Assembly: GCA_024742755.1 (NCBI GenBank) | Contig: JANSXW010000017.1 | Location: 2,847-66,846, forward strand | Direction: 5' to 3' | DNA length: 64,000 nt | Source of the DNA: a bacterium | Lineage (GTDB): Bacteria; Bacteroidota; Bacteroidia; Chitinophagales; Saprospiraceae | In this document: positions 1-64,000 of the stretch, piece by piece | How positions within the stretch are numbered: the stretch's first letter is position 1 | Layout of the letters: every line of letters starts with the position of its first letter | Position numbers and translations under genes: made by a program | Notes under the pieces: model-generated | The model's database searches: none | The model's input: only the letters and a program-made list of their open reading frames with translations | What the model was told of the DNA's origin: nothing

Positions 1-174
1 CATAAGTGTCAAGGCCGAATAGTTACATTGGTCGTTACCAATATCATTCACTTCACCCGTACCGTATTAAACTGGTAAAGCAGGTTCAGATCAATGGTTT
101 TTGAAATGGATGTCAGCGATGAAGCTCACACCCGTTTTTTGAGCGGCGATCAATTCAGCCTGGCTCCGACTATT

Positions 175-1347
175 TTACATTAGGTAATCCTCTAGTGATT
201 TGCGGTAGGTATAATAGGGCTTCGAACTATGCCCGATCCTCACCACCATCTGTATCTTTTGGGTACCGCTCACGCCAATTAACTGATCAAACTCGGCGCG
301 CAAATCATCCATTTCAGCGTATTCCTGAATAGCCTGATTATAGGGGTGCAGGTAGAGCCCTCGCGCTGTACATGCCAAACTGAACCGCATGTAGTCTCTG
401 CCATTTTCAACCCAGTCCTTAAAAGTGTTGGTCTCCGTTATCCAGATCACCACTCCTTTAGTGCTCTCGATGGCTTTTTTGATATGCTTCATCGATTTAT
501 CGATAGTGCTGGATTTATGCCAGGCAACCGGATCACCTTTCCTGACGGACATTTCCACGATTTTGGCCATCAATCCCTTGTAGCCCATTTGAGGGATACT
601 CAAACCATTGCCTTTTTCTGCTCGCTCTGACTCGGAAAAACGGAAGAGCAGCCGGGTCTCCTCATTGGTGCTGCGGGTCCGAGACTCTATGTCGAGCCCC
701 CGGTAGAAGATGTCCTTAAACGTATTTAGGTTCTCATTGAAAAACAAGACCTTGGAATGCACTTCGCCGGCCATAGCCTGCAAATCCTCAAAAGTGGTTC
801 GCTTAACGATCTCTCCGGTTGAAGGCCTTCGGTTGGTCTGCCGATCTAAAATGTAAGGTGCAAGGGGATGGACTGCCACATTATCCGCTTGCCGGACCTG
901 AATTTCGGCCACCGGCTTAATTCCAAAATCATCAGCCTCTTCGTAACCTTCCGGGAAGTACTGTATGTCGGCGGTTAAACCCAGCGGGGTGATACCAATA
1001 GCCAGTGTTTCTATGAAACAGCCTGCCCCAATGTGGATTTGCCGGGAAGGGGGATCCGTTGCGGGCAGCAGCACTTCTCGATCTACGTAGAAAAGCATAC
1101 TGTTATCGTCAATGATTTTGAATTTCCAGCTCTGGGTATTATGCGGACTGGGTGCGTTCAACCCAATCGCAATGGCTTTCATGATAGGCTGTGAAAAACG
1201 GTGGGGATCCGGGCGTTTCTTATTTCTTTTCTCCCCTGGTTTTTCCGCACCTGAAAGGGTTTGAGCTATCGCAGGATGACCAGCACTCAGTAAGGCCGCA
1301 GCCGTTATGACCACGCCTGATTTTATGATGAATTCTCTTCGTTCCAT
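175..1347 (-). CDS. Tat-signal Acg-like FMN-binding nitroreductase-fold oxidoreductase
   Basis: Start moved to Met24 of the ORF, giving a twin-arginine leader MERREFIIKSG...AIA. Acg-family motifs APSPHNTQSW, DPPSRQIHIGAGCF and GRDYMRFSLACTARGLYLHPYNQ. Confidence 0.75.
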   Translation of the reverse strand: MERREFIIKSGVVITAAALLSAGHPAIAQTLSGAEKPGEKRNKKRPDPHRFSQPIMKAIAIGLNAPSPHNTQSWKFKIIDDNSMLFYVDREVLLPATDPPSRQIHIGAGCFIETLAIGITPLGLTADIQYFPEGYEEADDFGIKPVAEIQVRQADNVAVHPLAPYILDRQTNRRPSTGEIVKRTTFEDLQAMAGEVHSKVLFFNENLNTFKDIFYRGLDIESRTRSTNEETRLLFRFSESERAEKGNGLSIPQMGYKGLMAKIVEMSVRKGDPVAWHKSSTIDKSMKHIKKAIESTKGVVIWITETNTFKDWVENGRDYMRFSLACTARGLYLHPYNQAIQEYAEMDDLRAEFDQLIGVSGTQKIQMVVRIGHSSKPYYTYRKSLEDYLM

Positions 1348-1357
1348 GATGTTGTTT

Positions 1358-1924
1358 TTAGAAGGTGTAACCAAGGTTGATCTTGGCAGACAGGAAGGTG
1401 TCCGAATTACCGCCACGGGGGCCGATATCGGTGATCAGTCCATGAATAATACCTACCTGAGGATTGAGGTAAAAGCCCTTGGTTTTGGTTGGTGAAAAAC
1501 GAAAGCGGTATCCGGCATGCCCTTCTACCAGCATCGCAAAATTGTTGTAGTCTTTGCCGTCTATTTTGTTCTTAGTGCCCCAGGCGTAGCCCCAGTCTGT
1601 CTGCCCTTCCAAATGAAAACCTTTCCACAGATATTGACGATAACCAACCGTAAACAAGTACTCGTCAATCTCTTCCACTACATCGTGTTTTACATTGGGG
1701 CGCAGATAAGCACCTATGACTAAATCGCCGGGTTTATCGGTGCCGTACCCTGCAATGGTTCTGGAAGCCCGAATGGTTATAATGTGAGCCGTGGGTACAA
1801 AAGGAACTAACAGATCCGCTTCTACCCCCCATTTGGGTGTAACGGCATTGTCTTGTGCAAAGACATGATTTGACGCAGCTAGTACAATCGTCAGAATCAT
1901 GATAAAATTGGTCAGTGACTTCAT
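1358..1924 (-). CDS. small outer-membrane beta-barrel protein (hypothetical)
   Basis: Sec signal ending VFA-Q, alternating amphipathic strands, C-terminal beta-signal INLGYTF. Confidence 0.6.
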   Translation of the reverse strand: MKSLTNFIMILTIVLAASNHVFAQDNAVTPKWGVEADLLVPFVPTAHIITIRASRTIAGYGTDKPGDLVIGAYLRPNVKHDVVEEIDEYLFTVGYRQYLWKGFHLEGQTDWGYAWGTKNKIDGKDYNNFAMLVEGHAGYRFRFSPTKTKGFYLNPQVGIIHGLITDIGPRGGNSDTFLSAKINLGYTF

Positions 1925-1955
1925 GATACAATTGTTTGAATAATTAATTATACCA

Positions 1956-1963
1956 CAAAGTTA
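1956..1963 (-). promoter_or_regulatory. Bacteroidota sigma-A -7 box (TAACTTTG)
   Basis: Matches TAnnTTTG about 30 bp upstream of the barrel gene start at 1924. Confidence 0.55.
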
Positions 1964-1995
1964 AAGGGAGTACTTCCTTAAGCACTGAACAAATG

Positions 1996-2574
1996 TTAAG
2001 AAGTCATCGGGTTATTTTTTTTCCTGAGACGACTCAAATGCTGTGGGGTGATGCCAAGAAAAGAAGCTGTGTACTGCAGGGGTACATTGAGCAGAACATC
2101 TGGATTCTCTTTTATCATTTGCTCATACCGTTCCAGAGCAGTAGCAGATTGCAGGGAATGGATTCGTTTTTCCATGAGGATATACATGTTTTCAGACATG
2201 ATTCGCCTGAAAACATGAATTTTAGGTATGCTTTCAGAAAGAGCTTCCAGTGCAGGTCTGGAGATTACCCTAAGACGACTTTCTTCTATCGCTTCGATAT
2301 TCTCAAAGGAAGGAGCTAAAGTGATAAAGCTGGTGTAGGCTGTGATAAAGGTATCTGCGGTCGCAAAAAAACAGGTTTTTTCCACCGCATTTTCATCGTG
2401 GTAATAGTTCCTTAGCCGCCCGCTAAGTATGAAGCCCAATTGCCGGCATATTTTTCCTTCTTGCGCAAAGAAGTCGCCTTTTTGCAGCGTTGCATCTGCA
2501 AAAGCGGCTTCCACTTTTGTTTTCTCCTCTAAGGTCAAGGGAGTAATTTGGTGAATGTATTCTGAAACTTTCAT
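1996..2574 (-). CDS. Crp/Fnr family transcriptional regulator (Bacteroidota short type)
   Basis: cNMP-binding domain (LQKGDFFAQEGKICRQLGFILSGRLRNYY) and C-terminal HTH VPLQYTASFLGITPQHLSRLRK. Confidence 0.9.
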   Translation of the reverse strand: MKVSEYIHQITPLTLEEKTKVEAAFADATLQKGDFFAQEGKICRQLGFILSGRLRNYYHDENAVEKTCFFATADTFITAYTSFITLAPSFENIEAIEESRLRVISRPALEALSESIPKIHVFRRIMSENMYILMEKRIHSLQSATALERYEQMIKENPDVLLNVPLQYTASFLGITPQHLSRLRKKNNPMTS

Positions 2575-2800
2575 GTGAAATTCCTTGTTTGGAGTATTTT
2601 TTCGCTCACCACCAGCAGGTCCGGCTAAACGTAGAATAACCCAACTTGCGTATCTGCCATTCCCATTTTGCCTGTAAAGAGGTGTTTTGAAAACGCATAT
2701 ACCTAATAAAGATAGGAACTAAACCTGGAAAGTGAAAGGTATTGGCTTTTCTCCACTGATTGTTATGTTGCGTGGATTCAAGTATTAGGTTTTGAAATTT

Positions 2801-5800
2801 TCACCCCGCCGGCACCGCCACCTGCTCCACCTTCTCATCCACCTTGCGCAGCACCCGCAGGGCATCCTGCAAGCTCCGCACCCCATCCTTGATGAGCATA
2901 AAGTGGCGGTTGGTCTTCTTGAAGCTGAGCCCGCGTTTAGCACCTTCCTTCTGAACAAACATAAGCGTGGCCTGGAACTGTGCGCTTTCGTAAAAGAGCG
3001 ACTGCGGGTTTTCCACAAAGTAGCAGCGCAGCTTGTTGTTTTTAAGGATGAGGCGCTCGAAGCCCAAACGGCGGCAGACCCACCGCAGGCGCAGCCCGTC
3101 GAAGAGTTCGTACACGGGTTCGGGCAGGGCGCCGAAGCGGTCTTTCATTGCTTCCTCGAATTTTTGCAGTTCTTCCTCCGTCTCCAGCCCGTCAAGTTGA
3201 GTGTAGAGGTTGAGGCGCTCCTGTATGCTGCTGATGTATTCATCCGGAATGAGCATCTCCACATCGGTGTCGATCTGCACCTCGCGCACGTACTGCCGGT
3301 TCTTGTCGAGCTCTTCCTTGAACAGCTCCTTAAATTCGTTTTCCTTCAGTTCCTGAATCGCTTCCTCAAGGATTTTCTGGTAGGTTTCGTACCCGATATC
3401 TGCGATGAAGCCACTCTGCTCCCCGCCTAATAGATTACCCGCACCCCGGATGTCGAGGTCGCGCATAGCGATGTTGAAGCCGCTGCCCAGCTCGGAGTGT
3501 TCTTCCAGCGTTTTGAGGCGCTTGCGGGCATCGCTGGTAATGGTGGACATAGGCGGGCTGAAGAGATAGCAAAAGGCCTTCTGATTGGAACGCCCCACCC
3601 GGCCCCGCAGCTGGTGCAGGTCGCTCATGCCAAATTGCTGAGCGTTGTTGATGATCATGGTATTGGCATTTGGGATGTCCAGCCCGGTCTCAATAATATT
3701 GGTGCAAACCAGCACATCGTAGCGCCCGTCGATGAAGTGGATCAGCGTTTTTTCCAGTTCCTTGGGATCCATCTGCCCGTGGGCACTGGCGATTTCCACG
3801 TCCGGGCACATGCGGCGCACCATGGCGGTAATGTCGGGCAGTGACTTCACCCGGTTGTGCACAAAGAAGACTTGCCCGCCCCGGTTGACTTCGTAGTAAA
3901 TGGCTTCCTTCACAATCTCCTCACTAAACACCCGCACCTCGGTATGTATGGGCTGCCGGTTAGGCGGCGGGGTACGGATAATAGACAGGTCACGGGCGGC
4001 CATCAGGGAAAACTGCAGGGTACGCGGTATAGGCGTGGCGGTCAACGTGAGGGTGTCGACATTAACCTTGAGATTGCGGAGTTTCTCCTTGGCTGCGACC
4101 CCGAATTTCTGCTCTTCGTCAATGATGAGCAGACCAAGGTCCTTGAAGCCAATCTTTTTATTCAGAATGGCATGGGTGCCGATGACGATGTCGATCTCCC
4201 CGTCTTTCAACCGCTGGAAAATGGCGTTCTTTTCCTTGGTGGTCCGGAAGCGATTGACATAGTCGACCGTCACCCCAAATTCTTCCAGCCGCTCTTTGAA
4301 GGTGCGGTAGTGCTGCAGGGCGAGGATCGTTGTGGGAACGAGCACCGCCACCTGCTTGCCGCCGACCACCGCCTTAAAGGCACCCCGGATGGCCACTTCG
4401 GTCTTGCCAAAGCCCACGTCCCCGCAAATCAGGCGGTCCATAGGGTAGCTCTTCATCATGTCCTCCTTCATGTCGTTGGTGGCCTTAAGCTGGTCGGGCG
4501 TGTCCTCGTAAATAAACGAGGCTTCCAGCTCATTTTGAAGGTAACCATCACTGGGGAATGCGATCCCATCGGAGGCTTTGCGTTTGGCGTAGAGCTTGAT
4601 CAGCTCGCCGGCCATATCCTTGACTTTCTTCTTGGTGCGGCGCTTGAGGTTCTTCCAGGCATCTGACCCCAGCTTGTCGACCTTCGGGGCGGTGCCTTCC
4701 TTGCCCACGTACTTGGAGATTTTGTGCAGAGAGTTGATGCTGACGTAAAGGATGTCGTTATTCTTGTAAATCAACCGGACCGATTCCTGTACGTGCCCGT
4801 TGATGTCGATCTTTTGCAGCCCCGAGTATTTGCCTACCCCATGGTCGATGTGGGTAACGTAATCGCCCGGCTGTAATTCCCGCAGCATCCGCAGGTTAAT
4901 GGCCTGATCGCGGGTGAAGCCCCGGCGCAGGCGGTAGCGGTGGAAACGCTGGAATATCTGATGGTCGGTATAGCAGGCAACCTTCAAATCCATATCGATG
5001 AAGCCTTCGTTGATGGACTTGGGGATGGGGTGGAAATCCACCTTAGCTTCCAGGTCTTCAAAGATGGAGTAGAAACGTTCAATCTGCTTGGGGTTCTCGG
5101 CGAAGAGGTAGTTTTGAAGCCCGGCGGCGGTATTCTCATCCAGGTTTTCGATGAGCAGTTTGAAGTTTTTATTGAAGCTGGGCTGCGGGCGGGTGGAAAA
5201 GACCACCTGCTCGTCAAACTCGATGGGCTGTGCGGAGGCCGCCATACCCAAAATGTGGTAGTCCTTCACATCCTCCACAATCTCGAACGGGCGGATGAAG
5301 GCGCGGTCGCGGAAGATTTCCTTAAGCTCCTCTTCCTCGAGCAAGGCAATGCCTTTAGCGAACTCTTCTGCCTTGTCGAAGCACTGCGTAAGGCGGTCCA
5401 CCAACAGCTGAAAGTCCTTTACCCATACGGCGGTATTGGGCTGCAAAATCCGCAGCATGCTTACCTTTTGCTCCTGAGAAAAGCGGGTATTGATATTGGG
5501 AATGATGGTCACTGCACCGATATTCTGCACGGAGAGCTGCGTGGTCGGGTTGAAGGTCCGGATGCTCTCCACTTCCTCATCAAACAGCTCGATGCGGTAG
5601 GGGTATTCATTGCCAAAGGAAAAGATATCCACAATGCCGCCCCGGATGGAAAACTGACCGGGCTCGTACACGAAGTCCTCCCGCGCAAAACCGTACTCCA
5701 CCAGCACCTCAATGAGGAAGTCCACATCCAGTTCTTCCTCTTTTTTGATATCAATCCGGCGCTGATTGAGCACTTCCGGAGCTACCACCTGTTCAAACAG

Positions 5801-6193
5801 TGCCTCCGGATAGGTCACCACGATTTCACCAGCGGCTGGCGAGTTGACAATTTTGTTAATGGTCTCCGTACGCTGCAGGACGTTGGTGTTATTGAGCTCC
5901 TCGAAGTACATGGGGCGCTTAAAGGAATCGGGGAAAAAGCGGACGGCCTTGCCCTGCAGCAGGTTATCCAGGCTGTTTTGCAAATAAGCGGCCTCCTCCT
6001 TGTCATTTGCAATCAGCAGATGGTTACGCGGGTCATTCTGGTAGACCGCTGTAAGTAGGAAGGCGGTCTGTGCCCCCACCAGCCCGTTGAGCTGAAGCCG
6101 GCAGGGCTTGTCACTGCCCAGGGCTTTATTGATACGCTGTGTACGGTTGTCGTTTCGGTATAATTCCTGAAGGCGGTCGAGGTTGTTCTCCAC
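2801..6193 (-). CDS. mfd: transcription-repair coupling factor
   Basis: UvrB-like N-terminus, RID (PGDYVTHIDHGVGKY), SF2 motifs GDVGFGKTEVA, DEEQKFG, TATPIPRT and QLRGRVGRS, TRCF C-terminal domain. GTG start. Confidence 0.98.
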   Translation of the reverse strand: MENNLDRLQELYRNDNRTQRINKALGSDKPCRLQLNGLVGAQTAFLLTAVYQNDPRNHLLIANDKEEAAYLQNSLDNLLQGKAVRFFPDSFKRPMYFEELNNTNVLQRTETINKIVNSPAAGEIVVTYPEALFEQVVAPEVLNQRRIDIKKEEELDVDFLIEVLVEYGFAREDFVYEPGQFSIRGGIVDIFSFGNEYPYRIELFDEEVESIRTFNPTTQLSVQNIGAVTIIPNINTRFSQEQKVSMLRILQPNTAVWVKDFQLLVDRLTQCFDKAEEFAKGIALLEEEELKEIFRDRAFIRPFEIVEDVKDYHILGMAASAQPIEFDEQVVFSTRPQPSFNKNFKLLIENLDENTAAGLQNYLFAENPKQIERFYSIFEDLEAKVDFHPIPKSINEGFIDMDLKVACYTDHQIFQRFHRYRLRRGFTRDQAINLRMLRELQPGDYVTHIDHGVGKYSGLQKIDINGHVQESVRLIYKNNDILYVSINSLHKISKYVGKEGTAPKVDKLGSDAWKNLKRRTKKKVKDMAGELIKLYAKRKASDGIAFPSDGYLQNELEASFIYEDTPDQLKATNDMKEDMMKSYPMDRLICGDVGFGKTEVAIRGAFKAVVGGKQVAVLVPTTILALQHYRTFKERLEEFGVTVDYVNRFRTTKEKNAIFQRLKDGEIDIVIGTHAILNKKIGFKDLGLLIIDEEQKFGVAAKEKLRNLKVNVDTLTLTATPIPRTLQFSLMAARDLSIIRTPPPNRQPIHTEVRVFSEEIVKEAIYYEVNRGGQVFFVHNRVKSLPDITAMVRRMCPDVEIASAHGQMDPKELEKTLIHFIDGRYDVLVCTNIIETGLDIPNANTMIINNAQQFGMSDLHQLRGRVGRSNQKAFCYLFSPPMSTITSDARKRLKTLEEHSELGSGFNIAMRDLDIRGAGNLLGGEQSGFIADIGYETYQKILEEAIQELKENEFKELFKEELDKNRQYVREVQIDTDVEMLIPDEYISSIQERLNLYTQLDGLETEEELQKFEEAMKDRFGALPEPVYELFDGLRLRWVCRRLGFERLILKNNKLRCYFVENPQSLFYESAQFQATLMFVQKEGAKRGLSFKKTNRHFMLIKDGVRSLQDALRVLRKVDEKVEQVAVPAG

Positions 6194-6371
6194 AGTTGCT
6201 GCAACGGTTAAAAGCCGAATGCACTCAAAAGGGCATTCAGCAGCTAGTATTCAATTTTCAAAAAAGAAACAGAGGGTTGCCTGGATAGTTTAGGTTACCA
6301 TTTCCCGAAAGGGCGTCTAAATTGTTACAAACCGGATTAATCCCTTAATTTAGAGCAAAAATTTTCCGTCT

Positions 6372-7301
6372 ATGAATCACAAACCCAAGATCTATTGGCC
6401 CTTACTGTTCACGCTTGCTGTCCTGGCAGCCTCCTGTGTGAGCAAAAAAGAGTACATGGCCCTCCAAACCGAGCTGGAGATTGCAAATAAGGATGTGGCC
6501 CGTTTGGGCGAAAGCCTTAACGACTACATGAAACGCCTCTCCGACTGTGACCGGGAGAAGGCCAACCTCAAAGCCCGCCTTCAGGCTGCAGAAAGCAATA
6601 TGGTGCTCAGAGAAGAGCAGGTCAATGATTTGAAGGACCTGGTAGCGGACCTGCGCCAACAGCGTGATGCTCAGCTGAATCAGGTGGATGACCTGACCAC
6701 GCTTTCCCAATCAGCCAGCGAAAATATCCGCGAGACGCTATCCCAGCTGCAAACCAAGGATAAGTACATTCAGATGCTGCAAGCGGCCAAAACGCGCGCA
6801 GACTCCATCAACCTGGCTCTGGCGGTCAACCTCAAAGGCGTGCTCAGCGAAGGCATCGAAGACGAGGACGTGGAAGTAAAAGTGGACAAGACCGTCGTCT
6901 TTGTTAACCTTTCCGATAAAATGCTCTACAAAAGCGGCAGTGCACAAATTACCGACCGGGCAAATGAAGTGCTGGGCAAAATTGCCAGGATCATCAAGTC
7001 CCGCCCTAACCTGGAGGTGATGGTGGAAGGCTACACCGACAGTCAGCCGATCAACACGGCCTGCATCAAGGACAATTGGGACCTGAGCGTGCTGCGGTCC
7101 ACCTCAGTGGTGCGTGCGCTACAGACCAATCATGGCATTGACCCCAACCGCCTGATTGCTGCCGGCCGGGGCGAGTTCAACGCGCTGGCAACCAATGATA
7201 CGGCAGAAGGCCGGGCCATGAACCGCCGTACCCGTATTATCATCCTGCCAAAGCTGGATCAGTTCTACGATCTGCTGAACCCGAATCAGGTACCGGAGTA
7301 A
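6372..7301 (+). CDS. OmpA/MotB-family peptidoglycan-binding lipoprotein with coiled coil
   Basis: Lipobox LAASC, long coiled coil, OmpA-like C-terminal domain (VEGYTDS, DNWDLSVLRSTSVVR, NRRTRIII). Confidence 0.85.
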   Translation: MNHKPKIYWPLLFTLAVLAASCVSKKEYMALQTELEIANKDVARLGESLNDYMKRLSDCDREKANLKARLQAAESNMVLREEQVNDLKDLVADLRQQRDAQLNQVDDLTTLSQSASENIRETLSQLQTKDKYIQMLQAAKTRADSINLALAVNLKGVLSEGIEDEDVEVKVDKTVVFVNLSDKMLYKSGSAQITDRANEVLGKIARIIKSRPNLEVMVEGYTDSQPINTACIKDNWDLSVLRSTSVVRALQTNHGIDPNRLIAAGRGEFNALATNDTAEGRAMNRRTRIIILPKLDQFYDLLNPNQVPE

Positions 7302-7324
7302 AAGCGGTTTATGATCGAAATTTA

Positions 7325-7361
7325 AACGGCCCGGCAGCTCATAAAGAACTGCCGGGCCGTT
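7325..7361. terminator. bidirectional intrinsic terminator hairpin
   Basis: 13 bp stem AACGGCCCGGCAG / CTGCCGGGCCGTT between convergent genes. Confidence 0.75.
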
Positions 7362-7388
7362 ATCGTAGGGGCGGATGTTGGATAATCG

Positions 7389-8900
7389 TTACGCTTTCGT
7401 CCAGCTCGTCCCTTCCTTGCTGTCTTTAAGCACGATGCCCACTTCCTGCAGCACATCGCGGATTTTATCCGAAGTGCCCCAATCCTTATTGGCGCGCGCC
7501 TCAGCACGGATATCGATGATGAGGTTCATCAGGCCGTCCATGGGGCTGTCGCCGTTGTTGTCACCAGCCAGTCCTTCGTCCTCGAGGGCAAAAATCTCAT
7601 CCACAAAACCGCGGAAGGTATCCTGCAGGCGGGTGAGGGTCAGCCCGGTCAGGTCCGTCAGCTGCAGGTGACCGGCGTTGAGGCTGTTGACCTTGGTCAC
7701 GATTTCAAACAAGACCGCCAGGGCCTTGGGCGTATTGAAATCGTCGTTCATCTCTGCATGCACCTGATCGATAAGCTTGTTGAGCTCCTCGTCGAGGGGA
7801 CCGGGCTTCCCGTTGCCGGGATGCTTCATGCCCTGCAGCAGTTTATTGCCTTCCATCAGGCGCTTGTAGCCTTTTTCGGCGGCCTGCAGCGCCTCATCCG
7901 TCAGGTCGAGGGTACTGCGGTAGTGCGACTGCAGCATAAAGAATTTCACCACCATCGGGCTGTACCCTTTGCTGATGTGAGGGCTGTCGCCGGTAAACAA
8001 CTGCGTGGGCGTAATGGTATTGCCGTCGCTCTTGGACATCTTGCGGCCGTTCATCAACAGCATATTGGCGTGCATCCAGTAGCGGGCGCCGCTGCAATTG
8101 CAAGAGCCCATATTCTGAGCAATCTCATTCTCGTGGTGAGGGAACTTCAGGTCATTGCCGCCACCGTGTATATCGAAGGTCTCGCCCAGGTATTTGGTGC
8201 TCATCGCTGAGCATTCCAGGTGCCAGCCCGGAAAACCTACCGACCAGGGAGAGCTCCAGCGCATCAGGTGAGAAGGCGCGGCTTTCATCCAGATGGCAAA
8301 GTCGGCCGGATGGCGCTTCTCGCTTTGATTTTTGAGGTTGTCGCGGCTCTCCGCCATCAGGTCTTCAATCTTGCGGCCGGAAAGCTGACCATAAGCTTTG
8401 GTTTCTTCGATAAACTTCAAGGTATCGAAGTAGATGGACCCATTGGATTCGTACCCGTAGCCGTTATCGATGATATCCTGCACCATCTTGATCTGCTCCG
8501 GGATATGCCCGGTGGCCCGTGGCTCAATGCTTGGCGGCAGGGTATTGAAGATGCGCATCATCTCGTGGAAGCCGTTGGTGTACTTCTGGGCAATTTCCAT
8601 AGGCTCCAGTTCCTCCAGGCGGGCTTTTTTGGAGATTTTATCTTCGGTGCCGATCTCATCACTATCGCCTTCGAGGTGGCCCACATCCGTGATGTTGCGG
8701 ACGTATCGCACCTTATACCCCAGGTACATGAGGTAGCGGTAGATGACATCGAAGCTGGTGAAAGTACGGCAGTTCCCCAAATGGACATCGCTGTAGACGG
8801 TAGGCCCGCATACATACATGCCGATGCGCCCTTCATTCAGGGGCGTGAACACTTCCTTGTCGCGGGTGAGGCTGTTGTAAATCTTGAGTGTATTTTCCAT
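7389..8900 (-). CDS. cysS: cysteine--tRNA ligase
   Basis: [13 protein letters not shown] (HIGH motif), [27 protein letters not shown] and KMSKS. Confidence 0.98.
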
Positions 8901-8921
8901 TCAGGGTATTTTTTGACGGCG

Positions 8922-8929
8922 CAAAAATA
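8922..8929 (-). promoter_or_regulatory. sigma-A -7 box for cysS (TATTTTTG)
   Basis: TAnnTTTG 22 bp upstream of the cysS ATG. Confidence 0.6.
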
Positions 8930-8961
8930 AGAAGCTTAACCGCAGGAATCAAGCAAATAGG

Positions 8962-8992
8962 AAGGGAGTTGCAGGCCTATCCGCAACTCCCT
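8962..8992 (-). terminator. intrinsic terminator after the TonB-dependent receptor gene
   Basis: 11 bp stem AAGGGAGTTGC / GCAACTCCCTT just downstream of the gene's stop. Confidence 0.65.
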
Positions 8993-9028
8993 TTAAATAT
9001 TTTGGTCTTCCAACGTGATTCCTGGTGA

Positions 9029-11464
9029 TTAGTTCCCGCCCAGGCGGCCCGCTTCATCCTCCAGGCCGGTCTTGCGTTTGCGCGATTTGATGTTTTGGTT
9101 GCCAAACTGATAATTCATGCTGACGCTGATGCGGCGGCTGTCCCAGCGGCCGCTGCCCTGTGAAATCAGCCCGGCAAAATTAGACTCTCCGTCCCAGCCG
9201 GTTTCATAGAACAAGTCCTGCCCGCTCACCCGCACATTGAGCTTGTCATCCAGGAATTTGCGCTGCAGCCCCAGGTCGAGGCTCCAGTTGCTTTCGTACT
9301 CAAATACGCCGCCCCAGACACCGGGGCCGCTGTAGTAGCCGGATACTTCTCCCTGAAAGCCCCAGGGCAGGGTGATGGTGTGCTGCTGGAAGATGTTGTA
9401 GGTAAAGGCTTGCAGGTCTACGACTGCGCCGTTGCCATAGTCCGCCTGATTGTCGAGATGAGAAGCACTTACATTGAAGTAGGCATTCCACTTTTCTGTG
9501 ATTTGCACCGGCGCGCTGATGTTGGCGCTGATGATGGTCTGACTCGCCAGGTTGTCCCAGGTGATGAAGCCTGCCCGTGGGTCATTCTCATCCGGTGCCA
9601 TCAACCGGGTGATTTGATCGGTCGTTTTGCTGTAGGCAATTTTGAAGTTATAGCGGTAAGCCAGGGTGTAGCCCAGCTCCAGGTTGTTGACGATTTCCGG
9701 GCGGAGGAAGGGGTTGCCTTTCTCGTAGGACAGCTGGCTGATCTGATTATTGAACGGGTTCAGCACGTTGTAGTCCGGGCGGTTGATGCGGCGGCCGTAG
9801 TTGAGCGACAGGCTGTTTTGTTGCGAAAGCTGGTACGTTACGCCTGCACTCGGGAACCAGTTGAGGTAGTTCAGCTCCACCGGAGGCTCCTGCAGCTCGG
9901 CTTTAAAGGCTTGCAGGTCGCCTGTGGCATCGGTCTGCTCAGCGCGTACCCCAGCTGATACATTCCATTTTTCCCAAAACTGACGGGCGAAGTTCAAGTA
10001 CCCTGCATAGACATTCTCATCGTACTCAAAGCGGTTGGAGGAGTTGTCGTTGCGCACCGGCACCCCATCATTTACATCAAAGAAGAGGAAGGTATTGTCG
10101 GACACCACCTTGCTCAGCTTGGTACCCATACTGAATTTACCGCCCAGAAGGGGTTGCTCGTAGTCTACCTTGAAAGTGTAAATGTCAATATCGGTAGGCG
10201 TATCGAAGCTGTTGATGATCTCCGTGAGCAAGGTCTCCTCATTGGCATCAAAGTAAAGATTGGGTTGGAAGCGCTCGCTCTCATTGCGGAAGCGGCCGTA
10301 GTCGGCATCGATATTTAAGGTACGCTCATTGCCACCATCGTAGCGGTAATTGAGGTTGAAGGTATTTTGAGAACGGGTATCCTCAGAGGCATTGCGGGCC
10401 ACAAGGATACTGTCCGGCAGGGTATTGCTGGAAGCCAGGTTGAAAATTTCGATGCGGTTGAAGGCGTTATTCTGGCCGTTGAAACCCCGCCCATCCGTCA
10501 AAAAGCCGATGGTGTGCTTGTCGGACAGGAAAAAATCGGCCCCGAGGCGGTAGTTGAAAAACTCGCGCTCATTGCGGTGGTTGTTGACCTCATCCAGCCG
10601 CAACCCGTTTTGGAAGCTCACGAAGTTCATTTTGTTGAAGCCCTCGCCTTCGCCGTAGCCGCCGCCACCGAAGAGGTTCATATTGCCGTTGCGGAAATTA
10701 CCGCTGGCATTCAGGTTGGAATGGTTGAACCGCCCCTGACTAAAGGTGCCGTTCAGGGCGCCGTTGGCACCGACGCTGTCATCCTTTTTCATGCGGATGT
10801 CGATGATACCGGCATTGCCCTCTGCCTCGTACTTCGCGCCCGGATTGGTGATGATATCGATGCGGTCAATCTGATCCGCCGGGAGATTTTGCAGGAAGTT
10901 GCTGAGGTCCTGCCCACCGAGCGGCAGGCGTTTGCCATCCACATATACGAGCACGCCGGAGCGGCCGAGCACGTTGATGTTGTCGTTATTGTCTACGGTT
11001 ACGCCAGGCGCTTTGCGCAGTAGCGAGAGCCCGTCTGAACCCGTGCTGTTGATGGTCCCCTGCACGTTGAAAACTGTGCGGTCGGGCTTGATTTCCACCA
11101 TAGCGCGCTGTGCCGTTACGGTAGCACCGGCCAGTTCGATGGAAGTACTGCCGAATTGCAGGGCCCCCAGGTCCTTTTGCTCGTCAGCGGCAAGGGTGAC
11201 CTCCGGCAGCCAAAGGTCGGCAGCGCCCACATAGGAGGCCTTGAAGAGATAGGTGCCTGCAGGCATATTCTGAAACCGGAAAATCCCCGATTCATCGCTG
11301 ACTTCCACTTTGATGATGGCAGTATCTGCCGGATTGTGAAGGACCACATTCGCAAAGGAGACCGGCGCCCCGGTTTCGTCCTGCAGTTGCCCTTTGATGC
11401 TGCCCTCCTGGGCAAAAAGGGTGATGGAAAAAAGTAACAGTGTGAGTGATAATAAAGCTTTCAT
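9029..11464 (-). CDS. TonB-dependent receptor / outer-membrane beta-barrel family protein
   Basis: Signal peptide MKALLSL...FAQ, N-terminal CarboxypepD-like domain, plug (LLRKAPGV, IDRIDIITNPGAKYEAEG), barrel with GNPFLRPE and a C-terminal SMNYQFG. Confidence 0.88.
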   Translation of the reverse strand: MKALLSLTLLLFSITLFAQEGSIKGQLQDETGAPVSFANVVLHNPADTAIIKVEVSDESGIFRFQNMPAGTYLFKASYVGAADLWLPEVTLAADEQKDLGALQFGSTSIELAGATVTAQRAMVEIKPDRTVFNVQGTINSTGSDGLSLLRKAPGVTVDNNDNINVLGRSGVLVYVDGKRLPLGGQDLSNFLQNLPADQIDRIDIITNPGAKYEAEGNAGIIDIRMKKDDSVGANGALNGTFSQGRFNHSNLNASGNFRNGNMNLFGGGGYGEGEGFNKMNFVSFQNGLRLDEVNNHRNEREFFNYRLGADFFLSDKHTIGFLTDGRGFNGQNNAFNRIEIFNLASSNTLPDSILVARNASEDTRSQNTFNLNYRYDGGNERTLNIDADYGRFRNESERFQPNLYFDANEETLLTEIINSFDTPTDIDIYTFKVDYEQPLLGGKFSMGTKLSKVVSDNTFLFFDVNDGVPVRNDNSSNRFEYDENVYAGYLNFARQFWEKWNVSAGVRAEQTDATGDLQAFKAELQEPPVELNYLNWFPSAGVTYQLSQQNSLSLNYGRRINRPDYNVLNPFNNQISQLSYEKGNPFLRPEIVNNLELGYTLAYRYNFKIAYSKTTDQITRLMAPDENDPRAGFITWDNLASQTIISANISAPVQITEKWNAYFNVSASHLDNQADYGNGAVVDLQAFTYNIFQQHTITLPWGFQGEVSGYYSGPGVWGGVFEYESNWSLDLGLQRKFLDDKLNVRVSGQDLFYETGWDGESNFAGLISQGSGRWDSRRISVSMNYQFGNQNIKSRKRKTGLEDEAGRLGGN

Positions 11465-11675
11465 GGTGTCGCAGTTGTATGGTGCTGCTTGCACAGCCGG
11501 GTGTTCAAAACTATAGAAGTGTAAACCAAAAAATTAAATCTGTTCAATCCACTTTCCGGTATAATGGAGGCAAATATCTGACAATAGCTGCACAGAGGCA
11601 CGCTTTTTTCGATAAACAGCCTCCTGAGCAGATGAATTAGCAATAAAGTGTACGAAGTAAGGATTGGAATGGATT

Positions 11676-13007
11676 TCAACCGGACATTTCACCCTGCAAA
11701 AAGTCGAGGCAAAGGGCGGCTGACCATGAAAACTGATCGGTACCGCAACCGATTTCTCCTTCCGCAGGCCGCCGGGGGTCGAAGTATTCATAAAAGCCGT
11801 ACGTGGAGAGCAACTCCAGGCTATGCTTCCGGATACGCTCCGCCATTTCTGTCATATCGTACCGCATCAGGCCGTGACAGAGCAGCCAGTTGAGGTTGAT
11901 CCACACCGGGCCGCGCCAGTACTTTTTGTAGTGGATGTCTTCGGCCTGCAAGCTGTAGGTGGGGCAGAGCAGAATGCCAGCGTCTTTCCCGCCAAAAGCG
12001 GGGCTTTCCAAGGTGCGCAGCATGGCTTCAGCCTGTTCCTGTGTGGGCACTTCGCCACACAGGGGAATGAGGCCGGAGGAAGTATGGACGGGGATGATTT
12101 CACCGGCGCGCAGGTCAAAGGCGTTGTAAATGCCCCGGTCTTCGTCCCAGAGTTTTTCGTTCATCGACCAGACAGTGAGCTCGTGCCACTGCATAGGCTC
12201 GGTGATGTCTTCGCCGATGAGGCTGCCGATTTGCAGGAGGGCTTCGTTGGACCAGGAGAGGATGCCGTTGAACAGGGGGTCTTGTATGAGGAACGGGCAA
12301 TCTTCGTAAATTTTCTGGTCATCATAATCGTGTTGCCGGAAGAGGTCAACGAGATAGACATAGCGGTCGTAGTCCTCCTGAGTAGGGCGGTGCTCGGCGG
12401 CTTTGGGATTTTGAAGGTCTTTGCGCTCATAGGCAGGCAGTTGATCCCGGTCAATCTGCATGCGGGACAAGGCGCGGTCCCAAATCGGGCTGTTGTCGGT
12501 GCCCCCTTCCCAGGGGTGGCGGATGTAGACCAGCCCTTCCTCCTCAGGGTCGCGGTAGTCGTAGAGGTAGCGGTGGAGGGCAAGCACCTTGGGGTACATT
12601 TCCTTTAGGAATGCTTTGGCCTGCGCCTTATCGGCAGCCGCTTCGTACATCCTCCAAAGCACAAAACCGTGCACCGGAGGCATGGTGATACCAGAAGTTT
12701 GGATATGCTCCGGCGCCTGAGCGGAGCGGCCGGCCTGCCAAAAGTCGGGCCCCGGGAAGTACCGAGCCTCGGGATCATCGCCAAAAACGATCTGCGGGAC
12801 GAGCCCATTCTTCCACTGGGCACTAAAAAGGTGGCGCATTTCAGCCATCGCCCTGCCGAAATTTTGGTGGGCGTTGCCAATAGCGATAAAGCCCGCATCC
12901 CAATTCCATTGGTGCGGATAGAGGCTGGGGGCAGGTTTGGTAAATTGGCCGTTCCAGTTTTGGTCCAGTACGGCCTGTGCCATCTGTTGAAGCTGGGCTT
13001 GATTCAT
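11676..13007 (-). CDS. GH63 MGH1-like glycoside hydrolase (glucosyl/mannosylglycerate hydrolase type)
   Basis: Motifs YPHQWNWD, HPWEGGTDNSPIWD, YWRGPVWIN, FYEYFDP and FSWSAA. Confidence 0.85.
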   Translation of the reverse strand: MNQAQLQQMAQAVLDQNWNGQFTKPAPSLYPHQWNWDAGFIAIGNAHQNFGRAMAEMRHLFSAQWKNGLVPQIVFGDDPEARYFPGPDFWQAGRSAQAPEHIQTSGITMPPVHGFVLWRMYEAAADKAQAKAFLKEMYPKVLALHRYLYDYRDPEEEGLVYIRHPWEGGTDNSPIWDRALSRMQIDRDQLPAYERKDLQNPKAAEHRPTQEDYDRYVYLVDLFRQHDYDDQKIYEDCPFLIQDPLFNGILSWSNEALLQIGSLIGEDITEPMQWHELTVWSMNEKLWDEDRGIYNAFDLRAGEIIPVHTSSGLIPLCGEVPTQEQAEAMLRTLESPAFGGKDAGILLCPTYSLQAEDIHYKKYWRGPVWINLNWLLCHGLMRYDMTEMAERIRKHSLELLSTYGFYEYFDPRRPAEGEIGCGTDQFSWSAALCLDFLQGEMSG

Positions 13008-13032
13008 GGGTCTGATTTGGTTATCCGCCCGG

Positions 13033-14460
13033 TCAGTTATATTCCAGTCGGGCGATTTTGAGCCGGTTGCGGCGCTCGCTCGGGATCAGGAGGGTATTGG
13101 CATCGACTTGCATGGCGTCGCGGAACCGGAGCCGCAATTTAAGGTTTTCTGTGCTCATAAGGCTGTTGCGGTCGAAACGGCCGTTGCCGCGCAGCACATA
13201 TTCGCTTACCGTATTCTCGTACTTGATTTCGTCATTGAATAAAAACCGCAGGCTGCTGGCCGTCTTGAAGACGAAAAAGGAGGAGTAAATCCCGTCATCA
13301 TCCTGTGAGTACTGCTTTTTGTGCATCACCGTTGACCAGTGCAAGTCCCCACCGGGATGAATGGACAAAACGAATATTTCATCGTAGTAGTAGTCTACTG
13401 AAAACCGGCCACTGGCATCGTAAAAATTCCGGGTCATGTTGGCTCCGTTCCGCTCGAAGGTCCGGCTAAGCTCCCCAATCAGGAGCACGCCCCCGTCTTT
13501 ACGCAGCACGACATCGCGCAGCAGGCCCTCCGGGACCCCCTTGGTTTTGTCGGCCTCTTTGCCCAGGAGGCTCACGATAAACTCCTCCGTAAAGGGATGG
13601 CTGGCCTTCACGAAATCTTCGGGCCGGTCAGGGTTGATATTCAGGTAGAAAAACCCATCGGAGCGCCCCAGGTTTTTTTCAGAATAAAGCCCTGCCCCTA
13701 CGATTCTTTTGTTGAGCGGATCAATGGAGAAAATCACATCGAAGGTCAGCTTCTCCGGCATGGTCAGGTCAAAACGGGTCAGGCGGTCCGTCCTGCCATC
13801 GTAATGATAAAACTCAAAATGGTGGTCCTCTCTTTTGGTGCGGTAATTATCGCGCTCGGCTACAATTGTCATGTCACCATCATTATCGACCAGGACCTCC
13901 AGGAAGTTTTGGTAAAAGTTGAAATCCTGAGGCGTAACCACCGTTTGCCAGAGCAGCTCCAACCGGTTGTTGTCAAAGCAAACGGCACGCATCATGTCCT
14001 GTTTTTCGGTAAAAAAGAAGAGGGTCTTGCTCTTGTCCTCCGAATAAACCGGTATAAATTTTGGGGTATAAAATAGGTAACCCAGATCAACGATGGTAAT
14101 GGAATCCAAAAGGTTGGCACCCGGGCCATACCGGTGAGCCTTTAGTTTGGTATGTGTCCGGTCTTTAAACTGATAGAACAAGGTGAAGTGCCCATCATCG
14201 GGCAAGATATCGATTATTTTGGGCAGGCGGCGGTCCAGCTCCAGCTCTTTAGTCCAGGACTCCTTCATAGCTTTGTTCAGGCCAACCACCTCGAAGGTAG
14301 TGCTACGGTCACGGAAAAGCAGGGTATGGCTGCCCATCTCTCCCAAAAGGTGATAGGCAATATCATTGCGCAGCACAATAGGCTCCGACAAGGTGACCGT
14401 TTGTGCATAAAGGGCCACTCCGGTGGTCAGGAAGAGCAGCAGGCTGATTATTTTTTTCAT
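13033..14460 (-). CDS. hypothetical secreted protein
   Basis: Start moved to MKKIISLLLFLTTGVALYAQ (signal peptide). Long beta-rich ORF with gene-like codon usage. Confidence 0.6.
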   Translation of the reverse strand: MKKIISLLLFLTTGVALYAQTVTLSEPIVLRNDIAYHLLGEMGSHTLLFRDRSTTFEVVGLNKAMKESWTKELELDRRLPKIIDILPDDGHFTLFYQFKDRTHTKLKAHRYGPGANLLDSITIVDLGYLFYTPKFIPVYSEDKSKTLFFFTEKQDMMRAVCFDNNRLELLWQTVVTPQDFNFYQNFLEVLVDNDGDMTIVAERDNYRTKREDHHFEFYHYDGRTDRLTRFDLTMPEKLTFDVIFSIDPLNKRIVGAGLYSEKNLGRSDGFFYLNINPDRPEDFVKASHPFTEEFIVSLLGKEADKTKGVPEGLLRDVVLRKDGGVLLIGELSRTFERNGANMTRNFYDASGRFSVDYYYDEIFVLSIHPGGDLHWSTVMHKKQYSQDDDGIYSSFFVFKTASSLRFLFNDEIKYENTVSEYVLRGNGRFDRNSLMSTENLKLRLRFRDAMQVDANTLLIPSERRNRLKIARLEYN

Positions 14461-14576
14461 AGCTTTAATCTTGTTTGGTCTCTGGTTGGAAGGGTTACGG
14501 TGAGCCCTACCCATGAAAATACTGAAATTTAGCAATATGTTTCGTAAAACGGGATTCTTCCCAAAATACAGCAAGC

Positions 14577-15389
14577 ATGGCGGAGTGGATTAAAGCGGGG
14601 GCAGTGATTTTTGCCGCGGGCCTTGCGCTTTATCTGATAGTGGTGCTCGTGGTGTGGGTTGGGCAGGAACGGTTCATCTATCAGACGCGCTCCCTGCCTT
14701 CCGGCTATCGCTTCACTTTCGACGCCAGCTATGAGGAAGTGAGCATACCCGCTGCTGATGGAGAGGCCATCAATGGGCTCTTTTTCCGGGCCAGGGGAGA
14801 CACTCGGGGCGCGGTACTCTATTTCCACGGCAACCGGGGCAACCTAAGCCGTTGGGGGCATATGCACCGCCCCTTTACAGACCGGGGCTATGATGTGCTG
14901 CTGATCGACTACCGGGGCTATGGCAAAAGTACCGGAAAGCCATCAGAAGCCGGGCTTTATCAGGATGGAGAGGCGGCGCTGCAATGGCTTCGGCAGCACC
15001 ACAGGCTGGAGCAAGTGATTTTTTACGGGCGGTCTTTGGGCAGTGGGGTAGCGGCTTATCTGGCTTCCCGGCATACACCGAAATCGCTCATTTTGGAAAC
15101 GCCCTATGATGTGCTGCCGAATGTGATTCAACATCAGGTGATGCTGCCTTTGCCCGGGGGGATTTTCCGCCACCACTTTCCGAACCTCCGCTACCTTCCG
15201 GAGGCAAAGTGCCCCATTCATATTTTGGCGGGGACCCACGATCAGCTCATCCCGCTCCGGCTGTCGCTTCAACTGAAACCACTGCTCCGGGCGCCTTCAG
15301 ACTTCCTCCTCATACAGGGCGCCGGGCACCACAACTTATCGGCATTCCGGGCCTATCATTTTGAATTGGACCGTTTGCTATTGCCTTGA
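14577..15389 (+). CDS. alpha/beta hydrolase with N-terminal membrane anchor
   Basis: LYFHGNRGN, DYRGYGKSTG, nucleophile elbow GRSLG, Asp in GTHDQ, His in GAGHH. Confidence 0.9.
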   Translation: MAEWIKAGAVIFAAGLALYLIVVLVVWVGQERFIYQTRSLPSGYRFTFDASYEEVSIPAADGEAINGLFFRARGDTRGAVLYFHGNRGNLSRWGHMHRPFTDRGYDVLLIDYRGYGKSTGKPSEAGLYQDGEAALQWLRQHHRLEQVIFYGRSLGSGVAAYLASRHTPKSLILETPYDVLPNVIQHQVMLPLPGGIFRHHFPNLRYLPEAKCPIHILAGTHDQLIPLRLSLQLKPLLRAPSDFLLIQGAGHHNLSAFRAYHFELDRLLLP

Positions 15390-15406
15390 CGGATTTCGTA
15401 TCTTTG
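15374..15406 (+). promoter_or_regulatory. sigma-A promoter for trmB (-33 TTTG, -7 TATCTTTG)
   Basis: TTTG at 15374-15377 and TAnnTTTG at 15399-15406, 30 bp before the ATG at 15436. Confidence 0.65.
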
Positions 15407-15435
15407 CCGCAAGAAGCGATAACACCACCTCAAGC

Positions 15436-16134
15436 ATGAGCAAAAGAAATAAGCTCCAGAAATTTGCGGAGCTGCTGACCTTTCCGAATGTATACGAAAA
15501 CTTCAACCCCAAGGAGCCGCAACTGCATGGGCTGAACGGGGCACCGGTCAGCCTGAAGGGGGAGTGGTGTGCCAGGCATTTCCATAATGACAACCCTATC
15601 GTGGTGGAACTGGCCTGCGGGCGTGGGGAGTACACCCTGGGCATGGGCCGCATCAGCCCCAACCGCAATTTCATAGGTGTGGATATCAAAGGGGCCAGAA
15701 TTTGGAAGGGAGCGGGCATCGCCCTGGAGGAAGAGCTGGAGAATGTCGCTTTCCTGCGGACCCGGATTGAGCAGCTGCACTTGTTTTTTGAGCCTGGTGA
15801 AATCAGCGAAATCTGGATTACGTTCCCAGACCCTTTCCTGCAAAAGAGCAAAGCCAACCGCCGGCTGACGGCGCCAAGGTTTCTGGATACCTACAAAAAA
15901 TTATTGCGCAAAGACGGGCTGATCCACCTCAAAACCGATGAGCCAAATCTGTACGAGTTCACGCTGGAAACCCTGCAGGAATACGAGGGCGCGCAGGTCC
16001 TCTACCACAGCGACGACATCTACAGCCTCGAAGAGCTGCCTATGCCGGAGCTGGAAATCAAAACCTACTATGAGCGGATGCACCTGGCGGCTCAAAAGAC
16101 CATCAAGTACATCCGCTTCCGGTTGGAGCAGTAA
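15436..16134 (+). CDS. trmB: tRNA (guanine-N7)-methyltransferase
   Basis: VELACGRGEY, FIGVDIKGARIW, FLRTRIE, ITFPDP, NRRLT and HLKTD. Start moved to MSKRNK. Confidence 0.95.
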   Translation: MSKRNKLQKFAELLTFPNVYENFNPKEPQLHGLNGAPVSLKGEWCARHFHNDNPIVVELACGRGEYTLGMGRISPNRNFIGVDIKGARIWKGAGIALEEELENVAFLRTRIEQLHLFFEPGEISEIWITFPDPFLQKSKANRRLTAPRFLDTYKKLLRKDGLIHLKTDEPNLYEFTLETLQEYEGAQVLYHSDDIYSLEELPMPELEIKTYYERMHLAAQKTIKYIRFRLEQ

Positions 16135-16638
16135 TTACTTGCCGGTCAGTTCTTTCAGTTTGTCTTCCAGTTCGTACTCATCGCCCGGCACGTAGCCGTT
16201 GTGGTTGTAAACGATGTTGCCATCTTTGTCCAGCACGAAGGTCTGCGGGATCGTCTGGAAGTTCAGCGCATTGCGCAGTTGCTGATTCGGGTCAGAAAGG
16301 ATGGTGTAAGTCCAGCCTTTGGCTTCCACCATCGGCTTCACTTTAGCCAGGGCCCGCTGTGTGTCGATAGTGATGGCTACAAGCTCGGCATCGTATTCTT
16401 CCTGCCAGAAACCGTAAAGATCAGCGATGGCATCGAGCTCTTTTTTGCAAGGGGAGCACCAGGTGGCCCAAAAGCTCAGGATGGTGATTTTGCCGTCTTC
16501 AGCATACTGCCTGATATCCAGCGTTTGCCCGTCGAGAGTCTTCACTTCAACGGAAGGGATGCTTTTGCCTTCCTGCGCAAAGGTAGCCAGGCTGAAAGCA
16601 AATAAAGCGGCGATGGTCAGTAATAAGGCTTTTTTCAT
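16135..16638 (-). CDS. exported TlpA-family thioredoxin-like disulfide reductase
   Basis: Signal peptide MKKALLL...FAQ, FWATWCSPCKKE, cis-Pro loop TIPQTFVLD. Confidence 0.9.
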   Translation of the reverse strand: MKKALLLTIAALFAFSLATFAQEGKSIPSVEVKTLDGQTLDIRQYAEDGKITILSFWATWCSPCKKELDAIADLYGFWQEEYDAELVAITIDTQRALAKVKPMVEAKGWTYTILSDPNQQLRNALNFQTIPQTFVLDKDGNIVYNHNGYVPGDEYELEDKLKELTGK

Positions 16639-16908
16639 GGAGTTGATATTTTTCAAAGTGGTGGACAAAGATAAAACTTCCGGATTGATGGGCATAGCCT
16701 GCCGGAGGCTTCATATTTGTTCGTCGAATGACTAATTTTGCATAAAATTTCATTATTCCGCCAATTCGCAGGATTTTTGCTGCCAATTTTAGGAAACGGT
16801 TGGTATCATCCTGACGTAAAACTACCAAATGGCCACCATCTGGTATACCCAAAGACCAGCCTTAACGCAACTTTAGGAATACACACCCCTCAGTACACAA
16901 CGAAACGA

Positions 16909-18609
16909 ATGGACCTATTGCAGATTTTTCGAAAAACATTCATCGCTGGCGCACTGCTCGCCTTCGGGGCCGTTATTGGCTTTAGCCAAAACAACAATGG
17001 AGGCACCCTCTCGGGCAATCTTGAAGCCAACGGCAACTTCTTCATCCGCGACAGCCTCATCGGAGCGGCCAACACCCCACAGTACGACCGGCAGCTGTAC
17101 GGAGCCGATGCCTGGCTCAACCTTTCGTACAACAACTGGGGCTTCGACTTTGGCCTGCGCTTCGACCTTTTCAACAATTCCAACCTGCTCAACCCTACCG
17201 GGTCTTTCACCGGAGAAGGCATTGGCCGGTGGTATGTGCATAAGAAAGTGGACAAGTTTGACATCTCAGTGGGCTACCTCTACGATCAAATCGGCAGCGG
17301 CATCATCTTCCGGGCATTTGAGCAGCGCCCGCTGCTGATTGACAACGCCCTCTACGGTGCCCGGCTGGCTTATGACCTGGGTGAAAACTGGCAGATCAAA
17401 GGCTTTACCGGACGGCAGAAGCAGCAGTTCGACATCTACGAACCGGTGATCAAAGGCGGTGCCATCGATGGTTATCTGAGTTTTGGGGAAGAAGGCAAAT
17501 TCTGGGCGATTGCGCCTGGTTTGGGCGTGGTCAACCGGACGCTTGATGATGCCTCCATGAACTCTATTGTCGCTACGGTCAACACTTACACCAAAGAAGA
17601 TGCCTTTGTGCCGGTGTACAATACTTATGCCTTCTCGGCTTACAACACGCTATCTGCCGGTCCATGGACCTGGTATGTGGAGGCGGCTTACAAGACGGAG
17701 GACAACCTGAGCGACCCTTTTGGGGAGTTCGTGCTTTCGGATTCTAGTGTGGTGGTGGGCGACAAGCTTTACAAAGCACCGGGTACGGTATTCTACAGCA
17801 GCCTGAGCTACGCCAAAAGCGGGCTGGGCATTTCCGTTGAGGGCAAGCGCACGGAGAATTTCGACTTCCGGGTACGCCCGCAGGAACAGCTCAACCGGGG
17901 CCTGGTGAATTTCCTTCCGCCCATGGCGCGGGTCAATACGTACCGGATGACGGCGCGTTACAATGCAGCTACGCAGTTTTTGGGGGAAATGGCGGTGCAG
18001 GCCGATATACGCTATAATTACAAGCGTAAGTTTGGCGTCAATGTCAACGCCTCCAACATTACTGACCTGGACAACAACCTCCTGTACCGGGAGCTGTACA
18101 CGGAGCTTACATACAAATACAAGCGCACCTGGCAGTTTCTCGCCGGGCTGCAAATACAGCGCTACAATCAGGAGGTCTTCGAGTTCAAGCCAGACGCCCC
18201 GATTGTGGAAACGGTCACGCCCTACTTCGATGTCCTCTACAAGTTTTCCCGCCGCAAGTCCATCCGCTTTGAAGGGCAGTATATGATTGCCGGGAAGGAC
18301 GACAAAGGCGAGGGGCATGACTATGGTAGCTGGCTCTTCGGGCTGGTGGAATTCAGCATTGCCCCCAGCTGGACCTTCACCGTTTCTGATATGTATAATA
18401 TTGATCCGGGCAAAGCCTCTCCGATTGATGAAAGTGGGGAGAAAGCAGCTTTGCATTATCCCCGTTTTGATGTATTTTATACGCATGGGTCCAACCGTTT
18501 CTCCCTGAGTTACATCAAGCAGGTGGAAGGGGTGGTCTGTACCGGTGGTATTTGCCGCCTTGAACCCGCCTTCAGCGGCGTACGTTTTACGGTTAACTCC
18601 AGTTTTTAA
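16909..18609 (+). CDS. DUF6029-like outer-membrane beta-barrel protein
   Basis: Signal peptide, barrel strands, family-typical C-terminus EGVVCTGGICRLEPAFSG...SSF. Start moved to MDLLQ. Confidence 0.75.
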   Translation: MDLLQIFRKTFIAGALLAFGAVIGFSQNNNGGTLSGNLEANGNFFIRDSLIGAANTPQYDRQLYGADAWLNLSYNNWGFDFGLRFDLFNNSNLLNPTGSFTGEGIGRWYVHKKVDKFDISVGYLYDQIGSGIIFRAFEQRPLLIDNALYGARLAYDLGENWQIKGFTGRQKQQFDIYEPVIKGGAIDGYLSFGEEGKFWAIAPGLGVVNRTLDDASMNSIVATVNTYTKEDAFVPVYNTYAFSAYNTLSAGPWTWYVEAAYKTEDNLSDPFGEFVLSDSSVVVGDKLYKAPGTVFYSSLSYAKSGLGISVEGKRTENFDFRVRPQEQLNRGLVNFLPPMARVNTYRMTARYNAATQFLGEMAVQADIRYNYKRKFGVNVNASNITDLDNNLLYRELYTELTYKYKRTWQFLAGLQIQRYNQEVFEFKPDAPIVETVTPYFDVLYKFSRRKSIRFEGQYMIAGKDDKGEGHDYGSWLFGLVEFSIAPSWTFTVSDMYNIDPGKASPIDESGEKAALHYPRFDVFYTHGSNRFSLSYIKQVEGVVCTGGICRLEPAFSGVRFTVNSSF

Positions 18610-18620
18610 AAATTGAAGAC

Positions 18621-19469
18621 ATGAAAAGATTTAGCTTTCTACTCGCAATTGTTGTTCTTTCATTTGGCTGTGAAGAAATCCCTCCGGTCATCACTCCGGT
18701 CATGGAGGTCGAAAGCATTTGTGATGACCCCGCACCGATTACCGATCAGCAACGGCAGGTATTGGTGGAGGAATTTACCGGCGTTCGCTGCGTGAACTGC
18801 CCGGCAGGCAGCGCGGCACTGGAAGAGCTCATCGGGCAGCATGGCGACCAATTGGTTGCCGTATCCATTCATGCCGGTTCTTTTGCACCGCCTTACCCGG
18901 ACAGTTTTGACACTTTGCGCACAGCCAAGGGAGAAGAAATCCTGAGCTTTGTAGGAGAGCCCCTCGGCTATCCCACCGCAGTAGTCAACCGCAAGAAATT
19001 TCCCGGTGGTTTCAATTTACAGTTGCCCCGTAATGGCTGGCCCGGCGCTATTGAGCAGGAGTTGCAGGAAGCCCCGCGCGTCCTGATCGACATCAAAAAC
19101 AACTACGACGAAGCGACCCGCGAACTGGAAACCTGCGTTACCCTGCAGATGATGGACGACCTAAGCGTTGAAGAGTCGGTTTTCCTGACCGTAATGCTCA
19201 TAGAGAATAATGTGGTCGACCTTCAGCTTACCCCGGAGAGCTCAGAGCCCGACCCTAATTACGTGCACAAGCATGTTTTCAGGGATGTGCTCACCAGTGC
19301 AGCAGGCAATCTGATTCAGGACGAGGTCACTACGGGCAGTTTTGTGCAGCGGTCTTTTGCCATTACCCTCAAGGAAAAGTATAAAGCGGACGATTGCTCG
19401 ATTATCGCTTTTGTCCATTTGGGTGGTGATACGAAGGTGGTCTTGCAGGCAGAGAAGGAGGATTGGTAG
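18621..19469 (+). CDS. Omp28-related thioredoxin-fold lipoprotein
   Basis: Lipobox SFGC, VLVEEFTGVRCVNCP, GYPTAVVNR and HKHVFR Omp28 motifs. Confidence 0.85.
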   Translation: MKRFSFLLAIVVLSFGCEEIPPVITPVMEVESICDDPAPITDQQRQVLVEEFTGVRCVNCPAGSAALEELIGQHGDQLVAVSIHAGSFAPPYPDSFDTLRTAKGEEILSFVGEPLGYPTAVVNRKKFPGGFNLQLPRNGWPGAIEQELQEAPRVLIDIKNNYDEATRELETCVTLQMMDDLSVEESVFLTVMLIENNVVDLQLTPESSEPDPNYVHKHVFRDVLTSAAGNLIQDEVTTGSFVQRSFAITLKEKYKADDCSIIAFVHLGGDTKVVLQAEKEDW

Positions 19470-19558
19470 TTTTTTTGCCGAAAATGCTGATAGGAAGAAG
19501 GCAGCTGGGAAAGACAGTTAAAGCGAATCACGAATAAAAAGACCTACCGGTGAGCTGT

Positions 19559-19816
19559 TCAAACCTGCACATACAAATCCCCCACCCTAAACCGCACTAC
19601 CCCCATCTCCAGCAGCTGCTCCCCATTGTCGTAGTCGGTGCTCTTCCAGCGGTGGGTGCCTGGGATGCGCTCAAACAGGATGACAAAAGGCTGTGCCTGC
19701 TCAATGTACAGGATATGATCCAGGCCGGGTATGGACTTATAGCCTTGTAGCTTTTCGCTGAAGTCGCGGTTGCGGCTGGAAGGCGATATGACTTTTGCTG
19801 CCAAGCAGGGGTTGAT
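19559..19816 (-). pseudogene. C-terminal remnant of a Uma2 (DUF820) family endonuclease
   Basis: INPCLAAKVISPSSRNRDFSEKLQGYKSIPGLDHILYIEQ aligns by eye with the Uma2 consensus NP(V)LIVEVLSPST.DYDRGEKF..YR.IPSL.EYVLI.Q. The N-terminal half is absent. Confidence 0.65.
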
Positions 19817-19851
19817 GCTTAAAATAACTTTTTCCAGTCCTACTTTTGAGA

Positions 19852-20769
19852 TCAGTTTGTTGCATCTTCTCCCGTGTGGGATGCAATAATGCGCTTCACC
19901 TCATCTAACGACAAGTCTACGACCTTTGCAATCAACTCTAAGGCAACTCCATTTTCATATCCCCTTATAACAGTAAGCTGCTTCTCCTGATCGATGCCTT
20001 TTTCAATGCCCTGCTCAAGGCTTTGCTCACGCACTTCTTTCAGGATTGCTTCTTCAAGTCCCATAGGTTCCCTGGATTTCGTGATTTTGCGTACTTCCTT
20101 TTCAAATTTAAGCTTGTTCTCTAAATTTTGAAAGGATACGTACATATTGATAAAATTATATAGCCGTCGGACTTTTGCTTTGCTTAGCCCGCACGAAAGC
20201 AGATGGCGCATCATATCCACTTTGCTAATCAACAGTTGCTCGTCATCTTTGGTACTTAGGTCTAGTGCATTGCGTGCGACCTCAAGGGCAAAGCCGAAGG
20301 GGTTACCTGAAGCCCTTAGTTCCTCAGCCGTGTGGTCTATCAACACTAACGATTGAAAGCGATAATTAAGTTCCGTACCCATAAAGTCATAGTGGTAGGC
20401 TTTGGCGTGGTAGGAACGTTTAGTATCCGTGTAAATAACTACAGCGGTGACTGGCTTGTCATAACGGTCCAAAATACGATAATAGTACTGAAACATCCGG
20501 TAGGCAAACTGACCGTCCGGATAGCCCTGTACCTCCACATGCACCAAAAACCATTGTTCCTGCCCGTTTTTCAGCCAGGCTTTGAACAGTTTATCTGCAT
20601 GACGGCGTTTGGTATCCGACTCTGGCATGATCTGTTCTAGGTCTTTATCTAAAAATTCCAGCTTCCGATCGAGGTCTATCTCGTCGATGTACGCAGGGAA
20701 GAAGAAATGCAGAAAGTCTTCTGCCAAGTCTTCGATGATGCCTTTCCAGAGTGTGTCACGCCGTATCAT
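19852..20769 (-). CDS. Rpn family recombination-promoting nuclease / putative transposase (RpnC/YadD-like)
   Basis: DTLWKGIIEDL..DFLHFFFP, LDKDLEQI, RHADKLFK, LVHVEVQG, FAYRMFQYYYRILDRY and a C-terminal EQGIEKGI tail. Lower GC than the flanking genes. Confidence 0.88.
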   Translation of the reverse strand: MIRRDTLWKGIIEDLAEDFLHFFFPAYIDEIDLDRKLEFLDKDLEQIMPESDTKRRHADKLFKAWLKNGQEQWFLVHVEVQGYPDGQFAYRMFQYYYRILDRYDKPVTAVVIYTDTKRSYHAKAYHYDFMGTELNYRFQSLVLIDHTAEELRASGNPFGFALEVARNALDLSTKDDEQLLISKVDMMRHLLSCGLSKAKVRRLYNFINMYVSFQNLENKLKFEKEVRKITKSREPMGLEEAILKEVREQSLEQGIEKGIDQEKQLTVIRGYENGVALELIAKVVDLSLDEVKRIIASHTGEDATN

Positions 20770-20937
20770 GCACACAAAATAGGGGAAAAACCAGAACAAA
20801 CAAAAATATGCATACTTTTGTTTTGTTCTGGTTTTCAACACAGCCTGGTAACTGTGAAACCCATTTATCAAAGTCCAAACTGCATATGGCACGTAGCTGA
20901 ATGAATACTCATTGATAAAGCTGGAACTTCGTAGCGA

Positions 20938-22050
20938 TCAGCCCACCTTCCGATAATTCAACACCGCCAACCCATTCACCACCAGCGCATAACCACCCAT
21001 CACCGCGATATGCTGCCGAATATCCCATACGTCACTGCCCTTCAGCAGCACCAGCCGCATCACATCCACAAAGTAGGCCACCGGATTGAGGCGGGTAATG
21101 TCCTGTGCCCAGGGTGGCATGCTCTCGATGGGGGTGAAAAGCCCACTCATCAGGATGAAGATGATGAGGAAAAACCAGGCGATAAACATGGCTTGCTGCT
21201 GCGTCTCCGTCACCGTGCTGATGAGCAGGCCGAAGCCAAGCACGACGAGAAGGTACAATCCTGCAAAGCCAAAGATCAGCCACAGGCTGCCTACGAAGGG
21301 GATGTGGAAGACCAGCTTGCCGACCACCAATCCAATTGCCAGCTCTACCAGCGCGATGATCCAAAACGGCAGCAGCTTGCCAATGATGAATTCATGCTTG
21401 CGGATGGGGCTCACATTGATCTGCTCAATAGTGCCGATCTCTTTTTCCTTCACGATGTTCATGCCCGCCAGGAACATGCCCACGAGCGTCACCAGGATCA
21501 CCAGAATGCCGGGCACCATGAAGGTCTGATAGTTCTGCTCCGGATTGAACCAGTTGGCGGTCTCGATTTGGAGCGCCGCCGGCTGTGCCATGCCACCGCC
21601 GTAGTTTTGCCGAAAGGCTGCGTTGAAATCCCGGATAATGGCATTGGCGTAAGCCGAAGAGAGCCCGGCTTTGACCCCATTGATGGCATCTACCGCTACC
21701 TGTAACTGACTATCGCCATCGCGCAGCAGCTGCCGCTGAAAGTCAGGAGGGATTTCCAGGTAGAGATCGGCGTCCCCCTGTTGGACCTGATTCATAGCAA
21801 CCTTTCCGGAGGCCGAAGTACCGGTCAGAATGAAGTGCCCGGAAGCTTCGAATTGCCCCACCAACTGCCGGGAAGCCTGCGAGTGGTCCAGGTCCACGAT
21901 GTGCAGCTTGACGTTGTCCACCTCGTAGTCGGCGGCAAAAGCCAGTACCAGCAATTGGATGATGGGCATAAGGAAAATGAGCGGCAGCATCACCCGGTGT
22001 CGAAAAATCTGCCGGAACTCCTTTTGTACGATATAAGGAACAGTCTTCAT
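20938..22050 (-). CDS. ABC-2 type transporter permease (YbhR-like)
   Basis: KEFRQIFR, VDLDHSQASRQL, FMVPGIL, IVKEKEIGTIEQINVSP and MSGLFTPIESMP. Confidence 0.93.
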   Translation of the reverse strand: MKTVPYIVQKEFRQIFRHRVMLPLIFLMPIIQLLVLAFAADYEVDNVKLHIVDLDHSQASRQLVGQFEASGHFILTGTSASGKVAMNQVQQGDADLYLEIPPDFQRQLLRDGDSQLQVAVDAINGVKAGLSSAYANAIIRDFNAAFRQNYGGGMAQPAALQIETANWFNPEQNYQTFMVPGILVILVTLVGMFLAGMNIVKEKEIGTIEQINVSPIRKHEFIIGKLLPFWIIALVELAIGLVVGKLVFHIPFVGSLWLIFGFAGLYLLVVLGFGLLISTVTETQQQAMFIAWFFLIIFILMSGLFTPIESMPPWAQDITRLNPVAYFVDVMRLVLLKGSDVWDIRQHIAVMGGYALVVNGLAVLNYRKVG

Positions 22051-22076
22051 TGTGATATTATTTAGGCCTCGCTCTA

Positions 22077-22116
22077 TTGACAGGTCTCCCGAGAAAAGCC
22101 AGGCGACTTGTCAAGT
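22077..22116. repeat. short palindromic REP-like element (copy 1)
   Basis: TTGACAGG-N22-CTTGTCAAGT, with the same geometry as the copy at 25538. Confidence 0.5.
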
Positions 22117-22126
22117 ATAAGCGGAC

Positions 22127-23242
22127 TTACGCAAGCCGGATGTTAAAGCTGCGCACGCTCAGCGCAATGAAAAATACGGTCATGCCCAGCAGGATGAGCG
22201 TCTCCTGCCACACCAGTTCCATGCCCCCCCCTTTGAGCATCACGTCCTTCAGGATGATGATAAACCACTTGGCGGGAATGATATTGCTGACCATCTGCAG
22301 CGGGAATGGCATAGACTCGATCGGGAAAATAAAGCCCGACAACAAAATCGTCGGCAGCATCAGCACCATCAGGCTGAAGAGCATAGCCACCTGCTGACTG
22401 TCGGTACGGGTAGAAATGAGGATACCGAGCGACAAAGCCGTGAGCACAAACAAAAAGCACTCCAGCCAGAGCAGGGCATAGTTGCCCCGTATCGGCATGC
22501 CAAACACCTCCGTCCCCAGCAGCAGGATCACCGCTGTATTCGCCAGGGCCAGCAGGATGTAGGGGATCACTTTGCCAATTACAATCAGCGGGGGCGGCAG
22601 GGGCGAGGCGAGCAGGACTTCCATGGTCCCCACTTCCTTTTCCCGGGTAATGGCGATAGAGGTCATCATGGCAGATACCAGCATAAGGATGACGGTCATC
22701 ACACCGGGCACAAACATAAAAACACTCTTCAGCCCGGCATTGTACAGCATGCGCACCTCGGTCTGTATGGCCATGGGCTGCTGCTGCAGGGGTTGTTGCT
22801 CCCGCAAAAAACCGCCGATGATGGCCGAGGCATAATTGGACAAGGTCGTAGCAGTATTGGGATCAGTGCCATCAGCAATGAGCTGCAGACTGCCCGGCAG
22901 GCCCCGGGCTGTTTCCATCCCAAACTCAGGCGGCAGCACCACCGCCATTTTGATGCTGCCCGCCCGGAAGGCCTGCTCAATCTCCTGTGTGCTGCGCAGG
23001 GGAAGGGCCAGGGTGAAATATTCGGAGGCGCTCAGGCGCTGCGTCAGGCGCTGGCTTTGATCGTTCTGCGCGTAGTCGAGCACGCCGATATCCGCGTTTT
23101 TGATCTCGTTGCTGATGGCGAAGCCGAAGAGCAGCACGAGCACCGCCGGCATGCCCAGCAGAATGAGCAGGGTGCGCCGGTCCCGCAGGATGTGGTAGAA
23201 TTCTTTGCGGATAAAAATGGATAGCTTTTTGTTCGTGCTCAT
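22127..23242 (-). CDS. ABC-2 type transporter permease (YbhS-like)
   Basis: KEFYHILRDRRTL, DGTDPNTA, FVPGV, ITREKEVGTMEVLLASPL and LSGFIFPIESMP. Confidence 0.93.
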   Translation of the reverse strand: MSTNKKLSIFIRKEFYHILRDRRTLLILLGMPAVLVLLFGFAISNEIKNADIGVLDYAQNDQSQRLTQRLSASEYFTLALPLRSTQEIEQAFRAGSIKMAVVLPPEFGMETARGLPGSLQLIADGTDPNTATTLSNYASAIIGGFLREQQPLQQQPMAIQTEVRMLYNAGLKSVFMFVPGVMTVILMLVSAMMTSIAITREKEVGTMEVLLASPLPPPLIVIGKVIPYILLALANTAVILLLGTEVFGMPIRGNYALLWLECFLFVLTALSLGILISTRTDSQQVAMLFSLMVLMLPTILLSGFIFPIESMPFPLQMVSNIIPAKWFIIILKDVMLKGGGMELVWQETLILLGMTVFFIALSVRSFNIRLA

Positions 23243-23280
23243 TGGATTGATTTTTAAAAATTAGTAGTCTTGTTTCTTTT

Positions 23281-23580
23281 CAAATACATAGGCGCACGGG
23301 GGTTCTGCTCGGATTTTTTGAACACATAGGCGCATAGGTGGTTTTGCTTGGGTTTTTGAACACATAGGCACATAGGGCACATAGTTTGTTTTGCTCGGGT
23401 TTTTGAACACATAGGCACATAGGTGGTTTTGCTTGGGGTTTTTAACACATAGGCACATAGGGCGCATAGGTGGTTTTGCTTGGGGTTTTTAACACATAGG
23501 CACATAGGGCGCATAGGTGGTTTTGCTTGGGGTTTTTAACACATAGGCACATAGGGCACATAGGTGGTTTTGCTTGGGGC
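23281..23580 (+). repeat. tandem array, left arm: 7 units of 38-47 bp (AACACATAGG[CACATAGG]n-GTGGTTTTGCTTGGGGTTTTT)
   Basis: Units start at about 23281, 23321, 23359, 23406, 23444, 23491 and 23538. Confidence 0.92.
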
Positions 23581-23630
23581 TGATGTTTGGGGAGTGTACA
23601 CTAAACTATGTTTCCCCCTCATGCCAAGCT

Positions 23631-23884
23631 CTATGTGCCTATATGCCCCTATGTGTTTCCCCCTCCCGCCGCACCCCTATGTGCCCTATGCCCCTATGTG
23701 TTTAACCTCCCGCCGCACCCCTATGTGCCTATATGCCCCTATGTGTTTAACCTCCCGCCGCACCCCTATGTGCCTATATGCCCCTATGTGTTTAACCTCC
23801 CGCCGCACCCCTATGTGCCTATGTGCCCCTATGTGTTTCCCCCTCCCGCCGCACCCCTATGTGCCTATATGCCCCTATGTGTTT
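23631..23884 (-). repeat. tandem array, right arm: 6 units of 44-46 bp (CTATGTGCCTATATGCCCCTATGTGTTT-CCTCCCGCCGCACCC), inverted relative to the left arm
   Basis: Units start at 23631, 23677, 23721, 23766, 23811 and 23857. The core is a near reverse complement of the left-arm core. Confidence 0.92.
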
Positions 23885-24615
23885 CAATCCCCCCCCGGCC
23901 GCGTCAGCCCCAAGAACACCTCATTCATCGTCTCCACCCCAAAGGATGCCTTCATCGCCTGCGGCGTATCGAGTGCCGCAATCCGCCCTTCCACCATGAT
24001 GGACACCCGGCTGCAGTACTCCGCCTCATCCATATAGTGGGTGGTGACAAATACAGTAGTCCCCTCGCTTGCTGTTTTGTAAATCATCTCCCAAAACTGC
24101 CGCCGCGTCACCGGGTCTACCCCGCCGGTAGGCTCATCCAGAAAAACGATAGCGGGCCGGTGCAAAATAGCAATGGAAAAGGCCAGCTTCTGCCGCCACC
24201 CCAGCGGAATGCCGGACACCAGGCTGTTGGCAAATTCCGACATGCCCAGCTCTTCGATCAGCCGGTCGGTTTCCTGCCGGACCTGCTTACGGGGCAGGCC
24301 GTAGATGCCGCCGTAAAAGCGGATGTTCTCCCGCACTTTCATATCCTCATAGAGCGAAAATTTCTGGCTCATGTAGCCGATGCGGCGCTTGATCTGCTCC
24401 GGCTCGCGGTAGACGTCGAAACCGGCTACTGTGGCTTCCCCTTCCGTAGGGCGCGACAACCCGGTGAGCATGCGCATCGCAGTGGTCTTGCCCGCTCCGT
24501 TGGCACCGAGGAAACCAAAGATTTCCCCTTTGCCCACCTCGAAGGAAATAGCGGTGACAGCGGTGAAGTCGCCGAAACGCTTGGTTAGGTTGTTGGCGGT
24601 GATGGCGTGGTTCAT
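23884..24615 (-). CDS. ABC transporter ATP-binding protein
   Basis: GANGAGKTT, IGYMSQKFSLY, degenerate signature PLGWRQKL, FLDEPTGGVD and THYM. Confidence 0.95.
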   Translation of the reverse strand: MNHAITANNLTKRFGDFTAVTAISFEVGKGEIFGFLGANGAGKTTAMRMLTGLSRPTEGEATVAGFDVYREPEQIKRRIGYMSQKFSLYEDMKVRENIRFYGGIYGLPRKQVRQETDRLIEELGMSEFANSLVSGIPLGWRQKLAFSIAILHRPAIVFLDEPTGGVDPVTRRQFWEMIYKTASEGTTVFVTTHYMDEAEYCSRVSIMVEGRIAALDTPQAMKASFGVETMNEVFLGLTRPGGD

Positions 24616-25511
24616 AATTGGCTTTTTTCCATGAAAATATCTTCGATTGTGGGCGTGGCCTGCCTGATTTCAATATCCGTATGCCCTTTGTCCAGCAGGT
24701 AGCCGTGGATGAGCTCGGGCCAGACCACCGACTTCAGGCTCAGATGCACGTACTCGCCGAAGGGGAATACGGTATGTGCCGGTTCGAACTGCCGCAGGTC
24801 CTGAATGAGTTTGTAAATATTGGCCGCCTTGACCGCCAACAGGGGCTTCTCGTAGCTGTTGACAATATTTTCCGGCTCGTCTACCTGCAGAATGGCACCG
24901 TCCTGCATGAGCGCTACGCGGTCGCACAGGCTCGCCTCGTCCATGTAGGGAGTGGAAACGAGGATGGTGATGTTTTTGGCCTTGAGCCGCTTCAGCATTT
25001 CCCAAAATTCCTGACGGGAGACGGGGTCTACGCCGGTGGTCGGCTCATCGAGCAGAAGCACGGTAGGCTTGTGGATCAGGGCACAGCAGAGGGCCAGTTT
25101 TTGCTTCATCCCGCCGGACAGCTTGCCCGCCCGGCGGTTTTTGAAGGGCTCTAACTGCACGTAAATATCCCGGATGAGCTCATAGTTTTCCTCAATCGTC
25201 GTGCCGAAGATGGTCGCAAAGAAAGTCAGGTTCTCCTCCACAGTCAGGTCCTGATAGAGGGAGAAGCGCCCCGGCATATACCCGATGCTCCGGCGGATGG
25301 TGCGGTAGTCGGCTACCACGTCTTTGTGGTCAAGCTGAGCGCTGCCCTCGTCCGCCAGCAGCAGCGTGGCCAGGATGCGGATGAGCGTGGTCTTGCCCGC
25401 CCCGTCCGGACCGATGAGCCCGAAAAGCTCGCCCGGCTGCACCTGCAGGTGGATGCCGCGCAGGGCAGGGGTGGTGCCGTAGGACTTCTTTAGGTTTTCG
25501 GTTTGGATCAT
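24612..25511 (-). CDS. ABC transporter ATP-binding protein
   Basis: GPDGAGKTT, LSGGMKQKL and LLDEPTTGVD. Start moved to MIQTEN. Confidence 0.95.
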   Translation of the reverse strand: MIQTENLKKSYGTTPALRGIHLQVQPGELFGLIGPDGAGKTTLIRILATLLLADEGSAQLDHKDVVADYRTIRRSIGYMPGRFSLYQDLTVEENLTFFATIFGTTIEENYELIRDIYVQLEPFKNRRAGKLSGGMKQKLALCCALIHKPTVLLLDEPTTGVDPVSRQEFWEMLKRLKAKNITILVSTPYMDEASLCDRVALMQDGAILQVDEPENIVNSYEKPLLAVKAANIYKLIQDLRQFEPAHTVFPFGEYVHLSLKSVVWPELIHGYLLDKGHTDIEIRQATPTIEDIFMEKSQL

Positions 25512-25537
25512 GTTGTTTGCTTTTTTAGGCATAGGTA

Positions 25538-25581
25538 GACTTGACAAGGGCTTTCGGGGTGCCCGGGAAACTTGTCAAGTC
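25538..25581. repeat. short palindromic REP-like element (copy 2)
   Basis: Perfect 11 bp inverted repeat GACTTGACAAG-N22-CTTGTCAAGTC in the gap between the HlyD and ATPase genes. Confidence 0.65.
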
Positions 25582-25586
25582 AGGCT

Positions 25587-26495
25587 TTACTGTTGGCTAG
25601 TTTGCAAAACCACTTCCCCGGGCATCCCCATCTTCAGCCGGCCGTCGTTTTTGACCTTCACTTTGAAGGCGTAGACGAGGTTGACGCGCTCCTCTTTGGT
25701 CTGCACGGTCTTGGGCGTAAACTCCGCTTCATCGGCAATCCAGCTGATGGTGCCGGACAGGCTGCGGTTGCTTTCGGCATCCTGATCGACGAGGACGGTG
25801 ACTTCCTGCCCGATTTGGAGTTCCGGCAATTGGGCACCGCTGACGTAGGCGTGCAGTTCCAGTTCTTCCAGCGGGGCGATGGTGTACAGCGGCTTTCCGG
25901 CAGCGGCCATCTCATGGGGCTCGGCCAGTTGCAGCAGCACCGTGCCCGATACTGGGTTGTAGATGTAACTGCGGCGGATTTGCTCTTCCACCATCTCTAT
26001 CTGCGCCTCGATGGGTGCAATTTCTGACAGTATGCCCCGGTTGGCCGTTTGGCTTTGGGCGCGGATGGCATCAATTTCTTTATCGATCACTTCAAGCTGC
26101 CCCTGCAGGTCATCGAGTTGCTTAGTGGGCGCAGCTTTATCGGCGATGAGGGCCTGCAGCCGGCGCTCTTCGCGCAACAGGTTTTGCTTGCGCTCCTGCA
26201 GTACGCGCACCTGAGGCTCGGCATCCTGCGTTTTGCCGGTCACGGCGCGGATTTTTGCCCGGAGCTGTTCGCGCTGCAGGTGCAAAAGGGTGGTGTCGAT
26301 CAGGCCCACAAGCTCACCGGCCCGGAGCTGCTGTCCTTCCTCCACGTCGAATTGGATGAGCTTGCCGTTGGCTTCCGCCGAAATGATGACTTCGCGGGCT
26401 TCAAACTTGCCGTAGGCATCAGAAGTGGCTTCGTTGTCCTGACAGGCGGCGAGGGGCAATAGGGCCAGGAGGCAGATGGTTATTTTGGTATTCAT
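25587..26495 (-). CDS. HlyD/YbhG-family membrane fusion lipoprotein
   Basis: Lipobox LAAC, GKFEAREVIISAEANG, coiled-coil hairpin, AEFTPKTVQTKEER and LKMGMPG. Confidence 0.92.
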   Translation of the reverse strand: MNTKITICLLALLPLAACQDNEATSDAYGKFEAREVIISAEANGKLIQFDVEEGQQLRAGELVGLIDTTLLHLQREQLRAKIRAVTGKTQDAEPQVRVLQERKQNLLREERRLQALIADKAAPTKQLDDLQGQLEVIDKEIDAIRAQSQTANRGILSEIAPIEAQIEMVEEQIRRSYIYNPVSGTVLLQLAEPHEMAAAGKPLYTIAPLEELELHAYVSGAQLPELQIGQEVTVLVDQDAESNRSLSGTISWIADEAEFTPKTVQTKEERVNLVYAFKVKVKNDGRLKMGMPGEVVLQTSQQ

Positions 26496-26496
26496 G

Positions 26497-27765
26497 TTAC
26501 AGTATTCCTTTGAGGGTGAGTAATTGAATGTACAGTTGCTGCTTTTGAAGGCGGTAGCGCTCCACCTGCAGCTGCGCCTGCCGTACCGCTGCCGATTGTG
26601 TGATGTAATCGGCTGCCACGGCGGTGCCTTCGCGGAGCTGCGCGTCGATTTGCTGCAGCACTTCTTCCTGTAGCTCTATGATGGCCTGTCCTTGCTCGAT
26701 GAGCCCGTCAAGCGCAGCCAGTTCAGTGCGGATTTGCACCTCCTGCTGCTCAATCTGAGTGGTAAAAGCAGCCTGACGCTGCCCGATCATTTCCCGCTGC
26801 AGGCTCAGCAATTGCCGGCTACGGTCCGCCTTTCCCCAGTCCACGAAATTCCAGGTGAAGCGGATGCCACCCATGGCAAAGGGGCTAAGGCTGTTGTCGA
26901 AAAAGTTGAGCGGATTGGGTGCGCCGATACCCGCCTGCAGGAAAGCCCCAACGGTAGGGCGCTGATCGGCTTCTATGCCCGACAAGCCCGCCATGACCTG
27001 TTGCTGTTGCTGCTCGAACAGCCGGAGTTCCGGGCGCTGTAAGCCTGCTTGTAGCAATTCGTTCTCCTGCGCGGGCAAATCGAAGGTGATGCCTTCCGGG
27101 ACGGCCTGCCCGAGGAGGACGGAGAGGCCTTCGCGCAGGGCATCGGTTTGGCTTCTCACCTGAGTGGCTTCCGACTGCAACCGTAGCTGTTCAGCCAGCA
27201 ATCGCTTGAGCTCGCCCGGCAGCAGTATACCATGCTCCACACCGGCTTCCACCTGTGCGATCCGCCCCTCTAGCTGCTCCAGCCCGCTTTCCAGAATGCG
27301 CGCCCGCTCCCGTTGCAGCAGCATGCCAAAGACGTACTGATTGACCTGTGTTTTGAGCTGCTCCAGCTCCACTTCCAATTGGGCTTCAGATACGGCCAAC
27401 TGTGCCGCTTCAGCCTCCTGCCTCGCCGCTATGCGCCCTCCATCGTAGAGGCGGTACTGCGCATCGGCTGTGGTTTGGAACCGGTACAAAGGCAGGTCCA
27501 GCCCCGCTCCGCCCGGCACCGGTAGCTCAAAGGGGAACTCCACCACTTCGCTCTGCAGGCTCGCCTGTGCATTCCAGCTGATTTGTGGCAGCCGCGCCTG
27601 ATCGATCTGCTCCTGCCGCAACGCACTCGCCGAACGCAGCAGGCCGCCCTGAGCGGAAAGGGGATGGGCTTGTTGGGCCAGACGGTAAGCTTGCTCAAGC
27701 CGGAGAGGCTCCTGCGCCCGGGCCGGCAAGGCTAACAGCAAGCATAAAAAAGGAAAGTATCTCAT
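26497..27765 (-). CDS. TolC-family outer-membrane efflux protein
   Basis: Signal peptide MRYFPFL...ARAQ, helical repeats, YRLYDGG and RPELRLF. Position within the efflux operon. Confidence 0.88.
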   Translation of the reverse strand: MRYFPFLCLLLALPARAQEPLRLEQAYRLAQQAHPLSAQGGLLRSASALRQEQIDQARLPQISWNAQASLQSEVVEFPFELPVPGGAGLDLPLYRFQTTADAQYRLYDGGRIAARQEAEAAQLAVSEAQLEVELEQLKTQVNQYVFGMLLQRERARILESGLEQLEGRIAQVEAGVEHGILLPGELKRLLAEQLRLQSEATQVRSQTDALREGLSVLLGQAVPEGITFDLPAQENELLQAGLQRPELRLFEQQQQQVMAGLSGIEADQRPTVGAFLQAGIGAPNPLNFFDNSLSPFAMGGIRFTWNFVDWGKADRSRQLLSLQREMIGQRQAAFTTQIEQQEVQIRTELAALDGLIEQGQAIIELQEEVLQQIDAQLREGTAVAADYITQSAAVRQAQLQVERYRLQKQQLYIQLLTLKGIL

Positions 27766-27776
27766 ATTTTCAGTAT

Positions 27777-27792
27777 TTAACCATTTGGGTAA
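27777..27792. promoter_or_regulatory. putative TetR operator (copy 3, TTAAC-N6-GGTAA)
   Basis: One mismatch to the two copies in front of tetR. Lies 12 bp upstream of the tolC start. Confidence 0.5.
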
Positions 27793-27809
27793 ATCGAGTG
27801 CAAAAAAAA

Positions 27810-28415
27810 TCACGCCTTTCGGATCGCGCTGATGACAAACGCCGCCACCTCCTGCTTGCGCTGCTCCATGAGCTCATCGTACATCTTGTGGCTCACCTGC
27901 ATCATGCCCTGAAACATCGGCCGGGCGAGGAAGGGGAAAACGCATAGGGACAGCATGTTGAGTACCAACCCAATAGGATTGACCGGCTTAATGTTGCCCG
28001 CTGCGACTTCCTGCTGAATCTGCATCACCAAAGGCAGGGGGTTGGGCCGGGTCTGCCGGCTCAGCAGCTCCTGCGCAAAAGCTTCGCCCTTTTGGTTGAG
28101 CTCGCTGATGACGAAGGCTGGCATAGCCGGATTCTGCATGAGCAGGCTAATGTAACGGTCTACAAACTGCTCAATCTTCTCGAACAGCGGGATTTCCGCC
28201 TCAAAAACCTGATTGATGCCCGCTGAGAATTTGGCGAAAGCCTCGTCAAAAACCGCCCGGAAAAGCTTGTTCTTGCTGCGGTAGTAGTAGTGCAGCAGCC
28301 CCTTGTTGATCTCCGCCCGGTCGGCAATCTCCTGCATGCGGGCAGCGGCAAAGCCTTTAGTCATGAAGACTTCGCGGGCGGCATCCAGTATTTTTTCCTC
28401 TGCGGTGGGTTCCAT
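27810..28415 (-). CDS. TetR/AcrR family transcriptional regulator
   Basis: EEKILDAAREVFMTKGFAAARMQEIADRAEINKGLLHYYYRSK. Start moved to MEPT. Confidence 0.95.
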   Translation of the reverse strand: MEPTAEEKILDAAREVFMTKGFAAARMQEIADRAEINKGLLHYYYRSKNKLFRAVFDEAFAKFSAGINQVFEAEIPLFEKIEQFVDRYISLLMQNPAMPAFVISELNQKGEAFAQELLSRQTRPNPLPLVMQIQQEVAAGNIKPVNPIGLVLNMLSLCVFPFLARPMFQGMMQVSHKMYDELMEQRKQEVAAFVISAIRKA

Positions 28416-28420
28416 AAGCT

Positions 28421-28463
28421 TTACCTGATTGGGTAATTTTGACAAATTTACCTATTTGGGTAA
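28421..28463. promoter_or_regulatory. two tandem palindromic operators TTACC-N6-GGTAA
   Basis: TTACCtgattgGGTAA (28421-28436) and TTACCtatttgGGTAA (28448-28463), immediately upstream of tetR. Confidence 0.65.
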
Positions 28464-28540
28464 TATCAGTCAAGTTTTTGATTTCTTTTCCTAAAATATT
28501 TGTTGAAGCCACGTCTGTCAATTTTCGTTATCTTGTCCAC

Positions 28541-30088
28541 ATGAAGCAGTTACCTATCGGCATACAGGATTTCAAAGTGCTACGGGAAGGCAACTACATC
28601 TATGTGGACAAGACAGAACATATCCACCGGCTGGCTACTACGGGAAAGTATTACTTTCTCTCCAGGCCGAGGAGGTTTGGAAAGTCCTTGTTGCTCACCA
28701 CAATACGCGACTTATATGCGGGCAGGAAGTCTTTGTTTGAAGACCTGTGGATTGAAAACCGCTGGGACTGGGCCGCTGCGTCTCCGGTGCTGCATTTCTC
28801 TTTCGACAAAATCAATTACGCTCAGGAAGGCCTTGACAATGCACTGGTATACGATCTAAACCGTAAGGCAGAGCGCTTCGGCATTACCCTTACTGCACCG
28901 GATTATAAATCGCTGTTTGTAGAACTCCTGGAGAAAGTGGCTGCTGAGAACGGTCCCATAGTTTTGCTAATTGACGAATATGATAAGCCTATCCTGGATT
29001 ACCTAAGCGAGGAGGATTTGAACACCGCGAAAGCGAATCGACATATCTTGCGCGAATTTTATGGTATCATCAAAGGTTCAGATGCCGATTTGCGGTTTGT
29101 TTTACTTACCGGCGTATCCAAATTTGCCAAGGTTTCTGTGTTTTCTCATCTCAACAACCTTAATGACCTTACGCTGCACCGCGAATACGCAACGCTGACC
29201 GGATATACGCAGACAGAGCTGGAACATTACTTTACGGATTACCTAGCCGCTGCAAAAACAGCTCTGGAAATCAGCGAGCCAAACCTTCTAAAAACCGTGA
29301 AAAACTGGTACAATGGCTATTCCTGGGACGGCGAGCATAAAGTCTACAATCCTTTTGGAATCCTCAACTTCTTCAGCAACAAAGCATTTTCCAATTTCTG
29401 GTTCTCAACGGGCAGCCCAAGGTTTCTGATCGAACAGATGAAAAAGCAGGGGGTCTATCAGGTAGAGGATATCGAAGTCAGCAATACGGCTTTTGAGCGC
29501 TTTGATATTGAAAATTTGACACTTGTTCCTTTGCTGTTTCAGTCCGGCTACCTTACGGTAAAATCGTCTAACCGGATGACTGGGGAATATCTTCTGGGAT
29601 ACCCTAACCTTGAGGTGCAGGAAAGTATGTATGAGCATTTGATTGATGAGCTGGCACATAATCCCAGCCGGCTGAACACCGGCCGAACGATTCAGGACAT
29701 GCAGCATGCTTTTGTAAAAAATGACCTGGATGAGGTACGCGATATTTTGGAAGCTATATTGTCTGACCTTCCCTACGAGGTATTTGACCGAAAATCCGAA
29801 GGATTATACCATGGGCTTGTCCATCTGATTTTTAATTACTTGGGGATTTATGCACAAAGTGAGGTACACTCCTCCAAAGGCAGGGCGGATGCCATAGTGG
29901 AAACCTCAACGCATGTATATATTTTTGAATTCAAGTTTGATCAATCTGCAGAGGCAGCCCTTGAGCAAATACTTGCAAAAGCATACGCTGACCGATACCG
30001 CGGCTCTAAAAAAAATATCACCGGCATAGGCGTTAACTTCAAACCTGACCACCGGGCGGCTTTAGATTGGAAGGAGGCCCACTTATAG
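28541..30088 (+). CDS. AAA-ATPase-like protein with C-terminal PD-(D/E)XK nuclease domain
   Basis: LPIGIQDF, YVDKT, SRPRRFGKSL, LIDEYDKP, TGVSKF, WYNGY, YNPF and C-terminal GRADA...IFEFK...ALEQI. Start moved to MKQLP. Confidence 0.9.
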   Translation: MKQLPIGIQDFKVLREGNYIYVDKTEHIHRLATTGKYYFLSRPRRFGKSLLLTTIRDLYAGRKSLFEDLWIENRWDWAAASPVLHFSFDKINYAQEGLDNALVYDLNRKAERFGITLTAPDYKSLFVELLEKVAAENGPIVLLIDEYDKPILDYLSEEDLNTAKANRHILREFYGIIKGSDADLRFVLLTGVSKFAKVSVFSHLNNLNDLTLHREYATLTGYTQTELEHYFTDYLAAAKTALEISEPNLLKTVKNWYNGYSWDGEHKVYNPFGILNFFSNKAFSNFWFSTGSPRFLIEQMKKQGVYQVEDIEVSNTAFERFDIENLTLVPLLFQSGYLTVKSSNRMTGEYLLGYPNLEVQESMYEHLIDELAHNPSRLNTGRTIQDMQHAFVKNDLDEVRDILEAILSDLPYEVFDRKSEGLYHGLVHLIFNYLGIYAQSEVHSSKGRADAIVETSTHVYIFEFKFDQSAEAALEQILAKAYADRYRGSKKNITGIGVNFKPDHRAALDWKEAHL

Positions 30089-30110
30089 CACCCCTCCCCC
30101 AATAATTCCT

Positions 30111-30118
30111 TACCTTTG
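30111..30118 (+). promoter_or_regulatory. sigma-A -7 box for dapD-pth (TACCTTTG)
   Basis: TAnnTTTG 20 bp upstream of the dapD ATG. Confidence 0.65.
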
Positions 30119-30137
30119 CGCCCTCAAACATCCCGAT

Positions 30138-30956
30138 ATGGAAAATCTGCAACAACTCATCGATAACGCCTGGGAAGACCGGTCCCAGCTCAACGAAAAG
30201 CCGGTACAGGAAGCCATTCAGCACGTTATGGCTCAACTCGATCAGGGCAAGCTGCGCGTAGCCGAGCCCACTGAGGATGGCGAATGGAAAGTCAACGAGT
30301 GGGTCAAAAAAGCCGTGGTCCTTTACTTTCCGCTGGCGCAAATGGAAACCATTGAAGTGGGGCCTTTTGAATTCCACGATAAGATTCCGCTCAAAAAGAA
30401 CTACAAGGCACAGGGCGTACGGGTGGTACCCCATGCCATTGCCCGCTACGGTGCCTATCTGGAAGAAGGCGTCATCATGATGCCCAGCTACGTGAATCTG
30501 GGCGCATGGGTCGGCAGCGGCACTATGGTGGACACCTGGGCAACCGTGGGCTCCTGCGCACAGATTGGCCGTAATGTGCACCTGAGCGGAGGCGTGGGCA
30601 TCGGCGGCGTGCTGGAACCCCTGCAGGCTACACCAACCATTATTGAAGATAACTGCTTTATCGGGTCCCGCAGCATCGTCGTGGAAGGCGTGCGGGTGGA
30701 GCGCGAGGCCGTCCTGGGCGCCAACGTGGTACTCACCCAGTCTACCCGCATCATCGATGTGACCGGTGCAGAACCCGTAACCTACAAAGGCCGGGTACCG
30801 GCTCGTTCCGTCGTCATCCCGGGTACTTACCCCAAGGAGTTCCCGGCGGGCACCTATCAGGTAGCCTGCGCGTTGATCATTGGGCAGCGCAAGCCGAGCA
30901 CCGACAAGAAGACCAGCCTGAATGATGCCCTGCGCGAATTCAACGTAGCGGTTTAA
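30138..30956 (+). CDS. dapD: 2,3,4,5-tetrahydropyridine-2,6-dicarboxylate N-succinyltransferase
   Basis: WKVNEWVKKAV, DKIPLK, RVVPHA, MPSYVN, MVDTWATVGSCAQIG and GGVLEPLQA. Confidence 0.97.
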   Translation: MENLQQLIDNAWEDRSQLNEKPVQEAIQHVMAQLDQGKLRVAEPTEDGEWKVNEWVKKAVVLYFPLAQMETIEVGPFEFHDKIPLKKNYKAQGVRVVPHAIARYGAYLEEGVIMMPSYVNLGAWVGSGTMVDTWATVGSCAQIGRNVHLSGGVGIGGVLEPLQATPTIIEDNCFIGSRSIVVEGVRVEREAVLGANVVLTQSTRIIDVTGAEPVTYKGRVPARSVVIPGTYPKEFPAGTYQVACALIIGQRKPSTDKKTSLNDALREFNVAV

Positions 30957-31570
30957 TGAACTGGCTATTCGATTTATTCCGGAAAAAAGAGACCATACCT
31001 GCTGATCCTATGAAGTATCTGATTGCGGGCCTCGGCAATATTGGGGCGAAATACGACAACACCCGGCACAACATCGGCTTCGACGTAGTAGATGCCCTGG
31101 CGGAAAAGCACGGGGGCGAGTGGGCGACTGAGAAACTGGGGGATGTAGCGACGATCAAGCAGCGCGGCCGCACCTACGTATTGCTCAAGCCATCTACCTA
31201 CATGAACCGCAGCGGTAAGGCCGTGCACTATTGGATGCAAAAGGAGAAGATCGACAAAAACCGCCTGCTCGTGGTGATGGACGACCTCAACCTTGATTTT
31301 GGCAAAATCCGCCTGCGCGGCAAAGGCAGCGACGGGGGGCACAACGGTCTTAAGGACATCGATCAGGTGACCGGAGGCAACAACTACGCCCGCCTGCGTA
31401 TCGGTATCGGCAACGAGTTTTCGAAAGGACAGCAGGTCGATTACGTGCTCGGTGAGTGGTCTTCCGAACAGCAGGATGAACTGCCTAAACTCGTTGAGCG
31501 GGCAGCAGAAGCCTGTATCGCATTTGGTGCGATTGGGCTGCAGCATGCTATGAGTCAGTACAATGGGTAA
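30956..31570 (+). CDS. pth: peptidyl-tRNA hydrolase
   Basis: LIAGLGNIG.KYDNTRHNIGF, KPSTYMNRSG, GSDGGHNGL and RLRIGIG. TAATG overlap with dapD. Confidence 0.97.
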   Translation: MNWLFDLFRKKETIPADPMKYLIAGLGNIGAKYDNTRHNIGFDVVDALAEKHGGEWATEKLGDVATIKQRGRTYVLLKPSTYMNRSGKAVHYWMQKEKIDKNRLLVVMDDLNLDFGKIRLRGKGSDGGHNGLKDIDQVTGGNNYARLRIGIGNEFSKGQQVDYVLGEWSSEQQDELPKLVERAAEACIAFGAIGLQHAMSQYNG

Positions 31571-31705
31571 AAAGCTGTAAAGTTGAGCGCGGCATCCCCT
31601 TAGGCGCCTTCGCCAAGCCCTTAAATGTGGATTGGAACCAACCTTCTCCATGGGCTTACGGGGATTTCCCTCTGATGGGCAACGGTTAAAAACGGTACAC
31701 CTGGT

Positions 31706-33784
31706 TTACAGCGCCTCTCGTTTGCGGATCGTGAACACCATTGTAACCCCCTGATCATTCAGGCCGGGGCGCTCAATATGGATTTCGCCCCCCATTTTAT
31801 TGACCAGCTTTTTGACAATCGACAAGCCCAGCCCGCTACCGGTATACTCTTCCCGGGCATGCAGGCGCTTGAACATATTGAACACATAATTATCATACTC
31901 AGCCGGGATGCCAATGCCATTATCAGCCACCCTGAAGGTGTAGTGTGTAGCAGACTCTGCACAGCTCAGCTCTATACGGGCAACCTCGTTTTGGTTGTAC
32001 TTCCAGGCGTTTTCGAAAAGGTTTTTAAGTACGATTTTCAACAGCTTATCCGGCACCGTCATTTCTTGTTCTGCAAAAGCAACCGTCCCGTTTTTTTCCT
32101 TAATGATTGAATCCAGATCAGTTTGTACCGTGCGGACCAGTTCGCCAAGGTTGGTGGTTGCGTAATGTTTTTTGGTTTCTTCCAGTTGAGTGAAGCTGAA
32201 CACATCACGGATAAGCTCGTCAAGTTGGAGGGCACTGCGGGAAATATACCCCAGGAACTCCTCCATGTTTTCAGTATCTCCATTTTTCAGGCGGCGGCCG
32301 ATGAGGGTGGCAAACCGGTTGATATTACGGACAGGTTCCTTCATGTCATGGGAGGTGATGTAGGCGAACTGCCGAAGTTCCTGATTGGCGAGCTGTAGCT
32401 GATCGTTAGCATTTTGCAATTGCTGAGTCCGGGCGAGGACTTGTGCTTCCAGGCGCCGGTTGGTCTGTATTTTGAGGCGGTAAAAGAACCCTAAAACGGT
32501 AATCAGCGCAACCGCCAGGGTACCAAGGACCATGTACAGTTTATTGAGCCGGTCTTGCAGGGCTAATTTTTCCTGCAGCCGGAGATTGGCCCGTTTGTGC
32601 TCAGCCACATCGAACTGTGTTTGCATATAAGCGACCTGCCGGCTGCGGTCGAGGGTAAGCAGGGAGTCATTGAGCAGCTTGAATGCTTTGTGGTAACCTA
32701 AAGCTTTGCCGGCGTCCCCCTTTTGCTCATACAGGTCAGAAAGTACGCCGAGCACCGTCTTCTGCTCATTCGTAACCCCTGTTTTTTCGTACAGATCAAG
32801 TGCCTTAAGCAGCTCGGGTTCTGCGGAGCCAATATCGCCTTTTTTGAAGTAGGTATAACCCAGACATTTACAGCAATGCGCCTGCCCGTAAATGTCACCT
32901 ATTCTTTTGTACTCTTCCAGCCCGGTACGGCAATAGTACAATGCACTGTCTGCCTGTTCCAATTGAGCAAAAGACCACCCCATGTTGATGCCGGCAGAGA
33001 ACATGGCGTAATCCATCCCCCTTTCTGCAGCATATTGCTTTCCTGCCCTGAAGACTTCCAGTGCCTGCTGATGCCTGCCTTGCAACTGCAGCCCGATACC
33101 CCGGTGTATATGCCCGAAGGCCACGCCATTCGGACGGTTGAGCGAATCCAAAACGGCAATAGAGACCCGATACAGGGAATCGGTATGCTCGAAGTCCCCA
33201 AGGTTGGTCAGCACATCGGCCAGCAGGAGTTTAATATCGAACTCCATCATCCGACTGTAGTCCTGTTGATTGGCCTCCAGCGCACCCAGCAAGGCTTCAT
33301 AGGCGCTGTTATACTCGCCCTGCAACAAAAATATGTAGCCACGGGACCGTAGTCCCCAAGCCTGTTCTTCCAAATCCCCCAGACTCCTGTACAGGTACAT
33401 CAAAGAATCATTGTACAACAGCCCCCTCTCAAAATTCCCCTGATAAAGCTCAGCTTGCTGCAAAAACTTGTAAGCCTTTGCCGTACTCGTATCCTGACGG
33501 CCCCGTACTAATTCCAGTGCCTGCCTTGTAAGTCCAATTGCCTGCTTGCTATCCGTGCGCAACACAGGTTCCGCAGCTTCAAACAAAAGCTGTACCTGCT
33601 CCTCCCTGGAATCTGCCTGCTTAAGCAAAAGCATTAAAGAGTCTTCCTGAGTGGGTTGCGCAGCTCCCACGATAGCCGATAAGAGCAATGACAGTGCAAA
33701 GAAAGACCGGATCTTCTTCCTGTTACTGATTTGTTTTGTCCTGTGCATAATACCTGGGCTTGTACCCCCTGTTAGATCTGCCAT
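31706..33784 (-). CDS. TPR-repeat membrane sensor histidine kinase
   Basis: N-terminal hydrophobic segment, TPR repeats, TM helix LYMVLGTLAVALITVLGFFY, H-box SHDMKEP, and NAWKY, DNGIG and GSGLGL motifs. Start uncertain (33784 or 33748). Confidence 0.9.
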   Translation of the reverse strand: MADLTGGTSPGIMHRTKQISNRKKIRSFFALSLLLSAIVGAAQPTQEDSLMLLLKQADSREEQVQLLFEAAEPVLRTDSKQAIGLTRQALELVRGRQDTSTAKAYKFLQQAELYQGNFERGLLYNDSLMYLYRSLGDLEEQAWGLRSRGYIFLLQGEYNSAYEALLGALEANQQDYSRMMEFDIKLLLADVLTNLGDFEHTDSLYRVSIAVLDSLNRPNGVAFGHIHRGIGLQLQGRHQQALEVFRAGKQYAAERGMDYAMFSAGINMGWSFAQLEQADSALYYCRTGLEEYKRIGDIYGQAHCCKCLGYTYFKKGDIGSAEPELLKALDLYEKTGVTNEQKTVLGVLSDLYEQKGDAGKALGYHKAFKLLNDSLLTLDRSRQVAYMQTQFDVAEHKRANLRLQEKLALQDRLNKLYMVLGTLAVALITVLGFFYRLKIQTNRRLEAQVLARTQQLQNANDQLQLANQELRQFAYITSHDMKEPVRNINRFATLIGRRLKNGDTENMEEFLGYISRSALQLDELIRDVFSFTQLEETKKHYATTNLGELVRTVQTDLDSIIKEKNGTVAFAEQEMTVPDKLLKIVLKNLFENAWKYNQNEVARIELSCAESATHYTFRVADNGIGIPAEYDNYVFNMFKRLHAREEYTGSGLGLSIVKKLVNKMGGEIHIERPGLNDQGVTMVFTIRKREAL

Positions 33785-34005
33785 CCTGAAGACCAGCGCA
33801 ATAGCGGGCTCAGGTTAAGTCTAAGGGCATGCTTCCGCCATAGAATTAACAGTGTAACGATGGGAGAAAAGCTTTTAACATGGTCCTGAAAACTGACGGG
33901 CGAAAGTCAATCGAGATTGATTTCCACCGAATGGATTTGCTTTGGACCTAAATAAATGCTTAGCAAGATAGAAAAGTTCAGGCTAAACACAGCATAAAAC
34001 CTCAT

Positions 34006-34239
34006 TCACACCTCCTTCAGCCGGATAATCTTCACCGGGCAGTTGCCGGCAGCGCGGGCATTGGCATCGTACTCCAGCCAGTTGACTTCCTTGAGGTAGT
34101 ACTGCCCCCGCTGCCTGCTTTTGCGCAGGTAGCTTTTGCCATCCGTTTTGGAGATGACCCAATGATCAGGCGCAGCCTCCACGCAGGCATTGCAGCCAAT
34201 GCACTTATGCCGCAGAAAACTTATTTGTATTTGGCTCAA
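34006..34239 (-). CDS. ferredoxin
   Basis: KCIGCNACVEAAP...CPVKII. Probable TTG start at 34239, overlapping the end of the U32 gene. Confidence 0.8.
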   Translation of the reverse strand: MSQIQISFLRHKCIGCNACVEAAPDHWVISKTDGKSYLRKSRQRGQYYLKEVNWLEYDANARAAGNCPVKIIRLKEV

Positions 34240-35458
34240 CTTTGTACAATTTATCGGATGGGCGGATTTTCTCACCTACCGGCATGGAGAAGTGAACGCC
34301 CCGCCGGTTGATGGCCTCCACCGGTTGCTCCTCCAGGTGCAGGGAAGTGACTTTGGTACGCAGGTAGCCGGTGGTAGGGCCAGTGATGATGACCTCATCG
34401 CCCAGGCGCAGGCCGCCCGACTGCAACTTGAACTCGCCTATGCCAATTCCACTAAAATATTTGATGCCCGTGCCCAGGAATACCTTGCGTTCTTTGGCCA
34501 CCGAGCCGGGTGTATCCGTCCATTCGCCCATTTTCTGCCCCAGGTAGTAGCCGCCCCAGAAGCCGCGGTTGTAGACCTGCTCCAGGCGTTCCATCCATTC
34601 GTCTACCCTGCTGCTGTTAAAGGTGCCTTTGGCGATAGTGTCCAGCGCTTCGCGGTAGCAGCGCGTGACTTCATAGACGTATTCCGGGCTTTTGCTGCGG
34701 CCTTCTATTTTGAAAACGCCCACACCAGCTTCTACCAGTTTATCGAGGAAGCCGATGGTGTTCAGGTCTTTGGGCGACATGATGTATTCGTTGTCGATTA
34801 GCAGCTCGTGCCCTTCTTCATCCTTCACAGTATAAGTGCGGCGGCAGTTTTGCTTGCAGGCACCCCGGTTGGCGGAGGAGTTGTGGGTGTGCAGGCTGAG
34901 GTAGCATTTGCCGGAAACGGCCATGCAAAGCGCACCGTGCACAAAGGCCTCGATTTGTACCGGTTTCCCGGAAGGGCCGCAGATATTTTGCTGCTCAATG
35001 GCCCGGCAGATATGCGCTACCTGTGAGAGGGTAAGCTCGCGCGAAAGCACCATGACTTCAGCAAACTGCGCGTAAAACTTCACCGCTTCCACATTCGTGA
35101 TATTGGCCTGCGTGGAAAGATGGACGTCCACGCCCAGCTCCCGGGCGTACTGCATCACGCCCGGCTCCATAGCGATGACAGCATCTATCTGGTGCTCGGC
35201 GGCAGCCTCCACGATACGGCGCATCATCGGCAGATCGTGGTCGTAGAGAACCGTATTGAGCGTAATGTAGGACCGCACCCCGGCAGCCCGGCAAAGGCGG
35301 CTCACCTCCGGTAGGTCGTCCAGCGTAAAGTTATTGGCGGAGCGGGCGCGCATATTCAGTTGCTCCACTCCAAAGTAAACCGCATCCGCACCAGCGTCTA
35401 TCGCGGCAGTCAGGCTGTCAAAAGCCCCGGCAGGGGCCAGCAATTCCAGTCTTTGCAT
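34205..35458 (-). CDS. peptidase U32 family protein (TrhP/YegQ-like tRNA hydroxylase)
   Basis: LELLAPAG, GADAVYFG, STQAN, EAFVHGALCMAVSGKCYLS, NRGACKQNCR, MSPKDL and KIEGRSK. Confidence 0.88.
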   Translation of the reverse strand: MQRLELLAPAGAFDSLTAAIDAGADAVYFGVEQLNMRARSANNFTLDDLPEVSRLCRAAGVRSYITLNTVLYDHDLPMMRRIVEAAAEHQIDAVIAMEPGVMQYARELGVDVHLSTQANITNVEAVKFYAQFAEVMVLSRELTLSQVAHICRAIEQQNICGPSGKPVQIEAFVHGALCMAVSGKCYLSLHTHNSSANRGACKQNCRRTYTVKDEEGHELLIDNEYIMSPKDLNTIGFLDKLVEAGVGVFKIEGRSKSPEYVYEVTRCYREALDTIAKGTFNSSRVDEWMERLEQVYNRGFWGGYYLGQKMGEWTDTPGSVAKERKVFLGTGIKYFSGIGIGEFKLQSGGLRLGDEVIITGPTTGYLRTKVTSLHLEEQPVEAINRRGVHFSMPVGEKIRPSDKLYKVEPNTNKFSAA

Positions 35459-35599
35459 TTTCCGGCAGTATTTTCAGCCTGCAAAGATCGGGGGAAACGG
35501 CCGGACGGCAAGTGATATTTGTCATGCGCACCAGGCCGATATTAACCTTGCATTAAGCAACTAGCGGGCGTTAAATCTGTATCATGAAGCAGAAGCTCC

Positions 35600-35607
35600 T
35601 ATATTTG
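35600..35607 (+). promoter_or_regulatory. sigma-A -7 box for lptC (TATATTTG)
   Basis: TAnnTTTG 24 bp before the ATG at 35631. Confidence 0.55.
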
Positions 35608-35630
35608 TACTATGATATCAAATCGCACTT

Positions 35631-36188
35631 ATGATTAGAGCCTTTTGGGTAAGTATGGTTTTGCTGCTTGCGGCGAGTTGTAAGAATGACCTTGCAGAAA
35701 TCGAAGCGCTCAACGAGCAGCTGCGCGTGGACGTGGAAACCGCTAAAGAAGTGGAAATTCTGTACAGTGATTCGGCACAGGTAAGGGTGCGGGTCACCGG
35801 GCCTACCATGCTCTACCACCTCGACCGGGCAGAGCCGGAGCAGGAATTCCCGGATGGGGTCAATGTGGAGTTTTTCGGGCCGGACGGCGAGGTGACGAGT
35901 CAGCTGACAGCCCTGTACGGCCTGCGCAGGCAGAACAAGAAGGAAGTGGTGGTCCGCGACAGCGTAGTCTGGAAAAGCGTGGAAGGGGACACCCTCGAAA
36001 CCGAAGAACTCTTCTGGGACGAACGCCGGGAAAAAATCTACTCCAACAAGTTTGTGGTCATCACCCGGCCCGATGAGGTCATCTATGGCCATGGTTTTGA
36101 GGCGGACCAGGATTTTTCCTACTCCCGCATCAACGCTATAGAAGGGCGCATCAAAGTAGACAACCCCGATAAACAAGATAACCCCTGA
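35631..36188 (+). CDS. lptC: LPS export ABC transporter periplasmic protein LptC
   Basis: Lipobox AASC, ILYSDSA, EFPDGV.VEF, LETEELFWD, IYSNKFV.I and GHGFEADQDF (Bacteroidota LptC pattern). Confidence 0.85.
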   Translation: MIRAFWVSMVLLLAASCKNDLAEIEALNEQLRVDVETAKEVEILYSDSAQVRVRVTGPTMLYHLDRAEPEQEFPDGVNVEFFGPDGEVTSQLTALYGLRRQNKKEVVVRDSVVWKSVEGDTLETEELFWDERREKIYSNKFVVITRPDEVIYGHGFEADQDFSYSRINAIEGRIKVDNPDKQDNP

Positions 36189-37450
36189 TGCTCATTGGAC
36201 TGATTATATTATCCCTGGTGCTCTCCGCGCTGTTCTCCGGTACGGAAATCGCCTTTGTCTCCGCCAACAAGCTTCGGGTGGAGATCAAGAAAAAGAAAAG
36301 TGCCCGCCGGGGCAGCATCATCTCTGGTTTTTACAATGACCCGGCCAGTTTCCTGGGCACTATGCTCGTGGGCAACAACATCGCCCTGGTGCTTTTCACC
36401 ACGCTCATGACCAAGCTCATCGAGCCCTACTTTTTGGAGTGGATGCCCTTTCTGTCGGAGCGGCCACTGGCTCTGCTTCTGCTGGAGACCCTCGTCATCA
36501 CCATCGTCGTCCTCATTTTCGGGGAGTTCCTGCCCAAGACCCTTTTCCGCCTTTTTGCCGATCAGGTGCTTTACTTTCTGGCCGTGCCCCTGCAACTGCT
36601 CAAGTGGATACTGCTGGCACCTTCCTGGCTCATGACCAAGCTGTCGAATCAGCTGCTGCGCCTGTTGCGCACGCCGGTGGAGCAGGTGGATAATGCTTTT
36701 ACCCGCCTGGACCTGGAGCACTTCATACAAGGCGCGCAGGGAGACGAGGAAGAAGATATCGACCGGGAGCTCTTTGGCAAGGCCCTTAACCTGAGGGGCG
36801 TAAGGGTGCGGGAGTGCATGATTCCCCGGCCCGAGATTGAAAACATTGACGTGACGGCTACAGTGGAAGACCTGGAACAGCTCTTCCGGGAAACCAAGCT
36901 CTCGCGCATCATCGTCACCAATCAGGATATAGACAATGTACTTGGGTACATTCACCATCAGCAACTGCTGAAGCGGCCCAGGTCCATCAGCCGGGAGATT
37001 ATGGACCTGCCGTATGTACCGGAAGCCATGCCCGTGGCGGACCTGCTGAGCCGCTTCATCCGCGACCGGATCAACATCGCTATGGTGGTAGACGAATTCG
37101 GCGGCATTTCCGGCCTCATCACGATGGAAGATATTCTGGAAGAGCTCTTTGGCGAAATTGAAGACGAGCACGATCAGGAGGAGCATGTGGAGCGCGTTAT
37201 TGAGGAAGGGCAGGAGTATATCTTCTCCGGCCGCCTGGAGGTCGACTACCTCAATGAGAAATACCATCTGGATTTGCCGGAAGGCGACTACCACACCCTG
37301 TCCGGCTACATCGTCACGCAGACCGGCACCATACCCGAGCAAAACGACGAACTGATTTTTGGCGGTTATAAATTTGTGCTCGAACTGGTCAGCGATACTA
37401 AAATCGAGACCATACGCATGATCAAAAAAGAACCTTTATCTTTGGCATAA
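36188..37450 (+). CDS. hemolysin-family CNNM/CBS/CorC transporter-associated protein
   Basis: SALFSGTEIAF, MLVGNN, FGEFLPK, CBS pair (VDEFGGISGLITMEDILEE) and CorC_HlyC domain. Confidence 0.92.
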   Translation: MLIGLIILSLVLSALFSGTEIAFVSANKLRVEIKKKKSARRGSIISGFYNDPASFLGTMLVGNNIALVLFTTLMTKLIEPYFLEWMPFLSERPLALLLLETLVITIVVLIFGEFLPKTLFRLFADQVLYFLAVPLQLLKWILLAPSWLMTKLSNQLLRLLRTPVEQVDNAFTRLDLEHFIQGAQGDEEEDIDRELFGKALNLRGVRVRECMIPRPEIENIDVTATVEDLEQLFRETKLSRIIVTNQDIDNVLGYIHHQQLLKRPRSISREIMDLPYVPEAMPVADLLSRFIRDRINIAMVVDEFGGISGLITMEDILEELFGEIEDEHDQEEHVERVIEEGQEYIFSGRLEVDYLNEKYHLDLPEGDYHTLSGYIVTQTGTIPEQNDELIFGGYKFVLELVSDTKIETIRMIKKEPLSLA

Positions 37451-37451
37451 A

Positions 37452-38129
37452 ATGAGTGCCGCTATGATTACCCCGCCTACTTTTGACTTCCTCCGCGACC
37501 TGAAAGCCAACAACAACCGCGATTGGTTTACCGAACATAAGCCGCGCTACCAAACCGCCCACAAGGAGTTCAAGGCTTTCGCCAATGTACTGCTGGATGA
37601 AGTCTCCCACCACGATGAAATTGAAAACCTGCAGTTGTTCCGGATCTACCGTGACGTGCGCTTTTCCAAAGATAAGACGCCCTATAAGCCCCACTTCAGC
37701 GGAAGCATGGTTCGGGCGACCAAATGGCGGCGCGGCGGTTATTACTTCCATATTTCACCCGGCGGTTCCTTTGCCGGCGGTGGCTTTTGGGACCCGAATG
37801 CAGAGGACCTTAAGCGCATTCGTACTGAAATCGATCATCATGCTGAAGATATGCGCGAAGTCCTTCAGCACCCGGAGCTCCAACAATACTTTAACGGGCT
37901 GGAAGGCGATCAGGTGAAGACCGCACCCCGCGGCTTCTCCAAAGACCACCCGGCCATCGATCTCCTGCGCTACAAACAGTTTTTGCTCACCCACCCCTTT
38001 ACCGATGAGGAAGTGCTCGCCCCGGACTTTGCGCAACAACTAAGCCGGGTATTCCAGGCAATGCGCCCGTTCTTTGATTACATGAGCGAGGTGCTGACGA
38101 CGGATGAGAATGGGGTGCCAATTGAATAG
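37452..38129 (+). CDS. DUF2461 (TIGR02453-like) protein
   Basis: FLRDLKANNNRDWF, FRIYRDVRFSKDKTPYK, GYYFHISPG and APRGFSKDHP. Confidence 0.9.
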   Translation: MSAAMITPPTFDFLRDLKANNNRDWFTEHKPRYQTAHKEFKAFANVLLDEVSHHDEIENLQLFRIYRDVRFSKDKTPYKPHFSGSMVRATKWRRGGYYFHISPGGSFAGGGFWDPNAEDLKRIRTEIDHHAEDMREVLQHPELQQYFNGLEGDQVKTAPRGFSKDHPAIDLLRYKQFLLTHPFTDEEVLAPDFAQQLSRVFQAMRPFFDYMSEVLTTDENGVPIE

Positions 38130-38324
38130 GAATAAATATACATCATCATCTCTATTTTGCTATCTCCTTCTGCTTTTATATCTTTGAGGTAACGCTTCAA
38201 GTTCGAACGGCTTAACCTACACTTCTCCCCAATTATTCCAATGAGCTGTTCTACGGCAAACTGACATATGCTCCCGTCATGTATGCTTTACCCATATTGT
38301 TTATAATTAATATGCACAAATTCT

Positions 38325-39401
38325 ATGGAAGCCAAAGACAAAATCCTTATTATCGAGGATGAAGCCTCTATACGGGAAACCCTCGAAGACCTTATGCTGG
38401 CCCGGGGCTACGAATATATCAGTTTTGATAATTCAGAAGATGCCTACCTGTATTTAATGAATAACGATGACATCGATCTGGTGCTCAGCGATATCATGCT
38501 GCCAGGCCGCAGCGGGCTTGATATGCTGGACAGTATCCGCAGCCGCGCTAAATTTGAACTTATACCGGTAATCCTGCTCACGGCCAAGGTGGAAGAAGAG
38601 GATGTCCGGCTTGGCATACAGAAAGGTGCCGACGACTACATCCGCAAACCCTTTAAGACAAAACACCTGTACGCGGCGATTGCGACTCAGCTGGAACGGT
38701 ACAAAAAACTCAGGACATCACAACAGCGTATTAAGGACACTGTAGATGTACAAGATGAGCTGCTGGAAAGCATCGCTGTCATCAACAGTCACTGGGTGCG
38801 TGCGCCGCTGACCAATATTTTTGCCCTCCTCAACCTGGCTGAAGAACAGGGACAGCCGATAGGGGACAAAGAGCTCCGGTACATGCGGGCCCAACTGGAG
38901 ACTCTGGACGAAATGCTCAAGGCCGTAGCCGCTCAGGTGAATGGCTACCGGGCGAGTGGCAGTTTCCGGTTCAGGGAGTTCCGGCTCCCTTCCCAGCAAT
39001 CGGACATCATTGCCGTAGATGATGATTCGATGCAATTGACCTTTTTGAAATTTCTGTTTAGAAAGCACCTGCCCGAAGCCACGCTCACCTGCTACACCTC
39101 ACCCGAAGAAGCACTGGAGCAGATCGTTTCCCGCGAAACCCTGCCCGACCTGCTTATCACAGATCTGCAAATGAGCCCGATGAATGGCTTTGACCTGGTG
39201 GACCAGCTGCTCGAAAAAGAAATCCAGCTCCCCGTTTTTATACTGACGAGCAGCATGCATGCTACGGATATTGAGAAAGCCATGCACTACAAAAACATCT
39301 ACCAGTTTTTGCAAAAGCCAATCGATGGCCAAAAGCTAAAGCAGGTCTTTGCTTCTTCCTCTGAACGGAGTGGAAGCATACAGGCCTGGATGTCTGAGTA
39401 A
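38325..39401 (+). CDS. response regulator with REC - HisKA-like - REC architecture
   Basis: REC1 (IIEDE, LSDIMLP, LTAK, KPF), central SHWVRAPLTNI helix pair, REC2 (VDDD, ITDLQMSPMNG, LTSS, KPI). No HATPase motifs. Confidence 0.85.
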   Translation: MEAKDKILIIEDEASIRETLEDLMLARGYEYISFDNSEDAYLYLMNNDDIDLVLSDIMLPGRSGLDMLDSIRSRAKFELIPVILLTAKVEEEDVRLGIQKGADDYIRKPFKTKHLYAAIATQLERYKKLRTSQQRIKDTVDVQDELLESIAVINSHWVRAPLTNIFALLNLAEEQGQPIGDKELRYMRAQLETLDEMLKAVAAQVNGYRASGSFRFREFRLPSQQSDIIAVDDDSMQLTFLKFLFRKHLPEATLTCYTSPEEALEQIVSRETLPDLLITDLQMSPMNGFDLVDQLLEKEIQLPVFILTSSMHATDIEKAMHYKNIYQFLQKPIDGQKLKQVFASSSERSGSIQAWMSE

Positions 39402-39411
39402 TAAACAAATA

Positions 39412-41289
39412 ATGCACTTGCTGAAAGAAGACTTAAGGGCACTATCCTGTATACTGGAGTATACTTTTGCCCGTGAAAACCATTTTTACGCTATCATGTT
39501 GACAGATGAGGCGTGTTATCTGTCCAAAAACTTACAGGAACTGATTCCATATGCAGGTAGTGTAACAAAAAAAGTGATTTTACTGGACTGGCTTGGAGAG
39601 GCTGTACAGCCTTGGCTGAAACAACACCTGAACCATGTGCCCACAGAGGGCTGTACGATGCCTGATTTGCAGAATGCTCCGCTATCGCTCCCTCATGCCC
39701 CACATCTGCAGATGCGTAAACTAACGCTTTTAAAGCTGCCTGTGGCGAAACAGGACTATATAATTTGTTTATTAGAAACCGAGCCTGCGGCCTCTTTAGT
39801 GGAGGGCCCTGTCCTTGACCCGTCAACCCTCATACATCAATTTGATTTTTTTCACCTGGTTGATAACGCCTTGTCAGGGGTGTGGTATGTCAATATGGAA
39901 AAGGATGTTGCATATGCCAGCGCAGGATACCACCATATGTTGGGGAACGATCCGAAGTTGAATACACAATGGCAGTCAACCCTGATAAAGGAAGATTTAC
40001 CCCTGGTCGAGGCTTTTTTGGCAACCCTCTTTGAAAAACGGGATGATACGCCACAGAAAGCTATTTTTAGGCACAGGCACAAAGACGGGCATATAGTGTA
40101 CGTTATGACAATTGGCCAGGCCGCTCGCGGAGCAGGAAGATCAAAAACAAATGAAATATTCGGTTTATGGGTTGATGTAACGGAACAGGAGCAGCTCCGG
40201 GAGCAAGTGAACACTGCTAAAGAGCAGCTCAAAAACCGTGAAGCGTTATACCGGCAACTCATCCAAAACTCAAACGAGTACATTACCATAATGGACCCCA
40301 ATTTCTCGGTTGAGTGGGCTTCTGAAAATTTTTCCAATCTGCTGGGTCTCTCAAATGACCAACTGCTGGGTAAAAAACTCAGCACCTTTGCCCACCCGGA
40401 GGATGAGTTAAGGGTGAAAGCGCACTTTAAAGCGGCTGTGGAACGAGGGGATACCACCGTGGATTTTGAAGGGCGGTTCCGTACCCCGGACGGCAAGTTC
40501 ATCTGGATGAAAAGCCGGTCTGTTTTCCTGACCGATGATAATGGTGCACAAAAAATCTACACCTACCGGCAGGATATCAACAGAGAAAAAGCCATCGAGC
40601 AAAAGCAACAGGAAATGGCAAGGCTCAAAAATGAGTTTGTGTCTATGACCAGCCATCAGCTACGTACACCAATGGCCGTTTTTGCTTCCAACCTTGAACT
40701 ATTGGAAACGCTTATACCCCATGAGCAAACCGCGGTCCGGCGTATCCTCAAACGCATGAATACTGAGTCTGACCGAATGGTGCACCTGCTGGATGAGGTG
40801 CTGCTGCTCAGCCGTATGGAAAGTGGAAAAAGAGAAACACCGCAGCATAAAAAGTACGACCTTGCTGACCTTATACGTACATTTTGCGAGAGTGGTATTT
40901 GCGATGCCGCCCAGGTGCAGGCAGAACTCCCTAAAGACCCGATATGGGTCAATATTGATAAAGATCAGTTTGAGCACATCCTCATCAACCTCTTTAGCAA
41001 TGCCGTCAAGTACACACCAGCCGGCCGGCCAAAACCGGTTGTATCGCTCCACCGTACCAGGGATCATGCGGTACTGACGATTCGGGATTATGGCATAGGT
41101 ATTCCGGAGGAAGACCAGCCCCGGTTATTCCAGCAATTTGTCAGAGCCAATAATGTGAGCACGATTCCTGGTACCGGGCTGGGCTTGTACGTTGTCAAGC
41201 GGTTTGCCGACCAGAATAACATTAAAATCTCCTTTAAGAGTCAAATCAAACAAGGCACGACGTTTTATCTGGATATCCCAACCCTTTAA
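39412..41289 (+). CDS. cytoplasmic PAS-domain histidine kinase (paralog 1)
   Basis: PAS/PAC repeats, EFVSMTSHQLRTP, NAVKY, DYGIG and GTGLGL. No TM segment. Start moved to MHLLKE. Confidence 0.92.
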   Translation: MHLLKEDLRALSCILEYTFARENHFYAIMLTDEACYLSKNLQELIPYAGSVTKKVILLDWLGEAVQPWLKQHLNHVPTEGCTMPDLQNAPLSLPHAPHLQMRKLTLLKLPVAKQDYIICLLETEPAASLVEGPVLDPSTLIHQFDFFHLVDNALSGVWYVNMEKDVAYASAGYHHMLGNDPKLNTQWQSTLIKEDLPLVEAFLATLFEKRDDTPQKAIFRHRHKDGHIVYVMTIGQAARGAGRSKTNEIFGLWVDVTEQEQLREQVNTAKEQLKNREALYRQLIQNSNEYITIMDPNFSVEWASENFSNLLGLSNDQLLGKKLSTFAHPEDELRVKAHFKAAVERGDTTVDFEGRFRTPDGKFIWMKSRSVFLTDDNGAQKIYTYRQDINREKAIEQKQQEMARLKNEFVSMTSHQLRTPMAVFASNLELLETLIPHEQTAVRRILKRMNTESDRMVHLLDEVLLLSRMESGKRETPQHKKYDLADLIRTFCESGICDAAQVQAELPKDPIWVNIDKDQFEHILINLFSNAVKYTPAGRPKPVVSLHRTRDHAVLTIRDYGIGIPEEDQPRLFQQFVRANNVSTIPGTGLGLYVVKRFADQNNIKISFKSQIKQGTTFYLDIPTL

Positions 41290-41298
41290 CCCCACAGT

Positions 41299-43542
41299 AT
41301 GCCCGATACTCACCAAACCACCTTTCTACCGCCTGAGCAAGAGCAGCCTCTCCTCAACGCACACCCTTATCTGCTTCACCTCCCCGGATTCCTCCTGCTT
41401 TCCTGTGGCCAAGTATGGGTCAGCCCCAGCTTGAAAGCAACCTACCCCGAGCTGGGCGAAGATTTCTCACTCCAGAAACTGACCCGGTTTCTGCCTGAGC
41501 ACCAACGCAGCAGTTTCCAATCCTTGCTCAGCGACAGATACCGGTTGCTGGCCGCTACATTTGACCAGAAAATTCCTTTGGAGCCCCCTTTGGACAATAC
41601 CATTCTGGGCATCCGGCAGTTGTTCTATCAGGGCAGCCCGAATTGGCTGGGCATCCTCTTTTCCACTCAAAAAACAGACCGCCCCCAGCATGAAATTCAG
41701 CCTGCCCCGCCGCTTTCACCCACTGACTTTGAGCGGCTTGAGCAATCTCAAAATATAGGTTTCTGGCAATTTGACCTGCAAAACCGGCAAGTCTATTTTT
41801 CAAACGCCATTTACCATATCCTGGGATATGAACCGGGTGAACTCTCCACCCCCCTTGAACTGATTGCATCTGATGACTACCACCTCATACGGGTCATTGT
41901 TGAAGCTATGGTTCAATCCCCTCCCACTCCAAACCATAGAGTAGAAGTTAAGTACAGGCACAAGTCTGGCCGGCTAACGCCTATTTTGTTCACCATTCAA
42001 CCTCATGGGCCTAAATACATGGGCACTTACCAAAGCGTGGAAGAACCTGTGGCCCTGCGCAATACCCTAAGGCAGGTGACCGAAGAGGCCGAGCAACGCT
42101 CAAAGCGGTTTAAAGTGCTATTTGATACCTTGCCCGAGATGGTCTTCATTGCCGATGCCGCAACTGGCATTATCCTCAACTGCAATCAAGCCGTAAAGCC
42201 CAAACTGGGCTATGAGCCGGAAGAGCTGATCGGGCAGCACCATACTATTATCTACCCCGAAGCAACAAGGGAACAAGTCAATAATGCATACAGGAAAGGA
42301 AAAAAGCCTGGTCCATTACAGGTCATACCGCTCAGGACCAAAGAAGGAGAAATTATTGAAACCCAGCCTTCAGAAACCGTCATTGATTACAACGGCATAC
42401 GAGCCAGGCTTGGCATCTTCTCTGACAAGACCAAACTGGTCAGAGCAGAACAAAAAGCAGAACGCCGGCAACGCCAATACAGGCAACTCGTCAAACATTC
42501 CAGCGACCTCATTACCATCAGCAACGGGGACCTGACCGTACAGTGGGCTTCTAACAATACCAAAGCGATATTGGGGTATGCCAAATCAGAACTACAGGGC
42601 TCCAAACTACTGGATTTAATACATCCCGAGGACCTCAAACCGGCCACAGACCTGATCCTGAACGCCCTGCAGGAAGCCGAGCCGGAATTTTCCTACACCG
42701 CCCGTTTCCGGCACAAGGATAACAGTTACCGATGGTTGCAAAACCATATTATCCGGACTACCGACGATGCCGGGCAGCCCATTGGCATTACCTACAGCCG
42801 GGACATTACTGCACAAATGGAACTACAGGAGAAAAGAGCGGAAATGGACCGCCTGAAGCAGGAATTTGTCTCTATGGCCAGCCATCAGCTCCGTACACCC
42901 ATGGCTGTATTCGCAGCCAACCTGGAAATGCTTGCAGAGACAGAAGAAGCACAATCCCCACTGATAAAGCGCATTCTGGCACGCATGGAAAGGGAGTCTA
43001 CCCGCATGGTGCGTCTGGTGGATGACGTGCTTGCAGTGAGCAGGCTCAATACCGAAGAGGAACTCCAAGTCAATAAAACGCCCATTGAAATAGTAAGCTT
43101 CCTGCGTGAGATCGTGGCTGATGAAGCTTTCTACTTTGATGAAGTGCCGATTGCCCTGCACACCGAACTACAACAAGGCACCGTAGAAGCCGATGAAGAA
43201 CAGTTGACCCATATCCTGCATAACCTGCTTTCCAATGCCATAAAATACTCCGAAAGGCGCGACCCCCCGGAGGTGCATGTCCGGCAAACGGCAGCAGGCA
43301 AGATTCAGGTAGACCTCAAAGACCACGGTGTGGGTATTCCTGAGGCAGACCTCCCAAAACTGTTCCAGCAGTTTCACCGGGCCTCCAATGTAAAAAAGAT
43401 TGCAGGGACCGGGCTGGGGCTGTATATTGCAAAACGGTTTACAGAGGCAAATGCCATCGAAATTGAGGTAGACAGCAAAGAGGATATTGGCACCACTTTC
43501 TCTTTGACTTTCAATCAAACAGGACATGCACAAACACAATGA
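41299..43542 (+). CDS. cytoplasmic PAS-domain histidine kinase (paralog 2)
   Basis: Three clear PAS domains, EFVSMASHQLRTP, NAIKY, DHGVG and GTGLGL. Confidence 0.92.
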   Translation: MPDTHQTTFLPPEQEQPLLNAHPYLLHLPGFLLLSCGQVWVSPSLKATYPELGEDFSLQKLTRFLPEHQRSSFQSLLSDRYRLLAATFDQKIPLEPPLDNTILGIRQLFYQGSPNWLGILFSTQKTDRPQHEIQPAPPLSPTDFERLEQSQNIGFWQFDLQNRQVYFSNAIYHILGYEPGELSTPLELIASDDYHLIRVIVEAMVQSPPTPNHRVEVKYRHKSGRLTPILFTIQPHGPKYMGTYQSVEEPVALRNTLRQVTEEAEQRSKRFKVLFDTLPEMVFIADAATGIILNCNQAVKPKLGYEPEELIGQHHTIIYPEATREQVNNAYRKGKKPGPLQVIPLRTKEGEIIETQPSETVIDYNGIRARLGIFSDKTKLVRAEQKAERRQRQYRQLVKHSSDLITISNGDLTVQWASNNTKAILGYAKSELQGSKLLDLIHPEDLKPATDLILNALQEAEPEFSYTARFRHKDNSYRWLQNHIIRTTDDAGQPIGITYSRDITAQMELQEKRAEMDRLKQEFVSMASHQLRTPMAVFAANLEMLAETEEAQSPLIKRILARMERESTRMVRLVDDVLAVSRLNTEEELQVNKTPIEIVSFLREIVADEAFYFDEVPIALHTELQQGTVEADEEQLTHILHNLLSNAIKYSERRDPPEVHVRQTAAGKIQVDLKDHGVGIPEADLPKLFQQFHRASNVKKIAGTGLGLYIAKRFTEANAIEIEVDSKEDIGTTFSLTFNQTGHAQTQ

Positions 43543-45781
43543 ACACCCGCACCATCAGGGGCACGCCCTGCTACGCTTACTCAATGATATGTACAGCGCC
43601 CCCGGTCAGTACGTCAGCCTGCTGTGCACCAACACCGGAAAGCACTTCTGGGATACCAACCTGGCGGAGCTTTTTACAGCCCGGCACGGGGAAGCAGAAA
43701 TCACAGATACCGCTGCATTATTGAAACAAATCAAACCGGAATACAGTGGAAAGGTGCAACGGCTGCTTAGCCCTGCCTCCACCGTGCACAACAAGCCTGT
43801 CAGCATTGAACTGAAGAATGGGCTACAGTTCACCGTGCGTAGTTTTCGGTATCAGGAAGGGGATACCCTTTTCCTGATTTTTGTGTGGGGCAAAACGAAG
43901 TGGGCTTCCAATTACGATGCCGGGCAGTTGGCGCATTACCCCATGTCCAGCGAGCTGTACGAGGAGCTGCTGGAAGTTTCCCTGGCTGGATTTTGGGACT
44001 GGAACATGGCGACCAATTACGAATACCTCAGCCCGCGCTTTAAAGCCATGTTTGGGTACGAGGACCATGAAATGGAAAACCATCCCAGTTCCTGGCAAAA
44101 ACTAATCTATCCGGAGGATGCGGAACAAGTGTTTGCAGAATTCGACAAACATGTCAAAAGTAAGGGGGAATACCCCTTTAGCGTACAAGCCCGGTACCAC
44201 CACCGAAATGGCGAAACCATCCATATCTTATGCAGTGGCCGGGTAACGGTATGGGGCGAAGACGGCAGCCCGCTCCGGGCAGTGGGTACTCATGTGGACA
44301 TTACCGAGCAGGTACGGATCAAAAAAGCGCTGGAGGAAGCGCAAATCGAATACCGCAACCTCATTAAGTATTCTTCTGATATTGTGGTGGTGACGAATGA
44401 GCAGGGCCATATCGACTGGGTCTCAGATAATGTAGAGGAACAACTGGGATATACGCCGGATATGGTCCGGCAGCACACCTTTTTCCTGAACTACCTGCAC
44501 CCCGATGACCAAAAACGGGTTTTGGCGGAGGTTACTTCTTTTGTCAGACGCAATGCGGAGGAAGGGGGCTACACCGCCCGGCTGATGACCAGGAGTGGCG
44601 CCGCCAGGTGGTATGAAGTTTTTCTGCATTTTTTCTACAACGATGAAGGACAGCTGGAACAGGTTTACAACTACTGCAAAGACATACACAAAGCGAAAAT
44701 CGCCAGTGATGCACTTGTTGCCCAAAAAGAAGAGTACGCTAATCTGATTGAGTACTCGGCTGATATTGTCGTGATCTATGATAGTCAATTCCGCATATCC
44801 TGGGTTTCCAACAATATTGAACACCGCTTTGGGTATAAGCCCGAGGAGGTCATTGGCCAATACCATTCTGCTTTTATCCCTCCGCAGCAAGAACAGGAAA
44901 TCGTCATCCTGTTTCAACAATGGATCAAAGACCGCGTTGAGACCGCCGAATACACTGGCTCTTTCAGGTTGAAGTCCGGAGAAATGCGCTGGTTTGATGT
45001 TTACCTCCGCTTTTTCTACGATGACCTCGGCCAGCCCACAAAGGTGATCAACTACTGTAAGGATATCCACGAACAGCGTAACGCGCAGCAGGAGCGGGAG
45101 GCTCTGAACCAGCTCAAAGCGGAATTTGTATCTATGGCCAGCCATCAGTTCCGCACTCCTATGGCCGTCTTTGCAGCCAACCTCGAAATGCTGCAGGGCA
45201 TGGAACAGGCAGAAGACCCACTGGTCAAACGGATACTGAACAGGATGGCCACAGAATCAGACCGGATGATCAAACTGGTGGACGATGTGCTCCTGGTCAG
45301 CAAAATGGATACCAAAGGCGAGACGACCGACCCTGAACTGGTCGACCTTATCCCCTTTGTGGAAAAACTCATTCAGCAGCTTAAGCCCGGGTTTGGCGAA
45401 CGGCACATACAGCTGGACACTGCCCTGGAATACGTAACCGTTAAAGCCGACCCTACCCAACTGGAGCATATCCTCAAAAACCTGATAGAGAATGCCATTA
45501 AATACTCTCCTGGTGCTGCCGACCCTGTCATTGCCATCTGGGATACGCCATCGGGCGAAGTACAAGCCACAGTAACCGATTTTGGCATGGGCATCCCCGA
45601 ACAGAACCTTGAGGGCTTGTTCCAGCAGTTTTACCGGGGAGATAATGTCAAAAATATCGTAGGCACCGGGCTGGGGCTTTACGTTGTCAAGCGGTTTGCA
45701 GAGCTGAACGACATCAGGGTAGAGGTGCGCAGTAAGCTCAAACAAGGCACCGTTTTCACCCTTACCTTTAAACCGGTTTAA
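43526..45781 (+). CDS. cytoplasmic PAS-domain histidine kinase (paralog 3)
   Basis: PAS_3 plus two duplicated PAS/PAC units, EFVSMASHQFRTP, NAIKY, DFGMG and GTGLGL. Confidence 0.92.
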   Translation: MHKHNEHPHHQGHALLRLLNDMYSAPGQYVSLLCTNTGKHFWDTNLAELFTARHGEAEITDTAALLKQIKPEYSGKVQRLLSPASTVHNKPVSIELKNGLQFTVRSFRYQEGDTLFLIFVWGKTKWASNYDAGQLAHYPMSSELYEELLEVSLAGFWDWNMATNYEYLSPRFKAMFGYEDHEMENHPSSWQKLIYPEDAEQVFAEFDKHVKSKGEYPFSVQARYHHRNGETIHILCSGRVTVWGEDGSPLRAVGTHVDITEQVRIKKALEEAQIEYRNLIKYSSDIVVVTNEQGHIDWVSDNVEEQLGYTPDMVRQHTFFLNYLHPDDQKRVLAEVTSFVRRNAEEGGYTARLMTRSGAARWYEVFLHFFYNDEGQLEQVYNYCKDIHKAKIASDALVAQKEEYANLIEYSADIVVIYDSQFRISWVSNNIEHRFGYKPEEVIGQYHSAFIPPQQEQEIVILFQQWIKDRVETAEYTGSFRLKSGEMRWFDVYLRFFYDDLGQPTKVINYCKDIHEQRNAQQEREALNQLKAEFVSMASHQFRTPMAVFAANLEMLQGMEQAEDPLVKRILNRMATESDRMIKLVDDVLLVSKMDTKGETTDPELVDLIPFVEKLIQQLKPGFGERHIQLDTALEYVTVKADPTQLEHILKNLIENAIKYSPGAADPVIAIWDTPSGEVQATVTDFGMGIPEQNLEGLFQQFYRGDNVKNIVGTGLGLYVVKRFAELNDIRVEVRSKLKQGTVFTLTFKPV

Positions 45782-45845
45782 AAATCTCAACTCCCCACTC
45801 ACCCTTTTCCATTGCCAAACGATAGTATAGGTAAAACAGCCACCT

Positions 45846-46409
45846 ATGCCAATTAGTGCTAAAAGTACGGACGAAGAGCTGCGGCAGGCCTGCCTCAAAG
45901 GCGACCGGCGGGCGCAGCAGGCGTTGTACCAAAAGTACTATGGCAAGCTATTGGGCATTCCTATGCGATATACCGGCAATCAGGCAGAAGCTAAAGACTT
46001 GCTGAACCAAGCATTCCTTCAGATTTTCAGAAGCCTGCCGGACTACACCGAGTCCGGCAGCTTTGCGGGGTGGATGTCTACCATCACCTTCCGGGTGACG
46101 ATGGACCACCTGCGCATGGAGCAACGCTACCGGGAGCGCTACAGCCTGGAAGTGCCGGACCGGTCCGCCATTGACAGCCGTATTGAGGGGCAGCTTGAGG
46201 CAGCCGATATCTTCCGCTGCATTCAGCAACTGCCCGATTATTTGCGTGTGGTATTCAGCCTGTACGTCATAGACGGCTACAAGCATCAAGAGATTTCCGC
46301 CATGATTGGCATTACCGAAGACACGAGCAAGTGGCGCCTGCGCAAGGCCCGTCAACTGCTGCAGGCTGCCCTGGAACAAGATTATTTAAACAACGATCAG
46401 TCGGCATGA
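45846..46409 (+). CDS. ECF (sigma-70 group 4) RNA polymerase sigma factor
   Basis: Region 2 (AQQALYQKY, AKDLLNQAFLQIF, SFAGWM) and region 4 (LPDYLRVVFSLYVIDGYKHQEISAMIGI..TSKWRL..AR). Confidence 0.95.
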   Translation: MPISAKSTDEELRQACLKGDRRAQQALYQKYYGKLLGIPMRYTGNQAEAKDLLNQAFLQIFRSLPDYTESGSFAGWMSTITFRVTMDHLRMEQRYRERYSLEVPDRSAIDSRIEGQLEAADIFRCIQQLPDYLRVVFSLYVIDGYKHQEISAMIGITEDTSKWRLRKARQLLQAALEQDYLNNDQSA

Positions 46410-47002
46410 AAGACGAAGCACAACAACCTTGGGAAGCAGAAGTGCGCCGGGTGGTCGAGACGCACGAATTTGACTACGACCCGGCAGCCTGGGCGGGCAT
46501 GGAAGAGCTGTTGGATAGCGCTCAGACCACCGCAGTTGGCAAGGCTGGAAGCTGGTGGGCCGGCGCCTGGAAGTGGTTGCTGCCTGCCGGATTGATAATG
46601 GCTGGGGGGATATGGTGGGTGATGAACCGCCCGGTGCCACCCTCTTTGCAGGGGAGCTTGCCGGTGCGTACCGGAAAAGAGGAGGTTCAGCCTGATAAAA
46701 ACAGGGAGGCTGATGCGATCCTTTCAGACCTGCCGGAAATGGAAGACACCTTTGACTCAGGCAGGACTTACACGGCGCCCGTCCAAAATATACCGGTTAG
46801 AAAGTTCCGTGCCATTGCCACTGCTGATCCTGATTTGCCTGCGGTACAGTTCGTCCTTCCACCGGAAGTGCCTCTGTTGCCTGCCCGTCCTCTCCCGAAG
46901 ACACTGGCCCCTATGACTGTAAAGAGAGAGCAACTGGAAATAGATTTTAAACGGAAGCGCAACCGAAAGTCGCTGTTCCCGGAAATTTTTGAATCCTATT
47001 AA
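46406..47002 (+). CDS. putative membrane-anchored anti-sigma factor
   Basis: ATGA overlap with the sigma gene. N-terminal FDYDPAAWAGMEELLD helix, one TM segment (WKWLLPAGLIMAGGIWWV) and a Pro-rich disordered tail. Confidence 0.65.
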   Translation: MKDEAQQPWEAEVRRVVETHEFDYDPAAWAGMEELLDSAQTTAVGKAGSWWAGAWKWLLPAGLIMAGGIWWVMNRPVPPSLQGSLPVRTGKEEVQPDKNREADAILSDLPEMEDTFDSGRTYTAPVQNIPVRKFRAIATADPDLPAVQFVLPPEVPLLPARPLPKTLAPMTVKREQLEIDFKRKRNRKSLFPEIFESY

Positions 47003-47026
47003 GGCTGTTGATAAAGACGTTTTGCT

Positions 47027-47734
47027 ATGAGAAAATGCCAATTGTTGCTCTGTTTCATTCTTTTCTCCCTTGTGGGGTTTAGCCAGGACGCGCCCTTATC
47101 CAGATGGACAATGGGGCTGGAAACCGGGCTCAACTTCAGGGTAAGCTGCCCGAATTGCCCTTTTTTTGGCCATGATTACCTGGCAGATGCGGTACCGGTT
47201 GCGGCACGTACTTCTTACCGGTTGTTGTCGTGGTTAAGCATGGAAGGCGCAGTTAGCTATCAGGCCGCGCGGTACAGCCAACTGGCGGGGCTCAATTCGG
47301 GCTCGGATGTTTATGACCTGGCTTTTCGCCTGCCAGCGTTGCACTCCACTGTAGGGCCGAGGGTTCAACTCCGGATCGGACAGGGCGATCTGGGGCTGGA
47401 ATACCGTATGGGGCTGCTCACTTATACTCAATCGGTACAAGCACAAAACAGTGCAGGGTATGCTCAACGCTTCAGCTACGACTGGCAAACCGCTATTGCA
47501 GAAGCCTGGCGCCTAAGCTATACGTACTGGCCAGCTGCCCGCATTGCCGTATCCATCAACTACGAGTTGTTCACTTCACGGAGTGGGGAATACCTGAACC
47601 TTGATGCCCGGTCGGCTAAACGTCTATCCGGTAATAGCCACCTGCGAGGTGCCCTGCAGCCCCCCAGCGATACATTTTACTTTGACAACTTTCATTTTTC
47701 TAATCTTCTGATAGGGATCCACTATCGGCTGTAA
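47027..47734 (+). CDS. small outer-membrane beta-barrel, type A (module 1)
   Basis: Signal peptide, SRWTMGLETGLNF, CPNC loop, RIGQGDLGLEYR, AWRLSYTYW and terminal IGIHYRL. Confidence 0.65.
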   Translation: MRKCQLLLCFILFSLVGFSQDAPLSRWTMGLETGLNFRVSCPNCPFFGHDYLADAVPVAARTSYRLLSWLSMEGAVSYQAARYSQLAGLNSGSDVYDLAFRLPALHSTVGPRVQLRIGQGDLGLEYRMGLLTYTQSVQAQNSAGYAQRFSYDWQTAIAEAWRLSYTYWPAARIAVSINYELFTSRSGEYLNLDARSAKRLSGNSHLRGALQPPSDTFYFDNFHFSNLLIGIHYRL

Positions 47735-47742
47735 ATGCGTGA

Positions 47743-48477
47743 ATGATGAAAAGATATCTATTCTTCCTACTGTCGATAACTACCCTTTTTTATACCCGTC
47801 CGATCTTTGCCCAGGCAGCACTCTCCGGCGGGCTACGCCTTCAGGTTCAGGCACCCGTTGTACATTGGCTGCAATTTGGGCAAGGCTCGGGGGCTGAGGT
47901 ATGGATAGCCCTCCCATTGTCCACAAACAATAGCCTCGAATTTTCGCTAGGCTACCTGCATTTAAGCGGCTACGATAATGGGTTGGTTACCATCAACGAA
48001 ATCACTGCTCCTTTGGAGTACTGGCGAACCAACGAGAATTTAGAACTTAACGGCCTGACATTCTTCTCAGCGGCTATAAGCCATGAGTATCAACTTACTA
48101 CTGATAGCCGGGGGTCGGTCGGGACAGGTATCCGTTTTTCCAGGCTAATTCGCTCGGAAGGTTATCAGAAAAGCTATGAGCAATACCGCGTGTACCGAAT
48201 CTCGACATATCCATCCGCAGACCTTCTCAATGTTGATATAAACCAAAATTATCAAGCCAGATTCTACAATGGTTTCGCCTCCACCCTTAATGAGGAGCAG
48301 TTGAATCTTTACGACTTGGGGCTGACTATTGCACTAAGGTATAGGCTTATCAAAGGCTTAGTCGCAGAGGCCAGCATTTACCAGGGTTTGCTCAACAGAT
48401 GGAGTGACAATTATAATGATCTGAAGGCGCTGTACATCACCTCATTCTCCCTGGGTCTTTCTGCCCGCATTTTTTAA
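47743..48477 (+). CDS. small outer-membrane beta-barrel, type B (module 1)
   Basis: Signal peptide ending IFA-Q, GQGSGAEVW, YDLGL, EASIYQGLLNRW and terminal SLGLSARIF. Confidence 0.65.
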   Translation: MMKRYLFFLLSITTLFYTRPIFAQAALSGGLRLQVQAPVVHWLQFGQGSGAEVWIALPLSTNNSLEFSLGYLHLSGYDNGLVTINEITAPLEYWRTNENLELNGLTFFSAAISHEYQLTTDSRGSVGTGIRFSRLIRSEGYQKSYEQYRVYRISTYPSADLLNVDINQNYQARFYNGFASTLNEEQLNLYDLGLTIALRYRLIKGLVAEASIYQGLLNRWSDNYNDLKALYITSFSLGLSARIF

Positions 48478-48488
48478 ACCTTAGCATA

Positions 48489-49202
48489 ATGAAACAAATA
48501 ATACGATTACTGTCGGTTCTATGTATCGTTTCCTGCCAGAAACCCGACGTAGAGGTTCGGGTTACCCAAGAAAAGGCCGACTTCTATTTCCGGTTTGAGG
48601 TAAAAGACACGGTATCCGAGGACTATCAATACGTAGATTACACGCTGGGGGATTCCATATGGATATCTGACCACCGCGACTCTAGCTACCATTATCTCAC
48701 CTGGCGCAACGAACTTGAAGACATCAACGGTATCTACTATTTTCAAACAGGATTATCGGATATGCGTTTCTATTCGCCGCATACCGGAAGTGTTTTTGGA
48801 TTTGGTTTTTCGATCCCCGGTTTAGAGCCAGGCAAAATCCCTACCCTAGAAATGGTTGAAGGCTTTTTCTATCCGGGACGCAGTATACCCTTTGGCTTAG
48901 GGCCTGAAAAGGTGAATGCCCTCCTAAGATTACCGATTGGCAACCCTGCCTTTCTTCTTGCTTCGCAAACGGTATTTCTCTATGAACCTTACGGCGAGCT
49001 GAACATCAAAAAGATAGAGGAATACACAATGCAATATCGCAGTTTGCCCGAAGAAGTGCTCAGGGGCAAACGCATTACCTGTGTCTTTGAAGGAGGCATT
49101 GGGATATATAAACCACAACCCTCTGTAGATGCTGTTTCTTATACCGATGTTGCCATTGATTTACGAAACGGGAAAGCAGTATTCTTCATTCCATACGAGT
49201 AG
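48489..49202 (+). CDS. surface lipoprotein L1 (module 1)
   Basis: Lipobox IVSC followed by QKPD (lipoprotein export signal-like). C-terminus ITCVFEGGIG...LRNGKAVFFIPYE. Confidence 0.7.
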   Translation: MKQIIRLLSVLCIVSCQKPDVEVRVTQEKADFYFRFEVKDTVSEDYQYVDYTLGDSIWISDHRDSSYHYLTWRNELEDINGIYYFQTGLSDMRFYSPHTGSVFGFGFSIPGLEPGKIPTLEMVEGFFYPGRSIPFGLGPEKVNALLRLPIGNPAFLLASQTVFLYEPYGELNIKKIEEYTMQYRSLPEEVLRGKRITCVFEGGIGIYKPQPSVDAVSYTDVAIDLRNGKAVFFIPYE

Positions 49203-49233
49203 GCCATTAGATACGCACCAAAAAATATGAGTT

Positions 49234-49896
49234 ATGTCAAGACTATCCCTATTTACCATACTGCTTTCTCTGCCAGCCTTTGGGTTGTTCGCCCAGCCTG
49301 TTTCCTTCGGGCTTACGCCGAGGCTGATCGCACCGGTCGTCACCGACGCTAAAATCGGTCAGGGCTGGGGGGCAGAAGCCTGGTCCAAAGCCGAAATCGG
49401 CCCCGGTAATGGACTAAAGTTGAAATTGGGCTACCAGCAAATTGGTGATTACAACAGCGCGGTGGAAACGAAGCGCACCTATGTTTTTCCAGACCGCACC
49501 ATTAGGCAAACTGAGTCCGCAAGGATAAAGGGACTGGAAACCTGGTATGTGGACCTCTCTTTCTGGCAGTATACCTGGGACATCAAAAGCCGATGGTCCT
49601 TTGAGCTGGGGGCTCGGTACAGTTTTTCCACTCAGGCCCGGGGGCCGTATGAATTAAGACAATCCCTAAGTTTTGGATCAGGGCGGTTCAGCAGCGGGGG
49701 CTTTGGTGAAGAGATGCTCAGGGGGCATGACTTCGGGCTCCACCTCTCCGGCGCATTTGAGCTATTCGATGGTTGCTGGCTGGAAGCACAGGCTTATCAG
49801 GGTTTCCTCAATCAATGGAGGGATTTCGAGGATTTTGAAGGCCCCACTGTTTACGTCACTACGCTATCTGCCGGACTGGCTTTCCGGCTGTTTTAA
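49234..49896 (+). CDS. small outer-membrane beta-barrel, type C (module 1)
   Basis: Signal peptide ending LFA-Q, GQGWGAEAW, RGHDFGL, EAQAYQGFLNQW and terminal SAGLAFRLF. Confidence 0.65.
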   Translation: MSRLSLFTILLSLPAFGLFAQPVSFGLTPRLIAPVVTDAKIGQGWGAEAWSKAEIGPGNGLKLKLGYQQIGDYNSAVETKRTYVFPDRTIRQTESARIKGLETWYVDLSFWQYTWDIKSRWSFELGARYSFSTQARGPYELRQSLSFGSGRFSSGGFGEEMLRGHDFGLHLSGAFELFDGCWLEAQAYQGFLNQWRDFEDFEGPTVYVTTLSAGLAFRLF

Positions 49897-49909
49897 AATC
49901 AAATCCATC

Positions 49910-50608
49910 ATGAAAAACTTATTCCACTTTTCACTGGTATTCGTGATTGTTGCGCTCGCTTTAGGCTGTAAAAAGGAACCACCCCTGATCAGCTACGAAG
50001 AAGTCTATGTATCCCCTGTTTACACCCAGTTTGAGTTTAGGGATACAAGCCGGGTAGACTTTGTATTACAAGAGTACCGCTTAGGCAGTTATCTGGAAGA
50101 TGAAACACCACGCTACAGTTGGGACACATGGGATAAAGTGACAAGCCGGGGCCCTGCCATTCTTGTAGATATCATGCAGCATGGGCCATGGTCTACAACT
50201 ACTTTATTTGGCATGGAGTTTTGGGCTCAACCCGCCGTGGAAAAGCCTTGGACGGAGGCCCATCTCAGAGAGATGTTTGCAAGCGGGAAGGTATTTCCTT
50301 TTGGAGAAGGCCCAGGCAAAGTAGATGTTGGCTTTCAGGTTAATGAGCCTTTCGTCTTTAGCGATGAGCGCTCGAAGGCTTCTTACTTGAAAGAGCCTGT
50401 AGGGCAGTTGGAAATTACCCGGTCTGAAAATTACAGTTATACTCCACCAAACAGAGCGACAGTATATGGCTTACTGTTGCACTGTAAATTTACCGGCGAA
50501 CTGGGGCAATATGACTTCAGGTATACACCATGGGATGATGGTTTCAGCACAGAGGTAAGTGTAGAGATTAAGAATGGGGAAGCCACTTTTTTTGTCGCTT
50601 ACCGATGA
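49910..50608 (+). CDS. surface lipoprotein L2 (module 1)
   Basis: Start moved to MKNLFHF. Lipobox ALGC-KKE. C-terminus LLLHCKFTGELG...IKNGEATFFVAYR. Confidence 0.7.
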   Translation: MKNLFHFSLVFVIVALALGCKKEPPLISYEEVYVSPVYTQFEFRDTSRVDFVLQEYRLGSYLEDETPRYSWDTWDKVTSRGPAILVDIMQHGPWSTTTLFGMEFWAQPAVEKPWTEAHLREMFASGKVFPFGEGPGKVDVGFQVNEPFVFSDERSKASYLKEPVGQLEITRSENYSYTPPNRATVYGLLLHCKFTGELGQYDFRYTPWDDGFSTEVSVEIKNGEATFFVAYR

Positions 50609-50689
50609 CGGTACTGAAGAGCGCTTTCGGAAGTATTTACGGATCAGGATAAGCCGCTGCTCCAATTTTCTCAACAAAACCACCGTGCG

Positions 50690-51409
50690 ATGAAAAACTT
50701 ACATCTAACAGCCCTCATACTCTTACTGCCCCTCCTGGGGTACAATCAGGAAGCTTCTAAGTCCCGCTGGACATTAGGCGTGGAAACCGGCTTCAACTTT
50801 GTGACCGACTGCCTGGTGTGCAGCGCTAATCAACACCACAACAATACGCTACCTTATGCCATCCGGGCAGAGCACCGCATTTTCCGGTGGTTGAGCCTGC
50901 AATTCAGCCTGGGCTATTTCAACACCACCCACGACCGCTTAACCTCAACAGAATTCGGATTAAGTTTGGCAGAACATGCTTCCGCTGATCTTTCCTTCCG
51001 GCTCCCAACTGCCACTGCAACCATTGGCCCCCGGCTTCAAATCCGCATTGGGCAGGGTGACCTGGGGTTGGAATACAGGAGTGGCCTGCTTACCCAAACC
51101 CTTCAGGTACAGGCTGCCGAATTTAACGGGCGGTCCTATGCATTTCAACATGGCTGGACCGCTGCCCGCGCTCAGGCCTGGCGGCTGAGTTATACCTACT
51201 GGGCCACGAAGCAACTGGCCATTTCAATAAACGGCGAGACCCTCAGCGCATGGAATCTTGGCTACCCAGAGTTGAAAGGCGACCTCAGCAGCCTGCTACC
51301 AGAATCGCCTTACCTGCATAGGCTATTCAGTGATCCTGATCGGTACATGGGCCTGGTGGACTACTTCTGGATATCGATGATAACGATTGGTGTTCACTAC
51401 CGGATTTAA
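50690..51409 (+). CDS. small outer-membrane beta-barrel, type A' (module 2)
   Basis: Paralog of 47027: SRWTLGVETGFNF, CLVC, RIGQGDLGLEYR, AWRLSYTYW and IGVHYRI. Confidence 0.68.
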   Translation: MKNLHLTALILLLPLLGYNQEASKSRWTLGVETGFNFVTDCLVCSANQHHNNTLPYAIRAEHRIFRWLSLQFSLGYFNTTHDRLTSTEFGLSLAEHASADLSFRLPTATATIGPRLQIRIGQGDLGLEYRSGLLTQTLQVQAAEFNGRSYAFQHGWTAARAQAWRLSYTYWATKQLAISINGETLSAWNLGYPELKGDLSSLLPESPYLHRLFSDPDRYMGLVDYFWISMITIGVHYRI

Positions 51410-51410
51410 A

Positions 51411-52139
51411 ATGAAAAACCTAATGACAATGAGAAAGTATCTAATATTTTCCATGCTATGCGTTGCCCTCTGCGCTAATGCTCAAACTTCCGGTGTAAGG
51501 GTAGACGCAGCACTACCCTTCACGGAATCCTTTCAGCCAGGTGCCGGCAGCAGCGCCGAATGGTGGGTAAACTGGCCCATAGGAGACCACCGACAAATCC
51601 ATATGGCACTGGGCGTACAACACTATGCGGGCTATCAAGGCGGCATAATAGAACACCATAGCCAGTATGGTCCTACGGAGCTTCTTATCAGTAATAGTCA
51701 ATTGGAGCTTAATGCCCTCACTTTTGCCACTCTGCAAGCTGGCTACCGCTGGGAAAAAGAAAGCAGATGGGCATGGACACTGGCCGCCCGGGCGGGGTAT
51801 CAATTCCATAGCGAAGGCTTTACAACCAGCCAGCAACGGTGGTATTCATTTAGGCGAAACAGCCGGGACCCATTGGTTCCGGAGCTGTTCCCGGAACTGA
51901 AAATAAAGGAATTCAACGGCAACCGCAGCAGCCGGGGCAGCAACTTCACTGTAAACGATCATCTCCGGCGATATGATGCCGGACTTTTAGCAAGCCTACA
52001 CTATCGAATTACGGAGGGACTGGAGGCTGAAGCCGCCTATTATCAAGGCTTGTTCAATCAATGGAAATTGGAATCGGAGAATCCGCCGGTACTGAGGGTT
52101 GCAGCTCTCTCTTTTGGTCTTTCTCTTCGTCTTTTTTAA
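51411..52139 (+). CDS. small outer-membrane beta-barrel, type B' (module 2)
   Basis: Paralog of 47743: GAGSSAEWW, LELNALTF, YDAGL, EAAYYQGLFNQW and SFGLSLRLF. Start at 51411 or 51429. Confidence 0.65.
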   Translation: MKNLMTMRKYLIFSMLCVALCANAQTSGVRVDAALPFTESFQPGAGSSAEWWVNWPIGDHRQIHMALGVQHYAGYQGGIIEHHSQYGPTELLISNSQLELNALTFATLQAGYRWEKESRWAWTLAARAGYQFHSEGFTTSQQRWYSFRRNSRDPLVPELFPELKIKEFNGNRSSRGSNFTVNDHLRRYDAGLLASLHYRITEGLEAEAAYYQGLFNQWKLESENPPVLRVAALSFGLSLRLF

Positions 52140-52152
52140 AAATAGCTCCATC

Positions 52153-52872
52153 ATGAAATATGTATACTTACTCCTTTTTCTCCCACTTATCGCCTGTCAA
52201 AAAGAAGCCGTTGAGGTCCGAAACACCGTAGAAACGGCGCCCTTTTATTTTCGGCTGGAAGTACGGGATACTATGCATGAAGCCTTCCAGCCCGTCAATT
52301 ATGGCCTGGGCGAGATTATTCATATATACGATCCGACTTACGAAACGGAATACACGTTTCCACTCATCTGTGACCAGAACCTGGTGTATCGCGGGGAGCA
52401 GTTAGTATTACAGACAGGTATGTACTCGGGAGACTATAGCTATTTCGGTCGGGAAACCCCCTTCTTTGGGATCGAGTTTGCCCTACCTGGCCTACAGCCC
52501 GGCCTAATGCCTACCCGGGAAGCAGTAGAGCAATTCTTCTATGCCGGCCGCACCTTTGAGGCGGGCATTGGACCAGATAAAGCCAACTTGCTGATGCGCA
52601 TGCAAATTGATAATCCGGTGATGGTTGTCCCTTCTCAATCCATCTACCTTTACGAACCGACCGGCACACTAACCATCACTGGAGTAGAAGACTATACCTA
52701 TGAATTTCAGATGGAGCCCAAAGGTATATTGCAAGGTAAACGAATCACCTGTCAATTTGAAGGAGCAATCGGACGTTTTCAGGCCGGTATGCCCAGAGAT
52801 GAGTTTCCTTTAACTGATGTCGCAGTGGAAATCCAAAACGGGGAGGCGGCTTTTTTCGTCCAATACAAATAA
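52153..52872 (+). CDS. surface lipoprotein L1' (module 2)
   Basis: Start moved to MKYVYL. Lipobox LIAC-QKE. Paralog of 48489 (FYFR.EV.DT, PGL.PG..PT, YLYEP.G, GKRITC.FEG, NG.A.FF..Y). Confidence 0.72.
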   Translation: MKYVYLLLFLPLIACQKEAVEVRNTVETAPFYFRLEVRDTMHEAFQPVNYGLGEIIHIYDPTYETEYTFPLICDQNLVYRGEQLVLQTGMYSGDYSYFGRETPFFGIEFALPGLQPGLMPTREAVEQFFYAGRTFEAGIGPDKANLLMRMQIDNPVMVVPSQSIYLYEPTGTLTITGVEDYTYEFQMEPKGILQGKRITCQFEGAIGRFQAGMPRDEFPLTDVAVEIQNGEAAFFVQYK

Positions 52873-53088
52873 GTAAAGCCAAAAGAGCTACTACTACGTT
52901 AAGACAAATCAAACGGATTGTCTCAATCAGGCTAAATCGAATGACAAGACACATACTACGGTTAGGCCAGTCGGTTAAACTGTTAGATAAGACCGTGCTG
53001 CTTCTTCGGGCCTATTTGGTATTCAAATGAATGCACAGCCCTGAACAATGTCAGATAAAAGCCTTATTTTTAGCAGAAAGCCTAAGCT

Positions 53089-53724
53089 ATGAAGCAACTG
53101 CCCGCTCTTTTGCTGCTGCTCTTCGGCTCTGTCCCTGTAGTCGCCCAATCTTTTTCCGCCGGCTTGTCTCCCCGCCTGATGGCTCCCATCGTTACGGATG
53201 GAACAGTAGGGCAGGGATGGGGCGCAGCGGTATGGTCGAGGGTAGAGCTGAACAATGGCAAAGGCCTGGCACTACAGTTGGGATGGCAGGAGATCCGTGG
53301 CTACAACAGCGCGGTGGAAATTCTGGATACCCGGGTGCTACCGGAGGGGAGCATCTCTTGGCTTGAAGAAACAGCCCGGTTGAAGAGATTACAGATGTGG
53401 CAAATCGACCTCTCTTTCTGGCAAAAAGCCTGGAACGGGAACAGCCCCCTGACTTTGGAAGCGGGCGTGCGCTACAGCTTCGGCGTAACGGGTACCGGGA
53501 CGTACCAATTCAGGAATATTTACAGTATTGGAGGGGCTACAACGGTCAGTAGCCGGAGCCTGGGGGAAGAAGTGCTCCGGGGCCACGATTTGGGTATTCG
53601 GATTGCCGCCCATTACAAATTACAGGAAAGGCTTTCACTAGAAGCAGAAGCTTATCAGGGCTTTCTTAATCAATGGAAAGACTTTGAAGGCTTTACAGGG
53701 CCTGTTGGTCCACTGCTCTTTTGA
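53089..53724 (+). CDS. small outer-membrane beta-barrel, type C' (module 2), lacking its last strand
   Basis: Paralog of 49234 (APIVTD...GQGWG, GYNSAVE, RGHDLG, EAYQGFLNQW.DFE) but ends GPVGPLLF instead of ...LSAGLAFRLF. Confidence 0.65.
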   Translation: MKQLPALLLLLFGSVPVVAQSFSAGLSPRLMAPIVTDGTVGQGWGAAVWSRVELNNGKGLALQLGWQEIRGYNSAVEILDTRVLPEGSISWLEETARLKRLQMWQIDLSFWQKAWNGNSPLTLEAGVRYSFGVTGTGTYQFRNIYSIGGATTVSSRSLGEEVLRGHDLGIRIAAHYKLQERLSLEAEAYQGFLNQWKDFEGFTGPVGPLLF

Positions 53725-53839
53725 GGGCAAACTGGGGCTGTACGATCCGGCGCTGACTCCTGTAACAGAGCACTTCAAAACGGACGCAGCGTTAACTCTT
53801 AAAAATGGGACAGCTGCCTTTTTGGTCGCGTATGAGTAA
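53699..53839 (+). pseudogene. 3' remnant of lipoprotein L2' (not in the ORF track)
   Basis: The +1 frame reads GLLVHCSFEGKLGLYDPALTPVTEHFKTDAALTLKNGTAAFLVAYE*, matching the L2 C-terminus GLLLHCKFTGELGQYD...IKNGEATFFVAYR. Confidence 0.85.
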
Positions 53840-54046
53840 GCCTTAATACAACCATAGGCAAGCTGTACATGGCGCTCTTCGCCCCTCTTTCAACAGGAAA
53901 TGGGCCTTTCGGCAGCCTGTCCGTCCCGGGCAAGGCACCAAAACGAGTTTCAGAAGTAAATCAAAGCATATCTGAACAACTACAAGCAGAATTGGTATAA
54001 ACAGTATCCGCCCATACCGGAGTTTCGGACTGTAAACCCTATTCCT

Positions 54047-54054
54047 TACTTTTG
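54047..54054 (+). promoter_or_regulatory. sigma-A -7 box (TACTTTTG)
   Basis: TAnnTTTG 27 bp before the ATG at 54081. Confidence 0.6.
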
Positions 54055-54080
54055 CGGCCGGCCCCCAACAACTGCTGCTA

Positions 54081-54875
54081 ATGAGAAACTGCCTTTTCCT
54101 TTTATTCTTTGTGCCCACCTTCCTTTCTGCCCAGGTGGTCAATACCGAAAAGCTCCGTTCCACCAATGAAGACGGCTGGCTGGCGGAAGCGGGGCTGGAT
54201 TTTGGGCTCACCCGCAACAAAGCCGGTCAAACCCTTAGCCTGGGCAGCCGCCTAAGGCTGGAATACGATACGGGCAAAAGCCGGTGGATGCTGCTCGGCG
54301 CCTACAACCTCACCCAATTCAGAAATGTGGAAGACCCGGGCAGCGTGCCCCGCAATTTCGCCAACAATGCCTTCGGGCACCTGCGGTACAACTACGTCGC
54401 TAATGACTGGCTGACCTGGGAAGCCTTTACACAATTCCAATACGACCAGATCCAGCAAATAGATGCGCGGGTGCTGACCGGTACCGGCCCCAGAGTGAAA
54501 CTGCTGCGCACCGATAGCAGCCAGCTGTTTTTTGGGCTGCTGTACATGTATGAGCACGAAGCCTCCACGGATGTTTTCGAAGTGCCGGAAGAACGCAGCG
54601 TGAACGTCTTCCTGTATGACCACCGCCTGAGCGCCTACCTGTCCGGTGGTTTCCAAATCACGGAGACCTTCAACATCAACCACGTCACCTATTTCCAGCC
54701 TAACCTGGCGGACTTTAGCGACTTCCGGATTTCCTCCGAAACGAGTTTAACCTTCAAAATCAGTGAAAAACTGGCGTTTCGGACCTATTTCCAGCTGATG
54801 TATGACGAGCGCCCGCCCATACCGGTCCCCAATACAATGTACGTGCTAAATAACGGGCTTGAAATCGATTTATAG
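54081..54875 (+). CDS. DUF481 family outer-membrane beta-barrel protein
   Basis: Signal peptide ending LSA-Q-VVNTE, FGHLRYNY, WEAFTQFQYD, GTGPR, TYFQP..DFSDFRIS and NGLEIDL. Confidence 0.8.
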   Translation: MRNCLFLLFFVPTFLSAQVVNTEKLRSTNEDGWLAEAGLDFGLTRNKAGQTLSLGSRLRLEYDTGKSRWMLLGAYNLTQFRNVEDPGSVPRNFANNAFGHLRYNYVANDWLTWEAFTQFQYDQIQQIDARVLTGTGPRVKLLRTDSSQLFFGLLYMYEHEASTDVFEVPEERSVNVFLYDHRLSAYLSGGFQITETFNINHVTYFQPNLADFSDFRISSETSLTFKISEKLAFRTYFQLMYDERPPIPVPNTMYVLNNGLEIDL

Positions 54876-54941
54876 ATTACGGTTTTCGTCTTGGGTTTCT
54901 TTATATTTACAGTTGATTACTTTGAATGCACCCTTACAAAT

Positions 54942-57389
54942 ATGCCTCGAGAAAGCTACTACTTAGAGACAGAGCTACTGTCTTACTTTTCTGACAACCC
55001 CGAGCTGTTCCAATTCATTGAGCAAGCATCAGCAGATGGCATTTGGTACTGGGACCTGACACAACCGGAGGAAGAGTGGATGAATGAACAATTCTGGCAC
55101 ACCCTGGGGTACCCGCCGGAATCCATGGAACATACCCCTGCTTCCTGGCAGCAGCTCGTACACCCCGATGACCTTCCAATTGTACTGGCAGATGCAAAAC
55201 GGGCACTTAAAGACCCTGTGTATAAATTTGAACGGGAGGTCCGGTATCGCCATCACAAAGGGTACTGGGTCAAGATGCGCTGCTTTGGTGTTGTACTGAA
55301 AGACAAACAAGGGCTTAGCACGCGCATGCTCGGCGGGCACCGGTACCTGGGTGCTGTTCCGGAAGGGAAAGGCCAACAGTTGCCGCACGATTTTCTCAGC
55401 CATTTGCTGCCCAACCTGCCGGGCGCCTCTTATAAATACCGGCTCTACCCGGATGGAAGCGATGAGTTTTCCTTTCTCAGCCCGGAGATAAAAGCGTGGT
55501 TTGGCATTCCAGCAGAAACGGAGGTCATTAAGCACACCGATGGTATTTGGAAAGCCATTCATCCTGAAGACACAGTTATGCTGGAAACAGCCATACAACG
55601 CTCAGCGGATCAGTTGAGCCTTTTTCAGCTGGAATGGCGGTTAATCACTCCCTCCGGCGTAAAGTGGCTCAGCACAACTGCTCAGCCTCATAAAAACCAG
55701 GACGGTAGTGTGGAATGGTACGTCTTTGTAAGCGATGTTACCGATCGTAAAGAAGCGGAAGCCGCTCTGCGCACACAGCTTCACATGCAGGAAGCCTTAC
55801 GGAAAATTTCCACACAGCATATCAGTCAGCCACTGGAAGATGCCGATGTGACCATCAATCAGGCTCTGGGCATCATCGGCCGATTCGTAAACGCAGACCG
55901 GGTCTATATTTTTGATTACGACTTCAGGCAGCAAACCACCAGCAACACGTACGAGTGGTGCGCGGAGGGCATCGAACCTGAAATTGACAACCTGCAGGAT
56001 GTCCCCATGAGTTTCTTCCCGGACTGGCTGACCGCACACCTTAACAATGAGGTCATGCATATCCCAAATGTACAGGAGCTGCCTCAGAATATGCTTCGTG
56101 AAGTCCTGGAGCCCCAGGGCATCAAAAGCCTGTTGGCAGTCCCTATGTATCAGGGCGACCGATGCGCTGGCTTCGTTGGTTTTGATTCTGTAAAGAACTA
56201 CCACGTTTACAGCAAGCAGGAAATGGAGTTCCTCCGCCTTTCCGCTCAGGTGCTGGTCAATATACTCACCTACACGGAAGAGCGGGTCAAACTGATAAAC
56301 AGCAAACAGGAACTCCAAAAACTCACCCAAAATGTACCGGGCGCAATCCTGAAGCTACAGATAACGCCTGAAGGCAAATTCTCTGTGCCTTTCCTTAGTG
56401 AGGGCGCCCGAAGGCTGATCCCCAATTTGAATATCGAGGAGGTGCAAAACAACCTCGAAGAGCTGCTGTTCCATATCTATCATGAAGACCTGAGCGCCTT
56501 TTACCACAACCTCCTGATCTCATCGGAAAAACTATCCAAGTTTTACATGGAGTACCGGGTCCGCACCACTGAAGACACCATCCGCTGGCACCGTATCGAT
56601 ATGCGCCCCGAGCAGGAAGCCAATGGTGTAATTGCCTGGTACGGCATTGTGCTCGATGTTTCCGATCAAAAGGAAATAGAACAAATCAAACATCAGCACC
56701 GGGCACTCAAAGACAAGTACAACGAAGTGGAGAATTTTGCCTTTATCGCCTCCCACGACCTGAAAGAGCCTCTGCGCACCATCAGCAGTTTCAGCCGGCT
56801 ACTTTTGCGGCAGTATCAGAACAAACTGGACGATAACGCCAAAGAATACCTGCAGTTTATCACTGATGGCAGCGTCCGGATGAGTAAACTCATTGATGGC
56901 CTGCTGGAATTCAGCCGTCTGGGCAGGAACCGTACTCAGGAAACGGTCGACTGCCAGGCTATGGTAGGTGAGATCCTCTCGGACTTTGATACCGTACTTC
57001 AGGAATCAGGAGCTATGATAAAATTTGCAGGCCTGCCTACCATACAGGGATATACAATGGAACTCCGGCAGCTTTTCCAGAACCTGATCAGCAACGCGAT
57101 CAAATTCAGGAAGCAAGACCAAATACCGGAGGTGGAAATCAACGCCCGGCGCCAGGAGAAAGCCTGGTTATTTGAAGTCAAAGACAATGGTATCGGCATC
57201 CCGGAAGAGCATCAGGAGCGCATCTTTGAAATATTCAGCCGCCTGCACAGCCGGCAGGATTACGAAGGTACGGGCATTGGGCTGGCCAACTGCAAAAAAA
57301 TTGTGGACCTCCACAACGGCGATATTTGGGTGGAATCTACACCCGGAGCGGGCAGCAGCTTTTTCTTTACGATTCCTGTTGAGCAGTAA
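54942..57389 (+). CDS. PAS/GAF multi-sensor histidine kinase (SHDLKEP type)
   Basis: PAS_3 domains, GAF (ADRVYIFDY, EWCAEGIEP, SLLAVPM, GFVGFD), H-box ASHDLKEPLRTI, and NAIKF, DNGIG and GTGIGL. Start moved to MPRE. Confidence 0.93.
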   Translation: MPRESYYLETELLSYFSDNPELFQFIEQASADGIWYWDLTQPEEEWMNEQFWHTLGYPPESMEHTPASWQQLVHPDDLPIVLADAKRALKDPVYKFEREVRYRHHKGYWVKMRCFGVVLKDKQGLSTRMLGGHRYLGAVPEGKGQQLPHDFLSHLLPNLPGASYKYRLYPDGSDEFSFLSPEIKAWFGIPAETEVIKHTDGIWKAIHPEDTVMLETAIQRSADQLSLFQLEWRLITPSGVKWLSTTAQPHKNQDGSVEWYVFVSDVTDRKEAEAALRTQLHMQEALRKISTQHISQPLEDADVTINQALGIIGRFVNADRVYIFDYDFRQQTTSNTYEWCAEGIEPEIDNLQDVPMSFFPDWLTAHLNNEVMHIPNVQELPQNMLREVLEPQGIKSLLAVPMYQGDRCAGFVGFDSVKNYHVYSKQEMEFLRLSAQVLVNILTYTEERVKLINSKQELQKLTQNVPGAILKLQITPEGKFSVPFLSEGARRLIPNLNIEEVQNNLEELLFHIYHEDLSAFYHNLLISSEKLSKFYMEYRVRTTEDTIRWHRIDMRPEQEANGVIAWYGIVLDVSDQKEIEQIKHQHRALKDKYNEVENFAFIASHDLKEPLRTISSFSRLLLRQYQNKLDDNAKEYLQFITDGSVRMSKLIDGLLEFSRLGRNRTQETVDCQAMVGEILSDFDTVLQESGAMIKFAGLPTIQGYTMELRQLFQNLISNAIKFRKQDQIPEVEINARRQEKAWLFEVKDNGIGIPEEHQERIFEIFSRLHSRQDYEGTGIGLANCKKIVDLHNGDIWVESTPGAGSSFFFTIPVEQ

Positions 57390-57394
57390 CGCGC

Positions 57395-57745
57395 TTATCT
57401 CAGCTTCTCATTATTCGCATGCCGGCCGGCATCCCGCTTCGTCTTTTTGGCGAGGTTCTGGTGCAGCGCCTCGGTGAGGTCCACGCCGGTCTGATTCGCC
57501 AGGCAAATCAGCACGAAGAGGACATCGGCCATCTCATCTGCCAGTTGTTTCGGGGCCGCCTCCGCATCTTCCGGGCGCTTGAAGCTTTGCTCGCCGTACA
57601 GCCGGGCCATCAGCCGGGCCATTTCGCCTACTTCCTCCATGAGCACGGCAGTATTGGTCAGCTCATTGTAGTAACGCACACCGATGGTCTTGATCCACTC
57701 GTCTACGGTGGCCTGGGCTTCGCGCAGGGTCAGTTCTTGTGCCAT
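57395..57745 (-). CDS. MazG-like nucleotide pyrophosphohydrolase (YpjD-like)
   Basis: LMEEVGEMAR, DEMADVLFVLICLANQTGVDL and KKTKRD. Start moved to MAQEL. Confidence 0.9.
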   Translation of the reverse strand: MAQELTLREAQATVDEWIKTIGVRYYNELTNTAVLMEEVGEMARLMARLYGEQSFKRPEDAEAAPKQLADEMADVLFVLICLANQTGVDLTEALHQNLAKKTKRDAGRHANNEKLR

Positions 57746-57749
57746 AGGG

Positions 57750-58202
57750 CTATTCGCGGTTTTTGCTGTCAATGAAAATGGTGACCGGCCCGTCGTTGAG
57801 CAGGCGCACCTTCATATCTGCGCCAAACTCACCCGTCTCTACTGTTCGGCCGGAAGTGATCTCCAGTATTTTTATGAACTTCTCATACATCGGGATGGCG
57901 TATTCAGGCCGGGCAGCCCCCATAAAGGAAGGGCGGTTGCCTTTTTTCACGCTGGCATGCAGGGTAAACTGGCTGACCGCCAAAATACCGCCGTCCACGT
58001 CTTTGACGGAGTGGTTCATTTTGCCTTCCTCATCGCTGAAGATGCGCATTTTGGCAATCTTACTGGCAAGCCATTCCAGGTCTTCGTCTGTATCCTCGTC
58101 CTCAATGCCTACAAAGAGGAGCAGCCCGGGCCCAATTTCGCCTACTATCTTCTCGTTTACCGTTACAGATGCTTCGCTTACACGCTGCAGAATAATTCGC
58201 AT
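57750..58202 (-). CDS. dtd: D-aminoacyl-tRNA deacylase
   Basis: MRIILQRVSEASV, RIFSDEEGKMN, SQFTL, KGNRPSF, GEFGADM and NDGPVT. Confidence 0.97.
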   Translation of the reverse strand: MRIILQRVSEASVTVNEKIVGEIGPGLLLFVGIEDEDTDEDLEWLASKIAKMRIFSDEEGKMNHSVKDVDGGILAVSQFTLHASVKKGNRPSFMGAARPEYAIPMYEKFIKILEITSGRTVETGEFGADMKVRLLNDGPVTIFIDSKNRE

Positions 58203-58291
58203 AGTACTGTTAGGTTTGTGATTGAACAGGCTAATTTTGTGATAGTTTCGACCAATAGCTTGTAAAGTACCTCTTGTCAAATATACCAGGA

Positions 58292-60787
58292 ATGATGAAG
58301 CCCCCACACTACCTTTTACTCCTCTGCCTTGCCCTGCTTCAGGCAGCTGCTGCCCGGGCGCAGTGGACGCCCCGCCAAATCCTGCACCCACTCAATTGGG
58401 AAACGGTAAAAGCCTTGCCGACCGACTTGAATAATGATGGCAAAAAGGACCTCGTACTTTTATCAGAATCGCCCAACCGCTTATCCTGGCAAATGACGCT
58501 GCCCGGGCCAGGCACCTTTGGGCTTACCCGTATCCTTCCCACTACAGCTGCGGTCAATGATGCGATCATTGGCGACTATGACCTGGATGGCGACGCAGAT
58601 GTCATTGCTTCCATTGACTATCCTTCCCGCCTGGTGTGGTATGAAAATACCGGATTGGAGGGGCAGGAGCGTTTCGGGCAGGAAACCACCATTCTGGAAG
58701 GCGAATTTATGGAAGGGCTACACTTCACTGACCTCAATACAGATGGCTGGGCGGATCTCATTTTCACCGGTTTCCTGAATGAAACCCCGCCTGACTTTGC
58801 ATTCCATATCATGATGGGGACCGGTCCGGGGGCATACAGCCCGGTAGTAAGCGCCCCCTTTCGTGTGCCCATTGGGCAGGCGGAAACGCCACCTTACTTT
58901 TTTTACCGGCCGGACCCTTTACAGCCTGTGGTTCATATCTACGGGCGGTTCAGGCCCGAAGGCGGAAGCATGGAATCGGCTCAGATCACTTTCAATTTTG
59001 ACGATCAATCCTTTGGGGATTTCACCCCTATCGATGAAGTCAACTTTCATATCCGGGACATGGCCGATATTGATGGAAACGGAGCCCCTGAGCTATTGGG
59101 GTCCGGTTTTCAGGAAGGTATTTTCTACTACACTAATATTAATGGTGCCTGGGAGCGGCGGACGGTCTACGGCAGTCCGCTGGCCAACAGCTGGGGCGCC
59201 AAATTCCATGATGTCGACGCAGATGGGCTGACGGATATCGTTTTCGGGCTGGATACCCTGGCCAATCCGCCATTTTTTCAGCCGGAGCGGCTGTCCTGGA
59301 CCAGGCAGACAGCCCCCCTGGAATTTGGCGCCATCCAACCGCTTACAGCCGGAGTGCCGAGTAATGCGGTGTTCGATTTTCAACCTATTGACGGGGACAC
59401 GCTCCCTGACCTGCTGTTTTACTACGAAGACGAGCTGCGCCCCGGATATCAGTCCCGCCAACCGGATGGCAGCTGGTCGCCCAACCAATATTTTCCCGCG
59501 GGCCTGGTGCCCGATCACTTCGTAACCGGTGATGCGGACGGGGACGGAGATACAGACCTCTTTGCATCAGATATCATAGCGAATACGATCTTCAGCTTTC
59601 GGCAGGAAGCAGGCGCGCTCCGGTCCATTCACATTGAGCGGGCCAACCTCCCACTGCCTGCTTACATTAGCGGCGGCGATTTTGATGAAGATGGTGATTT
59701 TGAATTATTGGTGAGTGAATCCCGCCCATTACCCGATGGCCGGGTCTATTGGATGGAACAAAACAACGGGAACTGGGAAGAACACCTGATTGATGAGGAG
59801 CAATACGCCCTGCCTTTCCTTTTGCCTAAGGATATGGACAAAGATGGCGACCTTGATATCGTTGCCAGCAGCGGTGTCCACGCCGTAATTTACTACCCGA
59901 ACCTGGGGGGCGGAAACTTCGGTGAGCGCGTAACAGTACCCACCACGCCAAGCTATCGTATTGCTATGCTGTCCGACTGGGATGGGGATGGAACCAAAGA
60001 CCTTATTGCCCGCCCCGTTGGCCCATTTGATCAGGTGACTTTGCACTGGTGGAATGGGGATGGGTTTGATGAAGCTATTCCACTTACCCCGGCAGGTACC
60101 GAAGCACCGGAATTACCTGCGCCCTTCGATATCGATGGGGATGGGAAGCCAGAGCTCGTCGCTTCCTTCACTTCTGAAATCCGGTTTTGGGAGCACGAAC
60201 CGCCCGGTGCACTATCCAATACCTTGCTGTTGGACCTTCCCTTCAGCACGGATACCGGGCGCTTCTTTGCAACCGACCTCAATGGGGACAAAGAAGAAGA
60301 TTTATTCTTTCTGTCCCTCAACCCCGATCAGACCACCACACTTTTTTGGCTGATGGGCCCTACGGACCTGAACAGCCTGGATTTCCAATCCATCACGCTT
60401 GATTCCCTGGGGTATGCCTCAGTGGCGCATCACGCTCCCATTTTCAGCACGGTCCCGGACCTGGTCACCCTGCATGAACACGACCGCACCCTGCGCATTT
60501 TTGCCAACGGAATGGGGCCCGTGCCGGCTCACGAGACACCTCATACAGACAAGGAAGTCAGGATATTCCCCAATCCCGCCCACGGCTATTTTGAACTGCA
60601 GGCAGAGGGGATGGCGATCCGGCATGTGGATATTTTCAACGCACAGGGGCAGTGGGTACTTTCGCAAGCGCCGGAAAGCCGCCCTATGGCCATCCAAACT
60701 TCAGGCTGGGCGCCCGGGCTTTACTTCGTCCGGGTAAGCGATGAAAAAGGCGCAGCAAAAACAGTGAAATTAGTGATATCGAGATAG
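58292..60787 (+). CDS. FG-GAP/VCBS-repeat secreted protein with T9SS C-terminal sorting domain
   Basis: Signal peptide, more than 10 D-x-[DN]-x-D-G-x-x-D repeats, C-terminal IFPNPA...IFNAQGQ...GLYFVRV...KLVISR. Confidence 0.88.
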   Translation: MMKPPHYLLLLCLALLQAAAARAQWTPRQILHPLNWETVKALPTDLNNDGKKDLVLLSESPNRLSWQMTLPGPGTFGLTRILPTTAAVNDAIIGDYDLDGDADVIASIDYPSRLVWYENTGLEGQERFGQETTILEGEFMEGLHFTDLNTDGWADLIFTGFLNETPPDFAFHIMMGTGPGAYSPVVSAPFRVPIGQAETPPYFFYRPDPLQPVVHIYGRFRPEGGSMESAQITFNFDDQSFGDFTPIDEVNFHIRDMADIDGNGAPELLGSGFQEGIFYYTNINGAWERRTVYGSPLANSWGAKFHDVDADGLTDIVFGLDTLANPPFFQPERLSWTRQTAPLEFGAIQPLTAGVPSNAVFDFQPIDGDTLPDLLFYYEDELRPGYQSRQPDGSWSPNQYFPAGLVPDHFVTGDADGDGDTDLFASDIIANTIFSFRQEAGALRSIHIERANLPLPAYISGGDFDEDGDFELLVSESRPLPDGRVYWMEQNNGNWEEHLIDEEQYALPFLLPKDMDKDGDLDIVASSGVHAVIYYPNLGGGNFGERVTVPTTPSYRIAMLSDWDGDGTKDLIARPVGPFDQVTLHWWNGDGFDEAIPLTPAGTEAPELPAPFDIDGDGKPELVASFTSEIRFWEHEPPGALSNTLLLDLPFSTDTGRFFATDLNGDKEEDLFFLSLNPDQTTTLFWLMGPTDLNSLDFQSITLDSLGYASVAHHAPIFSTVPDLVTLHEHDRTLRIFANGMGPVPAHETPHTDKEVRIFPNPAHGYFELQAEGMAIRHVDIFNAQGQWVLSQAPESRPMAIQTSGWAPGLYFVRVSDEKGAAKTVKLVISR

Positions 60788-60887
60788 GCTCCCAGTGGAT
60801 TGAGCCGTAAATATTTGACAGTTAAAGACCAGGCACTACAGAAGGCTTGAGCATGAAAATACAATCAAATAATTCGGTCTAGTCGCA

Positions 60888-61565
60888 CTAAAATAACCGC
60901 CCCTGCTCCCCAACCTTCTCATGCAGGTCGGGCGTATTGTTGCGCACGTTGTTCACGCGGTCAGAAACCTGGTATTTTTTGAGCAGGCCATCCGGTGGCG
61001 GCTGCAGCATATTCATGACTTCCTCTACGCTCAGGTCAGAAATCCAGCGCTGCTGATCTTTAGGGTTGGGCAGGACCAGGGGCATACGGTTGTGGAGGGG
61101 GGCAACTTCGGCATTAGGGGGCGCCGTAATGATGGAAAAAGTCTTCACCGCATAGTCGCCATCGTACCAGACATCCCAAATGCCCGCCATCACAAGCAGG
61201 CTATCATCCTGGGGCAGTATCCGGAAGGGCGTTTTCTGCTTGCCCTCCGTGCGCCATTCGTAAAAACTGTCAGCAATGACCAGGCAGCGCCGTTTGCGGA
61301 TGGGCACCCGGAAGGAAGGCTTAGCGCCAATGCCCTCCATACGGGCGTTGATAAGCTTGGAAGCATTACTGCTGTCCTTTGCCCAATGCGGAATCAGGCC
61401 CCAGCGGAAATAGCCGAGACTGCGGGGCTCTTCGTTCGTCAGCACATAGGCATGCTGCGTGGGGGCGATGTTAAAACTCAGTTTCAGGTTTTCCCCGGTC
61501 TCAATATCGCCCAGCTGCTGCCTGAGCTTCTCGGGAGAGGTCACAAATGAGAAACGTCCGCACAT
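60888..61565 (-). CDS. SOS response-associated peptidase (SRAP/HMCES/YedK family)
   Basis: N-terminal MCGRF, FNIAPT, WGLIPHW, INARME, RCLVIADSFYEW and HNRMP. Confidence 0.95.
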   Translation of the reverse strand: MCGRFSFVTSPEKLRQQLGDIETGENLKLSFNIAPTQHAYVLTNEEPRSLGYFRWGLIPHWAKDSSNASKLINARMEGIGAKPSFRVPIRKRRCLVIADSFYEWRTEGKQKTPFRILPQDDSLLVMAGIWDVWYDGDYAVKTFSIITAPPNAEVAPLHNRMPLVLPNPKDQQRWISDLSVEEVMNMLQPPPDGLLKKYQVSDRVNNVRNNTPDLHEKVGEQGRLF

Positions 61566-61638
61566 GTTTGCATCTTTTTGTTGGCTATGGGGTTGGAGCC
61601 CGGAGCTGTAAAAAACACTTTATCAAGGCATTCCGGCT

Positions 61639-62180
61639 TTATCCACGATTATCCACATGGTTATGCTATTTCAGATCGTTGGACAGGGCATCATTATTGG
61701 AACACAGCGTTGGGCCGCCTTGTTTTCAGGGTTTTCCACACCCACATTTCAGCCCCTGCCTAAAGGTAAGAAAACCAGGGGTTCACAAAAACGCTTTTCC
61801 ACATCAATTGTGGGCCGTGGCCTTGGTAACTGCCCCAATGGCCCACACTGGCCAAGAATGGTCATTTGCCATATGTGAATTTGCGTTATATCAAGGCTGC
61901 GTTGGGGATATCCACATCCGTTTTCGACATTCCAATAAGGCCGTTAAGGAGGTTGTGGAAATAAAAGTTACTGAGGCCTGTGTTTTTGAACAGGCTGTGG
62001 ACAAGTGGCCTAAAATCCTGAAAGCTCAGCAGTAAGCGATGTGCAAAATAAGTGCAAACTTCGCCGGCCTGATGTTAACAATGGATTAACCTAGAATTTA
62101 CATTGATTTTTATCCACCTTTCCACACTACTGATGATAATAAGGGAGATTAAAAAAATTGATAATAAAAACTATTAAAGG
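61639..62180. other. DnaA-box cluster with DnaA-trio element and AT-rich tract: candidate oriC
   Basis: Ten matches to TTWTNCACA with at most 1 mismatch, at 61639, 61649, 61732, 61795, 61908, 61921, 61954 (rev), 61996 (rev), 62110 and 62118. CTA-CTG-ATG-ATA-ATA follows the last tandem pair directly. Confidence 0.8.
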
Positions 62181-62228
62181 GGATCAGCTTCCATTTAGTT
62201 TACTTCTGCATGGCCAAACAATTGGATG

Positions 62229-62236
62229 TATATTTG
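62229..62236 (+). promoter_or_regulatory. sigma-A -7 box for ctaA (TATATTTG)
   Basis: TAnnTTTG upstream of the ctaA start. Confidence 0.5.
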
Positions 62237-62293
62237 TTCCCCATTTGAAAATACGATTTGGAGCGCAGTGCTCTACTTTATAAAGCAATAGAA

Positions 62294-63397
62294 ATGGAAG
62301 CAGTAACAACACCGCCTTCATCCCGGCGCACGTCCCCCGGCACCGCAAAAGGTTACCCTACGGCGGTAAAGGCCTGGCTGTGCATCGGGCTGTTCATGAT
62401 TTTTGTGCAGGTGGTCGTAGGCGGCATCACCCGCCTGACCGGCTCGGGCCTGTCCATCACCAAGTGGGAAATTGTCACCGGCACCCTCCCGCCCATGAAT
62501 GAAGCAGCCTGGGAAGCCGAGTTTGCGGAATACCGCGCTACCCCGCAGTACCAGAAAATCAATGAAGGGATGTCGATGAGCGACTTCAAGTTCATTTACT
62601 TCTGGGAGTACATCCACCGGCTGTGGGCGCGGCTTATGGGCTTCGTCTTCATCATTCCTTTGGGGATATTCGTGGCGCGGGGCATGGTCGACAAGCCGCT
62701 TTTAAAACGCCTGGGCGTCGTCTTTCTGCTGGCAGCGCTTGTGGCCTCTTTTGGCTGGATCATGGTCGCCAGCGGGCTTATAGACCGCCCCTGGGTGAAT
62801 GCGTACAAACTGACCATGCATTTGTCGCTGGCCCTCATCCTGTTCAGCTATTTATTCTGGACGACGTTGAAGGTCATGCAGCCCAATCCGGAAGTAATCC
62901 ACAATAAATTGTTGAAAAAGGGGGCAATCGCCATCACGGCCCTTGCTGCTGTGCAGATCATCCTGGGCGGCATCATGTCTGGCATGAAAGCCGGGCTTTA
63001 TTTCCCGACCTGGCCGGATATGAATGGCGTGGCGGTGCCGGAAGTTTTGCTTGCCGCTTCGAACTGGACTGTTGAAAACTTTGTGGATTACGATGCTACG
63101 CTTTTTATGCCTGCTTTAGTACAAATTTTGCACCGGACAACGGCTTATGTACTGACGGCGCTGGTTTTATGGTTTGCCTACCGTGGGCTGAAAGCACAAA
63201 CCACGGCGCATTTCCGCACCGGTTTATACCTGTTGGTAAGTATGTTGATAATACAAGTTAGCCTCGGCATCTTTACTTTGATCAACTGCGTGGGCACCGT
63301 TCCGGTCGGCCTTGGCGTGTACCATCAGGCCGGCGCATTATTATTTTTAAGCATCGTTTTATTTGTCGATTATCAAGTGCTGAAAACCAGCAACTAA
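62294..63397 (+). CDS. ctaA: COX15/CtaA family heme A synthase
   Basis: VVGGITRLTGSGLSITKW, FWEYIHRLWAR, GWIMVASGL, LTMHL, QILHR and YHQAGA, with multiple TM segments. Start at 62294 (or TTG at 62258). Confidence 0.92.
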   Translation: MEAVTTPPSSRRTSPGTAKGYPTAVKAWLCIGLFMIFVQVVVGGITRLTGSGLSITKWEIVTGTLPPMNEAAWEAEFAEYRATPQYQKINEGMSMSDFKFIYFWEYIHRLWARLMGFVFIIPLGIFVARGMVDKPLLKRLGVVFLLAALVASFGWIMVASGLIDRPWVNAYKLTMHLSLALILFSYLFWTTLKVMQPNPEVIHNKLLKKGAIAITALAAVQIILGGIMSGMKAGLYFPTWPDMNGVAVPEVLLAASNWTVENFVDYDATLFMPALVQILHRTTAYVLTALVLWFAYRGLKAQTTAHFRTGLYLLVSMLIIQVSLGIFTLINCVGTVPVGLGVYHQAGALLFLSIVLFVDYQVLKTSN

Positions 63398-63457
63398 CAA
63401 ATGTGGAAAAGTTTGTGGAAAAGTGGATGCCTGATTTCAGACTCTTTTTTCCACTAG

Positions 63458-63496
63458 AAATCCCCCGTTCAGCAGACTTGTCTGAACGGGGGATTT
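63458..63496 (+). terminator. intrinsic terminator after ctaA
   Basis: 15 bp stem AAATCCCCCGTTCAG / CTGAACGGGGGATTT followed by T residues. Confidence 0.8.
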
Positions 63497-63533
63497 TGCA
63501 TTTTGGAAGCGGCAGCGCATGTAGGCATGCTTA

Positions 63534-63650
63534 GACTATGTTTGGAGCGGGTTCGTCATGAAAATCAAGGAATTGTGGTTCTGGCTAAAAAAGATGACGC
63601 CAGGTTCATAAGTCCTTGATTTGCAATAGGAGTAAGCTCCAAACATAGTC
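63534..63650. mobile_element. 117 bp MITE-like element
   Basis: Perfect 15 bp terminal inverted repeats GACTATGTTTGGAGC / GCTCCAAACATAGTC, TTA direct repeats on both sides, and an internal inverted repeat AAATCAAGGA / TCCTTGATTT. Confidence 0.7.
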
Positions 63651-63669
63651 TTAGTCCCAGCTCTACCAT

Positions 63670-64000
63670 TTACGTTTTAATCAAATCCTCCAACTTGTAT
63701 TTTTTAAAGTGTTTAAACTTATCTCTTTTTAATTCTAAGTATTCATTCTTGACTTGAATCAGTATCCATGTCTTTGGGTCCAGGTTAAAAATCTGACTCA
63801 ACATAAACGATAGCTCAAAATTGACTTTGCGCTTGCCCGATAATATTTTATTAAAATTAGTGGGGTCTAATCCAATGTACCTTGCAAGCTCATTCTGTTT
63901 CAACCCCAATTTGTCGATATACAATCTCAGGAACTCACCTACTCTTATTATGTGGCTTTCATCTTCATGTCCGTCCAAATAATCTTCAATCTTTATTTGT
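63670..64000 (-). CDS. XRE/HigA-like HTH protein (5'-truncated by the window edge)
   Basis: The frame stays open to the edge (QIKIEDYLDGH...). HTH LGLKQNELARYIGLDPTNFNKILSGKRKVN..LS..L.QIF. Very AT-rich. Confidence 0.75.
   Translation of the reverse strand, partial: QIKIEDYLDGHEDESHIIRVGEFLRLYIDKLGLKQNELARYIGLDPTNFNKILSGKRKVNFELSFMLSQIFNLDPKTWILIQVKNEYLELKRDKFKHFKKYKLEDLIKT

Follow-up and report, generated by a model that had tools for sequence, protein, structure and literature searches.

What is the array of inverted repeats that parts the ATPase genes from the permease genes of an ABC efflux operon, how did it arise there, and does it serve the transporter or only itself? The array occupies 23283-23883 of the window (the whole 64-kb stretch of DNA that was analysed), in a TetR-OEP-HlyD-ABC operon where it separates the second ATPase gene from the first permease gene. 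All genes of this operon lie on the minus strand: TetR regulator (27810-28445), outer-membrane efflux protein (26497-27813), HlyD-type adaptor (25587-26495), first ABC ATPase (24612-25547), second ABC ATPase (23884-24615), first ABC-2 permease (22127-23242) and second ABC-2 permease (20938-22050). The two ATPases are thus on one side of the array and the two permeases on the other, as the preliminary description of this DNA had stated. The last word of the right arm directly abuts the stop codon of the second ATPase gene (TCA on the plus strand, 23884-23886). At the opposite end, 40 bp of original A/T-rich spacer and permease leader (23243-23282, minus strand), conserved in the related genomes G001 and G002, were left intact by the insertion. 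Directly downstream of the permeases, a 346-aa ORF (19852-20892, minus strand) matches Transposase_31 (E 1.4e-7), a YhgA-like, Rpn-type PD-(D/E)XK recombination nuclease family.

Sequence inspection, TRF and a table of units all resolved a true bipartite inverted tandem array, with seven direct left units opposite six direct right units and a decayed seventh right unit. The left arm (L1-L7, 23283-23579, plus strand) has units starting at 23283, 23321, 23359, 23406, 23444, 23491 and 23538. With a length of 38 or 47 bp, each comprises a core of two to three CACATAGG-type words, spaced by 8-9 bp, followed by a G/T-rich linker of about 20 bp. In the right arm (R1-R6, 23631-23883, plus strand), the units end at 23657, 23702, 23747, 23792, 23837 and 23883 and have a period of 45-46 bp, each with a C-rich linker of about 18 bp and then a core of three CCTATGTG-type words. 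Read on the opposite strand, the right cores nearly match the left ones. L1 is degenerate and, more generally, decay is most advanced at the outer end of the left arm and at the inner end of the right arm. L5 is identical to L6 and R3 to R4, and with such identical neighbours in an assembly of 436 contigs the number of units may be collapsed. TRF also returned a higher-order period of 85 bp, that is 38 + 47. This organization is not a product of chance, as judged by the double-word pattern, which occurs 5 times in the window compared to 0.02 expected by chance; the array is also the sole tandem repeat within the 64 kb.

The arms have the design of GxxExxY hairpin cassettes, namely inverted arms with two to four copies of a 7-8-nt word about one helical turn apart. 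Regarding the features that define a MITE, the ends of the array are inverted termini (AACAC...GTGTT) and comparison of filled with empty sites revealed no clear target-site duplication. A CRISPR array could be dismissed, the linkers being near-identical within each arm and the locus being free of cas genes.

The centre of the array had been described as 50 unique bp containing a palindrome. The 10-bp palindrome AGTGTACACT is indeed present at 23593-23602, and by itself is not significant in 50 bp. The uniqueness did not stand: the right half of the 51-bp centre (23580-23630) is a decayed innermost right unit, R0 (23606-23630, plus strand), made of a last word and a linker-like tail and with homologues in G001, G002 and the metagenome contig L090. 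Only about 25 bp (the loop, 23580-23605) are therefore unique, and even within these there is partial homology with the right-hand portion of the longer centre that relatives have. The origin of the linkers was also reconsidered. A likeness between the right linker and the 3′ end of the ATPase gene had been taken as a sign that each arm captured its flank. This likeness is weak, since 20 of 2000 shuffles reach its score, and it is inflated by the end of the core that the two share; that of the left linker to the left flank is not significant. For the arms of the window array, captured flank is therefore no more than suggestive.

We then considered the folding of the locus. The sense transcript of 23230-23900 was predicted to form long hairpins, as anticipated, in a 221-pair interrupted duplex of -316.5 kcal/mol (z -15) whose longest perfect helix is 19 bp. 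The innermost hairpin alone reaches -51.6 kcal/mol and each arm by itself folds weakly. Single-stranded DNA of the array folds likewise. In the operon mRNA, this extended pairing of the two arms would probably be cleaved by RNase III, leaving the ATPases and the permeases on separate messages, by analogy with the stems of 23S intervening sequences (IVS), which are cut by this enzyme (PMC4990558). No Rfam family matched the array at a permissive threshold. No sigma-70-like promoter was detected in the array with a scan model that does not cover Bacteroidota promoters. Nor was there a terminator-like site within 23243-23883 on either strand, which eliminates an intrinsic terminator or attenuator. 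Since the element brings no terminator and leaves the permease leader intact, it may well be a tolerated passenger in the operon.

To get access to the history of the site, the ATPase-permease junction was compared in 16 orthologous operons and three metagenome contigs. Besides the genome of the window (G000; seven left and six right units plus R0), the junction is occupied in G001 and in Phaeodactylibacter xiamenensis KD52 (G002), both with two left and two right units plus R0, and on contig L090 with three left and two right units plus R0. It is empty in G010 (a spacer of about 80 bp) and on contig L091 (about 40 bp), both of which share about 83-85% DNA identity with the occupied genomes. 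In G009, G011, G013 and further relatives, the genes abut or lie a few tens of bp apart at most. In G018 (L013, G018:C23), the junction carries an unrelated insert of about 510 bp, which resembles a short coding region on the same strand as the operon. All four occupied sites fall in one clade (support 95/98), with both empty sites outside. A single insertion at the gene boundary, after the stop codon of the ATPase gene, in the common ancestor of G000, G001 and KD52 is therefore the simplest history.

The number of units varies between relatives as in a VNTR (two to three left and two right units compared to seven and six), as had been foreseen. KD52 and L090, with 98.0% DNA identity, are distinguished only by a single left unit (two versus three), the right units being unchanged, so that the arms change independently. 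This agrees with the independent amplification of each arm suggested in the preliminary description. It contradicts a nested-insertion model, in which every event would insert a left and a right unit together into the loop; the pattern of decay, left outermost and right innermost, also contradicts this model. A comparison of G001 with KD52 shows drift in linkers and centres but hardly any in the cores, and in G001, KD52 and L090 the centre is about 60 bp longer than in G000. Something keeps the words constant while the linkers and centres drift.

These comparisons also bear on whether the array is real. G000 is a bin assembled from short metagenomic reads into 436 contigs, the identical pairs L5/L6 and R3/R4 could be mis-counted, and a sister locus of the array (C156/C370, see below) breaks a contig. 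However, the same bipartite layout is found at the same junction in three independent assemblies, including an isolate genome, and we regard an assembly artefact as scarcely credible.

They bear equally on the possible use of the array to its host. Setting the balance of ATPase and permease is a possible role, which we disfavour because the unit number is variable, the centre is not conserved and the same hairpins occur at unrelated loci. In its strongest form, this explanation holds that the stem was selected as a site of RNase III processing or of stabilisation, which uncouples the ATPases from the permeases or fixes their ratio. The very stable fold (z -15), the cleavage of 23S IVS stems by RNase III (PMC4990558) and the retention of the element at the junction through about 12% DNA divergence speak for it. 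Nevertheless, most relatives do without it, their genes abutting or lying close together, neither the number of units nor the centre has been conserved, the same hairpins lie in unrelated spacers elsewhere and no Rfam family corresponds to them. Such a selected function is in our opinion improbable. Still less credit can be given to a contingency locus where changes in unit number would switch permease expression on and off: close relatives do differ in unit number, but the units lie outside coding sequence and any recognisable promoter, and periods of 38-47 bp are unlike those of known phase-variable tracts. The array most likely has no role in efflux.

The 6.95-Mb assembly of G000 (436 contigs, 92.5% complete) was searched for the words of the array, and CACATAGG words were found at four loci: the window array, C405, C156/C370 and C299. 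One of these encloses a GxxExxY gene and the others are gene-less. At C405:26487-26909 lies the sole PF13366 gene of the genome, with 137 bits to TIGR04256 ‘GxxExxY protein’; along this locus come five left units, the 140-aa gene, two further left units and then four right ones. On both sides of the gene stand the CACATAGG words of the window array. The statement, offered earlier, that short-period inverted arms flank GxxExxY cassette genes is hence true of this very genome. At C299, a 180-bp centre lies between one left unit and two right units, without a gene. The occurrence of the words at unrelated loci, and in other genera, speaks against a TetR operator or an iteron array.

At C156:25500-25838 and C370:1-330, whole CACATAG hairpins are arranged in tandem with a period of about 160 bp, spanning a contig break. 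Each unit there includes the diverged last 70 bp or so, stop codon included, of the upstream short-chain dehydrogenase gene. The alignment score of the unit with the 3′ end of this gene is 43, the best of 1000 shuffles being 27, so that at this locus, by sequence comparison, captured flank can be taken as proven.

The same statement had extended to four-helix-bundle genes, and it was borne out there too: G000 contains three such genes (PF05635) and analogous arms, made of other words, accompany them. At C291:9560-10230, a PF05635 gene lies between the end of a cas4-like gene and cas1, with arms of GGGGTGAGG / CCTCACCCC words, and a second copy of the first 27 nt of cas1 lies 38 bp upstream of its real start. 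Insertions of this type may explain the published ‘associations’ of 23S_rRNA_IVP with cas loci (PMC3936711). In front of another four-helix-bundle gene, at C10:89690-89860, GGCAGTGGGGTAGTC-type words are repeated in a long tandem stretch, whose inverted partner is not obvious downstream.

GxxExxY (PF13366) genes are small and very common, and a survey of the superfamily lists the function of their family as unknown (PMC3424549). Among PDB sequences, nothing matched the GxxExxY protein. Its AlphaFold2 model is confident (pLDDT 94.8). A fold search with this model returned weak matches, all of them PD-(D/E)XK nucleases: Cas4 SSO0001, lambda exonuclease and a tRNA splicing endonuclease. Four residues show no variation among 46 homologues, namely E34 (the Glu of GxxExxY), D74, E84 and K86; they constitute the canonical PD-(D/E)XK set. 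The protein of about 140 aa is thus nuclease-like, with a predicted PD-(D/E)XK fold.

How closely are words and gene associated? CACATAG hairpins were detected in 10 of 61 genomes of the family (one per genus; at most 1 mismatch in 16), and a reversed control word gave 0 in those CACATAG-positive genomes. All six genomes whose best GxxExxY protein is at least 59-60% identical to that of C405 carry CACATAG hairpins, and in these six the gene sits between or beside complete hairpins. Most other CACATAG copies are single gene-less hairpins lodged between gene ends. On a broader scale, around the best 80 homologues from 185,579 species genomes, loci across Bacteroidota, ACATAG and its complement are present at least twice each within 250 bp in 49 cases, compared to 1 of 80 with control words. 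Somewhat more distant GxxExxY genes have arms built from CACTAAG, CACAAAAG, CATTAAG or CACAGAG words, and gene-less hairpins exist for these as well, with 39 CACTAAG matches in G014 and 13-25 CACAAAAG matches in G061, G062 and G040. In L061, L063, L069 and others, many of the hairpins flanking GxxExxY genes are extended by a 5′ T run and a 3′ A run, an arrangement that is unchanged on the other strand and contrary to that of an intrinsic terminator; some solo hairpins deviate.

KD52 has a GxxExxY gene 97% identical to that of C405, with the same CACATAGG arms and large arrays. One of these (L170, C39:294600-295700) is composed of one left unit, the GxxExxY gene and then whole hairpins of 125 bp, about nine in tandem. 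The layout at this locus differs entirely from that of the syntenic GxxExxY locus C405 in G000, where the right units are 118 bp.

The association has exceptions. Within the genus, G010 and G009 yielded neither a GxxExxY gene nor hairpins, G001 has arrays and no cognate gene was found in its 610-contig assembly, and G007 has two hairpins with no cognate gene detected. In G056, a genome of the family sample rated 100% complete, nine CACTAAG-type matches occur with no GxxExxY homologue at E <= 1e-5, and these look like orphan hairpins. Because of such exceptions, and since gene and arms are linked so that their co-variation could reflect linkage alone, the association of words with subclades is only suggestive of recognition of the words by the GxxExxY protein. 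The presence of subclade-specific words both on the gene and on gene-less hairpins nevertheless provides a concrete hypothesis for what this protein recognises. As to amplification, the gene is not sufficient, because in other genera that bear it the hairpins are mostly single and unamplified.

The window array itself is of the gene-less form. No GxxExxY-family ORF or gene remnant was detected between its arms. It had been proposed that the site is an emptied cassette; in this explanation, a GxxExxY or other small gene between two hairpins was lost by recombination and the remaining solo hairpin was then amplified. Such a loss would be easy, in the manner of a solo LTR, given that the gene copies of relatives (L059, L057) have a complete hairpin on each side, and the additional 60 bp or so in the centres of G001, KD52 and L090 are of no known origin. 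Yet the centres showed no similarity to the C405 cassette or its protein by blastn or tblastn, none of the 16 orthologous junctions and none of the three metagenome loci holds such a gene, and hairpins lacking a gene outnumber those with one in every genome examined. We hold this route to be rather doubtful, while deserving more weight than the other alternatives considered here.

Taken together, these results make it fairly probable, in our view, that the array is a gene-less CACATAG/GxxExxY hairpin which was inserted once and then expanded arm by arm. Most likely it is part of a selfish system of repeat and nuclease, and does not regulate the transporter. The hairpin module consists of arms of two to three CACATAG(G) words, 8-9 bp apart, which in the gene form enclose a GxxExxY gene of about 140 aa. 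After the single insertion, each arm has gained or lost units of core plus linker separately, to reach seven on the left and six (plus one) on the right. Units were presumably added by unequal recombination or slippage, since the 85-bp higher-order period and the identical neighbouring units fit such events. Whether the GxxExxY protein acts in trans, starting or speeding the gain of units by breaks or nicks at the words, is a matter of analogy with other systems; we give it serious consideration, somewhat short of an even chance.

An alternative dispenses with the protein altogether: an inert hairpin would have grown as a passive VNTR, by replication slippage or unequal crossing-over only, and the GxxExxY gene would have no part in it. 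The 38 + 47 periodicity and the identical neighbours are as expected from unequal exchange, and G001 has arrays where the cognate gene was not found. On the other hand, the words are constant across genera while linkers and centres drift, unlike inert DNA, and the hairpin word of each genome matches its resident GxxExxY subclade. We consider a purely passive origin unlikely.

Going further than the arm-by-arm expansion of a gene-less hairpin, one may speculate that GxxExxY proteins and hairpins of turn-spaced words constitute a third independent class of nuclease-plus-repeat systems, after RAYT/REPIN and Ssn/NTS. The protein, probably as a multimer on extruded or single-stranded hairpins, would read words spaced by 8-9 bp and nick there; the arrays would be the footprint of cutting and repair, and their RNA stems would be RNase III sites that reshape operon expression. 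We put this forward tentatively. The low copy number, with four loci in G000, is unlike that of REPs and weighs against our main reading of the array as a hairpin of a repeat-plus-nuclease element.

Literature searches retrieved no description of GxxExxY word arms. What is new here is the resolved history of one site and the separate amplification of two arms around one centre. KD52, a cultured relative with a 97% identical gene and a version of the array with 2+2 units, is suitable for testing. Arrays of this kind explain contig breaks and odd ‘intergenic repeats’ inside operons, and nuclease or four-helix-bundle genes reported as ‘associated’ with cas and other operons (PMC3936711) may be mere insertions.

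Among known systems, the 23S IVS of Coxiella and Leptospira (PMC4990558) resemble the array in their terminal inverted repeats, which give a long stem in the transcript, and in being inserted without destroying the host transcript; their cargo family, the four-helix-bundle S23p, also occurs with analogous arms in G000. In contrast, the window array lies in an mRNA operon between protein genes, has no ORF and has tandemly amplified arms. Its position between genes of the ABC operon excludes a 23S rRNA intervening sequence proper.

REP/BIME elements are intergenic hairpin repeats whose tandem clusters vary in unit number and carry linkers and gene scraps (PMC3333891, PMC3116915), and TnpA-REP has been proposed to drive BIME amplification (PMC3333891). 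As in REP/BIME-RAYT systems, a single-copy nuclease-type gene is here flanked by its own repeats and gene-less copies are dispersed between genes. The alternating orientation of REP clusters is found at C156/C370 and at C6/C39 of KD52, whereas the window array is bipartite (LLLLLLL-RRRRRR) with arms amplified separately. The arms also differ in design, a REP being one short palindrome with GTAG and the arms here a series of turn-spaced 7-8-nt words, and four loci in 6.95 Mb are far from the tens to hundreds of copies per genome typical of REPs. Moreover, the GxxExxY gene has a predicted PD-(D/E)XK fold, not Y1/HUH. No Y1 HUH transposase (PF01797) was matched in G000 (92.5% complete), while control genomes did match, and membership in the REP/RAYT family was rejected on this ground.

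SsnA, a GIY-YIG single-strand nuclease, has been shown experimentally to cut beside NTS hairpins (PMC11893778). In NTS/SRM-Ssn systems, as here, a small nuclease gene is framed by a hairpin repeat and the repeats cluster around genes. In those systems repeat type and gene are found together from genome to genome; by analogy only, CACATAG, CACTAAG and CACAAAAG hairpins follow GxxExxY subclades in a comparable manner. The framed gene is however of the PF13366/TIGR04256, PD-(D/E)XK type and not GIY-YIG, and the repeat design differs; the different nuclease superfamily excludes an Ssn system as such. By analogy, the CACATAG/GxxExxY element would work most like REP/BIME-RAYT and NTS-Ssn.

Follow-up and report, generated by a model that had tools for sequence, protein, structure and literature searches.

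The locus analysed here raises the question of what a sigma factor and its anti-sigma factor have to do with the sets of small outer-membrane barrels and lipoproteins that are encoded directly behind them. It occupies positions 45846-53839 of the analysed 64-kb stretch of DNA (the window) and comprises 12 elements on the same strand (+): an ECF sigma factor, an anti-sigma factor, two A barrels, four B/C barrels, three lipoproteins (L) and the remnant of a fourth. These are arranged in the order sigma, anti-sigma, A-B-L1-C-L2-A'-B'-L1'-C'-(L2' remnant). All elements of the co-oriented 12-gene run described in a first-pass annotation of this DNA were found at these coordinates, and its observation that a lipoprotein follows every B/C barrel holds for all four barrels in the window, an L gene or, behind C', the L2' remnant lying directly 3' in each case.

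Regulator pair and transcription unit

The first gene (45846..46409, +) encodes a protein of 187 aa which, judged from its profile matches, belongs to the ECF sigma factors (sigma-70 group 4). Hereby, PF04542 (Sigma70_r2, E 3e-12), PF08281 (Sigma70_r4_2, E 4e-11) and PF07638 (ECF, E 2e-8) are matched, as is TIGR02937 with 79.4 bits (cutoff 42.9); the Bacteroidetes-type sigma models of NCBIfam stay below their cutoffs (TIGR02985, 72.8 vs. 126.4; NF058625, 70 vs. 130). Sigma identity among the cassette loci ranges from 60 to 94%. The array sigma factor is one of the stress type from Phaeodactylibacter.

The sigma gene overlaps by 4 nt (ATGA) with the gene for a predicted single-pass anti-sigma factor of 198 aa (46406..47002, +), for which a domain search returned no Pfam or NCBIfam match. 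We identified 19 orthologues, 16 of which were aligned. According to this alignment, residues 1-45, the N-terminal helix region, are conserved and precede one TM segment (hydrophobic stretch at about residues 50-73). The periplasmic tail of 120 aa is composed of 13% Pro and 30% charged residues, and its sequence is not kept among the orthologues. The C-terminal 15 aa are conserved (KRKRNRKxLFP(D/E)(V/I)xxY), and the protein terminates after this peptide, with no fused barrel in any of the 16 aligned orthologues.

A promoter-like bipartite motif of ECF type, CTCACCC-N15-CGATAGTA (45798..45827, +), lies 18 nt 5' of the sigma ATG. In the form CT(A/C)ACCC-N15-CGATAGTA it precedes the sigma ATG by 18-28 nt in 18 of 19 loci with a spacer of constantly 15 nt, and it occurs once per locus; the single copy in the whole window is that upstream of sigma. 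From the anti-sigma/A junction onward the genes are spaced by 24, 8, 11, 31, 10, 81, ~0, 13 and 216 nt, and none of the intergenic gaps inside the array contains the housekeeping -7 motif TAnnTTTG. The lone motif, the tight gaps and the lack of an internal -7 motif support the single ECF-headed unit assumed earlier, and on these grounds the array is best explained as one autoregulated ECF sigma/anti-sigma operon.

Barrel and lipoprotein families

Barrel A (47027..47734, +; 235 aa) and its paralogue A' (50690..51409, +; 239 aa) share 39% identity (E 9e-56). Across A alleles that are just 20-30% identical, the motifs RIGQGD and SYTYW are invariant. Barrel B (47743..48477, +; 244 aa) is 30% identical to B' (51411/51429-52139, +; ~236-242 aa; E 3e-34) as well as to C (49234..49896, +; 220 aa; E 2e-24), and C shares 49% with C' (53089..53724, +; 211 aa; E 7e-66). 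Hence B and C, which the first-pass annotation had separated as two barrel types, are one family as judged from sequence, with C in a C-type clade and B' placed by the tree. The A and B barrels are encoded as free-standing ORFs, each with its own signal peptide.

Of the window barrels, B' matches PF13568 slightly below the gathering score (E 3.4e-5; 24.4 vs. 27) and the others have no Pfam match. Within the A family, PF13505 is reached by 7 of 21 members at E < 0.01 (best E 4e-7), and of the 36 B family members 7 match PF13568 and 5 match PF13505 at the same threshold. Through these members A and B are assigned as probable, divergent PF13505/PF13568 proteins. The earlier impression that no named family can be recognised for any protein of the array therefore stands for L, which is unmatched, and has to be given up for the barrels.

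An AF2 model of B (pLDDT 84.9) suggests that this outer-membrane barrel is small, resembles Ail, OmpX and OmpA and has long hairpins. Hereby, Foldseek retrieves Ail, NspA, OmpX and OmpA at probability 1.0 with target-normalised TM-scores of 0.5-0.6; the best structural counterparts are 8-stranded barrels, and by DSSP the model itself may have 8 or 10 strands. A profile match to Opa60 (E 6e-4) was obtained as well. Ail, OmpX, NspA, OmpA-TM and Opa60 (PF13505/PF13568, MBB clan) thus resemble B in fold and show weak sequence matches to A and B, but B differs in its ECF operon context and in its mature length of ~200-220 aa with much longer hairpins, compared to ~150 aa for Ail/OmpX-type barrels. 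The variation among B orthologues is centred on the hairpin at residues 139-180.

The lipoproteins L1 (48489..49202, +; 237 aa; lipobox VSC), L2 (49910..50608, +; 232 aa; L2-type clade) and L1' (52153..52872, +; 239 aa) are related by 43% (L1/L1', E 1e-63) and 29% identity (L1/L2, E 1e-16), and their family accounts for 53 clusters among 1.84 billion (1.84e9) proteins. The AF2 model of L1 is all-beta (pLDDT 82.5, pTM 0.79), and a Foldseek search with it returned nothing below E 0.1 in PDB nor below 0.01 in BFVD. L has no named family. It is a rare group of lipoproteins, confidently modelled as all-beta and lacking a solved structural relative, and as such an addition to the lipoprotein families described. 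The export signal of Bacteroidota surface lipoproteins (LES) is K-(D/E)2 or Q-A-(D/E)2 at ~+3 to +5 after the Cys (PMC5080379). In the window L proteins the lipobox Cys is followed by C-QKPDVE, C-KKEPPL and C-QKEAVE. None of these 3 contains K-(D/E)2 in its strict form, which occurs in 1 of 65 L family members, whereas K at +3 plus an acidic residue at +4 is frequent in the family; of the proposed QK/KKE export-type signals there remains a partial LES likeness.

Duplication, deletion and allele turnover

Comparison with relatives indicates that the conserved unit is one of five genes, i.e. sigma, anti-sigma, A, B and L. The anti-sigma gene and then A follow in all 16 genome loci with a sigma factor at least 60% identical; B is present in the 15 of these loci that reach far enough, and L in 11. 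The same core gene order is found in Logan, ENA and JGI contigs, and the core together with the near-invariant promoter-like motif recurs in Phaeodactylibacter, Lewinellaceae MAGs and Saprospiraceae MAGs. The barrel-lipoprotein adjacency seen in the window is conserved in related loci. In the loci examined, A and B were never seen away from this sigma/anti-sigma pair. L is not essential to the core, since three cassettes (loci L020, L021 and L043) contain A and B without L.

The B and L trees show matching clades and internal topology, which suggests that B-L pairs were duplicated as units, a mirroring also expected from plain tandem duplication of linked genes. The paralogy within the array lies far beyond chance. 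As a correction of the earlier reading, the second half of the array is not a five-gene copy; A'-B'-L1' is a 2.3-kb insertion between L2 and C', a presence/absence cassette that is missing in P. xiamenensis (indel boundaries 50613 and 52951). C', which lacks the last strand and the beta-signal, and the L2' remnant (53699..53839, +), i.e. the last 46 codons in the +1 frame relative to C', had been noticed as truncated, and the comparison with P. xiamenensis confirms them as the leftovers of a deletion of ~615 bp. Hereby, blastn to locus L011 sets the junction at 53694-53703, 10 bp that align to both sides. Duplication, loss and exchange are thereby shown for B-L units as well as for an A-B-L unit.

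The outer-membrane genes are likewise shown by comparison to diverge far faster than sigma. Locus L013 encodes a sigma factor 93% identical to that of the window, yet its A, B and L are deeply divergent (27%, 29% and 26-29% identity, respectively), and the same applies to locus L014 (sigma 91%; A 34-38%, B 36%, L 41-48%). Judged from these identities, strains with a near-identical sigma factor carry swapped, deeply divergent A/B/L alleles. A conserved regulator combined with hypervariable outer-membrane parts points to likely targets of phages, grazers or hosts in algae-associated Saprospiraceae.

Relation to Dma and competing readings

Closest among the systems described are the Dma proteins, a family of anti-sigma factors spanning both membranes (PMC10927553), which consist of an anti-sigma domain, a TM helix, a disordered tether and a barrel of the OMP_b-brl_2 type (PMC10927553; PMC13088901). 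As in the array, a Bacteroidota ECF sigma factor is co-transcribed with an anti-sigma factor made up of an N-terminal region, one TM segment and a long disordered periplasmic tether, and a small OMP_b-brl-type outer-membrane barrel is associated with the pair. In Dma, however, the 8-stranded OMP_b-brl_2 barrel is part of the same polypeptide, whereas the array anti-sigma factor ends in the 15-aa peptide, and separate genes, which in addition are duplicated and hypervariable, encode a lipoprotein and two distinct barrels that stand free. Using hhalign, no significant similarity of the anti-sigma factor, A or B to one Dma-type protein, its N-terminus included, was detected (probabilities <4%).

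Since PF13568/PF13505-type barrels are encoded as separate genes right after a tethered anti-sigma factor, and since a relative of the sigma factor in Rufibacter is accompanied by a true Dma that carries PF13568 at its C-terminus, an AACC(C)TTT -35-like element being common to the sigma relatives including the one paired with a true Dma, we tentatively propose, giving it slightly less than an even chance, that the module works as a split Dma-like envelope device with interchangeable outer-membrane parts. The 120-aa Pro-rich tether of the anti-sigma factor would cross the periplasm and its basic C-terminal peptide would dock on co-encoded outer-membrane proteins, most likely on A, the better conserved barrel. 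Each B and its cognate L may form a variable, probably outward-facing outer-membrane complex, with B as partner or anchor of L, not as its exporter. If these proteins were disturbed, the tail would become open to proteolysis, sigma would be set free and expression of the whole operon would rise. In the Dma papers of 2024 and 2026, outer-membrane sensing via the barrel was proposed and no signal was shown. A natural two-piece version, in which the tether carries a short conserved peptide and the barrels are separate and vary naturally, would be a ready-made genetic dissection of the Dma design, as the tail, the single barrels and the lipoprotein could each be removed or swapped separately in a cultured marine bacterium that is not pathogenic.

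The same genes could alternatively be output only, with A, B and L as the sigma regulon, which on induction would supply a coat or a remodelling set for the outer membrane, and the anti-sigma tail sensing another cue such as envelope damage or a protease. This is in line with the reading of A/B/L together with sigma from one conserved, promoter-like motif, with alleles that turn over quickly and copy numbers that change, as is typical for surface antigens, and with the dispensability of L in some cassettes. Moreover, protective lipoprotein/small-barrel pairs are known in Bacteroidota: in B. thetaiotaomicron, phase-variable pairs of an S-layer lipoprotein and an OmpA beta-barrel protect against phage and complement, with invertible promoters and recombinases acting as the switch of BT1927-BT1926 and its seven paralogous loci (10.1101/521070). 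By description, those loci resemble the array in pairing an outer-membrane lipoprotein with a small barrel in multiple paralogous copies in Bacteroidota, but differ in their switch, which in the array is an ECF sigma factor; neither a recombinase nor long inverted repeats were noticed in the vicinity of the array. The BT1927-type lipoprotein has roughly twice the size, and its gene precedes that of the barrel. We consider an output-only role rather unlikely, because every A and B of the loci examined is linked to this sigma/anti-sigma pair, because A holds its invariant motifs, and because the anti-sigma factor has no folded sensor domain and just a conserved peptide at its end, for which a likewise conserved partner is needed.

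The split Dma-like device could be extended to allele-swappable surveillance, in which interchangeable barrel-lipoprotein complexes at the surface act as bait or decoy receptors towards phages, grazers or factors of an algal host, the anti-sigma peptide plugs into a conserved face of each allele, and attack frees the tail and fires sigma. This would explain a sigma factor 91-93% conserved next to A/B/L alleles that are 26-48% identical within one genus and, if true, would amount to split, allele-swappable trans-envelope signalling; we nevertheless regard it as improbable. Just as doubtful are two-part receptors or adhesins, in which B anchors a surface L whose ligand is a polymer, a nutrient or the surface of an algal host, the paralogues differ in specificity and the ECF factor merely induces them. 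The likeness of B to the adhesin-type Ail, OmpX, NspA and Opa60 with protruding hairpins in the model, the diversified paralogues and the partly LES-like L (PMC5080379) would fit, but no domain that would bind a ligand can be recognised, L lacks a structural relative, the strict LES is absent and no transporter or enzyme genes are linked to the array.

The leading suggestion of the first-pass annotation, dedicated surface-display or translocation pairs in which each B/C barrel exports the adjoining lipoprotein as Slam does in Neisseria, shares with the array the adjacency of barrel and lipoprotein genes, in a strict B-then-L order in most loci and with co-duplicated pairs, but is very improbable and not supported, given the small barrel model of B and the probable PF13505/PF13568 membership of A and B, best structural matches that are 8-stranded, pore-less and of ~150 aa, the A+B cassettes without L, and the general LES-dependent route by which Bacteroidota surface lipoproteins are exported (PMC5080379). 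Slam consists of DUF560 plus a periplasmic domain, whereas the array barrels have neither and are far smaller, and no DUF560 or TPR match was found in window proteins or B family members. With its 14 strands and a periplasmic TPR domain, Slam is of much larger size; as modelled, the array barrels are too small for lipoprotein exporters, and the array does not belong to Slam and is probably no analogue of it either.

Downstream of the array, a further outer-membrane barrel of 264 aa is encoded (54081..54875, +) that matches DUF481 (PF04338, E 1e-23; 84.9 bits vs. a gathering score of 21.1). The sole TAnnTTTG -7 motif lies just before this gene, at 54047. From two clades, 10 genome-collection loci have a DUF481 gene 3' of the cassette, as do loci L005-L007 and the window; the gene is a conserved downstream neighbour and probably forms its own transcription unit.

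The conserved unit and its expansion

All 12 co-oriented elements of the array are present as the first-pass annotation described them. The array opens with an ECF sigma factor gene (45846-46409, forward strand), whose product matches Sigma70_r2, r4_2 and ECF models (TIGR02937 above cutoff), followed with a 4-nt overlap by the gene for a 198-aa anti-sigma factor (46406-47002, forward strand). Downstream of these two lie, in order, A, B, L1, C, L2, A', B', L1' and C'. The array ends in the 46-codon remnant of L2' (53699-53839, forward strand, +1 frame), and the gaps measure 8-31 nt except for 81 nt upstream of A' and 216 nt upstream of C'. Pairwise BLAST identities are 39% for A/A', 30% for both B/B' and B/C, 49% for C/C', 43% for L1/L1' and 29% for L1/L2 (E-values from 1e-16 to 1e-66). 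Because of these similarities the genes fall into three families, namely the barrels A (two copies) and B/C (four) and the lipoproteins L (three and the remnant); profile comparison with hhalign detected no relationship between A and B. A search of the genome itself places all four of its L copies within this locus. The G+C content is 0.46-0.49 over B-L1-C-L2 (48000-50500), but reaches 0.54-0.56 across the sigma/anti-sigma pair and lies near 0.51 in the flanking DNA. Searches of the window proteins with Pfam, NCBIfam, PADLOC and PHROGs returned only the sigma factor, weak outer-membrane-barrel matches and DUF481.

Using the well-conserved sigma alignment as query, we retrieved 16 loci from the genome collection with a sigma factor at least 60% identical, which belong to Phaeodactylibacter, to Lewinellaceae and Saprospiraceae MAGs and to unclassified Bacteroidota MAGs. 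With family HMMs, every one of the 16 yields anti-sigma and A, and B is detected at each of the 15 loci of sufficient length; L is detected at 11, whereby two of the contigs end too early to tell for L. Sigma, anti-sigma, A and B are present and L is absent at three loci (L020, L021 and L043). JGI metagenome contigs show the same unit wherever they are long enough, and Logan contigs with distant L homologues (20-30% identity) carry sigma (187 aa), anti-sigma (196 aa), A (244 aa), B (239 aa) and L (253 aa) in that order. Loci with a sigma factor 30-41% identical have other anti-sigma types and lack A, B and L. The conserved unit is these five genes, and a literature search found no published description of the cassette. 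Its minimal form holds one A-B-L and is expanded in Phaeodactylibacter; the order is A-B-L-C-L-C'-L' in P. xiamenensis, A-B-L-B-L-A-B-L-A in another MAG and A-B-B-L-B-A-B-L-L at the related locus L025. Given these gene orders, the immediate succession of barrel and lipoprotein, on which the pairing idea was built, stands in the neighbourhood search as a rule with exceptions.

A blastn alignment between the window and the P. xiamenensis locus (L011) identifies A'-B'-L1' as a clean 2.3-kb presence/absence cassette (50613 to 52951). A deletion of about 615 bp in the window, with 10 bp at 53694-53703 aligning to both sides, took away the last part of C' together with most of L2'. In the trees of B and L the clades correspond (B1 to L1, B' to L1', C/C' to L2/L2'), and the topology of the B1/L1 clade is identical in both. 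The pairs have therefore been duplicated and inherited as units; mirrored trees of this kind would be expected from gene linkage, with physical interaction or without it.

Barrels and lipoproteins

In Foldseek the AlphaFold2 model of B (pLDDT 84.9) reaches probability 1.0 against Ail, NspA, OmpX and the transmembrane domain of OmpA; the TM-scores, when normalised to these targets of about 150 aa, are 0.5-0.6, and larger barrels score lower. In profile searches of PDB sequences, the 36-sequence B profile gives a weak match to Opa60 (E 6e-4), and neither A nor L gives any. PF13568 is found in 7 and PF13505 in 5 of the 36 B members, and PF13505 also in 7 of 21 A members; the window's own A and B copies score under the Pfam gathering thresholds. 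On account of these matches A and B are probably divergent members of a known small-barrel superfamily. The initial view that no named family was recognisable for the barrels and lipoproteins thus probably does not hold for the barrels and persists for L, which has no match in Pfam, NCBIfam, PADLOC or PHROGs. The proposed structural check divides in the same way, placing B among small outer-membrane barrels and leaving L without a match. B exceeds OmpX in length by about 70 residues, and its strands reach 26-32 residues according to DSSP, with the membrane-type alternation missing in their central parts, which suggests that the modelled barrel carries long protruding hairpins. Variation among B1 orthologues is concentrated at residues 139-180.

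Every L member examined is a lipoprotein, and nearly all full-length members measure 218-253 aa. The family is rare, comprising 53 clusters (50% identity) among 1.84 billion representatives, and only four further members, all distant, were gained when 49 L sequences were used in a third word-indexed search for homologues. The L profile also matched a 5446-aa giant adhesin built of repeats (P0052); we judge this match spurious, as its score is summed over the repeats. L alignments contain no conserved stretch of 7-10 columns, and no plasmid sequence was matched by L1 in tblastn. The L model (pLDDT 82.5, pTM 0.79) is all-beta with one helix; its Foldseek E-values stay at or above 0.18 against the PDB and 0.014 against BFVD. 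After the lipobox cysteine the window's L proteins read QKPDVE, KKEPPL and QKEAVE. The export-type signals ascribed to them are hence only partly borne out: Lys at +3 and an acidic residue at +4 resemble the Bacteroidota lipoprotein export signal, but the experimentally defined minimum, K-(D/E)2 (PMC5080379), is not reached.

The anti-sigma factor and candidate roles of the outer-membrane proteins

Across the 16 anti-sigma orthologues the N-terminal 45 aa are conserved, followed by one hydrophobic segment, a tail of 110-130 aa that is unconserved among orthologues (13% Pro and 30% charged in the window) and a conserved terminal peptide, KRKRNRKxLFP(D/E)(V/I)xxY; there is no folded periplasmic domain. 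Among described designs the Dma family comes closest; it is restricted to Bacteroidota and partners with ECF21 sigma factors, and in its members the anti-sigma domain is followed by a TM helix, a long disordered tether and, at the C-terminus, an OMP_b-brl_2 barrel of 8 strands (PMC10927553; PMC13088901). The window's anti-sigma shares the TM segment and the tether and, judged by context, has a putative sigma-binding region. It lacks the fused barrel, however, and is for this reason not a Dma member; barrels probably of the same superfamily are instead encoded by the next two genes. We prefer, at slightly less than an even chance, to regard A, B and L as sensing components of a Dma-like module in split form. 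In such an arrangement, which we infer, the terminal peptide of the anti-sigma would dock on a co-encoded outer-membrane protein. The best candidate for this partner is A, since its motifs RIGQGD and SYTYW are invariant across alleles only 20-30% identical.

A Dma-type anti-sigma of 540 aa, whose C-terminus is a PF13568 barrel (E 4e-9), is encoded in Rufibacter sediminis (L045:9530-11152), next to a sigma factor 32% identical to that of the window; hhalign comparison of A, B and the anti-sigma with this protein gave nothing significant. An AACC(C)TTT -35-like element is common to the array locus and its sigma relatives, the form upstream of the Rufibacter locus, GCAACCTTTGG, being similar to the window's CTCACCCTTT. 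In two Flavobacteriales MAGs with a sigma factor about 40% identical (L026:9547-10593 and L030:9541-10596), the anti-sigma encoded downstream of sigma has an anti-sigma-like N-terminal region and a TM segment, followed by a PKD domain and, at the C-terminus, the type IX secretion domain CHU_C (E 1e-10 to 3e-13). Such a sorting signal on an inner-membrane-anchored anti-sigma would be another route to the outer membrane or cell surface. Two further loci (L028:9551-11242 and L039:9012-10838) are also split in design: sigma and an anti-sigma of 231-266 aa precede a signal-peptide protein of 327-341 aa, which ends in the barrel-like beta-signal ...NAFSFGVTF and has no Pfam match. The succession of a sigma/anti-sigma pair and free-standing barrels may be more widespread in Bacteroidota.

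The outer-membrane alleles diverge steeply beside a constant regulator. Relative to the window, the Phaeodactylibacter MAG locus L013 shows identities of 93% for sigma, 47% for anti-sigma, 27% for A, 29% for B and 26-29% for L, and L014 of 91% for sigma, 34-38% for A, 36% for B, 41-48% for L and 82-97% for the kinase and DUF481 genes in its flanks. The alleles of both loci are as distant from those of the window as alleles from other families are (in L008, sigma is 66% and A 27% identical). Thus, with the locus fixed, its outer-membrane part has been either replaced or diversified, a pattern which suggests exposure to phage, grazers or a host. As an alternative to the split module, A, B and L could be output only, an induced variable surface coat resembling the BT1927/BT1926 lipoprotein-barrel pairs (10.1101/521070), which we consider possible but rather unlikely. 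A receptor or adhesin role, which would overlap with both readings, appears more doubtful still. The suggested Slam-like translocation is unsupported, as B, whether of 8 or 10 strands, is by its model too small for lipoprotein passage across the membrane, DUF560 is missing, B occurs without L in some loci and Bacteroidota already possess a general lipoprotein export route (PMC5080379).

Transcription and flanking genes

In 18 of 19 loci the sigma start is preceded, at a distance of 18-28 nt, by the bipartite motif CT(A/C)ACCC-N15-CGATAGTA, whose N15 spacer is unchanged even where sigma is only 60-66% identical. Each locus has a single copy, as does the 64-kb window (45798-45827), and we read the motif as a putative autoregulated ECF promoter; no further copies were found upstream of A', C' or DUF481. 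The Bacteroidota housekeeping -7 motif, TAnnTTTG, is absent from all gaps within the array and present at 54047, in the gap upstream of DUF481 (54081-54875, forward strand). A generic sigma-70 promoter and terminator scan gave no more than shuffle expectation. The simplest reading of these motifs would be one transcript from sigma to the array end, with DUF481 transcribed separately. The 216-nt gap upstream of C' (52873-53088) is 86-90% identical in P. xiamenensis, where it lies directly downstream of L2; it contains neither the ECF motif nor TAnnTTTG and might act as a promoter within the array, as an RNA element or as a spacer.

Upstream of the array (39349-45781) lie genes for three PAS histidine kinases in tandem, and downstream (54891-57389) the gene for one PAS-GAF kinase. 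Several loci of Phaeodactylibacter (L005, L011, L014) share both regions in synteny, at identities of 79-92%. The kinases are probably no part of the system, since they do not lie beside the cassette in other genera. DUF481 follows the cassette in ten loci of the genome collection, as well as in L005-L007 and the window, these loci belonging to two clades. At L013:7665-9416 its homologue (78% identical) lies within a much longer open frame of about 580 aa, which may represent a fusion or an ORF-calling start-site artefact.

Follow-up and report, generated by a model that had tools for sequence, protein, structure and literature searches.

A probable DnaA-dependent chromosomal replication origin between the SRAP and ctaA genes of a Phaeodactylibacter species

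The basal unwinding system of bacterial origins was defined in Bacillus subtilis (Richardson 2016 and 2019; Pelliciari 2021, PMC8287927). In the search rule for this system, a DnaA box with at most 2 mismatches lies within 16 bp or less of three or more correctly oriented, consecutive NAN trios; the published trio motif is described as degenerate, and the modal spacer in Pelliciari et al. 2021 is 10-13 bp (PMC8287927). The origins of B. subtilis and Helicobacter pylori are bipartite, in the order oriC1-dnaA-oriC2 (PMC3479198, PMC4285127, PMC13643167), and a review of bipartite origins states that the spacer gene is 'usually dnaA'. Origins unlinked to dnaA are known at hemE (Caulobacter, Rickettsiales), hemB (Chlamydiae), dnaN (cyanobacteria), and gidA-mioC (Escherichia coli) (PMC4009838). 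In Saprospiraceae, the DoriC entry ORI94030375 is a predicted oriC of Haliscomenobacter hydrossis DSM 1100 (NC_015510), placed between the SRAP and ctaA genes (PMC8287927 supplementary table). A literature search on oriC in Saprospiraceae found nothing relevant.

The locus described here belongs to a Phaeodactylibacter species (Saprospiraceae, Bacteroidota), whose genome is a 436-contig draft of 6.95 Mb, estimated to be 92.5% complete. Within the window, i.e. the whole 64,000-nucleotide stretch that was analysed, the DnaA-dependent chromosomal oriC of this species very probably (about 0.88) lies in the gap between SRAP and ctaA, as the preliminary description had proposed. This reading is supported by the density and conservation of DnaA boxes, by a putative unwinding module, and by the GC-skew minimum in relatives. 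It is based on the excess of boxes, on a module that is unique in the draft, on conservation and synteny, and on the skew minimum of relatives; from these, we infer DnaA binding, unwinding, and initiation. The origin is of the ordinary DnaA type, and its site far from dnaA is normal for Saprospiraceae. The features of the locus are collected in Table 1.

Table 1. Features in and around the gap between the SRAP and ctaA genes (positions in the window).
Feature	Position	Strand	Remarks
SRAP (SOS-response associated peptidase) gene	60888-61565	-	Left flank; Pfam PF02586, E=6.7e-66
Probable main oriC subregion, non-coding	61566-62293	.	Top DnaA-box cluster of the draft
DnaA boxes TTATCCACG (61639) and TTATCCACA (61649), 10 bp apart	61639-61657	+	Genus identity 0.86, 0.91
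Perfect DnaA box TTTTCCACA	61732-61740	+	Invariant in all 11 genus sequences
Perfect DnaA box TTTTCCACA	61795-61803	+	Genus identity 0.98
Inverted repeat TGTGGGCC (61809-61816) / GGCCCACA (61840-61847)	61809-61847	.	Near-invariant columns in alignment A2
DnaA boxes ATATCCACA (61908) and TTTTCGACA (61921)	61908-61929	+	Genus identity 0.86, 0.91
DnaA boxes ATTTCCACA (61954, -), TTTTGAACA (61984, +), and TTGTCCACA (61996, -)	61954-62004		Identity 0.73, 0.87, 0.88
Perfect DnaA box TTTTGCACA	62040-62048	-	Genus identity 0.93
Tandem DnaA boxes TTATCCACC + (C)TTTCCACA	62110-62126	+	Head of the putative unwinding module; conserved in the genus
3-base spacer CTA and DnaA-trio-like CTG ATG ATA ATA	62127-62141	+	From sequence
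AT-rich tract, presumed DNA unwinding element	62142-62190	.	From AT content
Candidate ctaA promoter TATATTTG	62229-62236	+	Fits the Bacteroidota -7 consensus TAnnTTTG; kept in most of the genus
ctaA (heme A synthase, COX15/CtaA)	62294-63397	+	Right flank; Pfam PF02628, E=1e-85
Two perfect tandem DnaA boxes (TGTGGAAAA twice on the + strand, starts 12 bp apart)	63402-63422	-	5 bp past the ctaA stop
One-mismatch DnaA box TTTTCCACT	63447-63455	+	Kept only in the closest relatives
Terminator-like hairpin of ctaA (ATCCCCCGTTCAG ... CTGAACGGGGGAT, then TTTT)	63460-63498	+	From sequence

The Pfam matches confirm that the gap is bounded by the SRAP and ctaA genes. It is also the longest non-coding gap in the window, as had been stated, once the open reading frame at 61547-62035 is set aside as spurious: this frame is interrupted by in-frame stops in every relative, and it has neither a third-position substitution bias nor a Pfam match. 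Because an in-frame TAG lies just upstream in two genus relatives (G004 and G007), the start of ctaA was revised to the ATG at 62294, and the gap more likely extends over 61566-62293 than over 61566-62257 as first given. SRAP is transcribed away from the gap, and 2.7 kb of the contig are left to the right of ctaA. The intergenic gap is kept at 66-92% identity in all ten genus genomes. A scan of 61300-63700 against Rfam gave no match.

DnaA boxes were sought with the pattern TTWTNCACA with at most 1 mismatch, a loose pattern with 156 matches in the 64-kb window. Ten such boxes in about 490 bp had been counted at first; the count is 13 in 61607-62126, as compared with a chance expectation of about 1.3 per 520 bp from the density in the window, or 0.8 from shuffled sequence. 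The three perfect boxes reported at 61649, 61732, and 61795 all match, and a fourth, TTTTGCACA, lies at 62040 on the minus strand. The gap is the top-scoring 600-bp stretch across all 436 contigs. Two other box-rich contigs were dismissed as rival clusters: C180 is an array of TTTTTCAGA repeats, and C216 has 7 boxes on 1.3 kb.

In the alignment of ten genus genomes (A2), the box columns are 0.858 identical as compared with 0.73 in the remaining gap, a value reached by only 1 of 5000 random placements. Twelve of the 13 boxes are retained across these relatives; the one at 61607 is not, and probably arose by chance. To judge from this alignment, the boxes in the gap are under selection in the genus. 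The inverted repeat at 61809-61847 may represent weak facing boxes or a putative site for another protein.

The original description of the tandem pair at 62110/62118, of the triplets after it, and of the AT-rich tract is correct. On the bottom strand, the trio-like stretch reads 3'-GAC TAC TAT TAT-5', so that A is the middle base of every triplet. The module is of the kind that the search rule given above selects: TTATCCACC (1 mismatch) and TTTCCACA are followed by four to five central-A triplets on the bottom strand, and the spacer from the better box to the trios is 11 bp. The consensus of the trios is CTR ATG ATR ATA in the genus and CTG ATG ATG (ATA) in the family, and the CTA spacer varies among relatives, where it is usually GC-rich. 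With 78% AT, the 60-mer from 62119 ranks among the three most AT-rich of the 68-kb contig; those that start at 62135-62144 have up to 75% AT, a value reached by 0.34% of the 60-mers in the draft. A single site in the draft combines tandem boxes with a 3-nt spacer, four or more NTN triplets, and an AT-rich tail.

Like the incC/BUS of the B. subtilis oriC, the module has tandem boxes in one orientation and, after a short spacer, three or more trinucleotides whose central base on the bound strand is A, followed by an AT-rich element. However, its trios are 3'-GAC/TAC/TAT-5' and not 3'-GAT-5'; past the first triplet, they share no more than the central A with that consensus. A 3-nt spacer stands in place of the roughly 4 nt of GC in B. 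subtilis, and the gene alongside is ctaA and not dnaA or dnaN. The modules predicted in Chitinophaga pinensis, Niastella koreensis, and Salinibacter ruber (PMC8287927) share with it the order of a 9-mer box, an 8-mer box, a 3-nt spacer, and NAN trios; in Niastella and Salinibacter, too, 11 bp separate the better box from the trios. In these three, the spacer is GCC or AGC on the box strand and the trios are of the NAT type (3'-GAT TAT CAT-5'), whereas the present trios are of the NAC/NAT type.

The sequence features suggest how initiation might proceed. DnaA would fill about a dozen boxes over 61639-62126, with the tandem boxes anchoring a DnaA-ATP filament. The filament would grow onto the bottom-strand trinucleotides and open the AT-rich tract (about 62142-62190), the presumed site of helicase loading. 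This route of opening would be that of the B. subtilis basal unwinding system. Transcription of ctaA would head away from the opened region, and another, distal complex of DnaA may assemble on the boxes at 63402-63422.

The gene context had been called unusual, but it is instead the norm in Saprospiraceae, and it already appears in the DoriC prediction for H. hydrossis. At least 8 boxes are present in the kb upstream of ctaA at 78 of 80 Saprospiraceae loci, as compared with 17 of 80 for the kb that begins at the ctaA start. The unwinding module is found upstream of ctaA at about 57 of the 80 loci, where an A/T-rich tract also follows the trios; this number depends on the pattern, since a strict version retrieves about 14 loci and a looser one 60, of which about 3 look spurious. 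The ctaA-upstream cluster is absent in seven other families of the order, and the ctaA-adjacent context is limited to Saprospiraceae among 17 sampled families. SRAP adjoins ctaA throughout the genus and in at least seven other Saprospiraceae genera; where SRAP lies at other loci, no box cluster accompanies it. Overall, the comparison shows that the origin in Saprospiraceae travels with ctaA, not with dnaA or SRAP. It resembles the lineage-specific origins at hemE, hemB, dnaN, and gidA-mioC in its family-conserved position off dnaA, and differs from them in having ctaA as a neighbour.

The predicted H. hydrossis origin is among the closest described counterparts. It belongs to the same family and shares the SRAP-gap-ctaA context, the remote dnaA, and the boxes past the ctaA stop, as well as a box-box-CTG-ATG-ATG-AT-rich module next to ctaA (G213, contig C1, about 3,804,447-3,804,475). 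It belongs to a different genus, however, and its DNA cannot be aligned with the present locus by blastn. The DoriC site at 3,804,067 lies 555 bp upstream of the H. hydrossis ctaA and 3.8 Mb from dnaA. The published unwinding-site string was recovered at its exact published coordinate in G213; it was absent from a metagenome-assembled genome labelled H. hydrossis (L185) and from the other loci in that comparison. This published site, itself a prediction, is another, distal box and not the family-conserved module. The sequence comparison suggests that the published pick is not the conserved unwinding site.

The preliminary description had named a cumulative GC-skew minimum as a check on an origin at this locus. 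The check is positive at the ctaA-upstream locus in three relatives. On the 3.02-Mb contig of G012, negative skew between 190 and 1160 kb gives way to positive skew between 1330 and 2870 kb. At 1-kb resolution, the cumulative minimum of this contig falls at 1,242,000, with the ctaA start at 1,242,070 and the top box cluster at 1,241,400-1,242,000. On the 6.52-Mb chromosome of G424, at a coarse scale, the switch from minus to plus falls between 5.22 and 5.585 Mb, with ctaA at 5.605 Mb, and the switch from plus to minus falls at about 2.3 Mb, opposite ctaA; the 20 kb directly left of ctaA are already slightly positive. On a 442-kb contig of G002 (C18), whose intergenic region is 89% identical to the present one, the lowest cumulative value of the contig is at 317 kb, about 2 kb from the element at 319.3 kb. 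GC skew in the genus is weak (|0.01-0.03|). When the contigs of the present draft are ordered by synteny to G002, the skew is -0.012 in the left 100 kb and +0.023 in the right 108 kb, and the cumulative minimum of this scaffold is 12 kb to the right of the element. In H. hydrossis, sparse sampling in 20 stretches of 20 kb each yielded a noisy skew without a clean pattern.

The window contains no dnaA, as had been noted, and no dnaN, which lies on contig C310. A search of all contigs of the draft with the profiles TIGR00362, PF00308, and PF08299 found no dnaA, which is probably unassembled. Therefore, linkage was judged in relatives. In all ten genus genomes, dnaA is on another contig than ctaA, and in four chromosome-scale relatives from the family it is 1.15-3.8 Mb from the ctaA element. 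The claim that the origin is unlinked to dnaA thus holds in relatives, while the present draft has no assembled dnaA with which to compare.

DnaA-box clusters outside oriC occur in E. coli (datA, DARS1/2) and in B. subtilis. The present cluster might accordingly be a datA/DARS-like site for titration or reactivation of DnaA, or a DnaA-regulated promoter of the divergent SRAP and ctaA genes, with the origin elsewhere. The putative ctaA promoter within the same gap is compatible with this, and the boxes at the 3' end of ctaA might point to regulation specific to this gene. However, the cluster sits at the skew minimum in G012, with which the coarse switches in G424 and G002 agree, and it includes a module that is unique in the genome and that titration sites do not need. 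The draft is without any stronger cluster. Moreover, in other families, where ctaA lies off the skew/box locus, there are no boxes upstream of the gene and almost none past its stop, so that boxes do not accompany ctaA as such. The datA/DARS-like alternative is not supported, and we consider it unlikely.

It is still less likely that the working origin is a classical one beside the unassembled dnaA and that the ctaA cluster is a relic or a secondary element. A dnaA-adjacent origin is the commonest arrangement in bacteria, and the 600-bp stretch upstream of dnaA contains 5-9 boxes (1-2 perfect) at eight of nine genus loci, with fewer in G010. These clusters are weaker than the one at ctaA, however, and fit autoregulation of dnaA, and the surroundings of dnaA in 15 relatives are without a tandem-box/trio module. 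At dnaA, the skew does not switch in either G012 or G424. In G002, a 400-kb stretch around the gene has positive skew on its left and negative skew on its right, with the cumulative maximum at 143 kb, near dnaA; this region looks like a terminus and not an origin. A functionless pile-up of box-like words in an AT-rich promoter region, which the looseness of the one-mismatch pattern might suggest, is the least probable reading: the gap is the top cluster of 6.95 Mb, its boxes are preferentially conserved (1 of 5000 permutations), and the arrangement is kept across the family. By these conservation tests, the chance reading is refuted.

An oriC in the SRAP-ctaA gap would give a well-supported origin to a genus that is represented almost entirely by draft genomes and metagenome bins. 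It could be used for orienting assemblies and for growth-rate estimates from coverage.

What is new here is the conservation, in much of the family, of perfect tandem boxes directly after the ctaA stop, which hints at a bipartite origin. These boxes (63402-63422) face the upstream boxes, and two box subregions (61639-62126 and 63402-63422) lie on either side of ctaA, the candidate spacer gene. The 3' tandem boxes are present in all eight genus genomes with a parsed ctaA stop and in several other genera, including Haliscomenobacter (H. hydrossis). In the family as a whole, at least 2 boxes follow the ctaA stop at 42 of 75 loci and at least 1 at 56 of 75, and the spacing between the two subregions is conserved, with a median of 1248 bp. 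The tandem pair was not found in the seven other families, in which ctaA is not beside a box cluster; six of them have no box after the ctaA stop and one has a single 1-mismatch match.

As in the bipartite origins of B. subtilis and H. pylori, two box subregions are split by a gene of about 1.1-1.4 kb, the DNA unwinding element is in one subregion only, and the distal boxes face the proximal ones. Unlike in those origins, the spacer is ctaA, and the distal subregion has 2-3 boxes with a putative role. It is conceivable, although we would put it at somewhat worse than even, that Phaeodactylibacter and many other Saprospiraceae have a naturally bipartite origin in which ctaA, not dnaA, is the spacer looped out at initiation. 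If functional, this would be a natural split origin with a metabolic gene as the spacer, and it could interest specialists in replication; a split-origin arrangement with such a spacer was recently engineered in E. coli (PMC13643167).

Two further elements may concern the expression of ctaA. From its match to the consensus, TATATTTG at 62229-62236 is likely the ctaA promoter. The terminator-like hairpin at 63460-63498 was not reported by an automatic scan; it shows compensating changes in relatives.

The non-coding gap between a SRAP gene and ctaA is predicted to be oriC, unlinked to dnaA, with a probability of about 0.88 on the sequence evidence assembled here. An open reading frame overlapping the gap (61547-62035) was rejected as a gene: it has in-frame stops in all relatives, and both third-position bias and a Pfam match are absent. 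Since this frame is discarded, the gap is the longest non-coding stretch of the window, as the preliminary description had stated, and the second-longest measures 470 bp. An Rfam search of the gap region gave no match. The start of ctaA in the table was preferred because two 92%-identical relatives carry an in-frame TAG just upstream of it; the earliest possible start, TTG 62258, is probably wrong.

Features of the predicted origin and its flanking genes (window positions)
Feature	Position	Strand	Remarks
SRAP gene	60888-61565	minus	PF02586; left flank of gap
SRAP-ctaA gap	61566-62257		non-coding
Tandem boxes TTATCCACC and (C)TTTCCACA	62110-62126		last two boxes of cluster
COX15/CtaA gene (ctaA)	most likely from ATG 62294	plus	PF02628; right flank of gap
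Two perfect tandem boxes TGTGGAAAA GTT TGTGGAAAA	63402-63422	opposite orientation	5 bp past ctaA stop codon; starts 12 bp apart

A pattern search with the DnaA box TTWTNCACA found four perfect boxes in the gap (plus strand: 61649, 61732, 61795; minus strand: 62040) and nine further boxes with one mismatch between 61607 and 62126, while the expected number of matches in the same span is about 1.3 by the window's own density and 0.8 by shuffles. The three perfect boxes reported earlier were found again on the plus strand, but the total of ten with three perfect was too low, as there are thirteen with four perfect. The 600-bp stretch of the gap has the top box score in the whole 6.95-Mb draft of 436 contigs. 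The second-ranked spot, on contig C180, is an unrelated repeat: in positions 1000-1700 of this 3.4-kb contig, TTTTTCAGA words form a dense two-strand array, 17 of them within 700 bp, and are unrelated to DnaA boxes. The genus alignment keeps 12 of 13 boxes, and box 61732 is invariant in it; column identity is 0.73 in the rest of the gap and 0.858 in the boxes, and this box value was reached by only one of 5000 random placements of thirteen 9-mers. Two nearly invariant motifs other than boxes are also present, an inverted repeat TGTGGGCC ... GGCCCACA at 61809-61847 and a palindrome TGTTAACA at 62073-62080, followed by GGATTAACC; both could be sites for an origin-binding regulator.

Directly after the tandem boxes stands CTA CTG ATG ATA ATA. 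The bottom strand of these triplets reads 3'-GAT GAC TAC TAT TAT-5', and therefore every triplet has a central A. AT content is 78% in the 60-mer from 62119, which takes in the second box, the triplets and the tract after them and ranks among the three AT-richest of the 68-kb contig; 60-mers with starts at 62135-62144 go up to 75% AT, a value that 0.34% of the 60-mers of the draft attain. Tandem pair, triplets and AT-rich tract are thus all in place as first described. Under the search rule published for the basal unwinding system (Pelliciari et al. 2021, PMC8287927), a box of two mismatches or fewer lies no more than 16 bp from three or more NAN triplets in a set orientation, and the site fits this rule; measured from its better box, the spacer is 11 bp, which falls in the reported 10-13 bp peak (PMC8287927). 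The same layout of 9-mer box, 8-mer box, 3-nt spacer and trios is tabulated for the origins of Chitinophaga, Niastella and Salinibacter (table in PMC8287927). A pattern for the whole module has one match in the draft, at the gap, and none around dnaA in the 15 relatives examined.

The gap is kept at 66-92% identity in all ten genus genomes by blastn, which gave no match outside the genus. In a set of 80 named Saprospiraceae ctaA loci, eight or more boxes occupy the kb upstream of ctaA in 78 and the kb starting at ctaA in 17, and about 57 have the same module 100-400 bp before ctaA, in the form of a box, tAACA or CCACA, a 3-nt GC-rich spacer, CTG ATG ATG (ATA), a G run and an A/T tract. No box cluster was found upstream of ctaA in seven other families of the order. 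Throughout the genus SRAP adjoins the gap, as it does in seven or more other genera; SRAP genes located elsewhere have no accompanying box cluster, and the origin-side neighbour opposite ctaA in the family relative G012 is dtd. The predicted origin therefore stays with ctaA.

For Haliscomenobacter hydrossis DSM 1100, DoriC record ORI94030375 has an unwinding site at 3,804,067-3,804,093 (supplementary table of Pelliciari et al. 2021, PMC8287927). The published string was recovered at the exact coordinate in G213, 555 bp upstream of the ctaA orthologue and adjoining an SRAP gene. As this record lies beside ctaA and far from dnaA, a ctaA-adjacent, dnaA-distant origin in Saprospiraceae was already a database prediction, and the gene context, which had been called unusual, is normal for the family. 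The predicted origin is of the ordinary DnaA type in a family-normal context; with small corrections, what the preliminary description observed is confirmed, and its reading as oriC is supported. A ctaA-proximal module, TTCTCCACA TACCAACA CTG CTG ATG ATG followed by an AT-rich stretch, lies about 120 bp before H. hydrossis ctaA (1326-1354 of the fetched locus L189, about 3,804,447-3,804,475 of G213:C1). This module, and not the distal box chosen by the program (3,804,067), appears to be the family-conserved one. Origins unlinked to dnaA with lineage-specific neighbours (hemE, hemB, dnaN, gidA-mioC) are well documented (PMC4009838). Heme-pathway genes are origin neighbours in three unrelated lineages, hemE in alphaproteobacteria and hemB in Chlamydiae (PMC4009838) and ctaA here, which is probably a coincidence.

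GC skew, proposed earlier as a check, was examined in relatives because the draft cannot yield a chromosome-wide curve. On the 3.02-Mb contig of G012, 20-kb samples are negative at 190-1160 kb and positive at 1330-2870 kb; on contiguous sequence in 1-kb steps the cumulative minimum falls at 1,242,000, with the ctaA start at 1,242,070 and the best box cluster within 210 kb at 1,241,400-1,242,000. In a second family relative, G424, whose chromosome measures 6.52 Mb, samples between 2.48 and 5.22 Mb have negative or near-zero skew, and 9 of the 11 samples running from 5.585 Mb across zero to 2.16 Mb are positive; ctaA lies at 5.605 Mb, and the other switch, at about 2.3 Mb, is diametrically across the chromosome. 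In the genus relative G002, the minimum of the whole 442-kb contig falls at 317 kb, the element lies at 319.3 kb, and skew is weak (-0.008 left, +0.022 right). The draft's own contigs, synteny-ordered on the G002 contig, gave a skew of -0.012 for the 100 kb on the left and +0.023 for the 108 kb on the right, with the minimum 12 kb right of the element. Samples from H. hydrossis were too noisy to use.

The claim that dnaA is missing from the window extends to the whole 92.5%-complete draft, in which dnaA was not found; dnaN is on contig C310. The lack of linkage is supported by relatives: dnaA and the element are on different contigs in all ten genus relatives, and in chromosome-scale relatives ctaA and dnaA are separated by 1.15 Mb (G012), 2.5 Mb (G424), 1.6 Mb (the family relative G425) and 3.8 Mb (H. 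hydrossis, with dnaA at position 130 and a chromosome of 8.37 Mb). An origin adjacent to dnaA would be an alternative, and modest box clusters do lie upstream of dnaA (5-9 boxes, 1-2 perfect, in eight of nine genus loci), but those of G001, G004 and G002 (7-9 boxes, one perfect, per 600 bp) are without the trio module, and neither G012 nor G424 has a skew switch at dnaA. These clusters probably serve autoregulation, or are possibly a relic of an older origin. In G002, the closest relative with a long contig, the cumulative skew maximum on G002:C83:1-400000 (loci L191-L210) is at 143 kb, about 60 kb from dnaA at 204,900, and looks like a terminus; from this and the 3.8-Mb separation in H. hydrossis, some family members appear to have dnaA well inside a replichore or close to the terminus. 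Alternatively, the cluster in the gap could be a datA/DARS-like titration site. Because of the skew results and the uniqueness of the module, both alternatives are disfavoured relative to oriC at the SRAP-ctaA gap. In many related MAGs the contig ends a few kb or less from dnaA, suggesting that repeats flanking dnaA break assemblies there.

The tandem pair after the ctaA stop codon is followed by a one-mismatch box (63402-63455 overall) and a terminator-like hairpin. Every genus genome with a parsed ctaA stop codon carries the pair, with diverging sequence beyond it, and further genera have it again, H. hydrossis included. Across Saprospiraceae loci, 42 of 75 have at least two post-ctaA boxes and 56 of 75 at least one, and the proximal-to-distal box distance varies little (median 1248 bp, with an interquartile range of 1238-1299 bp). 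In seven families with ctaA not beside a box cluster no such pair was found after the stop codon, where six have no box and one has a single one-mismatch match. The pair may represent the other half of a split origin, and it is possible, if rather doubtful, that it takes part in initiation. In B. subtilis and H. pylori, bipartite origins likewise have split box regions, but their spacer gene is "usually dnaA" (PMC3479198, PMC4285127), whereas here it would be ctaA; engineered E. coli bipartite origins with a mioC spacer (PMC13643167) have a similar arrangement.
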